IMG/VR virus record: IMGVR_UViG_3300047478_000138
Coordinates: 16,770-80,769 of that record
DNA from: a virus
Length of the DNA: 64,000 bases
Direction: 5' to 3' (one strand)
The notes beneath the pieces were generated by a model. The model ran no database searches and had not been told where the DNA came from. It worked only from the letters and a program-made list of their open reading frames with translations. Below are positions 1-64,000 of this stretch, piece by piece; within the stretch, counting starts at the first letter, position 1, and the number at the start of each line of letters is the position of its first letter. Position numbers and translations under genes: made by a program.

Positions 1-2
1 CA

Positions 3-1655
3 GTGCTTAATGGGGTTACTGTTATGGCTAACCTCAATCTATATGCTGGTGGTGCTGTACAAGAGAGTCATGCGTATAAGCGATTGTACAACATACTTGG
101 CATTAGTGTAGAAGATTTAAAGAAAGAAAAATGGGTAGGTATAGAAGAGTACTACTTATATTTTAATCCTGTGCAAGGCACGTATGATGATATAAGTAAC
201 GAACAATTAACTACGTATTTAGAGTTTCAAGCTCCATTTACTGTAGAAAATGTACCAGTAGTACCACCATTATTACCGGTGTATGATAGGTCTGCATGGT
301 TTACAGCGGAGATAAGCTATGAGCCATTGTTCGTTAATAGCGATGCAAATGTGCTAAGTGATGCTAGTATTATAGATGCAATTAAAGCCGATCCTTATAT
401 AGTTGAATACAGTATTGCAGATGAGCATGTACTTACTGCATTGGCATTGCTGGATCGTAACGAGGTTATATTTGAGAGAGAGTTTAAGGTAACACATAGA
501 AATCTTACAAATGTTACAGCTATAGCACAGACAGATAGAACAAATACTGCTAGCTTTTTGAAAGAGGTTAATATTGAATTTAAGTTTAGACGCAAACCTT
601 TTATATCACAGATTACGTATGATGTGTATTTGAATACTATACGTAGTGCTGTTTATAATTCAGTTAATAGTTTTCCTAACTCAGTTAAATTACAATTGCT
701 AGAAGTATATCATGGTATAGTGCCGTTTATTGACAATGAGATATTATATCAAGGCAGATACCGATTAGATGGGCTACTGGCTATGAAGAGTAAAGAGTTT
801 AATAAGACTATTACTGCCAGGATTAAGACTGGGTATAAGAAAAAGAAAGTTAGTACTTGGAAGAAGCTTGTCACTATAGTCTTAACTATAATAATAATAG
901 TGGTAGCTGTACTAGTCGCTATACCTACAGGTGGGGGTTCTATAGCCTGGGCTAGTGCAGCTATGGTACTAACTGTTGGCTCACTGGCTATGATGGGATT
1001 ATCAATAATACTTGCTAAGAAGGACCCTGCTTGGGCTGCATATATGGGAAAAGCCTCCCAAGTGTTGGGAATAGCTGCAGCTATAGTAGGAATAACTGCT
1101 ATAGTGCAAAGTATGGCACGCGCTGCTGCTGCTGGTGCTACAGCGACGAAAGAAGCGGCTACACAATCACTAATAGCTGCGGGTAAAGAAGTAACAGTAG
1201 AGTCATTAAAAGCAGAGGCATTAGTAGTGGCTGGTAGAATGAGCTTTGTGGAATCACTAAAAGAGATAACACTTGAAAGTATGGGTGATATGCTCATAGA
1301 CTATGTAAAAAACGCAGTCAGTACTACTACTTCCACTAATATGCAGAGTATGCTTAATGCAGCTACTAAAGGATTCCAACTATATGTTAAGCATATAGAC
1401 CCTCCTGCTGATGGACTAGATTATATGACTAGACAGATAGAAGAACAAGAGCAGCAATTAGAGGACTTATCTAGTGCAGGACTAAAAGATAAAATGGACT
1501 ATACATTCAGTAGTCCGTTTTACAATATCTATGATTTCAATGAGATAATGCAGGCAGTTCCACATAGGATGACCCAAGGTAAGATTGATGATACGTTCAA
1601 TAAATACTATGATGGTATAACAAGTAAAGTTACTTATCGAGGATACTTAGGTTAA
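3..1655 (+). CDS. Virion structural/ejection protein with transmembrane helices (5' partial)
   Basis: ORF open from the window edge; hydrophobic segments after KKKKVSTWKK (LVTIVLTIIIIVVAVLVAIP..., two more); no Cys; lies upstream of the vRNAP cluster. Confidence 0.6.
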   Translation: MLNGVTVMANLNLYAGGAVQESHAYKRLYNILGISVEDLKKEKWVGIEEYYLYFNPVQGTYDDISNEQLTTYLEFQAPFTVENVPVVPPLLPVYDRSAWFTAEISYEPLFVNSDANVLSDASIIDAIKADPYIVEYSIADEHVLTALALLDRNEVIFEREFKVTHRNLTNVTAIAQTDRTNTASFLKEVNIEFKFRRKPFISQITYDVYLNTIRSAVYNSVNSFPNSVKLQLLEVYHGIVPFIDNEILYQGRYRLDGLLAMKSKEFNKTITARIKTGYKKKKVSTWKKLVTIVLTIIIIVVAVLVAIPTGGGSIAWASAAMVLTVGSLAMMGLSIILAKKDPAWAAYMGKASQVLGIAAAIVGITAIVQSMARAAAAGATATKEAATQSLIAAGKEVTVESLKAEALVVAGRMSFVESLKEITLESMGDMLIDYVKNAVSTTTSTNMQSMLNAATKGFQLYVKHIDPPADGLDYMTRQIEEQEQQLEDLSSAGLKDKMDYTFSSPFYNIYDFNEIMQAVPHRMTQGKIDDTFNKYYDGITSKVTYRGYLG

Positions 1656-1678
1656 GTTAAAGCTTTATTAGATATAAT
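1652..1678 (+). promoter_or_regulatory. Host sigma70-type promoter
   Basis: TTAAG/TAAAG followed by TATAAT at 1673-1678; AGGAG Shine-Dalgarno before ATG 1721. Confidence 0.6.
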
Positions 1679-1720
1679 GAGTGTATTTAAGTGCACACAA
1701 ATACAAAATAGGAGATTACA

Positions 1721-2224
1721 ATGGCAGTTCAAATGGGATATAAACAAGATGGCACATATGGAATACTAGATGCAGGAGATATAATGGCAACAAATCAATC
1801 CGCATTTGCAACTACTAATCAAATAGGTTCTGTGGCAGTTGAGCCAGTAGGGCCTGCACAAACAGTAGAGTACAATGGTAATATATACGGAATGGATCCA
1901 GGATCAGTGAAATTGATGCAAAATGATGCAGAATTTGAAGGTATGAAAGGAATTCCAGATAGTACTACAGATACCTCTAAAGATCTGCTGGGAATGAATC
2001 CAGATCAGTGGGGTAGTGCTATGAAAATGGGACAAATCGGAATTGGTGCTGGGCAATTAGGGCTAGGATTAGCCAGCTACTTCCAAAATAAAGGATTGGC
2101 TGATAAACAAAAAGAATTGCTTGGGCAACAAATTGAGAGTAATAGGTCCGAAATTGATGCAAGAAAGAACTATAGAAGTGCACTAGATGGCTTCGGTTCA
2201 CAATCACAACCGACAAGGATATAG
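1721..2224 (+). CDS. Putative internal virion (ejection) protein
   Basis: Gly-rich GQIGIGAGQLGLGLASY segment plus coiled C-terminus; no Cys; good RBS. Confidence 0.6.
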   Translation: MAVQMGYKQDGTYGILDAGDIMATNQSAFATTNQIGSVAVEPVGPAQTVEYNGNIYGMDPGSVKLMQNDAEFEGMKGIPDSTTDTSKDLLGMNPDQWGSAMKMGQIGIGAGQLGLGLASYFQNKGLADKQKELLGQQIESNRSEIDARKNYRSALDGFGSQSQPTRI

Positions 2225-2225
2225 T

Positions 2226-3953
2226 ATGGCTAAGTATCAAGTAGACTTCTCTGGAGCTAGAAATATAATTGATCCACTAGAAGGTGTAAGAAACTCACTA
2301 CAGCAAACTAGTACTACACTAGGTCAAATGATTGGTCAAGATGAACAACGTGCAGAGAGATTGCGTGATGAAGCATATAGACGAGATGCACTAGCACTAC
2401 AACAAACTGCTGCTAAAAGAGATGCTGATAAATACAATCAAGAGTTAGCTGATAGAACATTTGCACAAAAGACATTTGCTGCATACAATCAAACTCCAAC
2501 AAGAGATTATTCAGCATTGCCTACACAATTAACTGACACAGAAAAAGGTAAATCAGTAATTAATGATATGTCACTAACATCTGAAGAATTGGCTAATCCA
2601 ACAATGCCATCTGCAATTGCAAAGATGAAAAATCAACAGATACTGTCGGACGTACACGACAAATCTGGGCAAACATTACTTGAATCAGAAAGGTTCAAAG
2701 CTGCAATGGCTTCTACTGCTAAAGGTGCTGATGGAATGATACCATTAAGTATGCAAGAGAAGTTGCTTGGAATGGAGTCTGCAGAACGATCTGCAATGAC
2801 TGCTAAAAGTGAACGTGCTCAAAAAGCTGCTGAATTGCTGTCTAAAGATAGAAGTGAACTGCAAAGAGCTGGATTAAAGGATGCTACAACATTGGCTGCA
2901 GCTGAGATTAGAGCTGCTGAAGGAAAAGGTAGTGGTAATAAAAAGGATAAAAAAGATGATACTCCTAAATGGAAGGACTATGAAACACTTAAAGAAGGGT
3001 TAAATAGCAAATATAGTTTCTGGAAATTTGGGGATGCAGAAAATGTAGCAGCTGTAACTTCCGCAGCAGCTGCTGCAAAAATGAGTCCTGATGAGTTATA
3101 TGGAATAGTTAGTGGGTTAGAAGAAAGAGGATTAGATAATACATTTAATAGAGATAAAGTGCTTACTACAATAGCTGCTAAAAAACCTGTATTGACAGGA
3201 TCTGAGGGCACAGGATCTACTACAAAAACTCCTGGAAAGTTTGCTTCACTAAACCCAATGGCTGGGTATGATGAATTGCTGAAACAGAAAGATGCTGCGT
3301 ATAGACAAGCAGTGGCAAATACAGCTAATACACCCCTAACACAAGCAGATGTACTTGCTGCAAGAAGTGCCAAAGGAGCAACACAGTTAGACGAGTTGAT
3401 TGCTAAACTGGGAAGAACTGCTGGCAAAGCTGAAGTTCAACCGGAAGTTAAGAATACTGCTGTGATGCCTTCACCAGAGGTTAAAAAAGAGGAATCTAAT
3501 ACTGCCAAAAATGAAACTGCAGGCACTAAAAAAGAGGTTAATATTAAGGAATTATTCGCAACTGTACCTGATAAAAAAGAAGCTGATAATAAAACAAAGA
3601 CATTAATAGATGTATTAGGAATACCTCAGACTAATGTGCCTACGGGTCAAACTAGTAATGAATCGGCACAAACTCCATTAGTTAATCCGAGTTGGTCAGA
3701 GAAATCAGCTATGGCTAAACAAATAATGGAAGATCAGAACCTGTCGTGGGAAAAATCATGGGCACAAGTTGAACAAAAAGTACGAGATGCACAAGTAGTT
3801 ACTGGAGTATCTGCTGCGGCTAAAGAATTAGCCCAAAAAGAAGGAATACCATATGAACTAGCTGTGCAGAAACTTGCTGATTTGACAAATATGAGAAATC
3901 CAAGCACTACACTACAAACTACTGCAAGCCCAATAATGAGACAAGGTAGATAA
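2226..3953 (+). CDS. Putative internal virion (ejection) protein
   Basis: Likely start MAKY at 2226 (AAGGA upstream); Ala/Lys/Gln-rich helical protein, no Cys; directly upstream of vRNAP. Confidence 0.6.
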   Translation: MAKYQVDFSGARNIIDPLEGVRNSLQQTSTTLGQMIGQDEQRAERLRDEAYRRDALALQQTAAKRDADKYNQELADRTFAQKTFAAYNQTPTRDYSALPTQLTDTEKGKSVINDMSLTSEELANPTMPSAIAKMKNQQILSDVHDKSGQTLLESERFKAAMASTAKGADGMIPLSMQEKLLGMESAERSAMTAKSERAQKAAELLSKDRSELQRAGLKDATTLAAAEIRAAEGKGSGNKKDKKDDTPKWKDYETLKEGLNSKYSFWKFGDAENVAAVTSAAAAAKMSPDELYGIVSGLEERGLDNTFNRDKVLTTIAAKKPVLTGSEGTGSTTKTPGKFASLNPMAGYDELLKQKDAAYRQAVANTANTPLTQADVLAARSAKGATQLDELIAKLGRTAGKAEVQPEVKNTAVMPSPEVKKEESNTAKNETAGTKKEVNIKELFATVPDKKEADNKTKTLIDVLGIPQTNVPTGQTSNESAQTPLVNPSWSEKSAMAKQIMEDQNLSWEKSWAQVEQKVRDAQVVTGVSAAAKELAQKEGIPYELAVQKLADLTNMRNPSTTLQTTASPIMRQGR

Positions 3954-3969
3954 ATACAGCAAACAAATA

Positions 3970-4008
3970 TTAAGCCAAACACTGCTATAATGAGTAAAAT
4001 ATAGCAGT
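3970..4008 (+). promoter_or_regulatory. Promoter of vRNAP operon with overlapping inverted repeat
   Basis: TTAAG(3970)-N11-TATAAT(3986-3991) with extended -10 TG; ACTGCTATA (3981-3989) / TATAGCAGT (4000-4008) inverted repeat. Confidence 0.6.
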
Positions 4009-4021
4009 ATAAGGTAATATA

Positions 4022-7000
4022 ATGAGCATAGATAACTACTTAATAGACTTAGCTAAAAGTACAGCAACTGATGTGAGTACTGACTTAGCATCCGCACTAA
4101 CCCCTAAAATAGAGCCAGTTGAAGAATCTGCATTCAGTAAAGTTGGTTTGCTACAAGGAAGAACTCAACAAAAACTTGCAAACTTAAGTAGTAAAAGTAC
4201 ATTAGTAGATCCGCTAAAATACAATCCTGTACAAACAAGCGTACAATCAATGACTGTTACAGATGCAGATACGGTAAACCTTAGTGGCACAGGTGCAATG
4301 CGTGTACTAAATGCAAATGCATACGAGACAACTAAACAAGATAAATGGTTCGAAGAGCCACGTAATGTGCTACGTATGGAAAAACAACGAAATGAGTTGG
4401 CAGGTGAGTTGGGTGTTCCTGCGGCACAAGTAACAAATGATATGGTGTTCAAAGTTGGTGAACAACAAAAACAAAATGTACAAAATACTATGCAAGGCAC
4501 GGTAAGAGATAGTGAGGGAAAATTGCTACCATCACTAGTAAGTGCTGATGTAGCAACTAATAGAACTGGATTAGTAGAACCAACAAATAATTATGGTAGG
4601 GACTTGGGAGCTGTAACAAAACTTGGTGGAATGTATAGTACAATAGATGCTGCTGGAAATATAACAGGTGAAAATAATGGTGTAGTAAAATTAGGAGATA
4701 CTCCAAATAAAATGAATATTGACACAGCACTTATAAACTTAAGAAATGCTCTACGTACAAGAGAGTCAAGTGATGACTATAGTTCAGTAAATAAACTGGG
4801 TTATACAGGAGCATACCAATTCGGTGCTGCTAGATTAGCAGACTTAGGAATGGTGAAACCTGGCACTACAAATAAACAATTAAATGAACCTTCCGCATGG
4901 ACTGGTAAGTATGGTGTTGCAAATAAAGAACAATTCCTGCAAAACCCAGAAGTACAAGATGCTGTAATGAATGAACATCTAAAAGATTATGCTAAAAAAT
5001 TGTCCCCAGAAGCTACAAGTATGGAAGATCTAACAGGCAAGATAGCTGCTGCACACTTGCTTGGAGTAGAAGGTGCAAAAGACTTAAATGCAATGGATGC
5101 TAATAAGACAACTGGTAAAGAATACTATGAGTTAGGAAAATTAGCAGGTATGAGTATTGAAGATAGACTGCGTGCTGAGACTAATAAAAAGCATGCGGGT
5201 AGTGCAAGTGAATATGTAGACAGAGTACAAGGTTCATTAGCAAAAGTAGGTGCTGATGCTGCTAATATGATTGAGAAGTTGGTAGGAAAAGAAAATATAG
5301 ATAAATATAACACATTTGCAAGTGATGTTGAGAAGTACTTTGGCGGAGATGGAGATGTTGGGTATATAATAGGTGCAAAAGGTGAGATTAAAGGCACTGA
5401 TAAAAATATACAAGACTTCAGAAACAGAGAAGTTGCTGCTATAGAAATGGGGGTTACACAAGAGACCCTAGACAAGCATAATGCAGCTATGACAAGTGGG
5501 TTAAAAGATTGGGAAAAAGCTGAAAGTGTAACAGATTATATAAAAGTAATGGCTAGAATGGTTCCAGAGGTTCCAGGAATACTTGCAGATAGTGCTGGTG
5601 AGATGGCTGGATTAATGATTCCAGGAGGAATTGGGTTAGTTGCTGCAACAAGAACATCAAATTATGCTGAAGAGTTCAAAAAGAATAATGATAGAGACAT
5701 GACTCCAGGAGAACTGGCTAGAACATTCTTCGGTGAATTGGCTGTACTCGCACCAGAAAAAGTGCTTATAAAGACTGGGGTTGCTGGAGTATTCGGTAAC
5801 TTATCAAAAGGTGGTAGAGCGACTAAGATTGCAACTGCTGCAGGTGGAGAGGGATTACAAGAACTTGCTGAAGGCACTACTGAGAAGTATGCTACTCAAA
5901 AAGTTGGTGATAAAACACTACTTGAAATAGCAACAGATCCAGAACAAACCTTCGGAGCTGCATTGGGAGTAATAAGTGGTGGAGGACTAGCTAGTACTGG
6001 TATAGTGAAAGATGTGGTATCTGCAGTACCTGGCACAGTTAAAAAAGGCATAGGATTAGCAACTGAAATACCGCTGCAAAAAGATACATTAGCAAACACA
6101 AGTGAAGATATAGAAGAGCCAATTGACTTGAAAGCAAAAATGTCAAACATAATGAGTAGAGTAGCTGAAAATGGTGTGATAAGCACAGCAGACATGACAT
6201 CAATTAAAAAGATGGAAGAGCAATTAATATCTACACCAGAAGAGGCACAAGAGCAAAAATTAGCTACAATTAATAGCTTAAAAGATAAATACAAAGCTCA
6301 ATTGCTAGACCCAGAAAATGATACAGTAGTGCTAAAGTCAAAACGTGACTTGATGTATGCAATGCAAGACATTGGTGAAGTAGATGATGCTGTAGATGAA
6401 GTGCTATATGCTAAAGCAGTAAAAGCAGGAATAGTTAAAGATAAAGAAGAGTACATAAAAGTCAAAAAAGACTTTGCAGTAGTTGATGCAGAAGCTAAAA
6501 GTGGACGAATTGGGTACCTAACATTAACCCGAGACTTAGAAAATTTGCTTGATGCAAGTTCACCAAATACTGGTAAAGTAGACAAGTTAGTAAAACGATT
6601 AATAAACTACGAGAAAACTCAGCAAGATTACTTAAATAAAGGCACTGAGCTATACAACAGAGTGCAAAAAGAGATTGAAGCATACAATGCACCTAATGAA
6701 ACAAATCTGCCAAGAAAAACTCCTAAAAGTGCTTCATCAGTAGAGATGGATAATGGATACAAATTCACTGTATATACAGAACTAGATGCTAATGGTAAAG
6801 TGCAGATAAAATCAAATAAAGCACTGCAAGATATACTAGAAGCTAAAAGATTAAACATAGTTGGAATCAAAGAAGGATTACAGAGTGTAGCAGGTAAATT
6901 AGATAGTATAGGGCTTAGTGCAGCTGATACAGGAGTTACCAATAAACCAATAATAAATGCTAAAGGCAACAAATGGTTAGACGCATTTGCTAAAGACTTA

Positions 7001-10000
7001 AAAGGCTCAGAAAGTACTCCAGAAGCAACTCATATATACGCGATTGGCTCAGGTAAGCGTGCAACAGCAATTAAAGAAAGTAACCTAAGCGGAACAAACT
7101 TGACTGACTACACAAAAGATAGTGTAGTATACATGACAATGGATAAAGCAACAACACAAGATGATGTTGATAAACTAAGAAAAGAGTTGTCAAATAAAAA
7201 GAGCGATTTACATAAAGCAATAGAAGCCGCAAAAGAAGCTGGTGCGACAATACGATTAGATGCTACACTAAGACCTAAATCAAAAGATAAGGCAGGCAAT
7301 GCCGTTAAAGATCCACATGCACTAGAAGCACTAAGATTACTGCAAGAAGCATTAACAAACTACGGTAATGAATACAGATCAGTACCAAGTGAAACAAGTA
7401 ACTTCTCGTTCACATTCAAGCCTAAAGCTGAAGCAGAGACCCTAAAAGAATCTGCTAAAAAGGTGAAAGAAGCAAAAGAAGCTGTAACTAAGAAAGTTGA
7501 TGTGGAAGGATACAAAGAATACAGAAACCTTGATAGTGTAAAAGCACAAGAAGCTTATGCAAAAAACTTATGGAATTCAGATGAAGCCATACAAGCTCAA
7601 TACAAAAGTACTGATACTAAAGAAGGATGGGAGAAATTACTAAATAGATTCCATACAATTAGTGCAAATAGTGTGAAAGAAATATCTGCTGAATTAAGTA
7701 AAGCAAATGACTTAGAAAAACAGATTAAAGATACCACTGGATTGACTGGAGTTGATAAAACTCAAGCAGTTATGTTCAATGAAGATATAGAAAATCAAAT
7801 AGCTGAATTAAAAGCTACTATAGATAAAAAGTATGCTAAAAAGGACTATGTAATTGCTGAAACTAATGCAAAAGAAACATCAAAACACTTAGAGTCAATT
7901 GGTGACATAATCCAAGAGATAAAAGAGATTGCACAAAATACAAACTTAGATGAAGAAGCTAAAGCTGCTGCAATACAAGAATTGCTAAAAGATGTTGATG
8001 GAGATGTGGCTAAAACAATACTAGACACAAGTATATCAAAAGGTAAGAAAACAGATACATACAAAAATTACATAGTACCCTTGGATATAAACAACATAGT
8101 AAAAGTTGGTAAAAATACTGTGCTAAGTGTGGCTCCAGTGGAATACTTGTTCAAAAAATTAGCAAATCATCCAGAAATGAGTAGTGTAAGATACATAGAT
8201 GATATGAAAAAAGCATTCGAGAAACTGTTCGTAGTGAATGCTGATAAACCATACGTTAAAGGTGAAGGTGGCACATTAGAATTGCAACTAAGAACAGAAT
8301 CTGCTGTAGGGTTATTCTACAATAAAGCTGGTGAGTTAAATGATACTATGCTGATGGCTGGACAACTTGCGTTAGATGAGTATATGGCTAATAATGGTGA
8401 AATGCTAAATCCCGCATATAAAAGTAGAGAAAACATAGCACAAATGCTTGGTGTTATAGAGTCACAGTTAGGAAAAAATCAAGAAAAACTGCTCCGAGAC
8501 AAAGGTATGTTCTATAAAACAGCGGCTAATAAAGTCGGTAAAGCAGCACTACAAAAGATGGGATATGTGCTTAAAAAAGAGGCTACTGATGTAGAACGCG
8601 AGGCATATGATAGATTAGCTGCTGATGTAGGCAATAGAATACTATTGGCTGGTGTTGCTAATGGAATACTTGAAAGAGATTCAATTTCCTCAAATGAATA
8701 TGGTGAAGCAATTGCTAAAGATTCACAAAAATCGACAGCAAAAAGATCTGAGTTCGTTGATTCAGATGCTGACATAGCATTCATTAAATTCACTAAAAAG
8801 TTTATTGCAAAGAACAAAGATGAGGTTAGTAAAAGAAATGTGAGAGCTGATGTGTACAGAGAAATACACTCATTAATTGGGGATGAAAATTCATTCAGAA
8901 AAATGCCTAGCGAGAATCCAATTAAAACTCCAAGATATAAGAAAGAGCAAGTTGCTAAAGACATTGCCGGAATGCAAATACCTGGAATGGTAAATACAGA
9001 TAAAGATAAAAAGACTCCGGCACAATTCATGGAACACTTAGTAGGTATTAAATGGGAAGTAAATAATGCATTGATAGCTAAAATGCTAAAAGATGTGAAC
9101 ATAGATGTACTAAAAATGCACTTAGGTTATGCATCAGCTGAAGACTTAAATAACATGAGCTTCGATAGTAAAGAATCTGCAGAAGCTAAGAATATGGACA
9201 TAGAGAAAAGTATAGAAGAGTTAAAAATGTTCGTGGATGAAAAAGGTCAAATGAATGCAGAATTGTACTTCGACTGGTTCTACTCAAGTAATGGTAGATA
9301 TATGATGGATAGTAATACATTAAATCCACAAACTGATAAGTTACATAGATTCCTAATACAACCAGCAGAGCATAAATTGAAATACACTGTAAAGGATGGT
9401 AAGTTCACTAAAAAGTCAATGGAATCATTGGTCAACTATGCGATAGCACAAGCATTTGGATTTAAAGTAGATAAAAAGTCTACGGTTAAAATAATGAAAG
9501 CTGGTGAATTGCTAAGAAAAGCTGATCCTAAAGCATTAAGTGAAGTGTTATTCGGAAGTAAAGGTAAAAATGGTGTTAAAGATGTGCATACACACTTCAA
9601 ACTAACAGAGGATGGTACAATAATACTACCAACTACAGAAGGATACAAAGAGAATCCTGCAATGGAGTTCGAACCAGATCACATATCACATACGCTACAA
9701 GCAATTGACATGCTTGAAAAGATTAAAAAAGGCGGAACATTCACATCATCCCTAACAGCAGAGTTCGATGCGTTAACAAGTGGATTCGGATTAAAATTAC
9801 TACAAATACCAATCATAGGTAATGAATTGGTTGGGTTGTGGGATTGGCTAAATAAAGTGGGTGTACTAGAAAAAGGTAAAGCAACTGCAAATAGCATGAA
9901 TGACATACTGGACGGTTCAGGACAAAAGTTCTACGATAGTTACCAAACATTGGCTAAAGAAGTTGCGGTAACTGAAGAAAGTGTACAAGAAGCAATAGCG

Positions 10001-11515
10001 AATAAAGGCAAAAACTACAAAAAACTAAGTGCAAATGTAGTAAATAGCTTGTGGAATGATGCTGGATTAGGTGCGCTTATGCCAAAAGTTAGTGATGATG
10101 GCACGGTAACATCTGCACTACGTTCATTGTTCAAAGACCCGTTTATGACATTCAACTACAGTGCTGGAATAGCATCAATTAAACGTAGCTTGGCTGGTGT
10201 ACTAACAAGTGGGTTAATAGATAGAATAGTTGCCGGAGAAAAAGGTACAGAACAACCTGTTAAAGCATTGATGGGATTGATAACTGCTGATAAAAATAAT
10301 TCATACAAAGTACCTAAAACAATTGAAGAATTCCAACAATTGCTAAAAGAGGTTCCATTAGATAGAATCAAAGTGAAATCCAAGAATTTGCATACATTAG
10401 AAGAGTACTTGAATGAAGTAATGGACTTAACTTACGGACACTCAGTTGAGACAATAATGAAAGAACACTTCCAAGAATTTATGGATGTGCATGATACAGT
10501 TAATAGTGCATTCAAAATCATGTTCACTGCTTGGAAACAAGAGTATGATAAAGAAGTAAAACAAGTGCCAATAGGTAAGTTAAATGATGATAAAGTAAAA
10601 GAGATACTGGACAGATTAAAAGATAAGTTCCCATTAATAAAAAGTCCATTGTCAGACGAGTTGAATGAAGGTGTTGCAATATACAAAAGCTCAAGCTTAA
10701 CACCAAGTGACGAAGAAGTCAGATACATGCCTTCAAGAGCTACTACAGATGCTACAGCAATGAAAAGCATTGGAGTAAAAAATAAAGAGACTGGTGAAGG
10801 AGTAGCTTCAGTTAAAGTGCGTCACATGATTAGAACATTCGAAGCAGCGATAAGTTCAGGTTCAGTTGTGCCAATACACTATATAGACGGTGCGTTGATG
10901 GCTCAATTAAATGGTGAAGCAGTAACAGCAATACATGATGCGATTATGCCTCCACTGAACAAGTCACTAGAAACAATTAAAAAGTACAATCAAGCAATGT
11001 TTGATATATCGAAGTCGTATAGTTGGATAAAAGAAATCAATGAAATGCTCAAACGATTGGATGTAAACACATTGGATAATACTGTAAAAGTAGAGGTTAA
11101 AGAGAAAGCAGATGGTAAAACAACTTATCTAGAGAAAGGGTTAAAAGATGCTGTTGAAGAGATGCAGAGTAAATTAGAAGCATTGACTGAGAGAGTAACA
11201 ACTGCTAGAGAAGATGTGTTTGCTCAAATAGGCGCAATAGGACATATGGTGGGATTACCTGGCAGTATGTGGACAGCTGAGGGAGTTAAGTTAGTTAAAG
11301 TAGTAAATAAGCAAGAAACTAGTACAATTGATGAAGAGAAAGTTATACTTGCTGTGTCAATAATAGCTAAAGAATGGCTTAGTAAGAATGATTCAAGATT
11401 AAGTGCTCCTGTAAAAAATAAAATTAAAACAATAATTACAGAGGCATATGGTAAAGCAGATGGGAAACAAGCACATACTAAGCTTGCTACATTAATAGAA
11501 GAAACTTGTAAATAA
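4022..11515 (+). CDS. Virion-encapsidated single-subunit RNA polymerase (N4 vRNAP-like; N-terminal and catalytic part) with lysozyme-like domain
   Basis: LYFDWFYSSNGRY (DxxGR region), motif A EFDALTSG, motif B RSLFKDPFMTFNYSAG, PIHYIDG, motif C IHDAI; N-terminal RESSDDY...GYTGAYQFG; only Cys is the penultimate residue. Confidence 0.88.
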   Translation: MSIDNYLIDLAKSTATDVSTDLASALTPKIEPVEESAFSKVGLLQGRTQQKLANLSSKSTLVDPLKYNPVQTSVQSMTVTDADTVNLSGTGAMRVLNANAYETTKQDKWFEEPRNVLRMEKQRNELAGELGVPAAQVTNDMVFKVGEQQKQNVQNTMQGTVRDSEGKLLPSLVSADVATNRTGLVEPTNNYGRDLGAVTKLGGMYSTIDAAGNITGENNGVVKLGDTPNKMNIDTALINLRNALRTRESSDDYSSVNKLGYTGAYQFGAARLADLGMVKPGTTNKQLNEPSAWTGKYGVANKEQFLQNPEVQDAVMNEHLKDYAKKLSPEATSMEDLTGKIAAAHLLGVEGAKDLNAMDANKTTGKEYYELGKLAGMSIEDRLRAETNKKHAGSASEYVDRVQGSLAKVGADAANMIEKLVGKENIDKYNTFASDVEKYFGGDGDVGYIIGAKGEIKGTDKNIQDFRNREVAAIEMGVTQETLDKHNAAMTSGLKDWEKAESVTDYIKVMARMVPEVPGILADSAGEMAGLMIPGGIGLVAATRTSNYAEEFKKNNDRDMTPGELARTFFGELAVLAPEKVLIKTGVAGVFGNLSKGGRATKIATAAGGEGLQELAEGTTEKYATQKVGDKTLLEIATDPEQTFGAALGVISGGGLASTGIVKDVVSAVPGTVKKGIGLATEIPLQKDTLANTSEDIEEPIDLKAKMSNIMSRVAENGVISTADMTSIKKMEEQLISTPEEAQEQKLATINSLKDKYKAQLLDPENDTVVLKSKRDLMYAMQDIGEVDDAVDEVLYAKAVKAGIVKDKEEYIKVKKDFAVVDAEAKSGRIGYLTLTRDLENLLDASSPNTGKVDKLVKRLINYEKTQQDYLNKGTELYNRVQKEIEAYNAPNETNLPRKTPKSASSVEMDNGYKFTVYTELDANGKVQIKSNKALQDILEAKRLNIVGIKEGLQSVAGKLDSIGLSAADTGVTNKPIINAKGNKWLDAFAKDLKGSESTPEATHIYAIGSGKRATAIKESNLSGTNLTDYTKDSVVYMTMDKATTQDDVDKLRKELSNKKSDLHKAIEAAKEAGATIRLDATLRPKSKDKAGNAVKDPHALEALRLLQEALTNYGNEYRSVPSETSNFSFTFKPKAEAETLKESAKKVKEAKEAVTKKVDVEGYKEYRNLDSVKAQEAYAKNLWNSDEAIQAQYKSTDTKEGWEKLLNRFHTISANSVKEISAELSKANDLEKQIKDTTGLTGVDKTQAVMFNEDIENQIAELKATIDKKYAKKDYVIAETNAKETSKHLESIGDIIQEIKEIAQNTNLDEEAKAAAIQELLKDVDGDVAKTILDTSISKGKKTDTYKNYIVPLDINNIVKVGKNTVLSVAPVEYLFKKLANHPEMSSVRYIDDMKKAFEKLFVVNADKPYVKGEGGTLELQLRTESAVGLFYNKAGELNDTMLMAGQLALDEYMANNGEMLNPAYKSRENIAQMLGVIESQLGKNQEKLLRDKGMFYKTAANKVGKAALQKMGYVLKKEATDVEREAYDRLAADVGNRILLAGVANGILERDSISSNEYGEAIAKDSQKSTAKRSEFVDSDADIAFIKFTKKFIAKNKDEVSKRNVRADVYREIHSLIGDENSFRKMPSENPIKTPRYKKEQVAKDIAGMQIPGMVNTDKDKKTPAQFMEHLVGIKWEVNNALIAKMLKDVNIDVLKMHLGYASAEDLNNMSFDSKESAEAKNMDIEKSIEELKMFVDEKGQMNAELYFDWFYSSNGRYMMDSNTLNPQTDKLHRFLIQPAEHKLKYTVKDGKFTKKSMESLVNYAIAQAFGFKVDKKSTVKIMKAGELLRKADPKALSEVLFGSKGKNGVKDVHTHFKLTEDGTIILPTTEGYKENPAMEFEPDHISHTLQAIDMLEKIKKGGTFTSSLTAEFDALTSGFGLKLLQIPIIGNELVGLWDWLNKVGVLEKGKATANSMNDILDGSGQKFYDSYQTLAKEVAVTEESVQEAIANKGKNYKKLSANVVNSLWNDAGLGALMPKVSDDGTVTSALRSLFKDPFMTFNYSAGIASIKRSLAGVLTSGLIDRIVAGEKGTEQPVKALMGLITADKNNSYKVPKTIEEFQQLLKEVPLDRIKVKSKNLHTLEEYLNEVMDLTYGHSVETIMKEHFQEFMDVHDTVNSAFKIMFTAWKQEYDKEVKQVPIGKLNDDKVKEILDRLKDKFPLIKSPLSDELNEGVAIYKSSSLTPSDEEVRYMPSRATTDATAMKSIGVKNKETGEGVASVKVRHMIRTFEAAISSGSVVPIHYIDGALMAQLNGEAVTAIHDAIMPPLNKSLETIKKYNQAMFDISKSYSWIKEINEMLKRLDVNTLDNTVKVEVKEKADGKTTYLEKGLKDAVEEMQSKLEALTERVTTAREDVFAQIGAIGHMVGLPGSMWTAEGVKLVKVVNKQETSTIDEEKVILAVSIIAKEWLSKNDSRLSAPVKNKIKTIITEAYGKADGKQAHTKLATLIEETCK

Positions 11516-11525
11516 GGATGTGTAA

Positions 11526-12752
11526 ATGGGATGCATAATTGACGAACTTAAAGAATTGATTGAAGAAGGTACAAAAGAAGTACTGAATAAAACTGCAAAG
11601 ACTCAAATAGAGAGCTTTATAAAAGCATTAGAGGCTGCTAAACCTAAGATTGATCCAGAAACTCTACAACTTAATATGGATTATGATGATAGTAAGATAG
11701 AAGAAGCTAGAGTAGTTAACTCTAATAGAACAGCTCAAATGAATGCTCGAAACGAAAGAATTGAAGAGTCAAAAGATAGTTTAGGTTGGAGTAAATATAA
11801 AGAAAAATTAGAATCTGTAAATGGAAAATATAACAATTACTACGGAGCAATGGAAAAAGTAATAATAGATTTAGTAAATCCAAAAGTAATACCTAATGTA
11901 GTTGGGTTAATGCTAGAAGAAGTATTTAATGGTAAATTTGATGTAATAGTAGCTGGAGATTATGATCCAGATACACATACTGTGCAAATAGCTGGAAAAC
12001 CTAGTCAGTTAGAAGTAGAATTTGCTGTAAAGGAAGGGTTAGAAACTGTTGGATTAGAGTTATTTGAAATGACAGAGGATAACTTAGACCACTTACATCC
12101 ATTACTAAAAGAATTTGTTGATATAAATACTGCTAAAGTACTCACTAAAATAGTGGCTGATATAGAGTCAATTAATGGAGGACATACAGTAACTCATGAA
12201 ATGATTCATGCTGGTGCATTAAGCTTCATGAGAAATAACCCAGAACATGAAGCAACTATACGAATAAATGAACTATATAAAGAAGCTATGGATAATGCAG
12301 ATAACATACGAAGTATGGTTCGTGAAAATGGGGTGTATAGTACATACTGGCAAAAGAATGTAGAAGAATTTCTAGCAGAAGCACTAAGCAATCCAGGATT
12401 AATGTATGCCCTAAGTAACATTAAAACAGTAGGTAAAGAAAAGCTTAGTAAAGGTTTGCTACATGAATTAGTAAAAACATTAATAGAAATGCTTGGCTTA
12501 AATAAAAAAACTGAGGATAACTTGTTAGAATTTACAATGGATGGATTTGCAGCAATAATGGAAGCTCAAGCTGTAAAAGCAAGTGTACCAGTAGATAAAG
12601 AATTGCGCCAATTGGTAAAATCTAGACATGAGGTACAAAACACTAAAGAATCACTTATAGTTACTAAAGCTGAGAAAGAGGTTAAAGCTGGTACAATGTC
12701 AGTAGAAGATATAAAAAAACTAGCTATGGAAGTGGCTAAGGAGTGTAAGTAA
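11526..12752 (+). CDS. vRNAP-associated virion protein with zincin-like (HExxH) domain
   Basis: THEMIH...EEFLAEALSNP; Cys only at residue 3 and the penultimate residue. Confidence 0.7.
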   Translation: MGCIIDELKELIEEGTKEVLNKTAKTQIESFIKALEAAKPKIDPETLQLNMDYDDSKIEEARVVNSNRTAQMNARNERIEESKDSLGWSKYKEKLESVNGKYNNYYGAMEKVIIDLVNPKVIPNVVGLMLEEVFNGKFDVIVAGDYDPDTHTVQIAGKPSQLEVEFAVKEGLETVGLELFEMTEDNLDHLHPLLKEFVDINTAKVLTKIVADIESINGGHTVTHEMIHAGALSFMRNNPEHEATIRINELYKEAMDNADNIRSMVRENGVYSTYWQKNVEEFLAEALSNPGLMYALSNIKTVGKEKLSKGLLHELVKTLIEMLGLNKKTEDNLLEFTMDGFAAIMEAQAVKASVPVDKELRQLVKSRHEVQNTKESLIVTKAEKEVKAGTMSVEDIKKLAMEVAKECK

Positions 12753-15700
12753 TGCCATGTGATATAGATAAAAAAGCTAGATTAATGAGATTGGCTCAAG
12801 AAAAGTTAGAGATGCTAAAAGAATTGCAAGAAGATGGCTATGAAGAGTATTATTCACAAGGCGAGGATATATACTCTGTAGAAACTGAAATAGCTAACAT
12901 GCAAGCTATACTAGAAGAAGATATTGATAACCTAGTAATGAATGTCAGATTAGCTGATACTAATAAATCTGTTAAACGCAGAGACTACTCTACTATAAGA
13001 AGAACTACTAATGGCCATAAATCAGCAATAAATGCGTATAAAGTAGAGGTAAAAGATAATGGAGATTATGTAGTAAGTTATCAAACTGCTAAAACTGCTA
13101 AGGATAAAACAATTACAATCCCTAAAAATGGTACTATGAAAAATGGTACTCAGTACAATGTATATGATATAAAAGACATGCTAGCAAAAAATGATGTGCT
13201 AGGAGCTAAAGCCAGTAAAGAAAAACCAAGCTTCGACAAGTTCACAGAATTAGAAGCTGATATACATGGAAATCCAGAGAAGATGGTAGACTTGCTCAAT
13301 AAAATTAATGAGTTAGATGCATCTCCAGAAACTGAAGAGCATATGGAGTACTTGAGAGGATTGATTAAACAGTTAAATCCAGACTTCATGCGTAAAGCTA
13401 AAACATACATACTAGAAAGTGCGATAGAAAATGGTGGTATGGTAATTGGTAAAGACATAGGTGTAATGGTTGGTAGAAATGCAAAAACAGCAGGCAATCA
13501 ACAGAGTGCAGCTGAAGCATATGCGCATGAAGTAATACATGCGTATACAAAGTTTGCGGTAAAGTTGGCTAAAGATGGTGATGTAGAGGCACGTAAAATA
13601 CTACGTGAATTGCAATATGTAAAGAAAGTTGCAATGGAAAATATGACATGGAAAGACTTTCTGCCAAAAGACAGCATAGACGCAACTAAAGAAGAGGCTG
13701 AAGCTAAAGAAAGATATGACTACATATTCGATGTAAACACAAGAGGATTAAAGGACTGGAAGCCTCACGGACACTCAGAAGATGAGTTCATGGCACATAT
13801 ATTGACTAACCCAATAGTAAGTAAAAAAGCTAAGTTCATAAAATTGAAAGAACAACATAAAGAGATGACATTATGGGAACAGGCAAAAGAACTGTTCGAC
13901 ACAATAACTGGATGGTTGTTGGGAGACTTCAGATTCAAAGATAGAACTAAAAATGTGCAAGAGTTAACACTTGAATTGGTTGGAATGTTTGCAGAGTTCA
14001 ATAATAAAGCAGTGACAGAAGCTCGTAAAAAAGAGAATGTAATTGAGAAGCTAAAAGATCAATTCGATAGTATAGAAGAAGATACATCAGCATGGATAGG
14101 TGAACAGTTAGATAAAATACTCCCGAAAGAGGCTAGAATTGGACCTAAGCCAAGTAATCCATTGGCACAAACAAAATGGTATGCAACCGCATTCGCTAAA
14201 TTGATGCTAACACCAATAGGTAGAAAAGAGTTGTCAAAACTGTTAAAAGCTATGGGAATGCCAATGTATGGGTCAGTGCAATCAATAATCAGAGACTTCG
14301 TAGAATCAGATCAATTAGAGAAAACAATAGATTGGTTAGCACTGCAATCTGATAAAGTAGATCAATCAAAAATGAACATAATAGGCACAGTAAAACAACA
14401 CTTAAAAGACGCATTCACAAAACCGTTAAGTGATTATGAAGAAGAAGCAATAACAAAAGTTCTGCTAGATACAGATTTGCAAAGCATCAGTAAAGAATAT
14501 ACAAACTTGCAGTTAAGAAATATGCTAACAGATGAAGAGACATTGCAAAAAGAAATAAGTAAAGCTAAACATGAGCTAAAAATGCTAGATGAAAAGAATT
14601 ACAACTGGCATACAGATCAAGCAACTGGATTAGGATACTACTTAGCCACTGGTAAAGGACACTTAGCACAAAATACAAGTGTGCTTGGAATTGCTAAAGG
14701 ACACTTAGGTGCAGAGTATAGACGTGGATGGAAGCATAAGAAAGGTGACTTAGAATTGCTGCTAAACAAAGTAAGTACGCTAGTAGCATTGGCATATACA
14801 GGAAAACAAGAGAAAGCTAAGATAGCAGAATTGCTAAAAACTGAGCGTAAGGGAGTAACAACAGTATTAGATACTGCTAGATTCCTAGAGAAAGAAGCTA
14901 AAGAAACAATATTCAAAGATCAAGAGTTATTCATGGTTAAGGGATATACAAAAGAATTGTTCGATGATAGTATGACAATGGAGATAGTACCAGTAAGTAA
15001 ACATGATGAAATGGTAAAAAGAGGATTCAAGAAGATAAAAGATATGGAGTCACATTCATTAGTTAGAACTAAAGAGAAGTATGCAATGTATGTGTCAAAC
15101 GCATTCGCAACAAATGAGTGGCATAGAACAGCAACTAGATTAACTAAGATGCAGACGAAAGGTACTAGCTTGAAAGAGCTATACTATAATGAGCAAGATA
15201 GTTACTCTGAGAAAAGACACTTGATAAACAAGTTAAAAATAGATCAAGCTAGATATGCAATAGTAAAATCCCAGTTAGATGGCACATTCGACATAAACTC
15301 AATTGAGTATGGGTTAATGCCATTGCTAGACGAGTATGGTGAAGTTGTAGACTACAGATACATGATGGAGAAAGATGCTAAGAAAGACTTGCTAAAACAA
15401 GACACAGGAATGAGTAATGTGCTTGGTGCAACTAGAGGTGCAATACTAGATAAGCAAGACACAATAGAGCATAATAAGAATGTGCTGAAGTTGATAAAAG
15501 AGGATGCAAAAGAGAATTACATAGAAGGTAGTGACATAGGTAAAAATAGTATGGCATACATACTACTAACACCGAATAGCATAAACACACACATAAAAGA
15601 TCTGTGGGAAGTGCTTCCAAAAGAGTTCAAGAAAGAGGCAATGAGAAATAGTTACAAAGGATTGGCTGTAAGAGAGGATATGCTGACTAACTACTTCGGA

Positions 15701-16822
15701 TATAGACACTTAAGCATCACAAATGTAAACTGGCTAAAAGCGATAACACCAGGATTCATACTAAACATGGTAAAAATAGCTGAAGCAATGTGGATTGAGT
15801 TCATAAAAATAACTAAAGTGGACATACTAATAAAAATGCCATTTGTAATAGTGGGGAATATAATAAGTAACATAATGTACGGAATTAGTACAGGCAGTGA
15901 TCCGATGGAAATACTAAGAATGTACAGAGAAAGTACGATAGATGTACGAAAGTACTTAAGTAAGCATAGAGAGTTGATTAAGTTAGAAGAAGCCGGCAAG
16001 ATTGGAAAAATTAGCCAACATGATAAGAATAGAATTGAAGTGCTAAAACAAGAGTTGAAAAAAAGTCCGATACATGAGTTATATGAATTGGGAATCTATC
16101 AAGCGATAGTAGAGGATGTGAGTCAAGAGGAATTAAGTAGTTCAAATAAGCTTAAAAAAGAGTACAAAAAAAGAACTTCAGCAATACCTAAAGTCATAAA
16201 AGATGGGATGAATTGGATTTACTTAACAGAAGAAACTCAGTACTACAAAGTAATGACTGAAGTGCTACAGATGTCAGACTTGGTTGCAAGAGATATAGAA
16301 AATCGTAAGTTAAAAAAGGTAATAGAACAACAAGCAAAAGGTGAGAAAAAGATACCAATGTGGTATGTGAATTATGTGGAAAATGCGAAGGATGAAGTAG
16401 CTACGAGACTGCAGGCTACAATGGTGTGGAAGGATAGAAATAGAAAGATGGATGCAGAGGAGAGAGCATACTTCAGGGAAGCTGCTAAGAACTACAGGCT
16501 AAACAATGTGCTAAATGCCTTCGTAAACTACAATAAGCCATCTGGCAGCATGGAAGAATACTTAAATAAGATGGGGTTCATAATGTTTACAAAATATGCG
16601 AAAAGAATACAGAGAGTAATAGCACAAACTGGAGCAAGATATCCAATACGTACATTAATGTTGCTGTTGACAGATGCATATGTGCTCGATATGGATACAA
16701 TACAGGATCAGAGCATATTCACTAAGAGTTGGTACAATTTGACTCCACAGTGGCCATTAGAGCGTATAATGGATGTGTTCGTACCACCAATTATACAACC
16801 TTCGACTTATCGTATAATTTAG
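12752..16822 (+). CDS. vRNAP C-terminal domain as a separate protein, with N-terminal zincin-like domain
   Basis: AHEVIH...EDEFMAHILTNP; C-terminal FVNYNKP...LNKMGFIMFTKY resembles the N4-type vRNAP C-terminus as I recall it; TAATG coupling; only Cys is residue 3. Confidence 0.7.
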   Translation: MPCDIDKKARLMRLAQEKLEMLKELQEDGYEEYYSQGEDIYSVETEIANMQAILEEDIDNLVMNVRLADTNKSVKRRDYSTIRRTTNGHKSAINAYKVEVKDNGDYVVSYQTAKTAKDKTITIPKNGTMKNGTQYNVYDIKDMLAKNDVLGAKASKEKPSFDKFTELEADIHGNPEKMVDLLNKINELDASPETEEHMEYLRGLIKQLNPDFMRKAKTYILESAIENGGMVIGKDIGVMVGRNAKTAGNQQSAAEAYAHEVIHAYTKFAVKLAKDGDVEARKILRELQYVKKVAMENMTWKDFLPKDSIDATKEEAEAKERYDYIFDVNTRGLKDWKPHGHSEDEFMAHILTNPIVSKKAKFIKLKEQHKEMTLWEQAKELFDTITGWLLGDFRFKDRTKNVQELTLELVGMFAEFNNKAVTEARKKENVIEKLKDQFDSIEEDTSAWIGEQLDKILPKEARIGPKPSNPLAQTKWYATAFAKLMLTPIGRKELSKLLKAMGMPMYGSVQSIIRDFVESDQLEKTIDWLALQSDKVDQSKMNIIGTVKQHLKDAFTKPLSDYEEEAITKVLLDTDLQSISKEYTNLQLRNMLTDEETLQKEISKAKHELKMLDEKNYNWHTDQATGLGYYLATGKGHLAQNTSVLGIAKGHLGAEYRRGWKHKKGDLELLLNKVSTLVALAYTGKQEKAKIAELLKTERKGVTTVLDTARFLEKEAKETIFKDQELFMVKGYTKELFDDSMTMEIVPVSKHDEMVKRGFKKIKDMESHSLVRTKEKYAMYVSNAFATNEWHRTATRLTKMQTKGTSLKELYYNEQDSYSEKRHLINKLKIDQARYAIVKSQLDGTFDINSIEYGLMPLLDEYGEVVDYRYMMEKDAKKDLLKQDTGMSNVLGATRGAILDKQDTIEHNKNVLKLIKEDAKENYIEGSDIGKNSMAYILLTPNSINTHIKDLWEVLPKEFKKEAMRNSYKGLAVREDMLTNYFGYRHLSITNVNWLKAITPGFILNMVKIAEAMWIEFIKITKVDILIKMPFVIVGNIISNIMYGISTGSDPMEILRMYRESTIDVRKYLSKHRELIKLEEAGKIGKISQHDKNRIEVLKQELKKSPIHELYELGIYQAIVEDVSQEELSSSNKLKKEYKKRTSAIPKVIKDGMNWIYLTEETQYYKVMTEVLQMSDLVARDIENRKLKKVIEQQAKGEKKIPMWYVNYVENAKDEVATRLQATMVWKDRNRKMDAEERAYFREAAKNYRLNNVLNAFVNYNKPSGSMEEYLNKMGFIMFTKYAKRIQRVIAQTGARYPIRTLMLLLTDAYVLDMDTIQDQSIFTKSWYNLTPQWPLERIMDVFVPPIIQPSTYRII

Positions 16823-16961
16823 AGAGATTAGAAAATACGAAAATGGATAGGATTAGAAGCAATCCTATGCCAATTAAATATGATGCGTACATAGTTAGTA
16901 CAGCAAAGACCACTAGAACAAGTAGCATAAAAGTAATGCCAAAACCTTTGACAATATGCAT
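16791..16961 (-). CDS. Small two-TM membrane protein (not in ORF track)
   Basis: MHIVKGFGITFMLLVLVVFAVLTMYASYLIGIGLLLILSIFVF..., 56 aa; TAATG-coupled to the upstream gene. Confidence 0.6.
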   Translation of the reverse strand: MHIVKGFGITFMLLVLVVFAVLTMYASYLIGIGLLLILSIFVFSNLSKLYDKSKVV

Positions 16962-17245
16962 TAATACCTCCTTGAAAAACGTTGCTTGAGATCCTCTAAA
17001 TCAATGTTAATAGTAGATTCAGGTAACTTAGGAAGATTTGGTGGATTGGCATAAAGATAAATACTGATAACTAAAGATGCAATAGTACCAACAACTAATG
17101 CCCCATAAGACCCGCTAAAGATGATGGTGACCACAATGAGCAATATGAAGTCAAGAGTGGCATCTGGATAACGCTTTCGTTCATACTTGAATAAGATAAA
17201 AATGATGTTAGCAGCTACTGCTAAACCGATTAAAATAAACTCCAT
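16961..17245 (-). CDS. Membrane protein
   Basis: Three hydrophobic segments; coupled to neighbouring genes. Confidence 0.65.
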   Translation of the reverse strand: MEFILIGLAVAANIIFILFKYERKRYPDATLDFILLIVVTIIFSGSYGALVVGTIASLVISIYLYANPPNLPKLPESTINIDLEDLKQRFSRRY

Positions 17246-17466
17246 TAGTTTGGTTCCTTAAGTTCAGATAAAAGAGATTGATTAAATTTAATAGCACGAT
17301 GAATGTTTGCTATACGTTCGTAGTCGCGTATTGAATAATGTGGTACTAGTAGTTTAGCTAAAAGCACATTAGCGGAGGAAAGTTTATATTCAAGAGCTTG
17401 CTTGTACTGCATATCTGCTAATACCGTTGGGTTTATATCATATAAATATGCGGTTGATTTTGCCAT
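17245..17466 (-). CDS. Hypothetical protein
   Basis: Likely start MAKST just after the upstream stop. Confidence 0.55.
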   Translation of the reverse strand: MAKSTAYLYDINPTVLADMQYKQALEYKLSSANVLLAKLLVPHYSIRDYERIANIHRAIKFNQSLLSELKEPN

Positions 17467-17467
17467 A

Positions 17468-17815
17468 TTAAATACGTCCTTTGGTTCGATAATAAAGTAA
17501 TTCCTCAAGTAACTGAGTTGCAAGAGTTGGTTCAGTAAATGCTAGATGATGTGCTAAATACTCTGGATGTACTGCGAATGCCGTAGTAACAAGTTCCATA
17601 GATAGATTACCGTTCTCCACATTGTCAGAGATAAAGTACTTATTAGATAGTGCAATTACCTCTGCATCTTCCGGTAATATATGTTGTTTAGCAAAATCCT
17701 GGCGATGCAATATAAAATCAGAGCATTCGAATATGATGTTTAATGCTTCCTGCTCATCTGCATCATTTACTGATGTTGTGTCATAGAAGGCTTGTACGAG
17801 TTGTGGTAAGTTCAT
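17468..17815 (-). CDS. Hypothetical protein
   Basis: ORF with AAGGA RBS. Confidence 0.6.
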   Translation of the reverse strand: MNLPQLVQAFYDTTSVNDADEQEALNIIFECSDFILHRQDFAKQHILPEDAEVIALSNKYFISDNVENGNLSMELVTTAFAVHPEYLAHHLAFTEPTLATQLLEELLYYRTKGRI

Positions 17816-17874
17816 GGTTGGTTCCTTGTGAATAAGTTAGTTATATACAACTAGCAATAGTTAGTAATTATGCA

Positions 17875-17896
17875 GAACACTTCCGAAGAAGTGCTC
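17875..17896 (-). terminator. C(UUCG)G hairpin (terminator or mRNA stabiliser)
   Basis: Minus-strand RNA GAGCACUUC-UUCG-GAAGUGUUC right after a stop codon; no clear U-tract. Confidence 0.45.
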
Positions 17897-17898
17897 AA

Positions 17899-18288
17899 TT
17901 AATTACTTGGTAACTTGCAGGTTGAATAGTCTGCAGTGTACAAAGTTGATTGTGGTTGAGAAGGATTCTTCAGCCACTTCTCTCCAGGTTGTTTGTTGTC
18001 TGTGGCCCAACGAGCAGCTTGCTCAGGACATTGAAGACGTGAAGAGATTTCCTTCACAGTCTGCTTGAGGCATAACTCAGGATTGAATCCAAGCTTAACG
18101 ATTTCCCCTGCTGCAATTACGATGATGTCTGCTAATGCATCCACCATCTCGTGAGTGTCGGCTTTGGTGAAGCCTTCACTAAATTCGTCTAATTCCTCTT
18201 GGAGTTTACTCATTGCCTTGTTAAAGTCGAAAGTAGTTCCATAACGAGTCTGGTTGAGTGACATGATGTCAAGTAAAGGTTTACTCAT
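17899..18288 (-). CDS. MazG-like all-alpha NTP pyrophosphohydrolase
   Basis: KLQEELDEF...EMVDALADIIV (ExxE...ExxD pattern). Confidence 0.75.
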   Translation of the reverse strand: MSKPLLDIMSLNQTRYGTTFDFNKAMSKLQEELDEFSEGFTKADTHEMVDALADIIVIAAGEIVKLGFNPELCLKQTVKEISSRLQCPEQAARWATDNKQPGEKWLKNPSQPQSTLYTADYSTCKLPSN

Positions 18289-18332
18289 ATGTTACTTCTT
18301 TGGTTTAGGTGGTTTAGTTGTTTTGCAAGCCA

Positions 18333-18731
18333 TTAGCAATCTCCTAACATTTGTTTAAGATGAGCTAACTTGAGCATGTTGTCACACGAGTATGTTGAAA
18401 GTTGTCCTTCCTGCAATAGTGTGTTGTTGATGATTTGGTCAATTAACATGATGTTGTGGCAAGTGATACAATAGTCCTCTTCTTCAAAAATTGAGGGCTC
18501 CTCTGTAAGTGATTGCATATTATCTGCCGCAGCTTGTAATTGCTCTTCAGTAACATCTACTTCAACTAGTTCAGTAGGACTTACAATCTGGAATGTCATA
18601 TTATCAGATGACTTGATAAATGAGTATTCCTCAGAGTATGCGAAGTTAATATCTGCCTCAAAGTGCATTTGCTGGCGTTTAGTAGCTTCTGGTGAAGCCG
18701 GGAATTTGGAGATGTAGATAAATTGTGACAT
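18333..18731 (-). CDS. Hypothetical protein
   Basis: Acidic ORF with AAGGA RBS. Confidence 0.55.
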   Translation of the reverse strand: MSQFIYISKFPASPEATKRQQMHFEADINFAYSEEYSFIKSSDNMTFQIVSPTELVEVDVTEEQLQAAADNMQSLTEEPSIFEEEDYCITCHNIMLIDQIINNTLLQEGQLSTYSCDNMLKLAHLKQMLGDC

Positions 18732-18795
18732 AAGGTTCCTTTAAAATTTGAGATTAAATCGTCATGCATTATGCAATTGGATAAACGCGGTTTGT

Positions 18796-19134
18796 TTACT
18801 TTGTATTGGAAGCATTAGTTAAATTAAGTTGTAATCTAACAAAATAATGAATTGCTTGTGCGTTAAACATAAGAGCTGCTCCATGTTGTAATCCACTGTC
18901 AGAATCAATCAATAAAGAAAAATCTTCATCTACTACAGATTTCTTTATTTCTGCCAGATGGCGTTCTAATGCAGATATATAACGCTCAATGTCTCCAAGT
19001 TTCCAATTTCCAGGGGCATACTTTTTTGCTCCAAAAGTCATAACCTTGGCAAGATCCTCATAGGCATATGGATCTACTAACGAATACATAGGTTTGTCAT
19101 TATCAAATTTCATAAAGTTGCTATTTTGGTTCAT
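18796..19134 (-). CDS. dATP/dGTP diphosphohydrolase (DUF5664-type)
   Basis: KFDNDKPMYSLV...AKVMTFGAKKYAPGNWK...ALERHL...DSGLQH; start uncertain. Confidence 0.8.
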   Translation of the reverse strand: MNQNSNFMKFDNDKPMYSLVDPYAYEDLAKVMTFGAKKYAPGNWKLGDIERYISALERHLAEIKKSVVDEDFSLLIDSDSGLQHGAALMFNAQAIHYFVRLQLNLTNASNTK

Positions 19135-19265
19135 GAAGTTTCCTATAATGAATGTACCAACGTGTTTGTAAAACTGCATTCCAAGTAGTGGCTATTGCAC
19201 TGATTAGTATGAGTGGAGTTGCTATTAGATAGTAAAGTTCTGGTGTCATGGTGCTAGGGAGTTCC

Positions 19266-19430
19266 CTAGCAAGATGGACAAGATTGAGATTCGGTAAAGA
19301 ACTGACGTTCCTTGTGCTCTCCCTGCTTGCCGATGTTGAAGCGTTCCACAGGTACTGTGTAACCCATAACTCTACTGTAAACAATTGGTTTAGTGCGCTC
19401 AGTTGAATGAGCTGATAAAATGCTTGACAT
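19266..19430 (-). CDS. nrdD: Stand-alone glycyl-radical domain of class III RNR (54 aa; not in ORF track)
   Basis: MSSILSAHSTERTKPIVYSRVMGYTVPVERFNIGKQGEHKERQFF...; YSRVMGY motif; AAGGAG RBS. Confidence 0.9.
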   Translation of the reverse strand: MSSILSAHSTERTKPIVYSRVMGYTVPVERFNIGKQGEHKERQFFTESQSCPSC

Positions 19431-19481
19431 AAGATCTCCTTAAAATGGTGCAGGACTTACACTTGCGATGCCTGTTAGTAA

Positions 19482-21314
19482 TTAACAGTCGTTGCTGCAG
19501 CTTGGTTGGTACTTCTGTATGATTTCCTCGTCACATTTAGGGCAGAAATCATGCTCTCCATTAAGGTATCCATGTTTAGGGCATACAGAAAATACTGGAG
19601 TAATTGTAATGTAAGGCAACTTATAATTTGATATAACTGACTTAACCAATGCCTTACAAGTATCTGCTGATTTTAGGCGCTCATTCATGTATAAGTGGAG
19701 AACTGTTCCGCCTGTGTATTTACACTGGAGGTTATCCTGTAGGTTAAGGGCTTCAAAGGCGTCCTTGGTGTGTCCTGCTGGGATCTGGGAAGAATTAGTG
19801 TAATAGATGTTCTCTCCGAATCCTGCTTGCAAAATGTCTGGGTAACGTTTCTTGTCCTCTTTGGCAAATCTGTAAGTTGTTCCCTCTGCAGGAGTTGCTT
19901 CAAGATTATAAAGGTTTCCAGTTGCTTCTTGAAACTCAACCATACGAGAACGGATATGTTCTAGGATTTCAATAGCAAAGGACTCACCTACTTCTGTAGT
20001 GATGTCTAGTGAATCATCGGAGAAGTTGCGTGCCATTTCGTTAAGTCCATTTACCCCAATAGTAGAAAAGTGATTACGGAAGTGTGGTAAGTAGCGTTTG
20101 GTGTATGGGTATAGTCCACGATCATACATTTCCTGTACAAATACACGTTTCTTCTCAAGAGTTGATTTAGCCATTTCCATTAGTTCATCAAGACGTTTAT
20201 ACAATGCTGGTAAATCTCCTTTGTAGAGATATCCTAGGCGAGCCATATTTATAGTGACAACGCCGATAGATCCTGTCATTTCAGCAGAGCCGAATAGTCC
20301 GCCGCCACGCTTGAGTAGTTCACGGAGATCGAGTTGCAAACGGCAGCACATTGAACGGACATGTCCAGGTTTATATGCTTCGTCGTTAGGCACTAGTTTA
20401 CCTTCTGCGTTACGCTTGTATTGCGAACCTATAAAATTTTGGAAATAAGATGAGCCAACTTTTGCTGTGTTCTCAAATAAAACATCAGTGTTCGGACCAT
20501 CCCAATCAAAGTCCTCTGTAATGTTTACAGTTGGAATAGGGAAAGTGAAGGGATTCCCTACTGCATCACCCTCGGTTAATACTTCGTAGAATGCACGGTC
20601 AATTATTTGCATCTCTGGATGAAAGTCTCCATAAGTTGCATCAGTAAGTGATTCAATAGATGATCTGCGATTCTTCAATTCGGATAGAAGTTCTCTAGAG
20701 TTCATGCCAAGGAATAGGTGCTTCTGCTCACAAGTAGGGATTTGCGGAGCTAGATCAGTTGGTACAGTCCAGTCAATTGTAACATTCGTAAATGGAGATT
20801 GTCCCCATCTAGCCGGTACATTGAGGTTATATACAAATTGACGTATTGCCTTCTTTACTTCAACAAATGGCAGTTGATCTTTGAAGATATAGGGTGCAAG
20901 ATACGTATCAAATGAGCTAAATGCTTGAGCCCCTGCCCATTCGCTTTGCAAGATACCTAAGAAATTTGCCATCTGTCCGAGTGCTTCGCGGAAGTGGCGG
21001 GGTGCGCGAGATTCAACTCTGCCACGGACACCATTAAAGCCCTCGTCAAGTAATGCGCGAAGCGACCATCCTGCGCAGTATCCTGTAAGACAGTCGAGAT
21101 CGTGGATGTGATAGTCACCCTCACGATGTGCCTCTCCCTCTGGTTTGTTATATACTACATCAAGCCAATAATTAGCTATTGGTTTGCCTGCAAGGTTATT
21201 TACAAGTCCTGCGTTTGTGTAGTCTGTGTTAGCATTGGCATTAATACGCCAGTCTGCTTTAAGTACGTACTCTTCAACTGCTGTTGTAGAGTTAATCATT
21301 GTAGTTCGTTTCAT
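19482..21314 (-). CDS. nrdD: Anaerobic (class III) ribonucleotide reductase, large part
   Basis: HIHDLD, YCAGW, RSMCCRL, EATPAEG, YTGGT, CPKHG...CPKC; lacks the C-terminal glycyl loop and an ATP cone. Confidence 0.93.
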   Translation of the reverse strand: MKRTTMINSTTAVEEYVLKADWRINANANTDYTNAGLVNNLAGKPIANYWLDVVYNKPEGEAHREGDYHIHDLDCLTGYCAGWSLRALLDEGFNGVRGRVESRAPRHFREALGQMANFLGILQSEWAGAQAFSSFDTYLAPYIFKDQLPFVEVKKAIRQFVYNLNVPARWGQSPFTNVTIDWTVPTDLAPQIPTCEQKHLFLGMNSRELLSELKNRRSSIESLTDATYGDFHPEMQIIDRAFYEVLTEGDAVGNPFTFPIPTVNITEDFDWDGPNTDVLFENTAKVGSSYFQNFIGSQYKRNAEGKLVPNDEAYKPGHVRSMCCRLQLDLRELLKRGGGLFGSAEMTGSIGVVTINMARLGYLYKGDLPALYKRLDELMEMAKSTLEKKRVFVQEMYDRGLYPYTKRYLPHFRNHFSTIGVNGLNEMARNFSDDSLDITTEVGESFAIEILEHIRSRMVEFQEATGNLYNLEATPAEGTTYRFAKEDKKRYPDILQAGFGENIYYTNSSQIPAGHTKDAFEALNLQDNLQCKYTGGTVLHLYMNERLKSADTCKALVKSVISNYKLPYITITPVFSVCPKHGYLNGEHDFCPKCDEEIIQKYQPSCSNDC

Positions 21315-21802
21315 TAGTCCTCCCAAAATTTGTGTGTAATATCTGTATGTGTGAGTAAATCATACATACGCTGATTAGTTGTTCGATTTGTCAATCCACC
21401 CATACTTGATACATAAGGTCCAGTCTTGATATAACGACATACATTAAGTATCTCTGGATGCACATCAGATAACTCAGCTCCTGTGTATAGGCATACTTGC
21501 AAATTCAGTGAGTTAACAAAAGTTGCTAGTTCAATAAATTCCTTGTGATGCTGTTCACCACCAAAAAAGACTACACAAGTTACTGTGTATGCTCCTGTGT
21601 GAGGCGATTGGTACTTATTAAGAAGCTTCAACAATACATCAGAAGTAAGAGGATATCCAACATCAGTTTGTAAGTATGCTGAATGACATCCACTACAACG
21701 GAATGGGCAATTAGATATGCTGATTGCAAAAGATGTCTCTCCTGGGACTTCCTGAAAAGAAAGTGTGTAGCCTGTGTATTTCATGTGGTCCTTAGGTAAC
21801 AA
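21314..21802 (-). CDS. nrdG: Anaerobic RNR activating radical-SAM protein
   Basis: FQEVPGE, CPFRCSGCH, FFGGE, YIKTGPY, TNQR; start may be MKYTG at 21784. Confidence 0.92.
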   Translation of the reverse strand: MLPKDHMKYTGYTLSFQEVPGETSFAISISNCPFRCSGCHSAYLQTDVGYPLTSDVLLKLLNKYQSPHTGAYTVTCVVFFGGEQHHKEFIELATFVNSLNLQVCLYTGAELSDVHPEILNVCRYIKTGPYVSSMGGLTNRTTNQRMYDLLTHTDITHKFWED

Positions 21803-21895
21803 GTGTGGTTGGATAATAAAGCAAGTGAATGCTTCAAGTTGAACAAAGTCGAACCTGAATCATAGCACTCACTTGCTTAAAGTTAGCTACTGTGC

Positions 21896-22051
21896 TTAGT
21901 TAAAGTCATCAATATCTCCCTCAGCTGCTATGGCTTGATGCTGTGCAATCCATTGAGCATCAAGTGCTTCAATTGCTGCTTGCTTGACCTCATAAGATGC
22001 TTCCGACAATTCGTAATTCCTGCGTTTAGTTAAGTAATCAGATTCGGTCAT
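21896..22051 (-). CDS. Small hypothetical protein (51 aa; not in ORF track)
   Basis: MTESDYLTKRRNYELSE...; ATGA overlap with the nrdB stop. Confidence 0.55.
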   Translation of the reverse strand: MTESDYLTKRRNYELSEASYEVKQAAIEALDAQWIAQHQAIAAEGDIDDFN

Positions 22052-24240
22052 GGTAAGTTGCTCCAAAATTCAGGTGTTGTGTTAGTATCCACAATTCCAA
22101 GTAAATAGTTACCTGAAGTCTTCTCTTTCTGTGCTGTTTGCACATTAGATGGACGAGTATACTTATTAGCCCATACACAAGGATTTGGCACCTTGTCAAC
22201 AATTGGAGGTTGTCCAACTGATGTCATAACAGAATGCAGATTATGTGTAACATACTGCTTAAGAACTGCGTTGTTCACGCCTAACAGGCGTGTGTCAGCA
22301 TCGTAACAATAATCAATCCAATCAAAGTCTGCTTCTATAGCATCTCTATACAATTGATCAATAACTTCAGAATGCTCGTGAAAGATATAGGCCCAGTCAG
22401 GATCCTTACGTAAACGATTCAATAGAGTTATGGTCATAGCATAATGCCCGGCTTCCGTTATATTCGAATAAGTTCGTTAAACTTATTCCGAGAGTTCTAT
22501 AGTACTCTCTGCTATATGTTTCCATATAGACTAGACTATATCATAGCCTCCACCATAATGTGGTAAGGCTCCTTCCGTTTCCAACTCACTTGAGCTGTAC
22601 TCTACTTGCTTCCTATTAATATTCTTTCAATTAATGGTGCTTTCGATAGTCGTTAAACTCGGAAATTATAAGTATTTTTCAATAAATGGTTTAAAGTAAG
22701 AGGGGCACTTTTTACTAATATTTCTGATATGGCATATTAAACTAGCATCACATCCAAATTCCTCTGCTATATCAGCGTTAGATCTTGTCGTTGTGTATGC
22801 TACTTTAGTGATTGTAGCAGCAATATCAATATATTTACCTTTAAGTTTCTTACTTACTGGAGCAGAAACATTAGGAAATTTGGTATCCCATAAATGCTTC
22901 CATCTTTTTTGATGTCTAATAAGAGAAACATACCTAGAATGTAGTTCATACTTATGGGCTATATCTTCATTTGATGCACCATTTAGTATTAAATTAATAA
23001 TATCAATAGCATCTTGGTTAGATAATTTAGCTGAAACATGGTCTTCACCTTGGATACGGTCTTGTAAACCTGTCTCAAACGCATGTAATTGGTTTTCTGC
23101 TCTAGTACACCACTCTAAGTTAGAGAAGTGATTATTTTGCTTATTTCCATCAATGTGGTTTATTTGAGGTTTATTATCCTTATTAGGTATAAAAGCTTGT
23201 GCAACTAGTCTATGTACTAGGAAAGGTTTAGACTGTCCTTGTGTATAAACTAATGATACATGTACATAACCACAGTTAGTAGTCACTGTAGCCATTTTAT
23301 GACCGTTTGCTTTCTTACCTTTATATGAGAATATGTCTCCGTTTTCATTTATTGTGTACCCTGGTAATCCAGGCACTGGTTTTTCGTTCATAATGCTCCT
23401 TTGCATCTATAATTTAAGTATGGATGAATTATAACATTATGTAACTTATAATTGCCTTAGTAATTGATTGTCTTCACCATTATGTGTTAAGAGGTCCCAA
23501 TTTTAGAAAGGTTATTCGACAGATATTTCTACCTGAAGGGACAATTTGTGTTTATCCTGTGCGATTTTGCTAATGATGTCTGCAGTTACTGAGAATAAAC
23601 CATTTTCCTTAAAAGCAAAGCTTGTAAGGAATGATGACTTGAACAGAATAGCTTCAAGAATGTTTAATGCAAATAGTGACATAACAATAGAAACTTTGTG
23701 TGCTTCTATATCATATGTTGATGTTTGCAAAATCATGTGGGAATTGTGTTGTACAGTATCATCGAAGCAAGCTACAATTGAGCTTGCACGCTTGAGTATT
23801 GCTGGATTGACCATAATATCATCAAAGATTGCTTTAGCATCAACAGGCAAGCCCTTGAGAATGTCTGCATACGATTGGCTATGAATGTTACCTTCAAAGA
23901 ATGCATGTTGATACCACCAGACTTCCAATTGTGGGTTAGTAGTTACTGGAATAAATACTTCAGCAACTGATCTAGCAGCAAGTGAGTCAAGTAAGGTCTG
24001 GAATTTCAAATTCTTCATATATAGTTGTTGGAGTTTAGGCCCACAACTAATGTAGTCCTTGCCATCCTTAGATGGTGAGAAATCTCCTGGGAACCACATC
24101 TTCCCAATAGCAGCTGCAGTTGCAGCACTAATATGAGCTTCGATAGATAAATCAAGTCGGGATATATTACGACCATTCGGATCCAAAAATAGTGAGGACT
24201 TAGTAAAATCTACTGGATTAGGATTAAATAAATGACTCAT
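22048..24240 (-). CDS. nrdB: Class Ia RNR beta subunit, spliced: exon 1 24240-23554, exon 2 22455-22048 (364 aa)
   Basis: Joining GAT|GAA restores KIAQD-EAGH (DExxH); also FQTLLDS, EGNIHSQSY, LEAILF; ATGA overlap with nrdA. Confidence 0.92.
22456..23553 (-). mobile_element. Group I intron in nrdB
   Basis: 5' splice after U with P1 GGAU|AA:UUGUCC (U-G pair); P7 GACUA / AUAUAGUCU; terminal G at 22456; CUUC can pair with 3' exon GAAG (P10). Confidence 0.9.
22666..23391 (-). CDS. Intron-encoded HNH homing endonuclease (NUMOD4-HNH, I-HmuI-like)
   Basis: VHRLVAQAFIPN...INHIDGNKQNNHFSNLEWCTRAEN; AAGGAG RBS and internal TGnTATAAT promoter (23428-23436). Confidence 0.9.
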   Translation of the reverse strand: MNEKPVPGLPGYTINENGDIFSYKGKKANGHKMATVTTNCGYVHVSLVYTQGQSKPFLVHRLVAQAFIPNKDNKPQINHIDGNKQNNHFSNLEWCTRAENQLHAFETGLQDRIQGEDHVSAKLSNQDAIDIINLILNGASNEDIAHKYELHSRYVSLIRHQKRWKHLWDTKFPNVSAPVSKKLKGKYIDIAATITKVAYTTTRSNADIAEEFGCDASLICHIRNISKKCPSYFKPFIEKYL

Positions 24241-26459
24241 ACTGAACAACCTCCGCCTTGGCATGTAGAAGTAAGTTCCTGTTCATCTGGAAGCTTAACA
24301 TTCATATAATATCTCCCTTTGCAACCGTAATACTTCGCTAGAAATAAGTCACTAATAACTGATGTTGATAGCACTTTCCCGCCATTCAATTCAGGATTGT
24401 AGAATGTATTTGCTGATATGCCCTTGTCGATCCACTTCTGCGTAACTGCAACGTGCTTGATGAAGTCAGCATTAATGTCCCTATCGTATGCAAAGTCATA
24501 TTTATCTGCTAATCGAATACAATCAGGTGCGAATTGTTTGTAATTCACTCCAGATTTGTCCTTGATTGTCATCAAATTACGAATTGGCTCAAGACCGGTT
24601 GTCTGATTAGATGGACCGGCAGAGGTTTCTGCAGGAGGTACCATCATTAGACCGACATTATACATACCATGTCGGAGAATTTGCGTGTCTAACCATTCCC
24701 AATCACAATAAGTTGCTGATGAAACAAGTTCGTCAACATTGCGATTGTAACGATTGATAGGCAATAACTTGTCATGATAGATAAAGCCTGGAGCTGCTCC
24801 AAGTTCTTGTGCAAGTTGCATAGATGCTACATGACAGTCAAATGAGAAATTCTCCATCCATTCGTTATGTGCTTCAAGTGCTGCTGAATTGCCGTATCTC
24901 CAACCGTGATGAGCCAACCAAAATGCATGATTAGATAATCCAAGACCAATATCACGATAAGTAGCTACATAGGCGTTTGCTTGAGATGTAGGGTGTACTT
25001 GTCGTTGCATGATATGCGATTGTGCGCGAACCAATAGATTAGTGACGTGTGGTAATTGGTCAATGGAAACAAGTCCCTGATTGACGTTACCAAGTACACA
25101 TACACCAATATCAGGATTGTCAGGTTGCTTCGGATCAAGGGGTTGCACACTAGTCATAAACTCAATACAAATGTTTGCCATATTAATAGGACGAGGAATA
25201 CAAGAGTTTGCATTCATTTCATCAATATTCAATATGTAGTATGATGAAGTTTCCGTGGATTCAACTGCAACTAAACGATTCCAGAAGTCCTGTGCATCAA
25301 TCTGTCCGCTATAAAGCTCTGCTGCTTCACATTCCTCATAATACTTTGTAAATGAATCAACATCTGCTGAGTAAAATAACTCAAGCATGCGTGGACACTT
25401 ACGAGTAGAGAATAGTGAAATAGGTCTACCATCCTTGGCACGATCATATACAAGTTGGTTGACTTTGATACCATAAGATAAATCGTTAACACGATCCTCT
25501 ACCGGCATACGAGGTGACTTAAGTGCAAAGATAGTTTCTATCTCTGGGTCAAAGAAATTCAGATATGGAGTAGCTGATCCGCGTCTGCCGTTCTGGGAGG
25601 CTTTGCTGATGTTTGCATCAATTGATTTGATAATAGGTAACTTACCAGAATGAGATATTCTGCCTTGCTTAACCTTATCCCCAATTGAGGCTAAATCTGC
25701 AATATCCTCACCAATGCCGGCTGATGCTACTGTATGCAATACTAAAGCCTTGTCACATTCAACCCATGAATCAATAGAGTCTCCTCTACGAAAAACTATA
25801 CATGAAGCATAATCAGTTGATATTGTGCGAAGAGACTTCATTTCCGGGGTTGGAAGAGTGATATGAAATAGTGATAAAGCATTGTAAAAGTCAATAATGT
25901 ACTGGGTTGGGTTAATATGATAGTCATGAAATGTGTCAATAGCAATTGCCATAAACATAAATTGTGGGGTTTCATACTTGCAAACACCATACCCATTAAC
26001 TAAAGCATCAAGTCCAGATGAGGTGAAAGTAAAATCACGTGAGTGATTAATTGCTTGCTCAAGTGCTTGTATGTCAATTCCATTATAAATTAATCTAGGT
26101 GGAGATAATTCTGGTGAATAATGTCCAGCTAGAACTCGTTCAGTTAAGAATTCAGTTAAACTAGGTGGATTGATTGACTTGAAAACATGCTTGTACAATT
26201 TCTGCAACTTGAGATTGCGTGCTACTGTATCGTAATTGGGATTACGCAAGTCTGCTAAATCATCACATGTCTTGATAAAAATATCAGTGATATAACTAGT
26301 ATGGATTCCGTCAAATAAATGTAATTTTGACTGAATCTCTATATCAGACACTGATACTCCTGATACTCCATTAACAGCCCACTCAAGACTTGCTGTTGCT
26401 TTAGATATGTCCAAAGGTTCCAGCTTCCCAGAGTGCTTAACTACATGAATAGTGGACAT
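24237..26459 (-). CDS. nrdA: Class Ia RNR alpha subunit
   Basis: N-terminal ATP cone (VVKHSG), YASC, NICIEF, VCVLG, RYY, C-terminal CQGGGC; likely start MSTIH at 26459. Confidence 0.93.
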   Translation of the reverse strand: MSTIHVVKHSGKLEPLDISKATASLEWAVNGVSGVSVSDIEIQSKLHLFDGIHTSYITDIFIKTCDDLADLRNPNYDTVARNLKLQKLYKHVFKSINPPSLTEFLTERVLAGHYSPELSPPRLIYNGIDIQALEQAINHSRDFTFTSSGLDALVNGYGVCKYETPQFMFMAIAIDTFHDYHINPTQYIIDFYNALSLFHITLPTPEMKSLRTISTDYASCIVFRRGDSIDSWVECDKALVLHTVASAGIGEDIADLASIGDKVKQGRISHSGKLPIIKSIDANISKASQNGRRGSATPYLNFFDPEIETIFALKSPRMPVEDRVNDLSYGIKVNQLVYDRAKDGRPISLFSTRKCPRMLELFYSADVDSFTKYYEECEAAELYSGQIDAQDFWNRLVAVESTETSSYYILNIDEMNANSCIPRPINMANICIEFMTSVQPLDPKQPDNPDIGVCVLGNVNQGLVSIDQLPHVTNLLVRAQSHIMQRQVHPTSQANAYVATYRDIGLGLSNHAFWLAHHGWRYGNSAALEAHNEWMENFSFDCHVASMQLAQELGAAPGFIYHDKLLPINRYNRNVDELVSSATYCDWEWLDTQILRHGMYNVGLMMVPPAETSAGPSNQTTGLEPIRNLMTIKDKSGVNYKQFAPDCIRLADKYDFAYDRDINADFIKHVAVTQKWIDKGISANTFYNPELNGGKVLSTSVISDLFLAKYYGCKGRYYMNVKLPDEQELTSTCQGGGCSV

Positions 26460-26460
26460 G

Positions 26461-26721
26461 CTAGTTAAGTACTCGTTTAAGTGCTGCTGAAGGGCTGAAC
26501 TTAACTGTCTTAGTTGTATACGGATTGCCTGTACCAGGTGCTTTACCAGAACGTGTGACTGGTTTGAAGATACCAAATGTACTGCTAATAGTAACAGAAT
26601 TGCCTGCTGCAAGTTGCTTACCTATAGTAGATTCTAAATGATTCAAGATTGCTGAAGCAGCTTTCTGTGACTTAACTTCTGGGCAATTTGCCAACTCGAT
26701 TAATAGTTCTTTTCTAGTCAT
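26461..26721 (-). CDS. hup: HU-like DNA-binding protein
   Basis: MTRKELL...TFGIFK...GKAPGTG...VKFSPSAALK. Confidence 0.85.
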   Translation of the reverse strand: MTRKELLIELANCPEVKSQKAASAILNHLESTIGKQLAAGNSVTISSTFGIFKPVTRSGKAPGTGNPYTTKTVKFSPSAALKRVLN

Positions 26722-26773
26722 GTGTGACTCCTGTAAAATAAAGTTTGAAGTTTATCCACATTACGGTGGTGTG

Positions 26774-27223
26774 TCAACTGCAATTGTATAAATAGTAAGC
26801 TGTTCCGTTTACTGTTTCGGTATACTCATTCCCATCTCGGGATGCTATGACTGATCCTCTATCAGAATCGTATATGTAGTCTTCTAAGTATTGTTCAGTG
26901 TCAAAATACTGTTTAATAACTTCGTTAACTCCATATAATACGTCATCAAGTGAGTATTCCGCATAGTTTGCTACCTGTTCATCAGCTTCCTCATCAGTTA
27001 ATACTAGCCACTCATGATTGTCTATAGCTCGATCGCAATCCGAAAACATGTCTCCTGTGTGTTGCATAAGAGCAAGTACTCGTTCATCAATATCAGATTC
27101 AATTTCATCAAGATAGAATTGCTCAAGGTTGGTGTTATCTGGATCCATTTGCCATATGAAGTACTCCTTGGAATAGCGTTCGTCAGAATCAATTAAGTCC
27201 TGAATTTGCTCTTCTGAAATCAT
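26774..27223 (-). CDS. Highly acidic protein (possible DNA mimic)
   Basis: Very D/E-rich with few K/R. Confidence 0.55.
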   Translation of the reverse strand: MISEEQIQDLIDSDERYSKEYFIWQMDPDNTNLEQFYLDEIESDIDERVLALMQHTGDMFSDCDRAIDNHEWLVLTDEEADEQVANYAEYSLDDVLYGVNEVIKQYFDTEQYLEDYIYDSDRGSVIASRDGNEYTETVNGTAYYLYNCS

Positions 27224-27359
27224 AAAACTTCTTTCAATAAGATAATAGCAACTGTTGCAAATATAACAAATAAGAGTGCTTTAAATTGCAAATCTGGTGG
27301 AATTGGAATGAACCCGTTGAGTTTAATAAGTTTGTAGGAATTTGGTATCATGTAATGTC

Positions 27360-28448
27360 CTATACTAACGGTTTGCCGTCTGGTGTACAGTCACGGAGTC
27401 CGATGAAAATTGGTTTAAGAGGCTTAAGGTCGTTAGACAGTACCTCGAATTCACACGTAGCCCATTTGCCAATATATGATTGCGGATCAAGAGATTCAAC
27501 AAATGCGTGTGTACCGACTGGTTTAGCCTTGAAAGTTAATGGTGGAGTTGTATGTGTATTCAAATGGAATACTGGGTGATTTCGTTTATCAAGCTCATAC
27601 CCAACAATTAAGAATTCTGCTGATTGTGCTTTCTTGTACTTGAACATATCGGATGAACGAACGTTGTGCTTATATAATGCTGATGTATTCTTTACAACTG
27701 TGCCTTCATACCCAAAAGTAGTACACTCCATGTAATGATGGTCAATAGCTTCTGTAGATAAACAAGTTACATTATAAATAACTGCTACAGTAGAATGAAT
27801 AGTTGTGTCAAAGTTGTTGTATGAGTGCATCAACATAGCGCGTTCATAGAACTGTTCAGTGGAGTCTGCTATATCAAATATGCAGAAACTAAGTAATGAG
27901 GAATTGTCATTAGTTTTGATTACTGCTGATGTGATATCTTGCAACGCAAAGCCGTGAATATACAATTCACCATTAAGTTCATTGGAGTTAAATAAATCCA
28001 TAGCCTGATGTACTAGTGGCTCAAGATGTGGGATTGGTGGATACAATTCACCTCCACGAGAATATAGGCGGAGAGTCCCATTAGTACGTTTGTATATGCC
28101 ATTAACTCCGTTAAGCTTTGAGGAACTAAAGCATGGAAACTTAACGTTGTGTAGTTGGTCCTGATAGGACTTGACTTTCATCGGAAGTTGCACAGTAACT
28201 GGTGCGGAGGGATCAGTTGAATATCCGGACTTGAGTTTCTTTGCAACAAGAGCTGCTGCTTCAAGTTCTGCTTGCTGATTAGCCGACGTCTCATTGGATT
28301 TGCCAAGATGTTTGCTTGTACAAGTAGTAACTGCAGTTTGCATAGCTCCATCAACTTGGCCAAATTGCACGGTATAAGTATCCTCAAAAGTTGATACTGA
28401 CCATTGCTGGATTGAGCCGTTCTTGTTAGATTTGAATAATGTTGTCAT
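27360..28448 (-). CDS. lig: ATP-dependent DNA ligase
   Basis: KLNG (KxDG variant), LYSRGG, LNGELY, FCIFDI, YEGTVVK, KYK; OB-fold tail. Confidence 0.88.
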   Translation of the reverse strand: MTTLFKSNKNGSIQQWSVSTFEDTYTVQFGQVDGAMQTAVTTCTSKHLGKSNETSANQQAELEAAALVAKKLKSGYSTDPSAPVTVQLPMKVKSYQDQLHNVKFPCFSSSKLNGVNGIYKRTNGTLRLYSRGGELYPPIPHLEPLVHQAMDLFNSNELNGELYIHGFALQDITSAVIKTNDNSSLLSFCIFDIADSTEQFYERAMLMHSYNNFDTTIHSTVAVIYNVTCLSTEAIDHHYMECTTFGYEGTVVKNTSALYKHNVRSSDMFKYKKAQSAEFLIVGYELDKRNHPVFHLNTHTTPPLTFKAKPVGTHAFVESLDPQSYIGKWATCEFEVLSNDLKPLKPIFIGLRDCTPDGKPLV

Positions 28449-28449
28449 A

Positions 28450-28638
28450 TTAATCCTTTAAATGTTTTGCTGCAAGATAAAATTGCATAATTTCTGATTT
28501 GTCTTCTATATTCTGTAGTGAGCCATATTCAAAATTGTCGATCATAGACGGTTCTAAGTGCCGATAAACTGCTTCTGCTATTTCATATGGAAGCAGTTCA
28601 GATTCATTCAGTACAGTAACCAGTTGTTCGATATCCAT
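28450..28638 (-). CDS. Hypothetical protein
   Basis: ORF with AAGGA RBS. Confidence 0.55.
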   Translation of the reverse strand: MDIEQLVTVLNESELLPYEIAEAVYRHLEPSMIDNFEYGSLQNIEDKSEIMQFYLAAKHLKD

Positions 28639-28773
28639 AGATATTTCCTTATAAAAATTTGCAGTTTAGTAGTTGGTGACGATGCCTACTACAACTCACA
28701 TTTGGACGACTTAAACTTGGTTTAATCAATTGCATGATATAATCTCCTATGAAAATAAGTAAAAAGGCCCTAT

Positions 28774-29730
28774 ATGAGAGTTTGTAGAACCTGTAAAGTA
28801 GAAAAAGATGAAAGTGAATTTTCTGTTAACAAACGTAATAAAGACAATTTAGAATATCATTGTAAAGAGTGTATTAAAGTATCTACTAAGGTGCAAAGAA
28901 ACAAAAGATTAGCCGATAGTAGATTTGCCAAAATAGAAAAAAAGAAACAGGATTTACTGGATAGGCAAAATGCCGCTGAAAAAGTTTGCTACACATGCAA
29001 AATTACTAAACCTTTAGGTGAATTTAATAAAAATAAACATGCAGTAGATGGATTATATCCTTCATGTACAGAATGTAAAAATTATAAAGCTAAAGAACGT
29101 CGTAAATTAGACATTGAATCAGCTAGAGCAAGAGATCGTGAATATAGGCATAAAAATAAAGACAAAAAAGCTTTATCAGATAAAAAATACCGAGAAACTA
29201 ATATAGAAACTCTAAAAATTAAGAAACAAGAGTATTATAAAGAAAATCGAGAAATATTAAGTTATAAAAATAAGCTTCGTAGAATAAACTTACCTCAATC
29301 AGATAAGTTAAACTTAAAGACTAAATCTCATAATCGTTATAAGAATCGTTCTGAAAAAGAAAAAGAAAATAGAAAAGAGTATGGTAAACACTATCATAAA
29401 ACTCCAACTGGAATGTTATCAAGCAGAAATAATAGAGGAAAAAGACGTGCTAATATACTGTCAGGTTCAGATGGAACAGTGACTTCACAAGCACTTGAAA
29501 CGCTTAAAGAAAAGCAAAATAATAAATGCTATCATTGTGAAGTAGAATTAGACTTTAGTATAAAAGGCACTGTAAATTTAGATCATTATATACCCTTATC
29601 TAAAGGAGGCTTACATTCCATAACAAATGTTGTATGGAGTTGTGCTTCCTGTAATAAGAGTAAAGGTAATAAAATGCCTGAAACTGTTTTAAACTTTAAT
29701 AAATTTAAGGTAGAAACCTTGCCCCAATGA
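28774..29730 (+). CDS. Free-standing HNH homing endonuclease
   Basis: Two CxxC..CxxC N-terminal repeats; CYHC...LDHYIPLSKGGLHSITNVVWSCASCNKSK; counter-oriented with own TGnTATAAT promoter at 28735-28743. Confidence 0.88.
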   Translation: MRVCRTCKVEKDESEFSVNKRNKDNLEYHCKECIKVSTKVQRNKRLADSRFAKIEKKKQDLLDRQNAAEKVCYTCKITKPLGEFNKNKHAVDGLYPSCTECKNYKAKERRKLDIESARARDREYRHKNKDKKALSDKKYRETNIETLKIKKQEYYKENREILSYKNKLRRINLPQSDKLNLKTKSHNRYKNRSEKEKENRKEYGKHYHKTPTGMLSSRNNRGKRRANILSGSDGTVTSQALETLKEKQNNKCYHCEVELDFSIKGTVNLDHYIPLSKGGLHSITNVVWSCASCNKSKGNKMPETVLNFNKFKVETLPQ

Positions 29731-32464
29731 GTTGATGTCTATGCCTAGTCATAGCAACAAAAGCTAAACATAGTTCAGCATGAGTTGATGGTGTAGGGAG
29801 AGTTTGGTGTGCTTCAATGGCTTCGATAATTGACTCGTTCAAATCGTTGTCAAGTTCAACAATATCCCATGTTCCCTTATATGTTCAAGTGCACCTCGTT
29901 AATGTGCATTCTGGTAATTTAATACCAACTATATGTCTCCATATAGAACAGACCATATCTTCATCCAATAATGGATGCTCACTATTTCGGATCACTTGAT
30001 CCTACTCCCTCGCGGGATGGTCGTTGAGGGTTCAACAGTAAATTAATACTACGTTGCTTCCCTGCTGATTGTCCATAGCTTATAGATTTTCAGGGTTCGC
30101 TATCTACTTTCGTGATAGTATCCTACTATAAGATTGACTGGAGTTTCCAGCATAAAAATGAGTTTGCATATGCAGATTACTCTGCATAGGGGCAATTAAA
30201 TTTAATTATTATACATTATTGCTATAACACCACTTATAACCATAACTTGTTTTTTGTCTATTTCTGCAGGTACTTGTAATACTATCTCCAGAAAGAGCGC
30301 CTACAAATTCCGCTGCTTCTATAGCAGAATTAAAAGATCTTAAATACACTCCATCAAGAGTGAGTTGATCAATTTTACGTCCACAAGCTTCTCTAGTATT
30401 AATTGAAGAAGACACAAAAGAAATTGTGTGCGGAGCATATACTGCAGGAGATATTCCAAGTTCTCTACATTTGATATCCTTATCAATTTCAAGGCCTTTA
30501 GCCCATCCATTTGAAGTACACCATGTTATAAATGCTACTGGATCATCTATCCATTCAGGTGCCATAGTCACGCCTTTACCACCATAATTATGATAGTCCT
30601 TACGTAGAGGAGAGTAGCAACGTTGTTTAATTCCGTTCCATATAGGATATAAAGGATGAGTATGCATTCGTTTATTCTCAGAAGCACAAGTAATACACTT
30701 AGTTTGGGACTTTGCTGTAGTCCCTGTTGCTCGTGCTTTAAAATGTGCTTTACATTCAGTACATTCAAATATGGCATATCTTGCTATATTCGTAGAAGAG
30801 TCTGAGGCAGTAGTCATTCCTAAATCTTCAATAATAGTCATCTGAAATTCAGATTGTATTAATGGTTTAGTTATAGCTTTCTGTTGAGACTCTTTTGCAC
30901 ATTCTGTACAGTATAAACTTTTCTTTGCATTTTGCACATCTCGTTCAATGTGCTTTGCACAAACTGTACATGCAAATATTGCATAACGTTTAGGGGACTT
31001 CATTCCTGGTTTATGTATTGTTCCAAGATCCTGTATAATAAGCATTTTATACTCTGCTTGATTTAGTGGTTTTCGTGATGTATGTTTCATATAAGCTCCT
31101 TTATGATTTGTTAGTATAACTAAACAAAGTTAATAGTTTGCTTAAATGAGCGGTGTGTATAATAATTAAAATTTACCCTTAGAAGTGTGGGCAGTTAACA
31201 AATACAAGTTAGATGCTACCATAGTTTGCTCTTTGGCATGATTGTATGCGTTGAGAATGTCGTCAGATCCGTGATTAAGTACTAATTGAATAGCTGACTT
31301 AAGTCGTGCATCCTCCGGATTTGCTTGTAATAAGTACTTATACAAGCTGATAGATTCACGTTTCTTCGCTGATAGTGAACCCCAATCATCAATGTCGTGT
31401 TGTAAATGCTTCAGTTCAAAGTCCTTCTGATCAAACGCTGGTTTAGCAAAGATTAGAGCACGTGGAAGCTTGAAAATTTGGTCAAGTTTGGTTTTGTGTG
31501 ATAGATGATATGTCAGGTTTGCTTTGTTGTACTCAATCATCTTGCCAATAAGAGTGTTGTTATTACGTACAAGATATGCTTTGGTAACAGATTTGACTTT
31601 AGTTGGATATTCCATGCCTTCAAATACTGCGTCAGGATCAAGGTAAGTTTGCAAGAAAGTCTCAATTGCTGGTGCATAGGATTGATCAACTCGGAAGGAT
31701 TTACTGAGTTGCAATACCTTCGCATCAGGATAAAACTGAAAACCATCCTTCAGATTAAGGAATTCGAAAATTGATTGATTAGAATCACCAACGAATATCT
31801 TCTGCGTTGCTGGAATTGCATCAATGATGTCAAGTGCCATACCTGACATATCCTGAAATTCATCCACAAGTAAGCGGTCTACTGACGGTAATTGGATAGT
31901 TCCATTCATAACAAATATGTGAAATAACTTGAGGTAAAATGAATGGGTGATAGGCATTCCCCCAGAAGCCATTTGGTTCAGCAGTTGCTTCAGTAATGGT
32001 ACAAGGCGATAATTAAACTCAGGATTGTCGTGATTAGCGTTAGAGTAAGCATCGACTGATGTGAAGTCGGATAAACAGTACTGCTCAATCATTTGGATCA
32101 ATTCAAAATCAGAACCAAAAGGTCGCTTGATAGACTTAGGTAGATCACGCCAAGTAAGAAATGGACGGACCATACCAAGTGAGTACTGCTTCACAGTGTA
32201 CGAGTATGCAAATGCATGTAAGGTGGATACAATTGAATTGCTGCCAAACTCGCGTTTAGCCTCTGCTGCAGCCATAGATCCGAAGATTAAATAACGACAA
32301 GTAGCTTCAGGATAAATTGATTTGTAGCGTCGAATAGCTTCCACAAGAGATGATGATTTAGCGGCTCCAGCGACTGCCTTAATAAGAACGATTGGAGAAG
32401 TTGGATTGATAACCTCATCAAAGATTGCTACTTGCTGTGGGGAGTATGAAAATAAATTGCTCAT
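29705..32464 (-). CDS. UvrD/Rep-like SF1 helicase, spliced: exon 1 32464-31175, exon 2 29875-29705 (486 aa)
   Basis: AVAGAAKS, STLHA, DEFQD, VGDSNQSIF, LSKSFR; splicing gives TAHTSKG|GTWD...ELCLAFVAMTRH (motifs V and VI). Confidence 0.88.
29876..31174 (-). mobile_element. Group I intron in helicase gene, with endonuclease ORF in the P1 loop
   Basis: GGGU|AA pairs with UUGCCC located after the ORF; P/Q UGCUGGAAA / AAUCAGCAGG; P7 GACCA / AAGAUAUGGUCU; terminal G at 29876. Confidence 0.88.
30209..31090 (-). CDS. Intron-encoded homing endonuclease (zinc ribbons, HNH-like core, NUMOD1-type tail)
   Basis: Duplicated QDLG...YAIFxCxxC; LYPIWNGIKQRCY...YGGKG...EIDKD; C-terminal FNSAIEAAEF...GYKWCY. 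Confidence 0.82.
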   Translation of the reverse strand: MKHTSRKPLNQAEYKMLIIQDLGTIHKPGMKSPKRYAIFACTVCAKHIERDVQNAKKSLYCTECAKESQQKAITKPLIQSEFQMTIIEDLGMTTASDSSTNIARYAIFECTECKAHFKARATGTTAKSQTKCITCASENKRMHTHPLYPIWNGIKQRCYSPLRKDYHNYGGKGVTMAPEWIDDPVAFITWCTSNGWAKGLEIDKDIKCRELGISPAVYAPHTISFVSSSINTREACGRKIDQLTLDGVYLRSFNSAIEAAEFVGALSGDSITSTCRNRQKTSYGYKWCYSNNV

Positions 32465-32823
32465 TGCATTCCTAATAAAATTGGTTGAAGTTTCTCTGGA
32501 GCTGTATATGCACTTGCAGTCCACATAATTGGATCACTAGTAAATATATGACGAAATTCAGATTGAATCCAGTCTATAAGAAATGGAGTTACGGTAATCG
32601 CACCAGGATTGTGCCAGATAAAACCAATTGGTCTACTCCCACCTCTACTAATTCCTCTTGCTAGAGTACGTGTAGATTGAGCTAATAACTTAATAGCCAG
32701 TCCACTTCCATCAGGAAATCGGAGTTCAATCCATGAGACAGATTTACGTCGAATTGGATGTCGTTCAAATTCCTGTTCAAGTACTGATAAGTGACTTATA
32801 GATCCTGTAGTAATAAATGACAT
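32461..32823 (-). CDS. Hypothetical protein
   Basis: ORF coupled to the helicase start (ATGA). Confidence 0.55.
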   Translation of the reverse strand: MSFITTGSISHLSVLEQEFERHPIRRKSVSWIELRFPDGSGLAIKLLAQSTRTLARGISRGGSRPIGFIWHNPGAITVTPFLIDWIQSEFRHIFTSDPIMWTASAYTAPEKLQPILLGMQ

Positions 32824-32926
32824 GAGAAAGCCTTAATAAAATTGGTTGGAGTAGTTGGTTCAACAGGTACAAAGGACTAACAAAGACCTGCTGAACCAAC
32901 TACTATATACTAGTAGTTGGCGTAGA

Positions 32927-33322
32927 TTACTCTACGTAAGCTGGAGATTCAGACTCTTCATCTTCATATGGAGGTTGTGTATCTATCGATTCATAATCAG
33001 TAGACTCCTCTTCGATGACGCCTGCTGAAGGTTTAACTGCAGTAGTTGATTGCTTAGGTTGTCTAAGTACAACAGTAGTGATTCCATCTGCATCTGTATC
33101 GCCTAAAGTGATGGTAGTGAATGTTGGGAACTGAGTGAATGAACTTGCTAAAAATGGGTTAAGGATACGCTTGATAGCGTTCGATGCTAATGGATCAGTC
33201 ATAGCTTCTGCGATGATTGAGTTTAGCTCAGATTTAGTTAATTCGATGTTAATTTGTGGTTTAATGATTTCCAATTGGATTCCTTTCTGGAGTTGATGTA
33301 AAAATTTAGTTTGCTGGATCAT
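32927..33322 (-). CDS. Hypothetical protein with acidic tail
   Basis: ORF in replication operon. Confidence 0.55.
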   Translation of the reverse strand: MIQQTKFLHQLQKGIQLEIIKPQINIELTKSELNSIIAEAMTDPLASNAIKRILNPFLASSFTQFPTFTTITLGDTDADGITTVVLRQPKQSTTAVKPSAGVIEEESTDYESIDTQPPYEDEESESPAYVE

Positions 33323-33512
33323 TACTGATCACCAATAGTTTCTCATTAGTGAGTAACTCTTTACGAAGTTGAGTTGACATGTTGTCAAGATGCTTAGAGC
33401 ACTCACGAATGACTCTGCTAGATTCACGAGATTGTACTAATGAATGTGCTGCAATAGCACCTAGAGCGGACTCTAGTGCTGATTGATACTGGTTGAGAGT
33501 AGACTCATCCAT
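33306..33512 (-). CDS. Hypothetical protein
   Basis: TAATG-coupled to the upstream gene. Confidence 0.55.
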   Translation of the reverse strand: MDESTLNQYQSALESALGAIAAHSLVQSRESSRVIRECSKHLDNMSTQLRKELLTNEKLLVISNDPAN

Positions 33513-34300
33513 TAGAATGGCTTAACTGCTGCTCCAGCTGCAGCTCCACCAGTAGTTGCTGATTCAGTTGCAGGAATAGTTCCACCTGATTGAATTATCT
33601 TTAATTCCTGTATACAAGCACGATTAGTTCTGTCATTGTACTTGATAGATGCAGCTGCTTTGGCTTTCTTCACTGCTTCAACGATTGCTATTGGTTCAGT
33701 TTTGCCTGCTTCAACTTCTGCGAGAGAAAGTCTATTAACATTGAATAGTGCATCCATGTTAAGTTCCTGGTTTCTCCAGCATTTATTTGCATCTTTGCCA
33801 TCTGCTGAGATTACGTAAGATGAAATACCTGTGAATTGCTTGCCAATAAGTGCTGTCCATGATTCAACTGCTACTTGACCTTTCTCTGGGAAAGTTACTG
33901 TTGCTGGTTTAATACCTGCACCGAATTGATTTGCATCAAGGCCTACTACTTTCCATAGGTTGTTAAGTTGACCGATTGCGCGTACGTTGTCGTATTCTGC
34001 ACCTTCCGTGTCAAGGTATGTTTTCACACCGTTAACTGAGTATTCTCCAGCTTTAACAACGCCTTTATCGTCTTTGCCGACTTTCTGCTTCAAGAAGCCT
34101 GTCCAGTCGATTGTCTTGCCTTCAGCATCTTCCATCTTCAATACGAAACGTGGATATGTTCCGTTCTCTGAAGCGATTTCGTATGCTTCTTTGATAGTTA
34201 ACTTGTGCTCTCCGTCAGAGTTCACTTTAACACCTGATTTGCCTAATTTTGCCTTGTCTTCTGCTGACATGTTAGTTAATATGTTTGCGATAATACTCAA
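33512..34300 (-). CDS. Putative single-stranded DNA-binding protein
   Basis: OB-like N-terminus (GEHKLTIKEAY), flexible tail ending in PF; lies downstream of the Sak4-like ATPase. Confidence 0.6.
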   Translation of the reverse strand: MSIIANILTNMSAEDKAKLGKSGVKVNSDGEHKLTIKEAYEIASENGTYPRFVLKMEDAEGKTIDWTGFLKQKVGKDDKGVVKAGEYSVNGVKTYLDTEGAEYDNVRAIGQLNNLWKVVGLDANQFGAGIKPATVTFPEKGQVAVESWTALIGKQFTGISSYVISADGKDANKCWRNQELNMDALFNVNRLSLAEVEAGKTEPIAIVEAVKKAKAAASIKYNDRTNRACIQELKIIQSGGTIPATESATTGGAAAGAAVKPF

Positions 34301-34374
34301 ATTGTATCCTTTATGATTTAATTAAATTGTTACTACTTACGTAGTGCCTCTGGTTAAATGTTGTGCAGTTATAG

Positions 34375-34605
34375 TCAGGCTGACAAAGCTCTAAGAGCTG
34401 TAACTAATGCTTTAACTTGTTCGTCTGTGCAAGTTTCTAGTAAATGCTTGAGACGTTTGCCGTTCGATTCAGTTGATTGCATGTCTATGTCAAGATCATC
34501 CACTAAGTCCTCAAATTCTGCTCTAGTTAGGTTAAGCACATAACCCGCACTTGGAGAGAATTCAGCCATGTAAGACTTGATTTGCTTATGAGTTAGTGAG
34601 TTCAC
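34375..34605 (-). CDS. Small protein resembling the N-terminal domain of Abi/TIR/Mrr-type defence proteins
   Basis: GYVLNLTRAEF...DID...SNGKRLKHLL...VKALVTAL. Confidence 0.45.
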   Translation of the reverse strand: MNSLTHKQIKSYMAEFSPSAGYVLNLTRAEFEDLVDDLDIDMQSTESNGKRLKHLLETCTDEQVKALVTALRALSA

Positions 34606-34777
34606 TTAATAGCTCCGTTTCGTCTGTGAGTTCGTATTCCGCAGAATCTACTACATAATTCCAATCATGCTCAGAGTAATTCTCCTCTGCAAGACGTTCT
34701 GCTTCTAGTACAGAATTTGCTTCTATGTCTGCATATTCATATTCTTTACGAATATAAAATACTCTATAAGTTGCCAT
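34586..34777 (-). CDS. Hypothetical protein
   Basis: Common phage IEANSxxEA motif; acidic. Confidence 0.55.
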   Translation of the reverse strand: MATYRVFYIRKEYEYADIEANSVLEAERLAEENYSEHDWNYVVDSAEYELTDETELLSELTNS

Positions 34778-34778
34778 A

Positions 34779-35525
34779 CTAAATCTCTACTAACTTGCCA
34801 TCAACAACGTGCTTACGCTTGGATAAAACTTGTTCGAGATCATCTACCGATACACGAGGGATCTTAAAATGCCCTGCTGCAAGTTTAGTCTTCGTAGTGT
34901 TTGCTGGATCGAATACATCAGATTCAAAATAGAATTGACGATCTTCAAGGACTGTCTCTACAACTGTTGAGAATGACTCCTCAATGATGTTAGTATGCTC
35001 CTTGCCTTTCGTGGTTACGTATCGCTTCTCGTTAACATTGTGACCAAGTTTCGGCGGATAGTGTGCTGACACGTATGTGAACTTACCATAAGTAAGTGTG
35101 CAAGATTTGATAGTTTCCAAAATTTTCGTGATTGAGTTGTTATAACCGTTCCAAATATCAAAGCCCTTGAACTGCGCTGCTGCCCAACGGTTAAGTAACT
35201 TAGTCATAAGAGTAAATGTATCTAGAAAAATTCTATCACATCCGTCATATGCTGCTACTGAAATGATGTCCTTGCAGATGTTGTCTACCATATCGTAATC
35301 ATCTATATTGAAGTCACGGTATACCTTTGCAAATACTGCATCGTCATCCTCATCCTCACAAATTGCTTTGTTGTCGAAGTTAAAGATAACTGTACGCTTA
35401 CGCTCCTCATCAGATAACTGTGAGAATGCATAAGACTTTCCTGAACCGGTTTCACTTGCTAGTAAAACTGGGTAATGTGATGTTAATCGCTTACGGTCAG
35501 TAAGGGTTAAACCTGATAAATTCAT
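34779..35525 (-). CDS. Sak4-like P-loop ATPase / recombinase
   Basis: ASETGSGKS, IFLDTFT, GFDIW, SAH. Confidence 0.72.
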   Translation of the reverse strand: MNLSGLTLTDRKRLTSHYPVLLASETGSGKSYAFSQLSDEERKRTVIFNFDNKAICEDEDDDAVFAKVYRDFNIDDYDMVDNICKDIISVAAYDGCDRIFLDTFTLMTKLLNRWAAAQFKGFDIWNGYNNSITKILETIKSCTLTYGKFTYVSAHYPPKLGHNVNEKRYVTTKGKEHTNIIEESFSTVVETVLEDRQFYFESDVFDPANTTKTKLAAGHFKIPRVSVDDLEQVLSKRKHVVDGKLVEI

Positions 35526-35642
35526 TGTAATTCCTTTCCTGTAAAATAGATTGCTAATCCTGCAACTGCCAAATCAGCACTTCCTGCTAATCCTGCAATA
35601 GTTGTTGTACCTAATAAAATAAAGTTAATCATTTTATAATAT

Positions 35643-36434
35643 TTACTCATGTGTGATCCTTTGTTGTTTGATAAAATTAAGTACACGACGGGATAGTTCC
35701 TGTTGGGACTTAGGGATTAAGAACAAGGAGTTAACATAATTAACTACCTGTTCCACTTGAGAATAGGATAAACCCATCTCCATTGCTTTATATGCAGCGC
35801 TAAGTAATGACTTAGTGCGCCTGCCTTTCGTTGCATGCTGATACGAGTTGAACTCATGCAATAGCTCAGATATATCCTCCGTAGGACTAGTGGTTCGGTA
35901 CTCCGGTAAAGATAAATCAACTAGATAATCCTCAACAATTAATGGTGATTCAGTAAAGTTAAATAGTACTAGTGAACCAGCATAGGAATAGTACTTTTGT
36001 GCGGGCTTAGACGATGCCGTATCCATATCGGAGATTAATCCATTCACACGAATCCCAGTGACTACTGAGCGATACTCCGTTGAATCAACAGATCGACTAA
36101 GTGGGATTAACACACGATACTTATATAAATTGTTGGTGTTTGATGTTGTTGCTATAATACACTCCAAATCCTCATCAATGAGTTGTTGCAAACGATCATA
36201 AATCGACAATGATGTCGAGTCAACATCAATAATTACGAATTGTGCATCCGAACAAATGTTGAATGTTCCTTGTTCATATCCGATGTAATTGAATGGTGAG
36301 AACATATAGTCCTTCACCAAAAGTTCAGTTAAGTCAGTAAAATTACACTCTACAAAGCGTTCGTAGTGCTTAATCCACTGACGTTCATCCTTGGAGTAAT
36401 TGGGTAGTTCACGTACTGAAAGAGTTACTTGCAT
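35643..36434 (-). CDS. AEP-type primase/polymerase-like protein with helical C-terminal domain
   Basis: FVIIDVD, ATTS...YKYRVLIPLSR, KGRRT..L. Confidence 0.6.
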   Translation of the reverse strand: MQVTLSVRELPNYSKDERQWIKHYERFVECNFTDLTELLVKDYMFSPFNYIGYEQGTFNICSDAQFVIIDVDSTSLSIYDRLQQLIDEDLECIIATTSNTNNLYKYRVLIPLSRSVDSTEYRSVVTGIRVNGLISDMDTASSKPAQKYYSYAGSLVLFNFTESPLIVEDYLVDLSLPEYRTTSPTEDISELLHEFNSYQHATKGRRTKSLLSAAYKAMEMGLSYSQVEQVVNYVNSLFLIPKSQQELSRRVLNFIKQQRITHE

Positions 36435-36913
36435 GGCTTTGACTCAGCCCACACACGTTCAAAATATGCTGTTTGCTCTCCATGCATAATAAAAAAGTCA
36501 GGATTAAACATATATTGATGTCTGCGCACTCTGCGTACAAGATCCTCCTTACATAGAAGGTTAAATCCCTTCAAGAATGTTTCGTATTTAATAGAACCAT
36601 GTGCTGCTGGATCAAAGAATGCTGAATCAGGGGCTAAGGTTGCTATATAATTTAATGAATTTAGTTCCTTATCCCATATAATTGAGTCCTTGATGAATTT
36701 AATGACAGTACGTTCATTGTTGCTAATGCGAGTCACCACATCAATGAAATCTATTCCAGTAAATTGCCAATCTGCTTTCTGGCCTTCTTCTGCTACGTTA
36801 TTCCATGATTCTCTACCAACCATATAAAATCCTCTGTTTGATTTCTGTTTAGTGCGCTTAATAAGCTCTTCATTAGCTCTTAAGGTAACCTGTACTATAC
36901 TTTGCTTGTCCAT
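36425..36913 (-). CDS. RepL-like winged-helix protein
   Basis: KGFNLLCKEDLVRRVRRHQYMFNPDFF; own promoter. Confidence 0.5.
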   Translation of the reverse strand: MDKQSIVQVTLRANEELIKRTKQKSNRGFYMVGRESWNNVAEEGQKADWQFTGIDFIDVVTRISNNERTVIKFIKDSIIWDKELNSLNYIATLAPDSAFFDPAAHGSIKYETFLKGFNLLCKEDLVRRVRRHQYMFNPDFFIMHGEQTAYFERVWAESKPCK

Positions 36914-36948
36914 ATAAAATCCCTTTGCATGATTTGTTTCGCAAGTAA

Positions 36949-36971
36949 ATTATAGCAAAGGACTACTTAAA
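36949..36971 (-). promoter_or_regulatory. Host sigma70-type promoter
   Basis: TTTAAG-N11-TATAAT with extended TG on the minus strand. Confidence 0.65.
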
Positions 36972-37099
36972 CTCCGCATAAATCATGCACAAAATCAAGA
37001 AATTCTTCCTAAATTATGCTTAAATTAACATGGTAAAAGTCCTGAAATAGGGAGTTAATTGCATGTTGCTACATTATATAATATACTATACGGAAAGAG

Positions 37100-37330
37100 T
37101 TACTTGCACGATTCGAAACTGTTGCATCCGAAAGTGGTAAATGTTGCTTCTGGATCTACTTGCAGAATTGAGTCCTGTACAGAACATCCATAACCATCAT
37201 GTTTACAATTCGTACAAGTCTGCTGTTCAAAGTTATCATAAATACGATCTACTGCATGTTTAAGGTTCTGATAATCATATGAATTAATTGTACAATTGGT
37301 TACTAATGCTATTGCATCATTTCGTGTCAT
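37100..37330 (-). CDS. Hypothetical Cys-rich protein (paralog of 63511-63861)
   Basis: IYDNF...TCTNCKH...FGCNSFE. Confidence 0.6.
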   Translation of the reverse strand: MTRNDAIALVTNCTINSYDYQNLKHAVDRIYDNFEQQTCTNCKHDGYGCSVQDSILQVDPEATFTTFGCNSFESCK

Positions 37331-37339
37331 TTGCTACTC

Positions 37340-39619
37340 CTATAAATTTATAAATGGTTCGATTAGATATTCCTGCTTAACAGATTCTCCAAAAGAAACA
37401 TTAAGTGAAGCGTTAATTGAATCAATAGTTTCTGCAACTCGTGCTGAATCAACCCCATGAACCACCATATCATACACAATAGATGCTGCTAGAAGTAATG
37501 GTGTATTCGACACGTTCAACATATCCACAATAATTGCTTGATTATCAAGTATCTCAGACTGCAAATACTTGTCAATCTGCTGCTTAGTTGGCTTAACCTC
37601 AGGCTTAGTTGCCAATAATGGAATTGGAGTTTGCGATGCTATGTTACCAAGAATTGCGCTAATATCAAATGCAGTTGCTGGTTCGGTGTGAGTTAGCAGT
37701 GATGAATTAGCATATCCATGATGATTGTTCTCGTATTCACAATGCTCAGGAGCTATGCGTAACATAAGTTGATTAGCAATTGACATAGTGACATACTTAT
37801 ACTCAGAAGGCTTGATAGCTGAACTGATTGGTAAATTAAGCACAAAGGCATGATGATTAGTTGGATCGGATGAGGTTGCTATAAAGTGCTTGATGTTACT
37901 TAAGTACTTGCTAATCTGCTGCATTGACAAGAATGAATCTGTCACGGTTAAAACTACAAAAGTTGCTTCGTTTCCGCCAAATGGATTGAATGAGGAATTG
38001 ACTTTCAGCAATTCACCAAGCATCTCAATAGGCTTGTCCTTGGAGATGTTGGCGATTGGGCGAGTCGATACATGTCCACCACAAGCTCGGTAAGTATACG
38101 TGAGTTCAGTGTTCTTCACAACTGGCACAAATATGAAACAATTGGACTTGTCCGAATAGCTTACAGTTGCAACACCCTCCAAGCGAGAATTAACGGGTTT
38201 GAGAAAGTTGTTGATTGATTGGGAGTTAAGCGACTTAACATTGATGTAACCTCTGATAATAGCTTCATCAAGTGGTAAGACATTACTAAAAAAACCTTGT
38301 TGCCAGTCTGCAATAAATAGTTCGTAGTCCTTCATATTTAAAGTATCTGAAAAACGTAATAAATGCTGTGCTGTATAGTCTGCAAAATAAATTGCTGCAA
38401 TAATAGTTTCCTTCGTGATACGCGTTTCGCCAGATGCCATAGCCCAAATTGCTGCTATACGACCTATCTTAAATGCACGACCTGACATTTCTATGCCTTC
38501 TACAGAATCGCCATTACGTAGTAATAGTGCTTTGCTATAGTAGTAGTTGTACTTCTTGTAGTCTGCATAGATCTGTCCAGCTTCGTCAGTGAACATAAGT
38601 ATACGATTCTCGTCAATTTGCTTAACACAATTGAGAAAATGAGTGTTCAAATTTCGTGTAGATTCTTCTAGAACTTGGCGTTGCTTGGCTTCGAACATAC
38701 GATCCTCTGCTGGAGTTGATGGTATATACTCGTTTTCAAATTCCTCTTTAGCGTTGCTGAATACGATTGTAGTACGACGTGCTAGTGAAGTAAGTAGCAT
38801 AGGAATTAACAACTTCCGGACATTGCCTTCAGTGTAGAATGGTGCCGGGCTAGAGATGCCAAGTAAATTGGGAAACATACCTGTAACAGATTCTTCCTTG
38901 GCTTCCTCGGTTTTAAACTCAGGTGCAACTGATTGACCCATATCGTAGAGGATTGAGAATAACTCAAGGACATCAACTATGTTAGAATTAGATTGAATTG
39001 CCATACCAAGTTCAGATGAAAATAAAGATTTAGTTCCATATGAAGCTTTAGCCATGCGATTAAGAGATGTAGTTAATCCTCCACGAGTTGAGGCAAGTGA
39101 AGTAATTGGGATTTCAAGCTTTGCAACATACTCCAGATAATCTGATAATTGTACTGCTGATTCGTCAAATTCCGGATTGCCTTTCTTCATATCCTTGACA
39201 TACTTAGTACGTGCAAGTTCCTGTGCTTCAAGTGCAGTTTGCTCACTGATAAAATCTGCTGCAAGTTGAGTTGCCTTTGTAAGAGCTTGATAAGTTGAGT
39301 CCTTACCACCTCCAGAACGCGCGATAACAATTGAGTAAGTGTTTATGCCTATCTCGTCATCCGAGTACATAGGATCGTTTATACGAGGTCGTAGTTGACC
39401 GAATAGATGACCTAATACAAAGTTAGCCACAGCTAAAGCAGAGATGTTGGAAAATGATGGTGTTTTAGCGATGGCTAGTTGAATCATTTGCTGAATGACT
39501 GGTGGTAAAAGTGTGACATCAAATGAAGTCATACTGCGATTCTGTAAGAAAGTTAGTTCAGATTTGTACTGATTGCTAAGGCTTTCTAGTTGGCTAATTA
39601 TTTGATCTTCTTGTTTCAT
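37340..39619 (-). CDS. Primase-associated P-loop helicase (DUF3987-like) with degenerate C-terminal AEP-like domain
   Basis: IARSGGGKD, SSELG, LARRT; C-terminus aligns by eye to 35643-36434. Confidence 0.62.
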   Translation of the reverse strand: MKQEDQIISQLESLSNQYKSELTFLQNRSMTSFDVTLLPPVIQQMIQLAIAKTPSFSNISALAVANFVLGHLFGQLRPRINDPMYSDDEIGINTYSIVIARSGGGKDSTYQALTKATQLAADFISEQTALEAQELARTKYVKDMKKGNPEFDESAVQLSDYLEYVAKLEIPITSLASTRGGLTTSLNRMAKASYGTKSLFSSELGMAIQSNSNIVDVLELFSILYDMGQSVAPEFKTEEAKEESVTGMFPNLLGISSPAPFYTEGNVRKLLIPMLLTSLARRTTIVFSNAKEEFENEYIPSTPAEDRMFEAKQRQVLEESTRNLNTHFLNCVKQIDENRILMFTDEAGQIYADYKKYNYYYSKALLLRNGDSVEGIEMSGRAFKIGRIAAIWAMASGETRITKETIIAAIYFADYTAQHLLRFSDTLNMKDYELFIADWQQGFFSNVLPLDEAIIRGYINVKSLNSQSINNFLKPVNSRLEGVATVSYSDKSNCFIFVPVVKNTELTYTYRACGGHVSTRPIANISKDKPIEMLGELLKVNSSFNPFGGNEATFVVLTVTDSFLSMQQISKYLSNIKHFIATSSDPTNHHAFVLNLPISSAIKPSEYKYVTMSIANQLMLRIAPEHCEYENNHHGYANSSLLTHTEPATAFDISAILGNIASQTPIPLLATKPEVKPTKQQIDKYLQSEILDNQAIIVDMLNVSNTPLLLAASIVYDMVVHGVDSARVAETIDSINASLNVSFGESVKQEYLIEPFINL

Positions 39620-39620
39620 G

Positions 39621-39830
39621 TTAATCCTTTGTAGACAGTATAGAAAGTATAGTCATATGTCTACTTATAAACTCTAAATACTCTGTGCGATTATTATACA
39701 CCTTCCAAGTTGCTTTTACTGCATACTGATTTGCTGTTCTACTAGCTTTATCAACTCCTAGATGCAGGTTCTCGAGCTTAATAACTGAGTAAATCAGTCT
39801 ATATACTTGTGTTTGTGTGTATGATTTCAT
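39621..39830 (-). CDS. Hypothetical protein
   Basis: ORF with AAGGA RBS. Confidence 0.55.
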   Translation of the reverse strand: MKSYTQTQVYRLIYSVIKLENLHLGVDKASRTANQYAVKATWKVYNNRTEYLEFISRHMTILSILSTKD

Positions 39831-39971
39831 GTGTTGTCCTTTGTAAAATTAAAATTATGTAATCTATCTGAGAGCATTACTGGGCCGGTAGCACTGAGGA
39901 TGAATCCTGCTGCAGGCGGCTTCATTCCTGTCTTATAAGTAATGCTCTGAGATAGATTATACATTAACAGA

Positions 39972-42638
39972 TTACTCTGCTAATGTTGCTAATTTAGCTT
40001 CAATAGTAGCTAAATCTGCATGGTTTGGTAAAGTTACCATGTGGGATTGATCGTATCCAAAATCACACTCCGCTCGTAAGTGTACTGTTTGGTCATGTAG
40101 AAAGTCCTGTACCATAATTGGTATAAGATGATCGTTCAACCACTTGATTGCTTCTGGTGTGTCATCCAATTCATAGTAAAGAGCGTCATGAATAATGTTC
40201 AGTCCCTGGATATTGTGTGGATTGCCGTTAGCTAAGTATGCATTACGAAAGTTAATTGCCGCAATTAAAGTTAAGTCAGAATACCCCTGAAAGTTAGCGT
40301 TGTTCAATGCTAATAAGTCTCGCTTAGGATCGTCCGAGTAAACTCGTAGACCCCAATTAAGGTGCAGATACTTCTGTTTACGAGAAGTTGGTATCACATA
40401 CTCGTCACGAAATTGTGCTACTCCAGGATATAGTTCCCCATGATAACGGTCAAATATCTCTTGTGTGATAGAACCTCCCTTATGTGCATCAGGAAAACCC
40501 CCATAAGCGAGTTTGAAGGTGCAGGGTTTGCTGTCATTACGCAATTGCTTCGCTCGTTTATTGGTATCTGTTAAATCGTAGCAAAGTTTATTGTACTGTA
40601 TAGTATTCTCAAATGGTTGCTGTGTTGTGTCTTCCCACTGCTCTTTGAAAAAGATAGTTGAATGAAGAGTGTGCATATCCCACATAAGTCCAGTTTCTGG
40701 GTCAGAACTTAATAACTTGATAGTTGTTGGGTCCTTGGTTAGACAAGCATTGATGTGGTTCTCTAATCCATTATAATCAACTGCTGCAAGTATACGTCCA
40801 GGAGGTGCTATGAACATAGACTTAACTGTCTTGCCATATACTTTGTGTCCAACAGGTTGTGTAACTCCATTAGCTCCTAGTTGATGCTTAACTGATTCGT
40901 CTAGTTTGTCTCCACCGGCTTTGCCAGATAAGCGTCCGGTGAAAGTTCCAAAAAGCTTAAGTGCATAATGTAATCGTCCATCTACAGTTGATCCGAAATA
41001 CTTCGGAATATACTGAGTAATCATGTTCTTCGATTGTGCAATTTCCAGATAGTGCTTGATGATCTGCTGTACGTCGCCAGTAGTGGTGTGTTGCAAGCGC
41101 TCAAGTACCTTGCCTGAAAATGATGGTTGGCCGGTATCCTTAGAGATTTCATCAGATTCAAGTCCAAAATTCATCCACATCTTCGTAAGTTGTGAGTAAT
41201 TCCATGGATTGAATCCAAGAGTTAGATAATTCTGTGGATTGGCTACTTTGTCAATACGATTGTTATCTAGATTTTGCTGATGTGCCTTCTGTTCTGCGAA
41301 AAGATTGCATGCCACTACAATGTTTGGATGATCGTACTGCTTGTTAATGAGTGGTTGTACTAGCGGATCTGTAATAGACTTCAATTCCTTGTCAGATAAT
41401 GTTGTATAAGTAGATCCGGTTAAATGGTTTACTACAAATGCTCGCATCGCTGGATTAGATTGATAGCCTATATACTTAGGATGCGCCCAAACTTTATGAA
41501 TAGGGGCAAGGAATTTATCTATGCGTTCCTGATCAATTACTGATTGAAAGTCCTGTACAAGTTTGTATGAGTTAATTGATTCAAGAGTAAGCTTATTGAA
41601 TGCTTCAACCTCTCCTAATAGCTTAGTAACTTTAGCCAAATCAATTGCTTGACCTGTGTTCAACATCTCTATAATAACTGGTATTGCAGGCTTGAGAATG
41701 AAGTCGTAGTAATAACGTTGGTTAAATTGCTCAGTGTTGTGTCTAGGTTCGCTAGTCTGCGAGATCCATTCGGTCGGATATGCCGGTTCAAAGTCGTACT
41801 TAGACCAAACTAGGTGTGTAGCACATGCGTCAATTCCACAATAATAAATTAATGGTAGATTGTACATGTATGGAGTTGGATTAGAGCCAACATAATGCAA
41901 ATTAGTATTTACATAATCAGAGGAATCAACATACAAATCAAAAGAGGACTTATCTGTAGCCCAATCGAGATATGGGTACTTGGCAAGTTGCTTCAGACCG
42001 GTCTTGCGTTTGTCCGGATTAACATGATTATGGTAAACTGCAGCAAGTAGCTGGGAGTCCTCGATGTTGTGCGGTAATTTGCCAGTATGGTAAATCAAAA
42101 AACGTGTGTCAAAAACGGCGTTGTGATATACTTGTCGACACTGAGTGGTTACTAACCAATTCAGTACAAAATCACGAATGATGTCGTCTTTAAATACAAT
42201 AACAACAGACTTAGTAAGATTCCATCCAATAGTTACCATAGTCAAATGATTGAACTGAGGTAAGGTAAGATCGCGTGCTTCAAAGTCTACTGCAATAGTT
42301 GTGTATGCTTGCTCAATGCCAATTAGCCATTCTGCTGCTATTGAAATATCATCAGTCCATGTTATCTGTGGTTTGATGTGCTGTGAAGCGATGACATCTG
42401 CAATAACTGATGCATTCGATATATCATCAACATACATACAGGAGTCTTTTAGTGGATAGTAATCCGTGATACACATATCCTTCAAATGATATGTGGAGTA
42501 TCCTGATTCATTCCTTGGTAAGTCTCGTATGAAGCGTGTTGAAATCTCTATACCAGTTAGGTTGTAGCGATGCTGTAATTGAGCATGGACTTGCTGAATA
42601 ATTCCAGGGATATGTTCTGTGAGGAGTAAGATAGCCAT
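39972..42638 (-). CDS. polA: DNA polymerase family A with 3'-5' exonuclease
   Basis: Exo AVDFEAR, HNAVFD, YCGID; TFTGRLS; motif A DYNGLE, motif B RNDSKPCTFKLAYG (F762 type), motif C IHDAL. Confidence 0.93.
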   Translation of the reverse strand: MAILLLTEHIPGIIQQVHAQLQHRYNLTGIEISTRFIRDLPRNESGYSTYHLKDMCITDYYPLKDSCMYVDDISNASVIADVIASQHIKPQITWTDDISIAAEWLIGIEQAYTTIAVDFEARDLTLPQFNHLTMVTIGWNLTKSVVIVFKDDIIRDFVLNWLVTTQCRQVYHNAVFDTRFLIYHTGKLPHNIEDSQLLAAVYHNHVNPDKRKTGLKQLAKYPYLDWATDKSSFDLYVDSSDYVNTNLHYVGSNPTPYMYNLPLIYYCGIDACATHLVWSKYDFEPAYPTEWISQTSEPRHNTEQFNQRYYYDFILKPAIPVIIEMLNTGQAIDLAKVTKLLGEVEAFNKLTLESINSYKLVQDFQSVIDQERIDKFLAPIHKVWAHPKYIGYQSNPAMRAFVVNHLTGSTYTTLSDKELKSITDPLVQPLINKQYDHPNIVVACNLFAEQKAHQQNLDNNRIDKVANPQNYLTLGFNPWNYSQLTKMWMNFGLESDEISKDTGQPSFSGKVLERLQHTTTGDVQQIIKHYLEIAQSKNMITQYIPKYFGSTVDGRLHYALKLFGTFTGRLSGKAGGDKLDESVKHQLGANGVTQPVGHKVYGKTVKSMFIAPPGRILAAVDYNGLENHINACLTKDPTTIKLLSSDPETGLMWDMHTLHSTIFFKEQWEDTTQQPFENTIQYNKLCYDLTDTNKRAKQLRNDSKPCTFKLAYGGFPDAHKGGSITQEIFDRYHGELYPGVAQFRDEYVIPTSRKQKYLHLNWGLRVYSDDPKRDLLALNNANFQGYSDLTLIAAINFRNAYLANGNPHNIQGLNIIHDALYYELDDTPEAIKWLNDHLIPIMVQDFLHDQTVHLRAECDFGYDQSHMVTLPNHADLATIEAKLATLAE

Positions 42639-42874
42639 TACATTCCTCTCTTACGAAGTTCTTCTTCAAAATAAGGAATTGCTTCTATTCTCCGGTTGTC
42701 GCGTTTACACTTTGCAAGAGAAAATTGTATATGAGATGTTTGCATATCTTCTATATACATTTCTCTGCCGTCTTTAGTTTCCCAAATTGGTTTAGCTTGT
42801 TTAAACGGTTGCTTTGGACAACTCATATAATATTCAAATTCGTTTGCTAAAGCTAATTCTGCATATTCTCCCAT
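42638..42874 (-). CDS. Hypothetical protein
   Basis: WETKDGREMYIEDMQTSHI motif common in phages. Confidence 0.6.
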   Translation of the reverse strand: MGEYAELALANEFEYYMSCPKQPFKQAKPIWETKDGREMYIEDMQTSHIQFSLAKCKRDNRRIEAIPYFEEELRKRGM

Positions 42875-42877
42875 TAC

Positions 42878-43096
42878 TTACTCCTCAAAATCAGGACTGT
42901 TGTAAAACTCAAGCAATTGTTCAAATTGCTGTGTGCCAATTGTGTTAATGAACTCTTGATAAGATACTGCATCAAATAATTGATTTAGTAAATTGTTGAG
43001 TAATTCATCATCACTTGAAATAGTGAGCATTAAGTTGCCTCCAGATTTCACTGATAAGTGTACATCTGAATATTTATAAGGTATTAATAATTGCAT
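42878..43096 (-). CDS. Hypothetical protein
   Basis: Tightly packed ORF. Confidence 0.5.
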   Translation of the reverse strand: MQLLIPYKYSDVHLSVKSGGNLMLTISSDDELLNNLLNQLFDAVSYQEFINTIGTQQFEQLLEFYNSPDFEE

Positions 43097-43099
43097 AAC

Positions 43100-43300
43100 T
43101 TATCTTTCATAATTAGAATTCTCTTGGATGAATCCAAAATGTATTGCGAATCTAAGTAGTCGCATTGCGTCTTCTACCTCCATAGATTCATCATCAATAA
43201 TTGAGTACATGATGTCTGTAAATAATAAATCGCTATTCTTGCATAATCGTACTGCATCTTGCCAATTTCCGTTGATGATGTTTGATTTAATGTCTTCCAT
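43100..43300 (-). CDS. Hypothetical protein
   Basis: Tightly packed ORF. Confidence 0.5.
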   Translation of the reverse strand: MEDIKSNIINGNWQDAVRLCKNSDLLFTDIMYSIIDDESMEVEDAMRLLRFAIHFGFIQENSNYER

Positions 43301-43309
43301 AAAATACTT

Positions 43310-44305
43310 CTATAAAGGTTGTGTACAAATTGTGTTGAACTGACAAAAATTGCATAAAACATATCTAGCAGGTTGAATGACTTCCTGGTCTCCAGGCTTG
43401 CCAGATTTGCGAATGAATGCACGGAACTCAGATTCGTTGCTGAACTTAGAGCCACGTACAGTTGACATAGTGCCATTAGTTGGTGATACGCGCTGCAATT
43501 TGAATTCAGCAGGAATGTAGCCACGTTCGGAATCGCTGCAATCAGGTAATGTGCCGTTTGCTAAATGCTCATGCAATTCGTTAGTATGCTCAATTAAGAA
43601 TTCCTCTATCTCTTCATAAGGCAATAGTGGAAATCGGTGGAAGTTATCGATTGGATAGCGTTCCATGCCTCCACCGTCGTTGAGCATAAAGATAATGTCC
43701 CCCCAAGGATTGAGGTTAAGAGCGGAATTAAGCCAACGATAAACTGATAATTGAAATTGAAACTTAGTGTAAGTTGGAATAACTTGAAAACGTTCCTTCA
43801 GAGTTAATGAATTGTCTAGTGAATCAAGTAACTTAATGTCATCCATGAGTTTCTTGTATGCATAATTGCTTACGTTCTTTAAATCCTTGATGGTGTTTAC
43901 TTCATTATCAATTAAGTCAAATTTGCCATGAACTAGGACTTCATTGATAAGTTTCTCAGAACGGATTTCCTGTGTGTATCCTCCATACCATGCTAATGCT
44001 TGCTCCAAAACTGAGTGCATTGCAGTACCTTTAGAAGACTTCATGATAGTTGCTACATCAATAGGTTCAGATGATGCGGAAGTTGGGTACTGGATCTTGT
44101 AAATGAGTTTACGCATAGGCGTCATAAAATCAGACACAGAAATGAAATTTGCAGTAGTCTGCTTGCCGTCATATTGAGCCGCGCAAAATATTGCAAAAAT
44201 GGCTAATTCTCGTGGTATATTGGAGTTGTTTGTAAACCTTTGTCCATTAGGACCTATAAGTAAGTTAGATTGTTGTCCCTGTGACATTTGTGTTAGTGTG
44301 CTCAT
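43310..44305 (-). CDS. Cas4-like PD-(D/E)XK exonuclease
   Basis: GTAMHSVLE, GKFDL, IKDLK, QLSVY, C-terminal CNFCQFNTIC. Confidence 0.8.
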   Translation of the reverse strand: MSTLTQMSQGQQSNLLIGPNGQRFTNNSNIPRELAIFAIFCAAQYDGKQTTANFISVSDFMTPMRKLIYKIQYPTSASSEPIDVATIMKSSKGTAMHSVLEQALAWYGGYTQEIRSEKLINEVLVHGKFDLIDNEVNTIKDLKNVSNYAYKKLMDDIKLLDSLDNSLTLKERFQVIPTYTKFQFQLSVYRWLNSALNLNPWGDIIFMLNDGGGMERYPIDNFHRFPLLPYEEIEEFLIEHTNELHEHLANGTLPDCSDSERGYIPAEFKLQRVSPTNGTMSTVRGSKFSNESEFRAFIRKSGKPGDQEVIQPARYVLCNFCQFNTICTQPL

Positions 44306-44318
44306 GTGAGTCCTTGGT

Positions 44319-44495
44319 TTATAATTTAATTTTAAACATCTTTTCTATACTACGTTTATGACGCTCTGACAAATCTTTTATTGGAATTGATTTACCATCT
44401 CGGGTTATCCATATTCCGTTATCTATATTTCGTTGAATAAAAGATTTATTGCTATAGTGTTCTGGTTGAGGCTCTCTATCAGATCCTAGACTCAT
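44319..44495 (-). CDS. Small hypothetical protein (58 aa; not in ORF track)
   Basis: GIWITRDGKSIPIKDLSERH resembles 42638-42874. Confidence 0.55.
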   Translation of the reverse strand: MSLGSDREPQPEHYSNKSFIQRNIDNGIWITRDGKSIPIKDLSERHKRSIEKMFKIKL

Positions 44496-44982
44496 GTAAG
44501 TCCTTTAAATAGTTAAAAATTGTATACATAAATTCCGTTAAAGTTGAATTTAACTTAATTTTATGTTGATTTGCTTCGTAATAAGATTGTGCTGTTCCTC
44601 CAAATTTATATGACATCGCAGTCCAATCAATTATCATATGAAGTACATCAAGTTCGGTAGTTGCTGATTCCCAATGATGTGTGTTGACTATGTAATGATG
44701 TTTCCAAGCTTGTTCAAAATCGGTTACATGGGATTGGTCATCAATTAATGGAAAGAATTTATTACGATATTGTGTGAATTCTTCTACTGAGAATTTGCTA
44801 ATATCGTGATATCGAACTGCTTGATGTAGTCTTTGATAATTGTCTTCATTAGCAAAACATGGTGATTGTTTGCATGCTTCTGTAACTTCCTCGAATGCTT
44901 TAGCAATGTTTATGAAGTGCTCTTCCAAATAATCACAATATGCTCGTGTTTGCTTGATATATTCATGTCCAATTAGTTGCAT
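44479..44982 (-). CDS. HD-superfamily hydrolase (DUF5662-like)
   Basis: EEH...HDISKFS.EEF...AWKHH...NTHHWE...MIIDW; likely start MQLIG. Confidence 0.7.
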   Translation of the reverse strand: MQLIGHEYIKQTRAYCDYLEEHFINIAKAFEEVTEACKQSPCFANEDNYQRLHQAVRYHDISKFSVEEFTQYRNKFFPLIDDQSHVTDFEQAWKHHYIVNTHHWESATTELDVLHMIIDWTAMSYKFGGTAQSYYEANQHKIKLNSTLTEFMYTIFNYLKDLHESRI

Positions 44983-44983
44983 G

Positions 44984-45223
44984 TTATTCCTTATTAACAC
45001 ATTGTATTGGGGGATGTACACATGCTTCAGTCCAAGATGAGTAATTATAACATACTGGTTGTTCTACAAAATTAGTGTTATCTGGGCTTATAATTTTTTC
45101 TACAAGTACATTGTGTTTACATATTATTTCCACTTTATATCCTTTAGATAATATGTTGTTATAGTTCCACTTAGTTGCAAATAGTGCTGGGGTTAATAAT
45201 AATAATAATAATACATATTTCAT
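44984..45223 (-). CDS. Small secreted protein
   Basis: Signal peptide MKYVLLLLLLTPALFA; 4 Cys. Confidence 0.55.
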   Translation of the reverse strand: MKYVLLLLLLTPALFATKWNYNNILSKGYKVEIICKHNVLVEKIISPDNTNFVEQPVCYNYSSWTEACVHPPIQCVNKE

Positions 45224-45224
45224 G

Positions 45225-45881
45225 TTAGTCCTTTAAAGTGTTTATAAATTCAAGTGGATATATTTCTTGAAACCAAGTTTCTATAGATTTAGCCCAATGC
45301 TTATCACCCTCAGTTTCTTCAAATTGGTCTACTATATAATGCGATTCATCAATATCTTTAAATACACACCATTCGTTAGGCTTAGGAGACCAAAGTTTAA
45401 CGATACTTCTGTCAAATTTTGGTATATGGAATTTGGTTCCAGATAACATTTCAACATTTTCATAGTCTAATGATTTATTCCATTCAGGTAAGTCTTTAGT
45501 AAATCTTTTGAATTGATGAGGTCTTCCATCATTTACTGTTACCCAATCCCCAACTTTAAATGTGGGTTCTTCTGGTTTGATACGCATAATGTCTGCTGTG
45601 TATAAATTAAACATTTTACCGGTTTGATCACAAACGTCTATCCAATGCTCATAAGATTTATTGTAATTTGAATTCCATTGAATAATTTTACCTTCAGCCA
45701 ATGCTTTACGAAATTCTACGTATTCATCGTTGATAATGTATATTGCTGTATCATCTTTCCATTTTACACCTATTGCAGGTACAAATTCTCCATGTGTTTC
45801 TGGGTATTTTGCTAATAGTTCTCCACCATTTAACCAGTAGTCAAATTCAGTTTTGTACTTTTTAATTAGTTCTTTGTTCAT
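45225..45881 (-). CDS. Hypothetical protein (paralog of 61941-62294)
   Basis: EEPTFKVGDW...LWSPKPNEWC. Confidence 0.6.
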   Translation of the reverse strand: MNKELIKKYKTEFDYWLNGGELLAKYPETHGEFVPAIGVKWKDDTAIYIINDEYVEFRKALAEGKIIQWNSNYNKSYEHWIDVCDQTGKMFNLYTADIMRIKPEEPTFKVGDWVTVNDGRPHQFKRFTKDLPEWNKSLDYENVEMLSGTKFHIPKFDRSIVKLWSPKPNEWCVFKDIDESHYIVDQFEETEGDKHWAKSIETWFQEIYPLEFINTLKD

Positions 45882-45896
45882 TATTTATTCCTTAGG

Positions 45897-46112
45897 TTAT
45901 ACACGTTTTAGATAATCTATAATTATTGCAAGCATACTTTTTTGACCTTGCAGATATAGAGTTGATTCATTCATAGAGTGTGTGCTAAAGTTATTATATA
46001 CTTCTTGCAATTCTATAATAATTGAATCTATATCTTTTAAGTTACCGGCTAGTGAACATGCATGATTATCTGCTATTGAGTACCCGTAATTATCTAATAT
46101 GTGTTCATTCAT
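45897..46112 (-). CDS. Hypothetical protein
   Basis: ORF with AAGGA RBS. Confidence 0.5.
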   Translation of the reverse strand: MNEHILDNYGYSIADNHACSLAGNLKDIDSIIIELQEVYNNFSTHSMNESTLYLQGQKSMLAIIIDYLKRV

Positions 46113-46113
46113 G

Positions 46114-47958
46114 TTAATCCTTTGGTTGTAATTTGCTAAAATATTTAATCAATTGTGAACGATCAATTTGGTTAGAATTAAGAAAGTTGAGGGTTGCTTT
46201 CTGATTGTCGTCAGTTACATTCTTCATATTCATGTAAGTGTATCCCGGTTTCATACCGAAGAAGGATACTAGCTCAGATAACTTGGCTTTGATTAAGTGG
46301 CGAATGAAACCTTTGTTGTCCGATTCCCACTTGATTGCTGGTTCAGCAGCTAGAAGTGACTTATCTACTGATACATTAGGCAACTTAGGCATAGCATGAG
46401 ATGCTAGGATTTGGAACGGCTTAGATTTGAAAAAATCGCAAGCTTGTTTATACAGTTCCTCAGATGAATCAAACATAAGTATGCGATACTTAGAAGTTGT
46501 GATATCATCAAATACTGCTAATGCTTTGTGATGTTCAGGCGAATAAATGATTGATACAGTGTTCATTGGTTTACTGTCGTCATATACCTGAATAAGTTCA
46601 ACTGGATCAGTGAGTGTCTTCACATCGTAAAAAGTTACGCAACCACAGTTGCATTTGCTCCATTTGCGAATTAAACCAAGCGAGATGTCCTGTGATTTAT
46701 ACTCATATTCCCAAACCGGTCTACTTTCCATGCATGGAACACCCTCAAATACTGTGTAATTGCTGATGTAGGGATTGTCAGTTAGGCTTGGTGATAATTT
46801 GCCGATACAAGGTACAAGAATTGGGTTAGATGTACACGACTCCATACAGAAGTACTGTGCTAATAGATCATCTGGGTATTGCTTAATACACTGGTCTTTG
46901 CAAGATAGCTTATATTTAGCCCATTCATTACTATACGGATTAACTTTATTCAGCATGCCGGAATAATCATATACAGTTGCTTGCTTGTTCCCGTACTTAG
47001 TAGATGCACGAAAGATAGATTGTAAGAATAATGAATGAATCATAGTAGGAAGTAAATAAATAACAGTATCTGCTGATGGTATGTCCACACCAACAGTAAG
47101 CATACGACAATTTACAATAATTCCGTGGTCAGTTGATTCAAACCATTGTCTAACAGATTCAAGTTCGATTTTACTAAGCTTAGAATGAATTGCACGTACA
47201 TTGGATGAATTAAAAGCAGTTACAATGCGTTCAGTAGTTGCAATGGAATTAGTGTACATAATTGCTTTATGCTGAGTTGACCAATTATACTTTGAGTCGT
47301 CTGCAACTATCCAATTAATTAATGCAGTGCGGTCAATGATTTGATCAATATCTGCATTTGCATAATCTCCATTCTGTATTGATAATTGAGATTCATCGGA
47401 TAACATATTGCCAATTGCCATAAAACGTGTTGGTGCTAAATAACCATCATCAATCATCTGTCTAACATTAGTGAATTCAAGGATATTATCAAATTCATCT
47501 GATAGAAATCTATTGCGATTAGTTAATGGAGTACCGGACATATAAATGCGAGTACATGATAGTTTTCTAATTTCCTTTACAATATCAGTATTAAAGCGCA
47601 TATGAATTTCATCAATGCAAATCATATCATACTCAGACAAATCAATATCTCTGCGTTGGAGTGTTTGAAATGTGCCTAAATGAATATGTTTGCTATGATC
47701 AAAAGGTTTGCCTGCTAAGATAAATGAGTAATCATCGTAGTAAGTTGCCAATTGTTCAATAACATGTCTAATACCTACAAGAATTAATACTTTCTTGCCT
47801 TGGAAATATTTGTCAATAATTCCCTTGAGAATTAGAGATTTTCCTGCTCGCATTGTTGCAATTAATAAATTAGAGTTATCAAGTTTGATGTTGTTTATAT
47901 AGTCTAGTTGATACTGACGTAAAATTAATTTAATCATTAAGGCTTCCATTATCTGCAA
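46114..47958 (-). CDS. SF2 DExH helicase (UvsW/RadD-like)
   Basis: LRQYQ, ATMRAGKS, DEIH, SGTP, VGVDIP, QSIFRA; Cys cluster; start may be 47937. Confidence 0.85.
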   Translation of the reverse strand: MQIMEALMIKLILRQYQLDYINNIKLDNSNLLIATMRAGKSLILKGIIDKYFQGKKVLILVGIRHVIEQLATYYDDYSFILAGKPFDHSKHIHLGTFQTLQRRDIDLSEYDMICIDEIHMRFNTDIVKEIRKLSCTRIYMSGTPLTNRNRFLSDEFDNILEFTNVRQMIDDGYLAPTRFMAIGNMLSDESQLSIQNGDYANADIDQIIDRTALINWIVADDSKYNWSTQHKAIMYTNSIATTERIVTAFNSSNVRAIHSKLSKIELESVRQWFESTDHGIIVNCRMLTVGVDIPSADTVIYLLPTMIHSLFLQSIFRASTKYGNKQATVYDYSGMLNKVNPYSNEWAKYKLSCKDQCIKQYPDDLLAQYFCMESCTSNPILVPCIGKLSPSLTDNPYISNYTVFEGVPCMESRPVWEYEYKSQDISLGLIRKWSKCNCGCVTFYDVKTLTDPVELIQVYDDSKPMNTVSIIYSPEHHKALAVFDDITTSKYRILMFDSSEELYKQACDFFKSKPFQILASHAMPKLPNVSVDKSLLAAEPAIKWESDNKGFIRHLIKAKLSELVSFFGMKPGYTYMNMKNVTDDNQKATLNFLNSNQIDRSQLIKYFSKLQPKD

Positions 47959-48286
47959 ATATAAGTTTTTTGTATGGAACTAATAAATTTAGTAGTATAT
48001 CTGTTTGATAAATTCCATTGAAAGGTGTGTGCATTAAATAAGCTATAAATTCATAAGTTTCTGTAATTGTAGTATTATTGCAAAATTGCAAATGTCCTGG
48101 GAGAGGTGTTAAACTTAATTTAGCATTCTGCTTTTTCCAAATTTTATACTCTATTAAATTTTTTAGGTTTGTTTTTGAAATTGAAATATTCTCTTTAGCA
48201 CAAAATACACTATAATTTTTGGTGATTTTTGAACGGACTAATATTGTATTTGTATTATCTTTAACCTTTAAATGTAGTGTTATCAT
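47930..48286 (-). CDS. Hypothetical protein
   Basis: ATGA-coupled ORF. Confidence 0.5.
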   Translation of the reverse strand: MITLHLKVKDNTNTILVRSKITKNYSVFCAKENISISKTNLKNLIEYKIWKKQNAKLSLTPLPGHLQFCNNTTITETYEFIAYLMHTPFNGIYQTDILLNLLVPYKKLIFADNGSLND

Positions 48287-48576
48287 ATATTATGTCTTGT
48301 TAAATCTTCTAGTGCTTCATGTAATGCATCAAGTTTAGTTTCAGGATAGATTGATCCAAAGTTTTCTGAATGCTGTATAGTTAAAACTCTAATATAGTAT
48401 CTCCATCCTCTACGATAGAGACCTATATTAAAAGTACATTGAAATTCAAATGATTGTGAAAGTTCTCGTTCAATAGCTCCGATTAAAATATCTGGATCAA
48501 CATCATTTTGTAAGAATTCAATACGTTGTTTAAGTTCAAGCAGTTTACTAAAGTGTATATCAGTTGTGATTGCCAT
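48283..48576 (-). CDS. Hypothetical protein
   Basis: ORF with AGGA RBS. Confidence 0.55.
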   Translation of the reverse strand: MAITTDIHFSKLLELKQRIEFLQNDVDPDILIGAIERELSQSFEFQCTFNIGLYRRGWRYYIRVLTIQHSENFGSIYPETKLDALHEALEDLTRHNI

Positions 48577-48584
48577 ATAAATTC

Positions 48585-49082
48585 CTATTTAAGTAGTTGA
48601 TTGATAAATAAGTGCCTCATAAGAATATCCGGAATTGTTGGGTCAAGCTCATGCCATTCTGCAAAGTGTTGTGCGTTGCTTACTGCTTCGTGAATGGATT
48701 GCTTGATAAAAGGCTTACGTGTACGAGCTCGTTTATAGCGTGTAATAAGCGGTTCTATTTCATTCCAAAATTGTTCTAGATTAGATTCTCGTGATCTATC
48801 TATATTTACTATAAATACTACCCAATTCTGTTCTGCCGCTACATACAATAATTTACAGGTTTGTCTTTGTGATGTCTTGGAATATTTAGCCGTTGTTTTA
48901 TCAATATATAAAGTTGATAGTTTAGAATTGCTGATTAGTGCAAGTTTAGAATTATAGGAGAATAATTTAATTCCCTTATAAGACATTCGATTGTCTGCGG
49001 TTGTTGCAGATTGTTTATCCTGCGCTAGATAAGATTCAATTAATCCCTCATAATCGTAATGTCCTATCTTAAGCATGGACAA
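48585..49082 (-). CDS. Hypothetical protein
   Basis: LFSYNSKLA...YSKTSQRQ motif common in phage early genes. Confidence 0.6.
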   Translation of the reverse strand: MSMLKIGHYDYEGLIESYLAQDKQSATTADNRMSYKGIKLFSYNSKLALISNSKLSTLYIDKTTAKYSKTSQRQTCKLLYVAAEQNWVVFIVNIDRSRESNLEQFWNEIEPLITRYKRARTRKPFIKQSIHEAVSNAQHFAEWHELDPTIPDILMRHLFINQLLK

Positions 49083-49085
49083 CTC

Positions 49086-49322
49086 CTAAAACTTAAATAT
49101 TGGGTATCTAGTGATACCTTTACGAACTTGTTTATACTTAACAATAGTGTCTTTAGATAAGACATTATATACACGTAACATAGTTAACATTTGTAAAGCT
49201 GATATATTAATGCTGCAAGACTTATAATTAAAATAGTTTATAGTATGAGTATATTTTTGGACAGCTTCCTTAAAAGCAGCTGCTTCAAATATGTTTGCAA
49301 ATGTAAGTAAATATGTTGTCAT
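49086..49322 (-). CDS. Hypothetical protein
   Basis: ORF with AGGA RBS. Confidence 0.5.
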   Translation of the reverse strand: MTTYLLTFANIFEAAAFKEAVQKYTHTINYFNYKSCSINISALQMLTMLRVYNVLSKDTIVKYKQVRKGITRYPIFKF

Positions 49323-49874
49323 ATGTATTCCTAAAATAAATTATTTTTTAAATACTCTCATATATATTTGTAGCAATGTATTTATAAAATAAAAATACAT
49401 ACGAAATGGCCAGGTTATATTATATAGCAGTTTCTGTTTAGTTTTCTTTCTCATATAGGCTCCTAAAATAAATTGATAAAATTACTAGAGCCAACTATTC
49501 AGTTGACTCCGATAAGCTTATCTTCTTCGAGACTAATTACGCTAGTTTCCAACGATTTACTGATATACTCCAATAACTGAGTACTAATGTTCCAATTAGT
49601 CCACGGGATCAAACCGCTGTGCTGCAGTGCCGATTGCAGATTGATAAAGACGTTTGCGACCAACCCCATACTAAGCCAATTGGCTATGTACCTCTATCAT
49701 CCAGTCATAAATTATACTGCTAAGTTGACATACGCTCTGCTAAAAGTGCTAATAGTAGAGGAAAAATATCATCTTTTCTATACACTGTTGTTGTACAAGA
49801 ATCTATAGCAATCTTATTTAAGTAATCTATTATCTGTTTATTTGTTATATTTTCTATATTCATTATAGACTCCT

Positions 49875-50333
49875 TTAAAGTTGATACAAATGTTCAATTT
49901 GTGGAAAAAGCTTGAAAGCTGGTGAATTAGTAAATGTGCCATACTGCCATCTACGAAATTCGATTGAGGTGCGTTCTGCAATAAGCTTGAATACATCATA
50001 AATATCTCTGATGAGGAAATAGTTATGTCCAAGTGCTTCAAGCTTGGCTTGGATAACTAATTGATCAGTAGATTGAGATCCGCCTTTAGGTCGCTTAAGT
50101 TCAAGGTTAAGAACTTGCGCATTCGGTAAGTAGATAACAAGGTCCATAATACCATTAGTGAATCCTTGTAATTTCTGCTCACGAATTAGCTGTGCTTTCT
50201 GCTGTGGAGAGAGCCCGGTTAATGAAATACCATTCAAAGATAAATTAATAACTAAATCAGGATACATCGCCCTAAGCATAGCCACAAGAGTTTGCTGAGA
50301 CACACTTTCAAGATTACTCATGCTGTACTCCAA
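49875..50333 (-). CDS. VRR-NUC family nuclease
   Basis: GFTNGIMDL...LELKRPKGGSQSTDQ...LEALGH. Confidence 0.82.
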   Translation of the reverse strand: MEYSMSNLESVSQQTLVAMLRAMYPDLVINLSLNGISLTGLSPQQKAQLIREQKLQGFTNGIMDLVIYLPNAQVLNLELKRPKGGSQSTDQLVIQAKLEALGHNYFLIRDIYDVFKLIAERTSIEFRRWQYGTFTNSPAFKLFPQIEHLYQL

Positions 50334-50766
50334 ATTTATTAAGAAATTCTATGATTTCTGGGTGTTCCTCAGGTTCCTCTAAGGCATAATCATATGATTC
50401 TGTCCAATACGATGGGTCATTTAGCCAATTAGCATGTTCTTCTGACATATACTCAGTGTTACAAGAATAGGTTACTTCTCCATCAGTTAATTCAACTTGA
50501 ATGAAGAAATTACTCCCTGATTCTGCATCAATAATTTCACCAGATAGGTGATATTTCTCTGCTAATGCAGTTAGTAACTCTACCTCTATACCCCAACGAC
50601 CACTACCAGACATATGCCAAGTAGGTGGTTCGTGAGTGAAGTGGTTATCCGATATTTCTGATATGTTGTAGTTAAAATAATCCTGTGAGGTAAATTCATC
50701 ATAAGCTGCTCGAACATCAAATAATTGTCCAGTAAGAGTTATACTAAAATCAGAATGATTAGCCAT
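50314..50766 (-). CDS. Acidic hypothetical protein
   Basis: ORF coupled to neighbours. Confidence 0.55.
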   Translation of the reverse strand: MANHSDFSITLTGQLFDVRAAYDEFTSQDYFNYNISEISDNHFTHEPPTWHMSGSGRWGIEVELLTALAEKYHLSGEIIDAESGSNFFIQVELTDGEVTYSCNTEYMSEEHANWLNDPSYWTESYDYALEEPEEHPEIIEFLNKFGVQHE

Positions 50767-51451
50767 TTGCTAATACTCCGTAAGTTGATTGATAAGTTTG
50801 CATTGCTGTTGTGTGTTGCTGCATTAAAAGTATACGCTCAGAAATGTCCGTATGCTTAATAATGTCTGCTAATGTATGTGCCAAATATGTATCTATTACA
50901 GTTGATGGAGTATCTGGTGATAAAGTTTGCTTAAGACGTAAAGCATATATAAATTTCTTGTTCTCTGTGTCTAAAGCATATGCTGTATAAATATCAAAAT
51001 TAGTTAACTGTTGTTTAAAGTCAAACTTGAAATGAATAGGCCTATCTAAAAGGATATTATGTAAGATTGTGATATAACATATACTGCTATTAGGTGTTTT
51101 GACCACTGTATCAAATTCAAAGAAGTCTATAAATTCCTCATACTGCAATAAAGGTATAGATAATGAGTTTGCTTTTGGAGTATACAATTTAGACAATATC
51201 TCTCGTTGATAACTAGTTTGCAAATTGTATATAAAATCAGGCAATATTTTCTTTGATTTATTTGCAAATAAATTAAGTGAAAGAATAAATAGTTTGTAAG
51301 TAAATTTAAGTTTCATATAGTCCATAGAACTGCTATATAAACATATATCTGTTAATTCCTTATGCCACTTACGTACTAATGCTTCAAGCTCATGTGCATA
51401 CTTAGTACCATTAAGTTGTTCAACTGCTACTTGATAAAGAAATATATCCAT
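50759..51451 (-). CDS. Hypothetical protein
   Basis: 230-aa ORF, TAATG coupling. Confidence 0.6.
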   Translation of the reverse strand: MDIFLYQVAVEQLNGTKYAHELEALVRKWHKELTDICLYSSSMDYMKLKFTYKLFILSLNLFANKSKKILPDFIYNLQTSYQREILSKLYTPKANSLSIPLLQYEEFIDFFEFDTVVKTPNSSICYITILHNILLDRPIHFKFDFKQQLTNFDIYTAYALDTENKKFIYALRLKQTLSPDTPSTVIDTYLAHTLADIIKHTDISERILLMQQHTTAMQTYQSTYGVLANG

Positions 51452-52419
51452 TACAAATCCTTGATGAGTTTATTTAATGCTTGTTGTGCAATTAATAAAT
51501 TAGCTTTATAAATGTCTAGAATGTCAGAAGGTGCTTGTTGCGCATGCTTGATAAGTTCATCATATAAAACTTGTGAATAGTTTGATTGTTGTAATGTAGC
51601 AAATGCATATCCAATAGTTGCTTCTACTTCATACTCAGTATCTGGTGCTAAACGATTGATGTTTGTCACAAAAGGTTTGTATGCAGAGTCTGCTGAATCA
51701 AGTACTGCTCTAAAAGTTAGATGTTGATTAGAATTACTGCGTATTGTATTTCTATTAACAGAAGGGTAATTCTTTAGATCTTTGCAACGGTTCGTTAAAT
51801 ATTTCTGCAATGAGATTGATGGTTTTGTGCAATGCCCAAGAATGCTGTTTATAAAGTCATTCTTAAAGTCCTTTGGAAAGTTTGTGCATTGCTTGATGAA
51901 TTCCTCTGCTTGCACTGAGTTAAATGGCTTAACAGTAGTTATCCATTGCTGGAAGATTGTTAAGGACATATAATTAGGTTCAATAGACTTACCATATGCA
52001 GTACTTGTGGTTTCTGTAGTATTAAGTTTGCTACGCAAATAAGGATTTAAATACTGTTTAGCTTCTATAACATTGCCTATAATTAGGTGCTTAGGTAGTT
52101 CTGCATAAGGACTTAAAGTAAATCCTTGAAGCCTTGCATAGGTTACATTTATATGAAATAAATTGTTTGTAATAATGTAATGTTTATCAAGATATTCCTT
52201 GAATACTTTTGTACCCTCTGAAAATACCCCCGCTTTGCTATGTGTGTCCATATAAACTAATAATAATTCAATCTTAAATAAATTAAGATGTGAATAAGGT
52301 TCGTTGATTAATTCCTTGTACTTTGTATTTGCTGTGTTAGGATCAATAACTGACCAGAATTCCTTCAGATTAGGTTTAGCAGTATTGATAATTGATGCGA
52401 TTGAAGTGTATGGTGTCAT
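51451..52419 (-). CDS. Hypothetical protein
   Basis: 322-aa ORF with AAGGA RBS. Confidence 0.65.
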   Translation of the reverse strand: MTPYTSIASIINTAKPNLKEFWSVIDPNTANTKYKELINEPYSHLNLFKIELLLVYMDTHSKAGVFSEGTKVFKEYLDKHYIITNNLFHINVTYARLQGFTLSPYAELPKHLIIGNVIEAKQYLNPYLRSKLNTTETTSTAYGKSIEPNYMSLTIFQQWITTVKPFNSVQAEEFIKQCTNFPKDFKNDFINSILGHCTKPSISLQKYLTNRCKDLKNYPSVNRNTIRSNSNQHLTFRAVLDSADSAYKPFVTNINRLAPDTEYEVEATIGYAFATLQQSNYSQVLYDELIKHAQQAPSDILDIYKANLLIAQQALNKLIKDL

Positions 52420-52611
52420 GTTGATTCCTTGAGAGTTAAAAATATGTATTAATAAACTTCCGTGACTATCTACAGTAGCCTAGGACTGTGACTGTTTAAT
52501 CCGCCCTCTAAGGTAAAAAGAATGATCAATTCAAAATTCTAGTGGGGCTTAGTCTGTTGCGTTTATACCTCAACAGATACGGTTGGAAGTTTACTAATAA
52601 ATATGATGTTG

Positions 52612-52640
52612 AATTAATACAGGAGATATTCCTGTATTAA
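52612..52640 (-). terminator. Hairpin downstream of 52650-52859
   Basis: TTAATACAGGA / TCCTGTATTAA inverted repeat. Confidence 0.4.
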
Positions 52641-52649
52641 AAGCGGAAA

Positions 52650-52859
52650 CTATTTCAATCCAAGTATTGTATCTATCTTATTCTCTAAAGATTTTAATAA
52701 AACTATCTCATGTTCTGAATAATCATCTATCTTTAGTTGAATAGGCATGATTAATCCTTTTATATCCCACCATATCTGCGGCCTAGTTAAATAATTGTAC
52801 TTAGTTAAATCAATGTTATTGATAGCTTCTTCATACACTGCGTACAAGAAATCATCCAT
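52650..52859 (-). CDS. Hypothetical protein
   Basis: ORF. Confidence 0.5.
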   Translation of the reverse strand: MDDFLYAVYEEAINNIDLTKYNYLTRPQIWWDIKGLIMPIQLKIDDYSEHEIVLLKSLENKIDTILGLK

Positions 52860-52864
52860 GAAAT

Positions 52865-54316
52865 TTACTGCATGCTGATGTCTGTACAGCCTACGATGTT
52901 CATAGGATTCGCTTCAGGCGTTAAAAAAGTTACAGACAATTGTTTAATTGCTGGATACTTAGTCATTGAAGCGGGTATATCTGAGAAATTGTCACTAAAA
53001 CTGATATATATAGACTTAGCTGGATCAATTTGCTTAGTTGTTAACATATCGTTAATTCTACTGAATACGTGATTATGGGAGGTTCCACCTACGGTGTAAC
53101 GATGAGATAATGCTGCTAAGAAATCTGGATTAGACTTGATGTTAAAATCAGACTTGATAGTGAATTCACGCACAATTTCCGTATCATGGATAAGTACAAT
53201 GAGATTCGTAATACGCTTAGATTGCTTCTCGAAGAGATACAATAATTGCTGAAGACCTTCCGTGGAAACTGATCCAGAATGATCTACTGATAGAATTACT
53301 GAAAGTTTATTGTCCTCATACGAGGTATTTGGTGCTTTGAACTTATGACGATACGTGATGTTCAAGCTAGACCACTGAGATTTGAAGGTGTTAGTCATAT
53401 AGTAAACATCCTTCGAGAACTTGGCTGCAAGTTTCTTGAACCATCCAGTGGATACTTTCTTTGCAGTAAAGAATTGTCCAAAGATTGCTGCTGAACCAGT
53501 TCCGCGAGACATGCTACCCAAATGATTCTCTAGAGTTTCCCCAAGATTTGTTTGAATATACTCATCTGCTGGAATAGATCCATTAATATCTGCTGAGAAA
53601 ATTGAGTTGAAAGTGTGGTCATACACAAAATCATCATCAAATTCCTCTGATTGCTCCTCGTCGTTAGACAGATTCGCAACTACAAGTTTAGCTACAATGT
53701 CCATCTCTGAAAGAGTTGCGTAAGAAATATCATATGCTTGACCTTCGATGATTGTGTTGAACTTATTTGCTAATGGAGATGCTGCAAACAGTTGCTTAAT
53801 AGTCTCGTTAACTGCATAATTACATGCTTGAATGCTGTACTTGTAATGCTGAGTGCTTGCAATAGCTGGGTTGTTGTGCTTGATGATGCTAGACATCATA
53901 CGATAGTGAGTTTGCGTATTCATGCGACGAGTTAGCTTGAGTGCTTCACGCATATACAAATAAGCAAAGAATTCAGGATGCTTGTTGATTGCTTTAGTGA
54001 TTCGCTTGATATGCTTTTCTGAATCATACCAAAATGCAATGATTACTTTTGTGGAGTCATCGTGCTTCAAGTATGCATGAGTGAATTCCTCAAGTGCATT
54101 AAGCTTTTTGCGAGGCTTAGGTTGATTTGTGATGTGACGAAGTTCAATCTGCAATGGTAAAGTTGTGAATAAATTAGCAATCATGCTAGATGTTTTGCTA
54201 AGTCCACAAAGTTGGTTAGTTGATTTCGCTACTTCACTGTAGATGAAGTGAGGGATTTCGTACATAAACTGCTTGTACGTTTCTGTTGATTTGATGTCCT
54301 TCATTTTTGTCTCCAT
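52865..54316 (-). CDS. vWA-domain protein (MoxR partner)
   Basis: MIDAS SVDHSGSVS, HDTEI, GGTSH, SFSDN. Confidence 0.8.
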   Translation of the reverse strand: METKMKDIKSTETYKQFMYEIPHFIYSEVAKSTNQLCGLSKTSSMIANLFTTLPLQIELRHITNQPKPRKKLNALEEFTHAYLKHDDSTKVIIAFWYDSEKHIKRITKAINKHPEFFAYLYMREALKLTRRMNTQTHYRMMSSIIKHNNPAIASTQHYKYSIQACNYAVNETIKQLFAASPLANKFNTIIEGQAYDISYATLSEMDIVAKLVVANLSNDEEQSEEFDDDFVYDHTFNSIFSADINGSIPADEYIQTNLGETLENHLGSMSRGTGSAAIFGQFFTAKKVSTGWFKKLAAKFSKDVYYMTNTFKSQWSSLNITYRHKFKAPNTSYEDNKLSVILSVDHSGSVSTEGLQQLLYLFEKQSKRITNLIVLIHDTEIVREFTIKSDFNIKSNPDFLAALSHRYTVGGTSHNHVFSRINDMLTTKQIDPAKSIYISFSDNFSDIPASMTKYPAIKQLSVTFLTPEANPMNIVGCTDISMQ

Positions 54317-54468
54317 AAGGATGTTGTGATTACCAAACCTTCGTCTGGTATGTAAGCACTAGATTGTGCAACTATGTTGATAGTATATCCTGAACTAACC
54401 CAAGTTCTGATTAATTTCTGGGTAGTTGCTGCTGTTTCGGTGATACAGATAAATTCCATGTTAATTCC

Positions 54469-54950
54469 TTAAAAATTGGTAATTCCTACGTGCTTAATGA
54501 CTTTTGTAAATGCTTCAATGCGTTTCTCTCTATCAGATATTTCATGCCCGTATAAGAAGTTCATGAGACTATTAAGTTCAACAAATTTAGGCAATATATC
54601 TGCATCGCCATCCTCATAAACAAATAAATTGATAATAGTATCTGGTGAATCTATTGGATAATATTTCACAATACGAATTAATGGTCCCCAATTGTATATT
54701 CATCGTATTCAAGACGAGGCACATCCTCAAATTCAGGATATCCATATAAATCCCAATAAGCCTTTCCATCGTCTGTTATAATATGATCCCACTTATCAAA
54801 TTGAGTATCATTTATAATGTCTCCATTCATTAAACGTGCACAATCAGATTCAAGTATTACGATATCCCAATCAGATTCTGCTGTTGAGCAATTAAATGCG
54901 CGAGAACCAGTTAATACACCTACTTGCAATAATTGTTCAAGTTGAGTCAT
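54469..54950 (-). pseudogene. Pol-beta-family nucleotidyltransferase, apparently frameshifted near 54690
   Basis: LTGSRAF...SDWDIVI; a -1 shift at ATT GGG joins 54678-54950 to 54469-54669 (IWGPLIRIVKY). Confidence 0.5.
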
Positions 54951-54959
54951 GAAGAAGCC

Positions 54960-56141
54960 TTATAATAAGTACTGAGATGCTATTTTCATATAACTGTGGA
55001 TATTCTCAATTGGTTCTACTGATAGTTTATCGAACTTAGCTTTCGAGGTGTTCGGATAATCTGATGCAATCATAGGTTGATGGCTGAGTTTCTTGATAGC
55101 GAACTTAAGTCCGTCAGAAGCTGTGTCCATAGTACGTTGCTTGATGTAGAGTTCGCCAATAACAAATCCAACAAATGCAGATGCTGCGTTAGAATGGTTC
55201 ATAGCAAGTAATTCGAATAAGTACATCGCGTCATCAAGAGTGTGAATAAAGTTGGTGATGTATGAGTAAATAATTGAATCAAGTGGATCTTGCTTGCTAA
55301 GGTCAACTAATGTACGGTTTGCAACTAATTTAGTAAAGTCAATTGCTTGAATATATGCAACATGTGCTTGAAAAGCTTGTGCAGCTGCGGTTGATACTTG
55401 CATATGAGCTACTGCATAAGCAAATCCAATAGGATCCTCATGTAAGCTAAGTTCAGCAGCAATTGCGGTCCAGGCGCGTGGAGTGGCATATCCCTCAATA
55501 CCAGTTGTCTCATCTTCCTGAGTATAATGTGGTTTAGCCTTGAGGAAGGAGGCTACTAAATACTGCAATTGATTACCTCCATTTACTGTAAACCAGTGCT
55601 CAAAATTAAATTGCATTACTAAGATATTTAATCTATTTCGTATAGCACTTGAGATTCCATTAAATCCTGCAAGATCTGAGTTATTCATAGTTCCTAATAT
55701 CGCAACATTGTTTGGTAATCTATAGTTGCCTAATTTTTTATCAAGTAATAATTGATAAAAATAAGATTGTAAATGTGGTGCCATGCCATGAAAATCATCC
55801 AATAACAAAATTGTTGGTTTTTCTTCTGCGGCTGTCCATACAGAAGTTAACATTTCTGGCATGGACCACGTAGTTCCTATAACTTTATCTGTAATACGAA
55901 TAATTAAAGATTTAATAAATCCTGCTAAAGCTGTTTCATTAGGTAATCCACTAAGAAATTCGATTGTTAAGGTGGGACAAGAGAATTCTACAATGTTCAT
56001 ATCTAATTCAGCAGCTAATGCTCTAAGTGAAGAAGATTTTCCAATTCCTGGAGTTCCAGCAATTATTAAAGGGGCAACTGCTTTACTAGAAAGTTGCCCT
56101 TTTATATTATTTGTGATTAAAGTAAGTTCATTATTAGTCAT
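54960..56141 (-). CDS. MoxR-like AAA+ ATPase
   Basis: GTPGIGKS, LLLDDF, GTMN, AIRNR, TPRAW; paired with the vWA gene as in N4-like phages. Confidence 0.85.
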   Translation of the reverse strand: MTNNELTLITNNIKGQLSSKAVAPLIIAGTPGIGKSSSLRALAAELDMNIVEFSCPTLTIEFLSGLPNETALAGFIKSLIIRITDKVIGTTWSMPEMLTSVWTAAEEKPTILLLDDFHGMAPHLQSYFYQLLLDKKLGNYRLPNNVAILGTMNNSDLAGFNGISSAIRNRLNILVMQFNFEHWFTVNGGNQLQYLVASFLKAKPHYTQEDETTGIEGYATPRAWTAIAAELSLHEDPIGFAYAVAHMQVSTAAAQAFQAHVAYIQAIDFTKLVANRTLVDLSKQDPLDSIIYSYITNFIHTLDDAMYLFELLAMNHSNAASAFVGFVIGELYIKQRTMDTASDGLKFAIKKLSHQPMIASDYPNTSKAKFDKLSVEPIENIHSYMKIASQYLL

Positions 56142-56200
56142 TAAACAACTCCTAAGTAAGTTTATGGTAAAATTTCTGTAAATAAAGCAATAAAGGATTA

Positions 56201-56371
56201 ATGATGTATAAACAGAAATATGTTAAGGTCACAATAACAATGGACCCGACAATACTTGCAGAGATGAAAGAACACCTAAAACAAGTAAATGATAGTAAAA
56301 CAATGATGCACGTAAGTCAGTCAGACTTCGTTACTGAAGCTGTAAAACAATTACTCAATAAGGATAAGTAA
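56201..56371 (+). CDS. Ribbon-helix-helix (CopG-like) DNA-binding protein (56 aa; not in ORF track)
   Basis: VKVTITMDPTILAEMKEHL...SQSDFVTEAVKQLL; AAGGA RBS; TAATG coupling to the endonuclease. Confidence 0.75.
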   Translation: MMYKQKYVKVTITMDPTILAEMKEHLKQVNDSKTMMHVSQSDFVTEAVKQLLNKDK

Positions 56372-57240
56372 TGAAACTGTTACAAGACTTAGGCTTATTA
56401 GAATATGGCAGTAAAGGTAAGAGAATGACTTATGGTATTTATGAGTGTCCTATATGTTATAAGGGATTTAAATGTGCTACATCCCGTATTAAAAAAGGAG
56501 TTATTGCACAATGCAGAACTTGTGCAGATAATTCAAAAATACAAAAATCAAGAAAAGAGTTTAGTATAAAAGCTAGTAAAATACACAATAATAAATATGA
56601 TTATTCATTAGTTAATTATACAGATGCTAGTACTAAAGTACAAATAGTATGTGGTATTCATGGAGTGTTTGAACAAACTCCACACAATCATTTAAAAGGT
56701 ACCACTTGTCCGGAATGTGCTAAAGAGCAAACTTCATTAATTTTATCTTTACAAGCAAAAATTGAATTTAATGAAAGAGCTACAATTATTCATAATGGAT
56801 TGTATGATTATAGTTTAGTAGAGTATGTTAATAATTGGACAAAAGTTAAAATAACTTGTCCGATTCATGGAACATTTCATCAAAGACCTACTAATCATTT
56901 ACAAGGTTGTGGTTGTCCAAGTTGTGCCGTTACTGGATTTGATATTAATAAACCAGCATATCTGTATTACTTAAAAATAACAACTGATGCAAATCAAGTT
57001 TTGTATAAAATTGGTATAACAAATAGAACTGTTGAAGCAAGGTTTAACTTAAATGATTTAAGTAAGATTGAAATAGTTAAACAGAAATTATATGATATAG
57101 GTCAAGATGCTTATGATTGGGAACAGAAATTACTCAAGATGTATAAGCAATATCAATACAAAGGCCCAGATATATTAAGTTCTGGTAATACTGAGCTATT
57201 TACTAAAGATGTAATTGCTATATATTATGCGGATAATTAA
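56371..57240 (+). CDS. Free-standing homing endonuclease (zinc-finger repeats plus GIY-YIG-like domain)
   Basis: Two YDYSLV.Y...C.IHG.F.Q.P.NHL.G..CP.C repeats; YLYYLKI...YKIGIT...R...WEQ...TELF. Confidence 0.82.
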   Translation: MKLLQDLGLLEYGSKGKRMTYGIYECPICYKGFKCATSRIKKGVIAQCRTCADNSKIQKSRKEFSIKASKIHNNKYDYSLVNYTDASTKVQIVCGIHGVFEQTPHNHLKGTTCPECAKEQTSLILSLQAKIEFNERATIIHNGLYDYSLVEYVNNWTKVKITCPIHGTFHQRPTNHLQGCGCPSCAVTGFDINKPAYLYYLKITTDANQVLYKIGITNRTVEARFNLNDLSKIEIVKQKLYDIGQDAYDWEQKLLKMYKQYQYKGPDILSSGNTELFTKDVIAIYYADN

Positions 57241-57298
57241 TTATAAAATGATTGTGATTTCTTTAGAGTTCATGTATTTCCTTTAATGTTGTTGAGAG

Positions 57299-57568
57299 TT
57301 ATTTAGTGCAAAATTTATTGCAGTAGACTATAGTTACTTCAGATTGTCTGTCAGATCGTGTGTAACATGTGTATTTGCCCCAGATATCATTTCCAGATGA
57401 AACATTTCGGAATTCCTTAAGATTCAATGTTTCTTTGAATATGATTCCGGTTGTTGCGGTTGCAGAACTAGTTTGTACATATTTACCAGCATAAATATAC
57501 TGAACGAATAAGTAAAGAAATCCTATTGCTACTGCTAATAAGCCAATGATAATTGAAAAGAATTTCAT
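57299..57568 (-). CDS. Membrane-anchored hypothetical protein
   Basis: N-terminal TM helix; AAGGA RBS. Confidence 0.55.
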   Translation of the reverse strand: MKFFSIIIGLLAVAIGFLYLFVQYIYAGKYVQTSSATATTGIIFKETLNLKEFRNVSSGNDIWGKYTCYTRSDRQSEVTIVYCNKFCTK

Positions 57569-57796
57569 TATTTATCCTTTTTCATAAATTTAAGAGTTGC
57601 CCATACGATTGTAGTTGCGGCGAGTGCTAGAATTATTCCGATGATATATGCCATTTGATTTCCTTGTGAAGTTTAATAATTAAAATAAATGAGGTCATAA
57701 GACTCCAAAGAACATACAGCAGAACTAGGATGAAATATTTGTATAGTACTCTCTACTATACACAAAGTTCGTTTGTATGCTCATTGGAATGTTATA

Positions 57797-57881
57797 TGGT
57801 GTCGAGGGTTGGCTTTCTGACCAACTAATTACAAGCAGACGCGTTCTGACAATGTATATTTTGAAGTGAACTTCCCAAGAC
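57797..57881 (-). pseudogene. Degenerate tRNA-like element
   Basis: Ends GTTGG-loop-CCAAC-CCTCGACA-CCA; acceptor pairing imperfect, no clear anticodon arm. Confidence 0.3.
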
Positions 57882-57890
57882 ATATTAATT

Positions 57891-58016
57891 TGATGATGGA
57901 CTCAGGATTTGAACCTGAACACTTACCATATTCGGAGTAATTAATTCCTAGTAGGAGTCGAACCTACAGAACCCGTATTTTTATACAGGAGCGTTTACCT
58001 TTTTCGCCAGACCATC
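57891..58016 (-). tRNA. Aberrant tRNA-like element with two T-arms (anticodon not assignable)
   Basis: Acceptor GATGGTC/GTCCATC, D-arm TGGCG..GGTAAACGC, T-arms GTAGG-TTCGACT-CCTAC and TCAGG-TTCAAAT-CCTGA; ends TCA. Confidence 0.45.
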
Positions 58017-58088
58017 GTATGTTATATAGTAGCCCTAGGACTTACACCTAGGGATTTGATACCAATTCATATGTTATTATAATTAAAA

Positions 58089-58463
58089 ATGCATCTATTC
58101 AGAATAATTATAAAGGTTGGACACTGGAGTGTCTTTTACCAGGTAACCCATGGTTGATTCCACCACTACTATTTAACTTGGAAAGGTAAACTAAAACCTC
58201 TTACAAGTAACATCAAAAGTTAAACTACAGATTAAGCACTGTAGTACTGCTACGTATTCAAAGCGTACGAATACTAACGATAGTTTTAACGACCTTCTAC
58301 TATACGTGTATAAACGGAGTATCTTTTGCTACTCATACAATTGCGAGAGCTCATCCTCGGCTGTACTGGTCTTACATGAAGGAAAACATGACTAAACACT
58401 CAATGCCAGTTAACCTAAAGCTGGTCTAGTAAATCTGAAAAATTATATCTGTAGTGATTGCAT
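58089..58463 (-). ncRNA. Candidate large structured non-coding RNA
   Basis: ORF-free; complementary ends and roughly ten local hairpins; strand inferred from context. Confidence 0.4.
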
Positions 58464-58465
58464 GA

Positions 58466-58927
58466 TTAAATATACTTGCCAAGCATGAGTCCGAGTTCAC
58501 GCGCAATGTTACTAAGTACTTGTTCTTCTGCATCAGATATAGGAGATTTATCCCCTTTCTTTTTGGATGCATTTGCTACTTCAATTGCAGATATAAGTAC
58601 TCTAGGTGAGTTTTCTGTATCTCCAGCGATTGCTGATACTTTCTTCATGAGGTCGATTTTAGCCATCATGTATGATGCTTCCATTTGATCACAATAGTTG
58701 TCAAATAGACGTACTGGTTCGTTATGGAATTCACGTAATTGTGGACTAGATTTGATGAGTTTGTTGACTTGGTCAACTTCCTCGTTCTGGCATGTACCAT
58801 CTGCATATGCAACTAATACTGCTGAAGCAATTATGGCTTCCATTACTGTTTCTTTATCAGCTGATAATGCTGAACCTGCGATACTTGATGCCGTGCCTTT
58901 AAGGCGTTTCATGATGTTTCCAAACAT
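58466..58927 (-). CDS. terB: TerB-family tellurite-resistance protein
   Basis: EAIIASAVLVAYADG...EE...ISDAEEQVLSNIARELGL. Confidence 0.85.
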   Translation of the reverse strand: MFGNIMKRLKGTASSIAGSALSADKETVMEAIIASAVLVAYADGTCQNEEVDQVNKLIKSSPQLREFHNEPVRLFDNYCDQMEASYMMAKIDLMKKVSAIAGDTENSPRVLISAIEVANASKKKGDKSPISDAEEQVLSNIARELGLMLGKYI

Positions 58928-58930
58928 TGG

Positions 58931-59437
58931 TTATTTCCTTCTATATGAAGCTTTAGAGCTTGATGATGAGCGACTTGATGACGCACTAGATGAACGGTAA
59001 CTAGCTTTAGCTGGTTCAGGTTTGTATGTAGACGATGTTGATTGAGTACGATAGCTTGCCTTTACAGGCTCAGGTGTATTGGTTGCTACACTTGACTTAG
59101 TCGGAGTTGGTTGACTTGAACTAGAATAGCTAGTTGAGTTTCTAGGATTGCTAGTTGTGGTGCTATAGTTATAATTGCTACCAGAGTTACTATTGGAGCC
59201 GTTGATGGCGTTGCCTACTACGTTACCAATAACTGAACCAATTGCAGCTCCTGCTACAGTTTCTCCGAAGTTAGAGTCAGATTCATTGCTATGGTTCTGT
59301 GAAGGCTGTTGTACTGATTGCTGTGTAGTTGATGGTTGTTGATACTGTTGTGCGGAATTAGCTTGTTGCTCATCTGAAGTGTCTCCACATCCAGTGAATA
59401 GCAGGACTGCTAGTAAGATTAATGTAATATATTTCAT
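58931..59437 (-). CDS. Lipoprotein with glycine zipper and Ser-rich tail
   Basis: Lipobox LFTGC; GAAIGSVIGNVVG; repeated PEPxKASYR. Confidence 0.7.
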   Translation of the reverse strand: MKYITLILLAVLLFTGCGDTSDEQQANSAQQYQQPSTTQQSVQQPSQNHSNESDSNFGETVAGAAIGSVIGNVVGNAINGSNSNSGSNYNYSTTTSNPRNSTSYSSSSQPTPTKSSVATNTPEPVKASYRTQSTSSTYKPEPAKASYRSSSASSSRSSSSSKASYRRK

Positions 59438-59446
59438 GTATATCCT

Positions 59447-59905
59447 TTAGTCTGAGCTACAGCTAGATGAACTAGAGCTTGAGTCACAAAAGGATGAATG
59501 TGAACTGCTATATGAGTCATAAGAACTAGAGGGTGATGAATATATATCATAATGAGAACTACTGCTAGCTGCAGACGCAATTTCATTAGAACTAGGGTCA
59601 ACTGTTGTTTCGATAGGTTGATCAGATTCTTCTGGCACATATAATGCTGTAGATAAAATTGCTAATGGTAATACATTATCTGAACCAGTATTAGAATAAT
59701 GATTAATATAGGGCTCTTTTTCAGTTGAATTAAACTTAGATGGCTTTGTAGATATAGTACTTTCAGTTAGTGGTTTAGACTTACCTAATAAAATATCTTT
59801 AAGACGTAATTGTTCTTTCAAATTGACAACTTGTTCTTTGTATTTGTTACATAGAACTTGTTGTTCCTTTAAGATTTTTTCGTGAGTTGTTATTAACATA
59901 AACAT
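59447..59905 (-). CDS. Hypothetical protein with Ser/Asp-rich tail
   Basis: Likely start MFML (AAGGA upstream); coiled coil; ends SSSSSSCSSD. Confidence 0.6.
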   Translation of the reverse strand: MFMLITTHEKILKEQQVLCNKYKEQVVNLKEQLRLKDILLGKSKPLTESTISTKPSKFNSTEKEPYINHYSNTGSDNVLPLAILSTALYVPEESDQPIETTVDPSSNEIASAASSSSHYDIYSSPSSSYDSYSSSHSSFCDSSSSSSSCSSD

Positions 59906-59918
59906 GTCAGTTATTCCT

Positions 59919-60383
59919 TTATAGTTCACTATCAAGTGAAAATTCACCTTCGTTTAGCATACGACATATTTCAGCAGCACACTCTTTTGTCATATACACT
60001 CGTTCAGGGTAGTATGTACTTGTACCCGAGCACCTCCATTCTAACTTCTCACAGTACACGTAGTAATTAGCTGAGTCTGCTACAAATTCAGTTAATCCAT
60101 TTAACTGCTCTGCTAACGCCTCTAACCTATTAGCACGTTTATTGCGTGCTAATGACTGTTCTGCTGCTTGTTGAGATTTACGGTATCTACCATGTTCAAT
60201 ATAGTAATCATATATACCACAAGTTCTTATACTCTCTGAATCAATCATAATACAACTACCATCTTCGTCTAGTTCATATTTCCATTCAAATTTAGATTTA
60301 GCTTGTTTAACTGCTAATGCTTCTTGTTCTGGAGTTAGTTGTATTTCTACATCTACTCCATTAATGTTGATTGTTACTGTCAT
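59919..60383 (-). CDS. Hypothetical protein
   Basis: ORF with AAGGA RBS. Confidence 0.6.
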   Translation of the reverse strand: MTVTININGVDVEIQLTPEQEALAVKQAKSKFEWKYELDEDGSCIMIDSESIRTCGIYDYYIEHGRYRKSQQAAEQSLARNKRANRLEALAEQLNGLTEFVADSANYYVYCEKLEWRCSGTSTYYPERVYMTKECAAEICRMLNEGEFSLDSEL

Positions 60384-60384
60384 A

Positions 60385-61257
60385 TTAGTCCTTTATATCT
60401 TTACAGATAAGCTTGAGGTATTTACTAGGAGTTGCTAATTTCATTTGTTTAGCAAGTTCTCTGATTAGAAAATATGCAGCTCCTGAGTCTCTAAGTTCAA
60501 AAAAGTTCTTTAGACTGCGTAAATTCATGGTCATAACTAAATCTGTGTACCAATTATCTGTGACGAGATGCTTAAATGGGTCACCCACATTACGCTTAGG
60601 TTTAGACGATTCCAGTACTTTAAACATTGTCTCTGATGTTAACTGTTTCATAGCTCCATTAGTTCGTGCATCTTTTGATAAGACTAATTCCATGAATTGT
60701 TCATAACCTAGTACTTGTAGTTGATTATTTAACTTGGAGAATATATACTCACATTCATGAATGAACCATACAGATTCTTTTGGAAATACAGAAAAGTTAG
60801 GCACTAATTCACGAAATATCAAACGTTCTTGTGGTTTATTATAACTAGCAATAAATGCATTAAGAATAGATTGCATAGTGTATCTAGTGGAACGAACTGT
60901 GTATGATGCAATACGATGGCGTACTAATTCCTGAAGTACTCCGCGAGAAATACCTTTTATAAGATATGTAAGGTTACAGTGTTCTAGTACTGAGTGATGA
61001 TGATGTACCCAAGCTAGTGATGTCAGTAATTCTGATGATTCTATGTTGTTGAGTGCTGATATGCACATAGGAACTTCTACTTCTTGACTACTGTTACAAT
61101 CAATATGAAAGTTTAAATCAGTTATGCATAAATTTTCACTTTTGTTAAAGCTATCGTAGGCAGTCCTACCAGCAAACTCCGATGTGCCAAGTCCACTCTC
61201 TTGAAGTAGATAAACTTGTGGTAATGTGTATTCAATTCCTGCGTTAGTTGTTGTCAT
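60385..61257 (-). CDS. thyX: Flavin-dependent thymidylate synthase
   Basis: HHSVLEH, GISRGVLQELVRHRIASYTVRSTRY, NLRSLKNFFELR. Confidence 0.93.
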   Translation of the reverse strand: MTTTNAGIEYTLPQVYLLQESGLGTSEFAGRTAYDSFNKSENLCITDLNFHIDCNSSQEVEVPMCISALNNIESSELLTSLAWVHHHHSVLEHCNLTYLIKGISRGVLQELVRHRIASYTVRSTRYTMQSILNAFIASYNKPQERLIFRELVPNFSVFPKESVWFIHECEYIFSKLNNQLQVLGYEQFMELVLSKDARTNGAMKQLTSETMFKVLESSKPKRNVGDPFKHLVTDNWYTDLVMTMNLRSLKNFFELRDSGAAYFLIRELAKQMKLATPSKYLKLICKDIKD

Positions 61258-61348
61258 AGGTAATCCTTATTTGTTTTCATTATTTACCTTTTGTGCACAC
61301 ATATTTCATGTTTGGGTGCCTATTTTAAATCTATGCATTCTATTTCCT

Positions 61349-61723
61349 TTAATCTAGATTTGTTGTTCTAGCCTCTCTACCTAAAAAATCTTTAAATATG
61401 AGTTTTGCGATTCTTAATGCTTCTATCTTAAGTTCTGTTTTTTCTTTCATATATGCTTGTAAAACTTCAACCTCATCAGTTGATGGGCAACTAGAATATA
61501 TATTGATAGTTATATCAAATTTATATCCGTCAAGAAATTTTATTTCTGCGCCACCTTTCATTAGAAAGACAAAAGGATTATGATTATATACTGTTCCAAT
61601 GTTAGAGCTAAATCTTTTAGTTCTAGCAATTATTTCTTTATCTAAATCATATGTTTTATAGATAAGTTCACTTTTATACTCTCGCAGTTGTTTAATAGTC
61701 ATGTTTGTTGTATATGTTGTCAT
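61349..61723 (-). CDS. Hypothetical protein
   Basis: ATGA-coupled ORF. Confidence 0.55.
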   Translation of the reverse strand: MTTYTTNMTIKQLREYKSELIYKTYDLDKEIIARTKRFSSNIGTVYNHNPFVFLMKGGAEIKFLDGYKFDITINIYSSCPSTDEVEVLQAYMKEKTELKIEALRIAKLIFKDFLGREARTTNLD

Positions 61724-61944
61724 AAATAGTCCTTAAGCGAGCCATAATATCCGTAGTCCCACATTTGTTTGTGTAGTTTGTCGTAGTCTGATTTCAATTG
61801 ATCAAAGTTACTATGCTCAAAGAAATAGTCTATGTCTGTTCTCATATTATGTTCATGTAAAGCATCTTGTAACATTTCTTGATGGATAGCATTTTTTTCG
61901 TCTTGTAATAACATAGCGTCAATTATTTGTTTATCTGTTTTCAT
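61720..61944 (-). CDS. Hypothetical protein
   Basis: ATGA-coupled ORF. Confidence 0.55.
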   Translation of the reverse strand: MKTDKQIIDAMLLQDEKNAIHQEMLQDALHEHNMRTDIDYFFEHSNFDQLKSDYDKLHKQMWDYGYYGSLKDYL

Positions 61945-62294
61945 TGTTTATCTTTTAGAAATGTTGGAAGTATTCCAATAAATGGCTCACAATTAGATTG
62001 TAAATATTCATAAGAGGCTTCATTATTATCTCCTACAGAGGTAATATATTGGCAATATTCAATACTTGAAATATCAGTGATTTTAATAAGTTTACCGTAT
62101 AACCAACACCATTCGTTAGGTTTAGGAGCCCAAAGTTCTAATTCGAGTGTGCTTGGAGTGATTTTATCTTCTCCTGATACTATGTATGGTACATTAGCTG
62201 ATGAAAATCCTGCAACTCTACCTAATAGTTGTTTTGTAGTTGAAAATCTAATCCAGGCACCAACTTTAAATGTAGGTTCTTCTAATGTTTGCAC
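61941..62294 (-). CDS. Hypothetical protein (paralog of 45225-45881)
   Basis: EEPTFKVGAW...LWAPKPNEWC. Confidence 0.6.
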   Translation of the reverse strand: MQTLEEPTFKVGAWIRFSTTKQLLGRVAGFSSANVPYIVSGEDKITPSTLELELWAPKPNEWCWLYGKLIKITDISSIEYCQYITSVGDNNEASYEYLQSNCEPFIGILPTFLKDKQ

Positions 62295-62662
62295 TCTGTT
62301 TCCTTATTATCTAAAATCCATTGAGCAGATTTAAATATTGCTTCTGGCTCTGTGCTAGCCTTTTCACATCTAGCACCAAGTTCTCCACCTTCAAATTTCC
62401 ATACTCTTGATTCCCACCAATCTGTTTGGTTTGCACATCTATGTAAACTATTAACATGATATCCATTTTCATAAGCCCACTCTTTACACTTATGGGCTAG
62501 TTCATGTATATTTATAGTCAAATATGCTGACGCATTGTATGTTACTGGGTACTGAAAATCCCGTTCATATATACTAACATTGTTTGAATACTCCTCTTTA
62601 ATTATTTTTGCAACATCAATCCCCAGTACTTCGCTTAATAACTCTCTACTTATGATACTCAT
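62282..62662 (-). CDS. Hypothetical protein
   Basis: INIHELAHKCKEWA...TEPEAIFK..QWIL. Confidence 0.6.
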   Translation of the reverse strand: MSIISRELLSEVLGIDVAKIIKEEYSNNVSIYERDFQYPVTYNASAYLTINIHELAHKCKEWAYENGYHVNSLHRCANQTDWWESRVWKFEGGELGARCEKASTEPEAIFKSAQWILDNKETECKH

Positions 62663-62801
62663 TTTTCAATCCTCTAATTTAGTTTGCACGGCTAGCATCC
62701 AAGGTTCTATGTGTTCTACTTTAGCGTAGTTAGTATACATACAACCATTACGTGTACCTTTTGTGCTAAATGTGCAGATGTGTTGCTTCCTTTGGCATTT
62801 A

Positions 62802-63287
62802 TTAATCCTCACAAGCATCTATCATATCTCTTGCCCATTGTGGTAAATTGCCAATAGGTGTTGTACAGAGTTGGTAGTTGTCAAATTGATACCCGTCTTT
62901 AGAGCCACTAAGACCATAGGTATGCTTAAGTGTACCATTAATCACTCTAATTCTTTTTTCAGCAGTAACCGTATTGTCCCAGCACAAAGCTAACTGTTTA
63001 TCCATCTCTGACGTAATATCTTCGCTATGTATAATCTCATCAGAGAAAGTTAACCCCATTTCTAATGGTTTGAAGTTATCAAATGTTGTAACTATGTGTG
63101 AATTGGTGTACATTCTAAAAGTTCCATCACCATTGGAATAATGCATAGTTTTACCTTTGGTATCATTATCATCCCACACCTCACAGATAGTACCATCTTG
63201 TGGGCATTTTTGTTTGTTTTCTATTTGTAGCTTAATACTATCTAGTAAAGATTGAGCCTCAGCTAATTGTTCTTCTAATGTTTTCAT
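62802..63287 (-). CDS. Hypothetical protein
   Basis: Internal repeat (VWDD / CWDN ... FDN). Confidence 0.6.
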   Translation of the reverse strand: MKTLEEQLAEAQSLLDSIKLQIENKQKCPQDGTICEVWDDNDTKGKTMHYSNGDGTFRMYTNSHIVTTFDNFKPLEMGLTFSDEIIHSEDITSEMDKQLALCWDNTVTAEKRIRVINGTLKHTYGLSGSKDGYQFDNYQLCTTPIGNLPQWARDMIDACED

Positions 63288-63514
63288 TTTCTATCCTTTT
63301 CAATCAAACAGAATCTCTCCGCTTTGCTACAAGGCACTATCTTGTACCGCCTATCCATTCTTTTGTTGTTGTAGTAGTAAGTCTTTGTACCATCTTTAGC
63401 AGTGGCTTCTACTACATCTGTAAGCGACATACATTCGTCAACATATACACGCTTGTAGCGTATTGTTGACGACATAGCTATTGAAGCTATAAGTAAGAAT
63501 ATGAGTGATTTCAT
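63284..63514 (-). CDS. Small secreted protein
   Basis: Signal peptide MKSLIFLLIASIAMS; ATGA coupling. Confidence 0.55.
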   Translation of the reverse strand: MKSLIFLLIASIAMSSTIRYKRVYVDECMSLTDVVEATAKDGTKTYYYNNKRMDRRYKIVPCSKAERFCLIEKDRK

Positions 63515-63861
63515 TTTTGCTCCCATTTATTGCATCCAAAGTCTGCTGATATTTCGTATTCTAGCATTAATGAATTTATATTTTTACATACATCATTTTC
63601 AAATTCTCCATTGAATTCACGATGATTGCAATTTTCACAAGTTCTACTTTTACAAGTTCTACTCTCTAAGTCACTTTGAGTAGCTCTATCTTTCCATCCT
63701 CTTTTGTATTCCGCTTCAAGTTCTAGTTTGAAATCATCATAGATTTTGCGTATAAGTTTATCGTGTAATATCCTTATTGTTCTATGTTCTTCCCATTGAA
63801 TACCTTTGAAGCTTTTCACGTTCTCTTTCCACATAAACTCTATTGCTTCTTCTTGTTTCAT
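63511..63861 (-). CDS. Hypothetical Cys-rich protein (paralog of 37100-37330)
   Basis: IYDDF...SRTCENCNH...FGCNKWE; 15-nt tandem duplication. Confidence 0.6.
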   Translation of the reverse strand: MKQEEAIEFMWKENVKSFKGIQWEEHRTIRILHDKLIRKIYDDFKLELEAEYKRGWKDRATQSDLESRTCKSRTCENCNHREFNGEFENDVCKNINSLMLEYEISADFGCNKWEQK

Positions 63862-64000
63862 TTCCGTTTCCTTCTTTAATCTTTTTTGGTAGATTTATAC
63901 AACCTTTTAGCTCATATATATCTATAGTTCCATCACAGCAATATTGCAAGAATTCTACACCATTGCAATCAATTCCTACTGATGCTTCTTTCCCACAACT

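Follow-up and report, generated by a model that had tools for sequence, protein, structure and literature searches.

The giant injected RNA polymerase of a freshwater, N4-like phage is encoded as three proteins whose only cysteines lie at the ends that face one another, and the same facing pair was found at all 45 non-redundant junctions read from the DNA of distant relatives. The recurrence of this rule at some 45 other breaks, together with the analogy of a disulfide observed in a cyanophage virion, suggests that disulfides probably join the pieces head to tail into one injection thread.

A virion RNA polymerase in three pieces

The window, that is, the whole stretch of 64,000 nucleotides of phage DNA that was analysed, contains the features collected in Table 1. 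As judged from profile matches and alignments, the three proteins together make up an N4-type virion RNA polymerase (vRNAP) split into an N-terminal domain (NTD) with the polymerase, a HExxH module and a C-terminal domain (CTD), and the locus is a split form of the Schitoviridae gp50 family. Residues 1105–2411 of piece 1 match phrog_2206, 'virion RNA polymerase' (E = 5.8e-56), and an alignment of 35 diverse homologues revealed as invariant DALTSG (D1916), R2034..K2038..M2042..Y2046 and H2305-D2306-A2307, which we take to be motifs A, B and C of T7-like RNA polymerases. Piece 3 matches positions 2272–3378 of the same profile (E = 1.9e-144), and the profile built for it (A1) matches solved N4 vRNAP chains (9pnr and others; residues 2476–3378, E = 4e-37); these matches bear out the original prediction of a tripartite vRNAP. 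An HEVIH sequence occupies residues 259–263 of piece 3, in homologues of which HExxH is invariant, and piece 2 carries HEMIH at residues 224–228 together with a conserved YW..NV.EF.AEALSNP. Pieces 1 and 2 had no significant match in Pfam, and a sequence search of the PDB gave no match with either the full-length piece-1 profile (A2) or the middle-piece profile. Searches of the phage collection gave no hit at the nucleotide level and none for the middle piece, which also went unmatched in a single-protein scan of IMG/VR.

In place of the single polypeptide of ~3000–3500 residues typical of the N4-type family, the locus comprises three open reading frames with their own Shine–Dalgarno (SD) signal and ATG, which supports separate translation of the pieces. 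The stop codon of piece 2 and the start codon of piece 3 overlap as TAATG, and a signal like the AAGGA of piece 2 is also present at most junctions of the relatives.

Table 1. Features of the split vRNAP locus and of the genes preceding it (positions in the window).
Feature	Position	Strand	Description
Cys-free virion or ejection-operon protein	3..1655	+	Cut by window edge, 582 aa in full contig; position of N4 gp53
167-aa Cys-free protein	1721..2224	+	Counterpart of N4 gp52 (150 aa, ejection protein), by position alone
588-aa Cys-free protein	2187..3953	+	Positional counterpart of N4 gp51 / DEV gp72 (ejection protein)
vRNAP piece 1	4022..11515	+	2497 aa; N-terminal domain and T7-like RNA polymerase domain
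Lysozyme-like domain	4736..5194	+	N-terminal part of piece 1, aa 239–391; phrog_27932 'baseplate hub subunit and tail lysozyme', E = 1.8e-31
Cys2496 (TGT)	11507..11509	+	Sole piece-1 Cys, penultimate residue (..EETCK-stop)
Shine–Dalgarno AAGGA	11514..11518	+	7 nt upstream of piece 2 ATG
vRNAP piece 2	11526..12752	+	408 aa; HExxH module like N4 CTD-C1, Cys connector at both ends
Cys3 of piece 2 (TGC)	11532..11534	+	MGC..
Shine–Dalgarno AAGGAG	12738..12743	+	Within Lys-Glu codons preceding Cys407 of piece 2; 8 nt upstream of piece 3 ATG
Cys407 of piece 2 (TGT)	12744..12746	+	Second residue from C-terminus (..KECK-stop); invariant in middle-piece alignment A3
vRNAP piece 3	12752..16822	+	1356 aa; C-terminal domain, with HExxH C1 part and large helical C2 part
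Cys3 of piece 3 (TGT)	12758..12760	+	MPC..; only Cys of piece 3

The four cysteine codons that had been proposed to mark the two junctions were all confirmed from the sequence. They account for every cysteine in the 4261 residues of the three pieces, and each lies 2–3 residues from a junction-facing terminus, internal cysteines being absent from these 4261 residues and from the 1305 residues encoded upstream. At the cysteine content of the other 52 open reading frames of the window (1.61%), ~69 would be expected in 4261 residues (Poisson P(≤4) ~1e-24), and the probability of four cysteines falling at the facing ends is ~3e-10.

The gene order of the operon matches that of N4 gp53-gp52-gp51-gp50; the first open reading frame gave only a weak PHROG match. 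The three upstream proteins contain no cysteine, as had been noted beforehand, and N4 gp52 likewise has none. No cysteine is found at the boundary of the gp51-like protein with the vRNAP, nor at ~14 equivalent boundaries in the relatives, which serve as a negative control.

Facing cysteines in related phages

At the 45 junctions the upstream cysteine lies 1–6 residues from the C-terminus and its partner is residue 3–5 of the next protein. Exactly one cysteine, 1–4 residues from the end, is present in 94 of 98 piece-1 homologues (26–100% identity), and in the alignment of 35 diverse homologues it forms an invariant column beside the catalytic residues. All six full-length homologues of piece 3 have one cysteine, at residue 3 or 4, and two, no more and no fewer, are present in those middle-piece homologues whose N-terminus is intact, at residues 3–5 and at −1 to −5. 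The pair accompanies three classes of junction (NTD–RNAP, RNAP–next piece and module–CTD) and is retained where the flanking residues have diverged to 20–30% identity; this conservation indicates that the facing cysteines are under strong selection in all split relatives.

Conservation of the terminal cysteines had been set as one test of the original prediction, and it held in the split relatives while the cysteines are absent from unsplit ones. The latter include N4, the gp50 of which is, as stated in that prediction, a cysteine-free protein of 3500 residues, as well as LIT1, phi50-12, PT15-A5, L015–L017, P0083 and P0069. Where modules are fused, in P0041 and L046, the fused joint also lacks cysteine. 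The split P0089 (..KDC-stop) and the unsplit, cysteine-free P0069 share ~97% identity across the final ~210 residues of their RNAP domains and then diverge, and the unsplit forms are nested within the split clade. Comparison of these sequences thus indicates that break and cysteines are gained and lost together.

The census omits contigs L036, L040, L043, L048 and L052, which look frameshifted or fragmentary. Three seeming exceptions (L024, L049 and L053) conform once the start is taken as the SD-preceded ATG; one extra cysteine occurs at a few loci (P0092, L051, L054 and L041), and the middle piece of L041 has an in-frame stop without an adjacent cysteine. The HExxH cassettes are variable, spanning 224–876 residues. 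These phages live mostly in oxic fresh water; a Sulfuricurvum MAG is the source of one relative.

Both flanks of the junction cysteines display a heptad-like pattern, with hydrophobic residues at −3, −6/−7 and −10/−11 and at +2, +5/+6 and +9, which indicates predicted helices abutting the cysteines. The stubs beyond the paired cysteines amount to 2–7 residues in total. The net charges of paired flanks showed no complementarity (rho −0.19, p 0.20).

Known systems and competing explanations

A disulfide of this kind has been observed by cryo-EM in the virion of cyanopodophage A4 (Anabaena phage A-4L), in which Cys1715 of gp27 is bonded to Cys5 of gp26 and the C-terminal helix of gp27 inserts into gp26 (PNAS 2025, PMC12002296). 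Our cysteine census showed that these are the sole cysteines of the two proteins, encoded by adjacent genes, that of gp27 (1717 residues) being at −3. The likeness would extend to packaging as ejection proteins and to a C-terminal helix, predicted for the vRNAP pieces, that ends at the cysteine, and the source junctions have the same layout, with the upstream cysteine a few residues from the C-terminus and that of the next product within its first five residues. Since sequence comparison detected no homology between gp26 or gp27 and the vRNAP pieces, the precedent is an analogy. It also differs in that it concerns a single junction, within a pentameric, ordered body; the A4 paper mentions no RNA polymerase, and its authors treat the bond as a stabilizing detail rather than as a rule of gene fission or a threadable, reducible joint (PMC12002296). 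The original prediction knew of no description of a redox-cleavable polyprotein; this stands for the general rule and for such a chain, but not for the bond itself, already published as a structural detail.

Homology, on the other hand, links the pieces to the vRNAPs of Schitoviridae (for example coliphage N4 gp50 and those of Pseudomonas phages DEV, gp71, and LIT1), which share the polymerase and the CTD, including its HExxH C1 part, and are preceded by cysteine-free ejection proteins. Suppression of cysteine in this family has been published (PMC11445570) and its absence was confirmed here; however, the N4, DEV and LIT1 enzymes are single polypeptides of ~3000–3500 residues without cysteine, whereas that of the source phage is split, with one cysteine pair per break. 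N4 vRNAP contains disordered linkers at 2102–2123 (RNAP–CTD) and 907–1007 (NTD–RNAP) (PMC13434306). The source chain is broken at about the former and some relatives also at about the latter, each time with a cysteine pair. The closest cultured relatives are Alteromonas phages AltAD45-P1 to P4 (ORF127/ORF126; 31% identity to piece 3), with the vRNAP in two pieces rather than three and a single pair at the junction (..KHCKQ-stop/MTIC..). Re-sequencing of the stop codon confirmed the split, and gels, whether reducing or not being unstated, showed two polypeptides, of 270 and 175 kDa (PMC3821669), which we take as indirect evidence of packaging in the virion. From a count of 'two cysteins' in it, the AD45 authors concluded that ORF127 is not injected, leaving the junction position unremarked (PMC3821669).

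We consider it likely that an N4-type vRNAP has been split at flexible linkers and that disulfides between the facing cysteines restore one linear chain in the virion. It is unlikely, by comparison, that the disulfides form only as a structural lock in the capsid, keeping the pieces together in equal numbers or stabilizing an ordered internal body, while the pieces exit independently. The A4 authors do see their disulfide as stabilizing a 'mortise-and-tenon' pre-ejectosome (PMC12002296), and the N4 CTD is cited as an encapsidation domain in a passage of PMC3821669, so that tying the polymerase to it could aid retention. However, packaging in the reducing cytoplasm precedes any possible disulfide, and co-packaging must therefore already use non-covalent docking. 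The placement of the cysteines at the extreme ends, with such short stubs, suits a threadable linear joint and exceeds what a lock needs, and N4 vRNAP has been likened to loosely folded beads on a string, not to an ordered body (PMC13434306).

A role in metal binding without a disulfide, in a zinc site with the two HExxH histidines, a zincin-like 'cysteine switch' or other thiol chemistry, is very improbable. In the window a HExxH domain does lie 220–260 residues downstream of both junctions, and a zinc-binding motif has been predicted in DEV gp71-C (PMC11445570). Nevertheless, the cysteine pair is present in six lineages whose break falls between NTD and RNAP, in five of which neither flanking piece has HExxH, whereas unsplit vRNAPs retain HExxH yet have no cysteine; no conserved histidine or other ligand was found beside the junction cysteines, and the equivalent A4 pair was observed as a disulfide (PMC12002296).

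The split could be only apparent if the cysteine codons were take-off and landing sites for ribosomal bypassing, or if the stops were read through to give one full-length polypeptide. In T4 gene 60 the take-off codon directly precedes the stop; here cysteine codons flank each stop, but the stop directly follows the cysteine codon at only 12 of the 45 junctions, with 1–5 sense codons intervening at the remaining 33. Recoding is unlikely because each downstream open reading frame has its own initiation signals: an ATG 2–4 codons ahead of the cysteine in all 45 cases, an SD-like AAGG, AGGA or GGAG just 5′ of it in 37, and gaps (−20 to +16 nt, mostly −1 or 0) typical of coupled initiation. Frames differ among junctions, so read-through cannot be general, and AD45 virions yield two polypeptides whose sizes agree with prediction (PMC3821669). 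Bypassing of the T4 type was rejected on these grounds, and we regard an apparent split as extremely unlikely.

Equally hard to credit are cysteines that are a functionless by-product of chance, of nucleotide constraint in the ribosome-binding region (TGT between SD and ATG) or of a lost intein: the codons immediately ahead of the C-terminal cysteine often contain the SD, and TGT makes up 78 of the 90 junction codons (68% in the other genes of the window), but the downstream cysteine sits within the next open reading frame, where an SD spacer does not explain it, both TGT and TGC are used, positions vary (−1 to −6 and 3 to 5) while the flanks diverge, and other coupled boundaries of the same operon lack cysteine. 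A split intein acting by trans-splicing was also rejected, as the 0–5 residues after the C-terminal cysteine, and the Met plus 1–3 residues before the N-terminal one, leave no room for intein halves, an N-intein having about 100 residues.

A proposed injection thread and its implications

According to the disulfide-chain model, the vRNAP has been broken where flexible linkers join its domains, leaving three proteins coupled in translation, whose ends at each break would be amphipathic helices that stop at a single cysteine. The pieces would be synthesized reduced in the cytoplasm, docked end to end and packed into the capsid; in oxic water the facing cysteines would then close as interchain disulfides, restoring a chain of NTD-RNAP, S-S, HExxH module, S-S and CTD, while the other ejection proteins would be kept cysteine-free, preventing other cross-links. 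At infection the N-terminus would lead the chain out of the particle, as the N4 model has it, the later pieces following the polymerase piece because of the proposed covalent tie, and the links could open in the reducing cytoplasm. For the source phage itself we infer the disulfide, its timing, the threading as one chain and the reductive release.

A search of the phage genome found no thioredoxin and only a sub-threshold match to glutaredoxin; an Erv1/ALR thiol oxidase gave no match there, nor did it in the control genomes. With neither a thiol oxidase nor a thioredoxin detected, the cysteines would have to oxidize spontaneously. The source genome encodes both a class I RNR and an anaerobic class III RNR, and this, together with the relative from the Sulfuricurvum MAG, means that some virions may stay in reducing water without disulfides.

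Comparable uses of disulfides exist elsewhere. In di-chain AB toxins, such as diphtheria toxin, an interchain disulfide holds the cargo chain through a narrow channel and is opened by the reducing cytosol, and in papillomavirus and polyomavirus capsids disulfides hold the particle outside the cell and are likewise opened in the reducing cytosol. Both are functional analogies without homology; the AB toxins derive from one protease-nicked polypeptide, whereas the vRNAP pieces are products of separate genes that would be joined.

More tentatively, and with somewhat less than even confidence, the cysteine-tipped helices could be general modular connectors at breaks and inserted modules of giant ejected proteins, chain continuity being mechanically required for ejection through the tail and cytoplasmic reduction serving as the release switch. 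No paper stating a cysteine rule for split polymerases was found in the literature.

The exit of a polymerase of 3500 residues from an N4-type capsid via a channel of ~35 Å is still an open problem (PMC13434306). The vRNAP must travel as one thread if covalent re-closure is needed at every natural break. The cysteine rule reverses the published reading by the AD45 authors of cysteines as a sign of non-injection (PMC3821669), and the absence of cysteine from ejection proteins gains a positive reason, namely that no link other than the intended clasp should form. The rule further points to a simple, natural means of chaining cargo proteins from separate genes so that they can be delivered into bacteria.

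Cysteines of the split polymerase

The virion RNA polymerase (vRNAP) is encoded by three abutting ORFs (pieces 1–3), the translation of which yields exactly four cysteines, all located at the facing ends of the three proteins, just as the original prediction had placed them. Cysteine is absent from the outer ends of the split vRNAP, as well as from the three upstream + strand proteins. The remaining 52 ORFs of the window have a cysteine content of 1.61%, corresponding to an expectation of approximately 69 in the 4261 residues of the three pieces; the probability of finding four or fewer is ~1e-24, and that of all four falling at facing ends by chance is ~3e-10.

Coordinates of the features discussed (window positions)
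Feature	Position	Strand	Description
Piece 1 (NTD+RNAP)	4022-11515	+	2497 aa; Cys2496 (..EETCK*) only
Piece 2 (HExxH module)	11526-12752	+	408 aa; Cys3 (MGC..) and Cys407 (..KECK*)
Piece 3 (CTD)	12752-16822	+	1356 aa; Cys3 (MPC..) only
Class III anaerobic RNR	19482-21326	-	NrdD match (PF13597, E 1.4e-157)
Class I RNR large subunit	24237-26612	-	with ATP cone
HNH endonuclease (PF14279, PF01844) / sub-threshold DUF723 match	28774-29730 and 56371-57240	both +	one each

PHROGs searches assigned residues 1105–2411 of piece 1 to the N4 virion RNA polymerase family (phrog_2206) and matched a lysozyme-like domain at residues 239–391, and the C-terminal third of phrog_2206 was matched by piece 3. Piece 1 contains invariant columns (DALTSG, with D1916; R2034-K2038-M2042-Y2046; H2305-D2306-A2307) that we take to be the T7-like polymerase motifs A, B and C. 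A profile of piece 3 matched residues 2476–3378 of the solved N4 vRNAP (E 4e-37), and its HEVIH motif (aa 259–263) is the counterpart of the HExxH 'C1' subdomain of N4 (PMC13434306). A second HExxH module stands alone as piece 2, with HEMIH at aa 224–228 and a conserved YW..NV.EF.AEALSNP motif.

The upstream gene order parallels gp53-gp52-gp51-gp50 of N4, and the coding strand of the ejection operon (window 1–17000) is strongly purine-rich relative to the rest of the window, with an AT skew of up to +0.35 and a GC skew of ~+0.2. The source record (80.8 kb, estimated completeness ~76%) represents a virus found in metagenomes of lake, river, wastewater and groundwater. Amid its - strand replication genes lie two Cys-rich + strand ORFs with HNH or DUF723 matches, which are probably mobile homing-endonuclease genes.

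Coupling of cysteines to breaks among relatives

Among cultured phages the nearest relatives are Alteromonas phages AD45-P1 to P4, whose vRNAP is divided into two pieces with facing ends ..KHCKQ* and MTIC.., each cysteine being the only one of its piece when counted after the likely start codon. A single cysteine located 1–4 residues from the C-terminus was found in 94 of 98 piece-1 homologues (26–100% identity over the region searched), and one further homologue carries an extra cysteine besides the terminal one; cysteine is lacking in three, of which two are unsplit proteins and one is a fragment. When 35 diverse members were aligned (mean column identity 20%), this C-terminal cysteine formed an invariant column. 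All six full-length piece-3 homologues have one cysteine, at residue 3 or 4, and among middle-piece homologues those whose N-terminus is intact contain exactly two, at residues 3–5 and at -1 to -5 from the C-terminus.

A census of DNA from IMG/VR and metagenome loci provided 45 non-redundant junctions for which both flanks could be read. The terminal pair, the conservation of which had been put forward as a check, is kept in all 45 with some latitude in position: the upstream cysteine lies at -1 (12), -2 (18), -3 (8), -4 (4), -5 (2) or -6 (1), and the downstream cysteine at residue 3 (36), 4 (7) or 5 (2). Three apparent exceptions conform once the SD-preceded ATG is taken as the start, and the rule is followed by 136 distinct C-side and 65 distinct N-side ends. 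In 17 of the 20 complete split loci there are two cysteines per break; the remaining three carry one extra cysteine each.

The length of the middle module ranges between 224 and 876 aa (the window and the relatives' loci L047, L032, L034, L038, L022, L002, L012 and L010); the module contains two HExxH units in homologue P0123 and behaves like an exchangeable cassette flanked by two constant connectors. At one relative's locus (L041:8420-8700) a middle piece beginning MSC.. meets an in-frame TAA after ~84 codons, with no adjoining cysteine, and the frame resumes beyond; three readings fit this stop: a sequencing error in an A-rich run, a nonsense mutation of recent origin, or a genuine departure from the rule.

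The breaks occur in three layouts, NTD+RNAP / CTD, NTD+RNAP / module / CTD and NTD / RNAP / CTD (the last in loci L044-L046, L050, L053 and L054), and the cysteine pair is present in all three. Profile mapping places them at about the two flexible linkers of N4 (907–1007 and 2102–2123) and the domain borders of DEV. Unsplit vRNAPs, on the other hand, are Cys-free, including those of N4, as had been stated at the outset, LIT1, phi50-12, PT15-A5 and loci L015-L017. The unsplit, Cys-free homologues P0083 and P0069 (locus L028) are nested within the split clade in a polymerase-domain tree, and in P0041 and the polymerase piece of L046 a fused joint lacks cysteine, while the next real break has it. 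Where the gp51-like gene meets piece 1, no cysteine was found in any of ~14 cases examined. The split P0089 (..KDC*) and the unsplit, Cys-free P0069 are ~97% identical along the final ~210 residues of their polymerase domains, beyond which they diverge; their N-terminal 580 aa differ, as does everything after '..VNVGHMVG' (also in L028 and L030). The sequences indicate recombination at domain borders, and the difference resembles a module swap, with break and cysteine appearing together.

Junction architecture and competing explanations

Every downstream ORF has an ATG 2–4 codons ahead of its cysteine, immediately preceded by an SD-like AAGG/AGGA/GGAG in 37 of the 45 junctions, and the stop-to-ATG distance ranges from -20 to +16 nt, being mostly -1 or 0. 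These signals are those of ordinary translational coupling, which would yield the pieces in equal amounts. The downstream SD is often encoded by K/E-G/D/E codons preceding the upstream cysteine (window 12738-12752; most junctions, L002-L054), so that the last residues double as protein connector and ribosome-binding site. The junction cysteine codons are TGT (78) and TGC (12). Hydrophobic residues recur at -3, -6/-7 and -10/-11 before the upstream cysteine and at +2, +5/+6 and +9 after the downstream one, a periodicity that gives both ends the look of amphipathic helices stopping at the cysteine. Only 2–7 residues in total lie beyond the two cysteines, and the split forms have an additional tail of ~36 aa and an additional head of ~119 aa compared with the unsplit ones.

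A disulfide that merely locks the packaged complex is a weaker alternative to a head-to-tail chain. A zinc bridge or cysteine switch acting on the HExxH domain could not explain the NTD/RNAP junctions, where neither piece has HExxH in five of six lineages; moreover, unsplit proteins retain HExxH yet are Cys-free. Nor can a pure nucleotide-level by-product account for the terminal cysteines, since one of each pair sits inside the downstream ORF and is conserved despite diverging flanks. Several observations contradict translational bypassing or read-through, which would give one polypeptide: the ATG is conserved and the SD widespread, sense codons separate cysteine from stop in 33 of the 45 junctions, the reading frame varies, and AD45, whose stop codon was re-sequenced, shows polypeptides of 270 and 175 kDa (PMC3821669). 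Intein relics are excluded, as the junctions leave no room for intein halves.

The cyanophage A4 precedent and a proposed disulfide-linked chain

Cysteine suppression in the Schitoviridae ejection operon has been published, with passage through a periplasm containing disulfide-forming enzymes as the suggested cause; gp72/gp51 homologues with end-proximal cysteines were dismissed as errors (PMC11445570), and may represent genuine gene splits bearing this same clasp. From the 'two cysteins' that they counted in ORF127, the AD45 authors inferred that its product is not injected (PMC3821669). In the 2026 N4 structure paper the polymerase is likened to beads on a string, its linkers are flexible and ejection proceeds NTD first; neither cysteines nor split genes are mentioned (PMC13434306). 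The original prediction knew of no description of such a chain: our literature search likewise found no paper stating a cysteine rule for split vRNAPs, but a comparable disulfide has been published. In the cryo-EM structure of cyanophage A4, the C-terminal helix of gp27 inserts into gp26 and Cys1715 of gp27 is bonded to Cys5 of gp26 (PMC12002296). In the genome (Anabaena phage A-4L) gp27 (1717 aa) adjoins gp26 (1114 aa), and these are the sole cysteines of each; as in the split vRNAPs, a sole C-terminal cysteine faces a sole N-terminal one across adjacent genes, although no homology was detected between gp27/gp26 and the vRNAP pieces. The A4 ejection protein gp28 (L056 25321-28497, -) has only two cysteines, in a CxxC at 1036 and 1039 near its C-terminus, and gp29 has none; cysteine economy thus reaches the other ejection proteins of A4.

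A head-to-tail disulfide chain is, in our analysis, the best-supported account for the split vRNAP. The pieces, made in equal amounts as the coupling signals suggest, would dock through their terminal helices and be packed into the capsid. Once the particle is extracellular, the facing cysteines may oxidize to disulfides, for which the A4 structure is a precedent, and the Cys-free background would ensure that only the intended links form. The restored linear chain would leave NTD first, with the C-terminal pieces following, and could be opened by the reducing cytoplasm. The virus encodes two RNR types, pointing to a facultative host; the NrdD match stops at profile position 534/562, so the glycyl-radical end may be absent or separate. 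An anaerobic RNR beside an aerobic one calls for caution with an oxidation-dependent account, as do the possibly reducing habitats of some relatives.

The chemistry itself is already known from one published structural example, in the unrelated phage A4. What is new, at the level of sequence, is the presence of a cysteine pair at every fission point of an N4-type polymerase, the strict coupling of break and cysteine, and an implied need for continuity of the chain.
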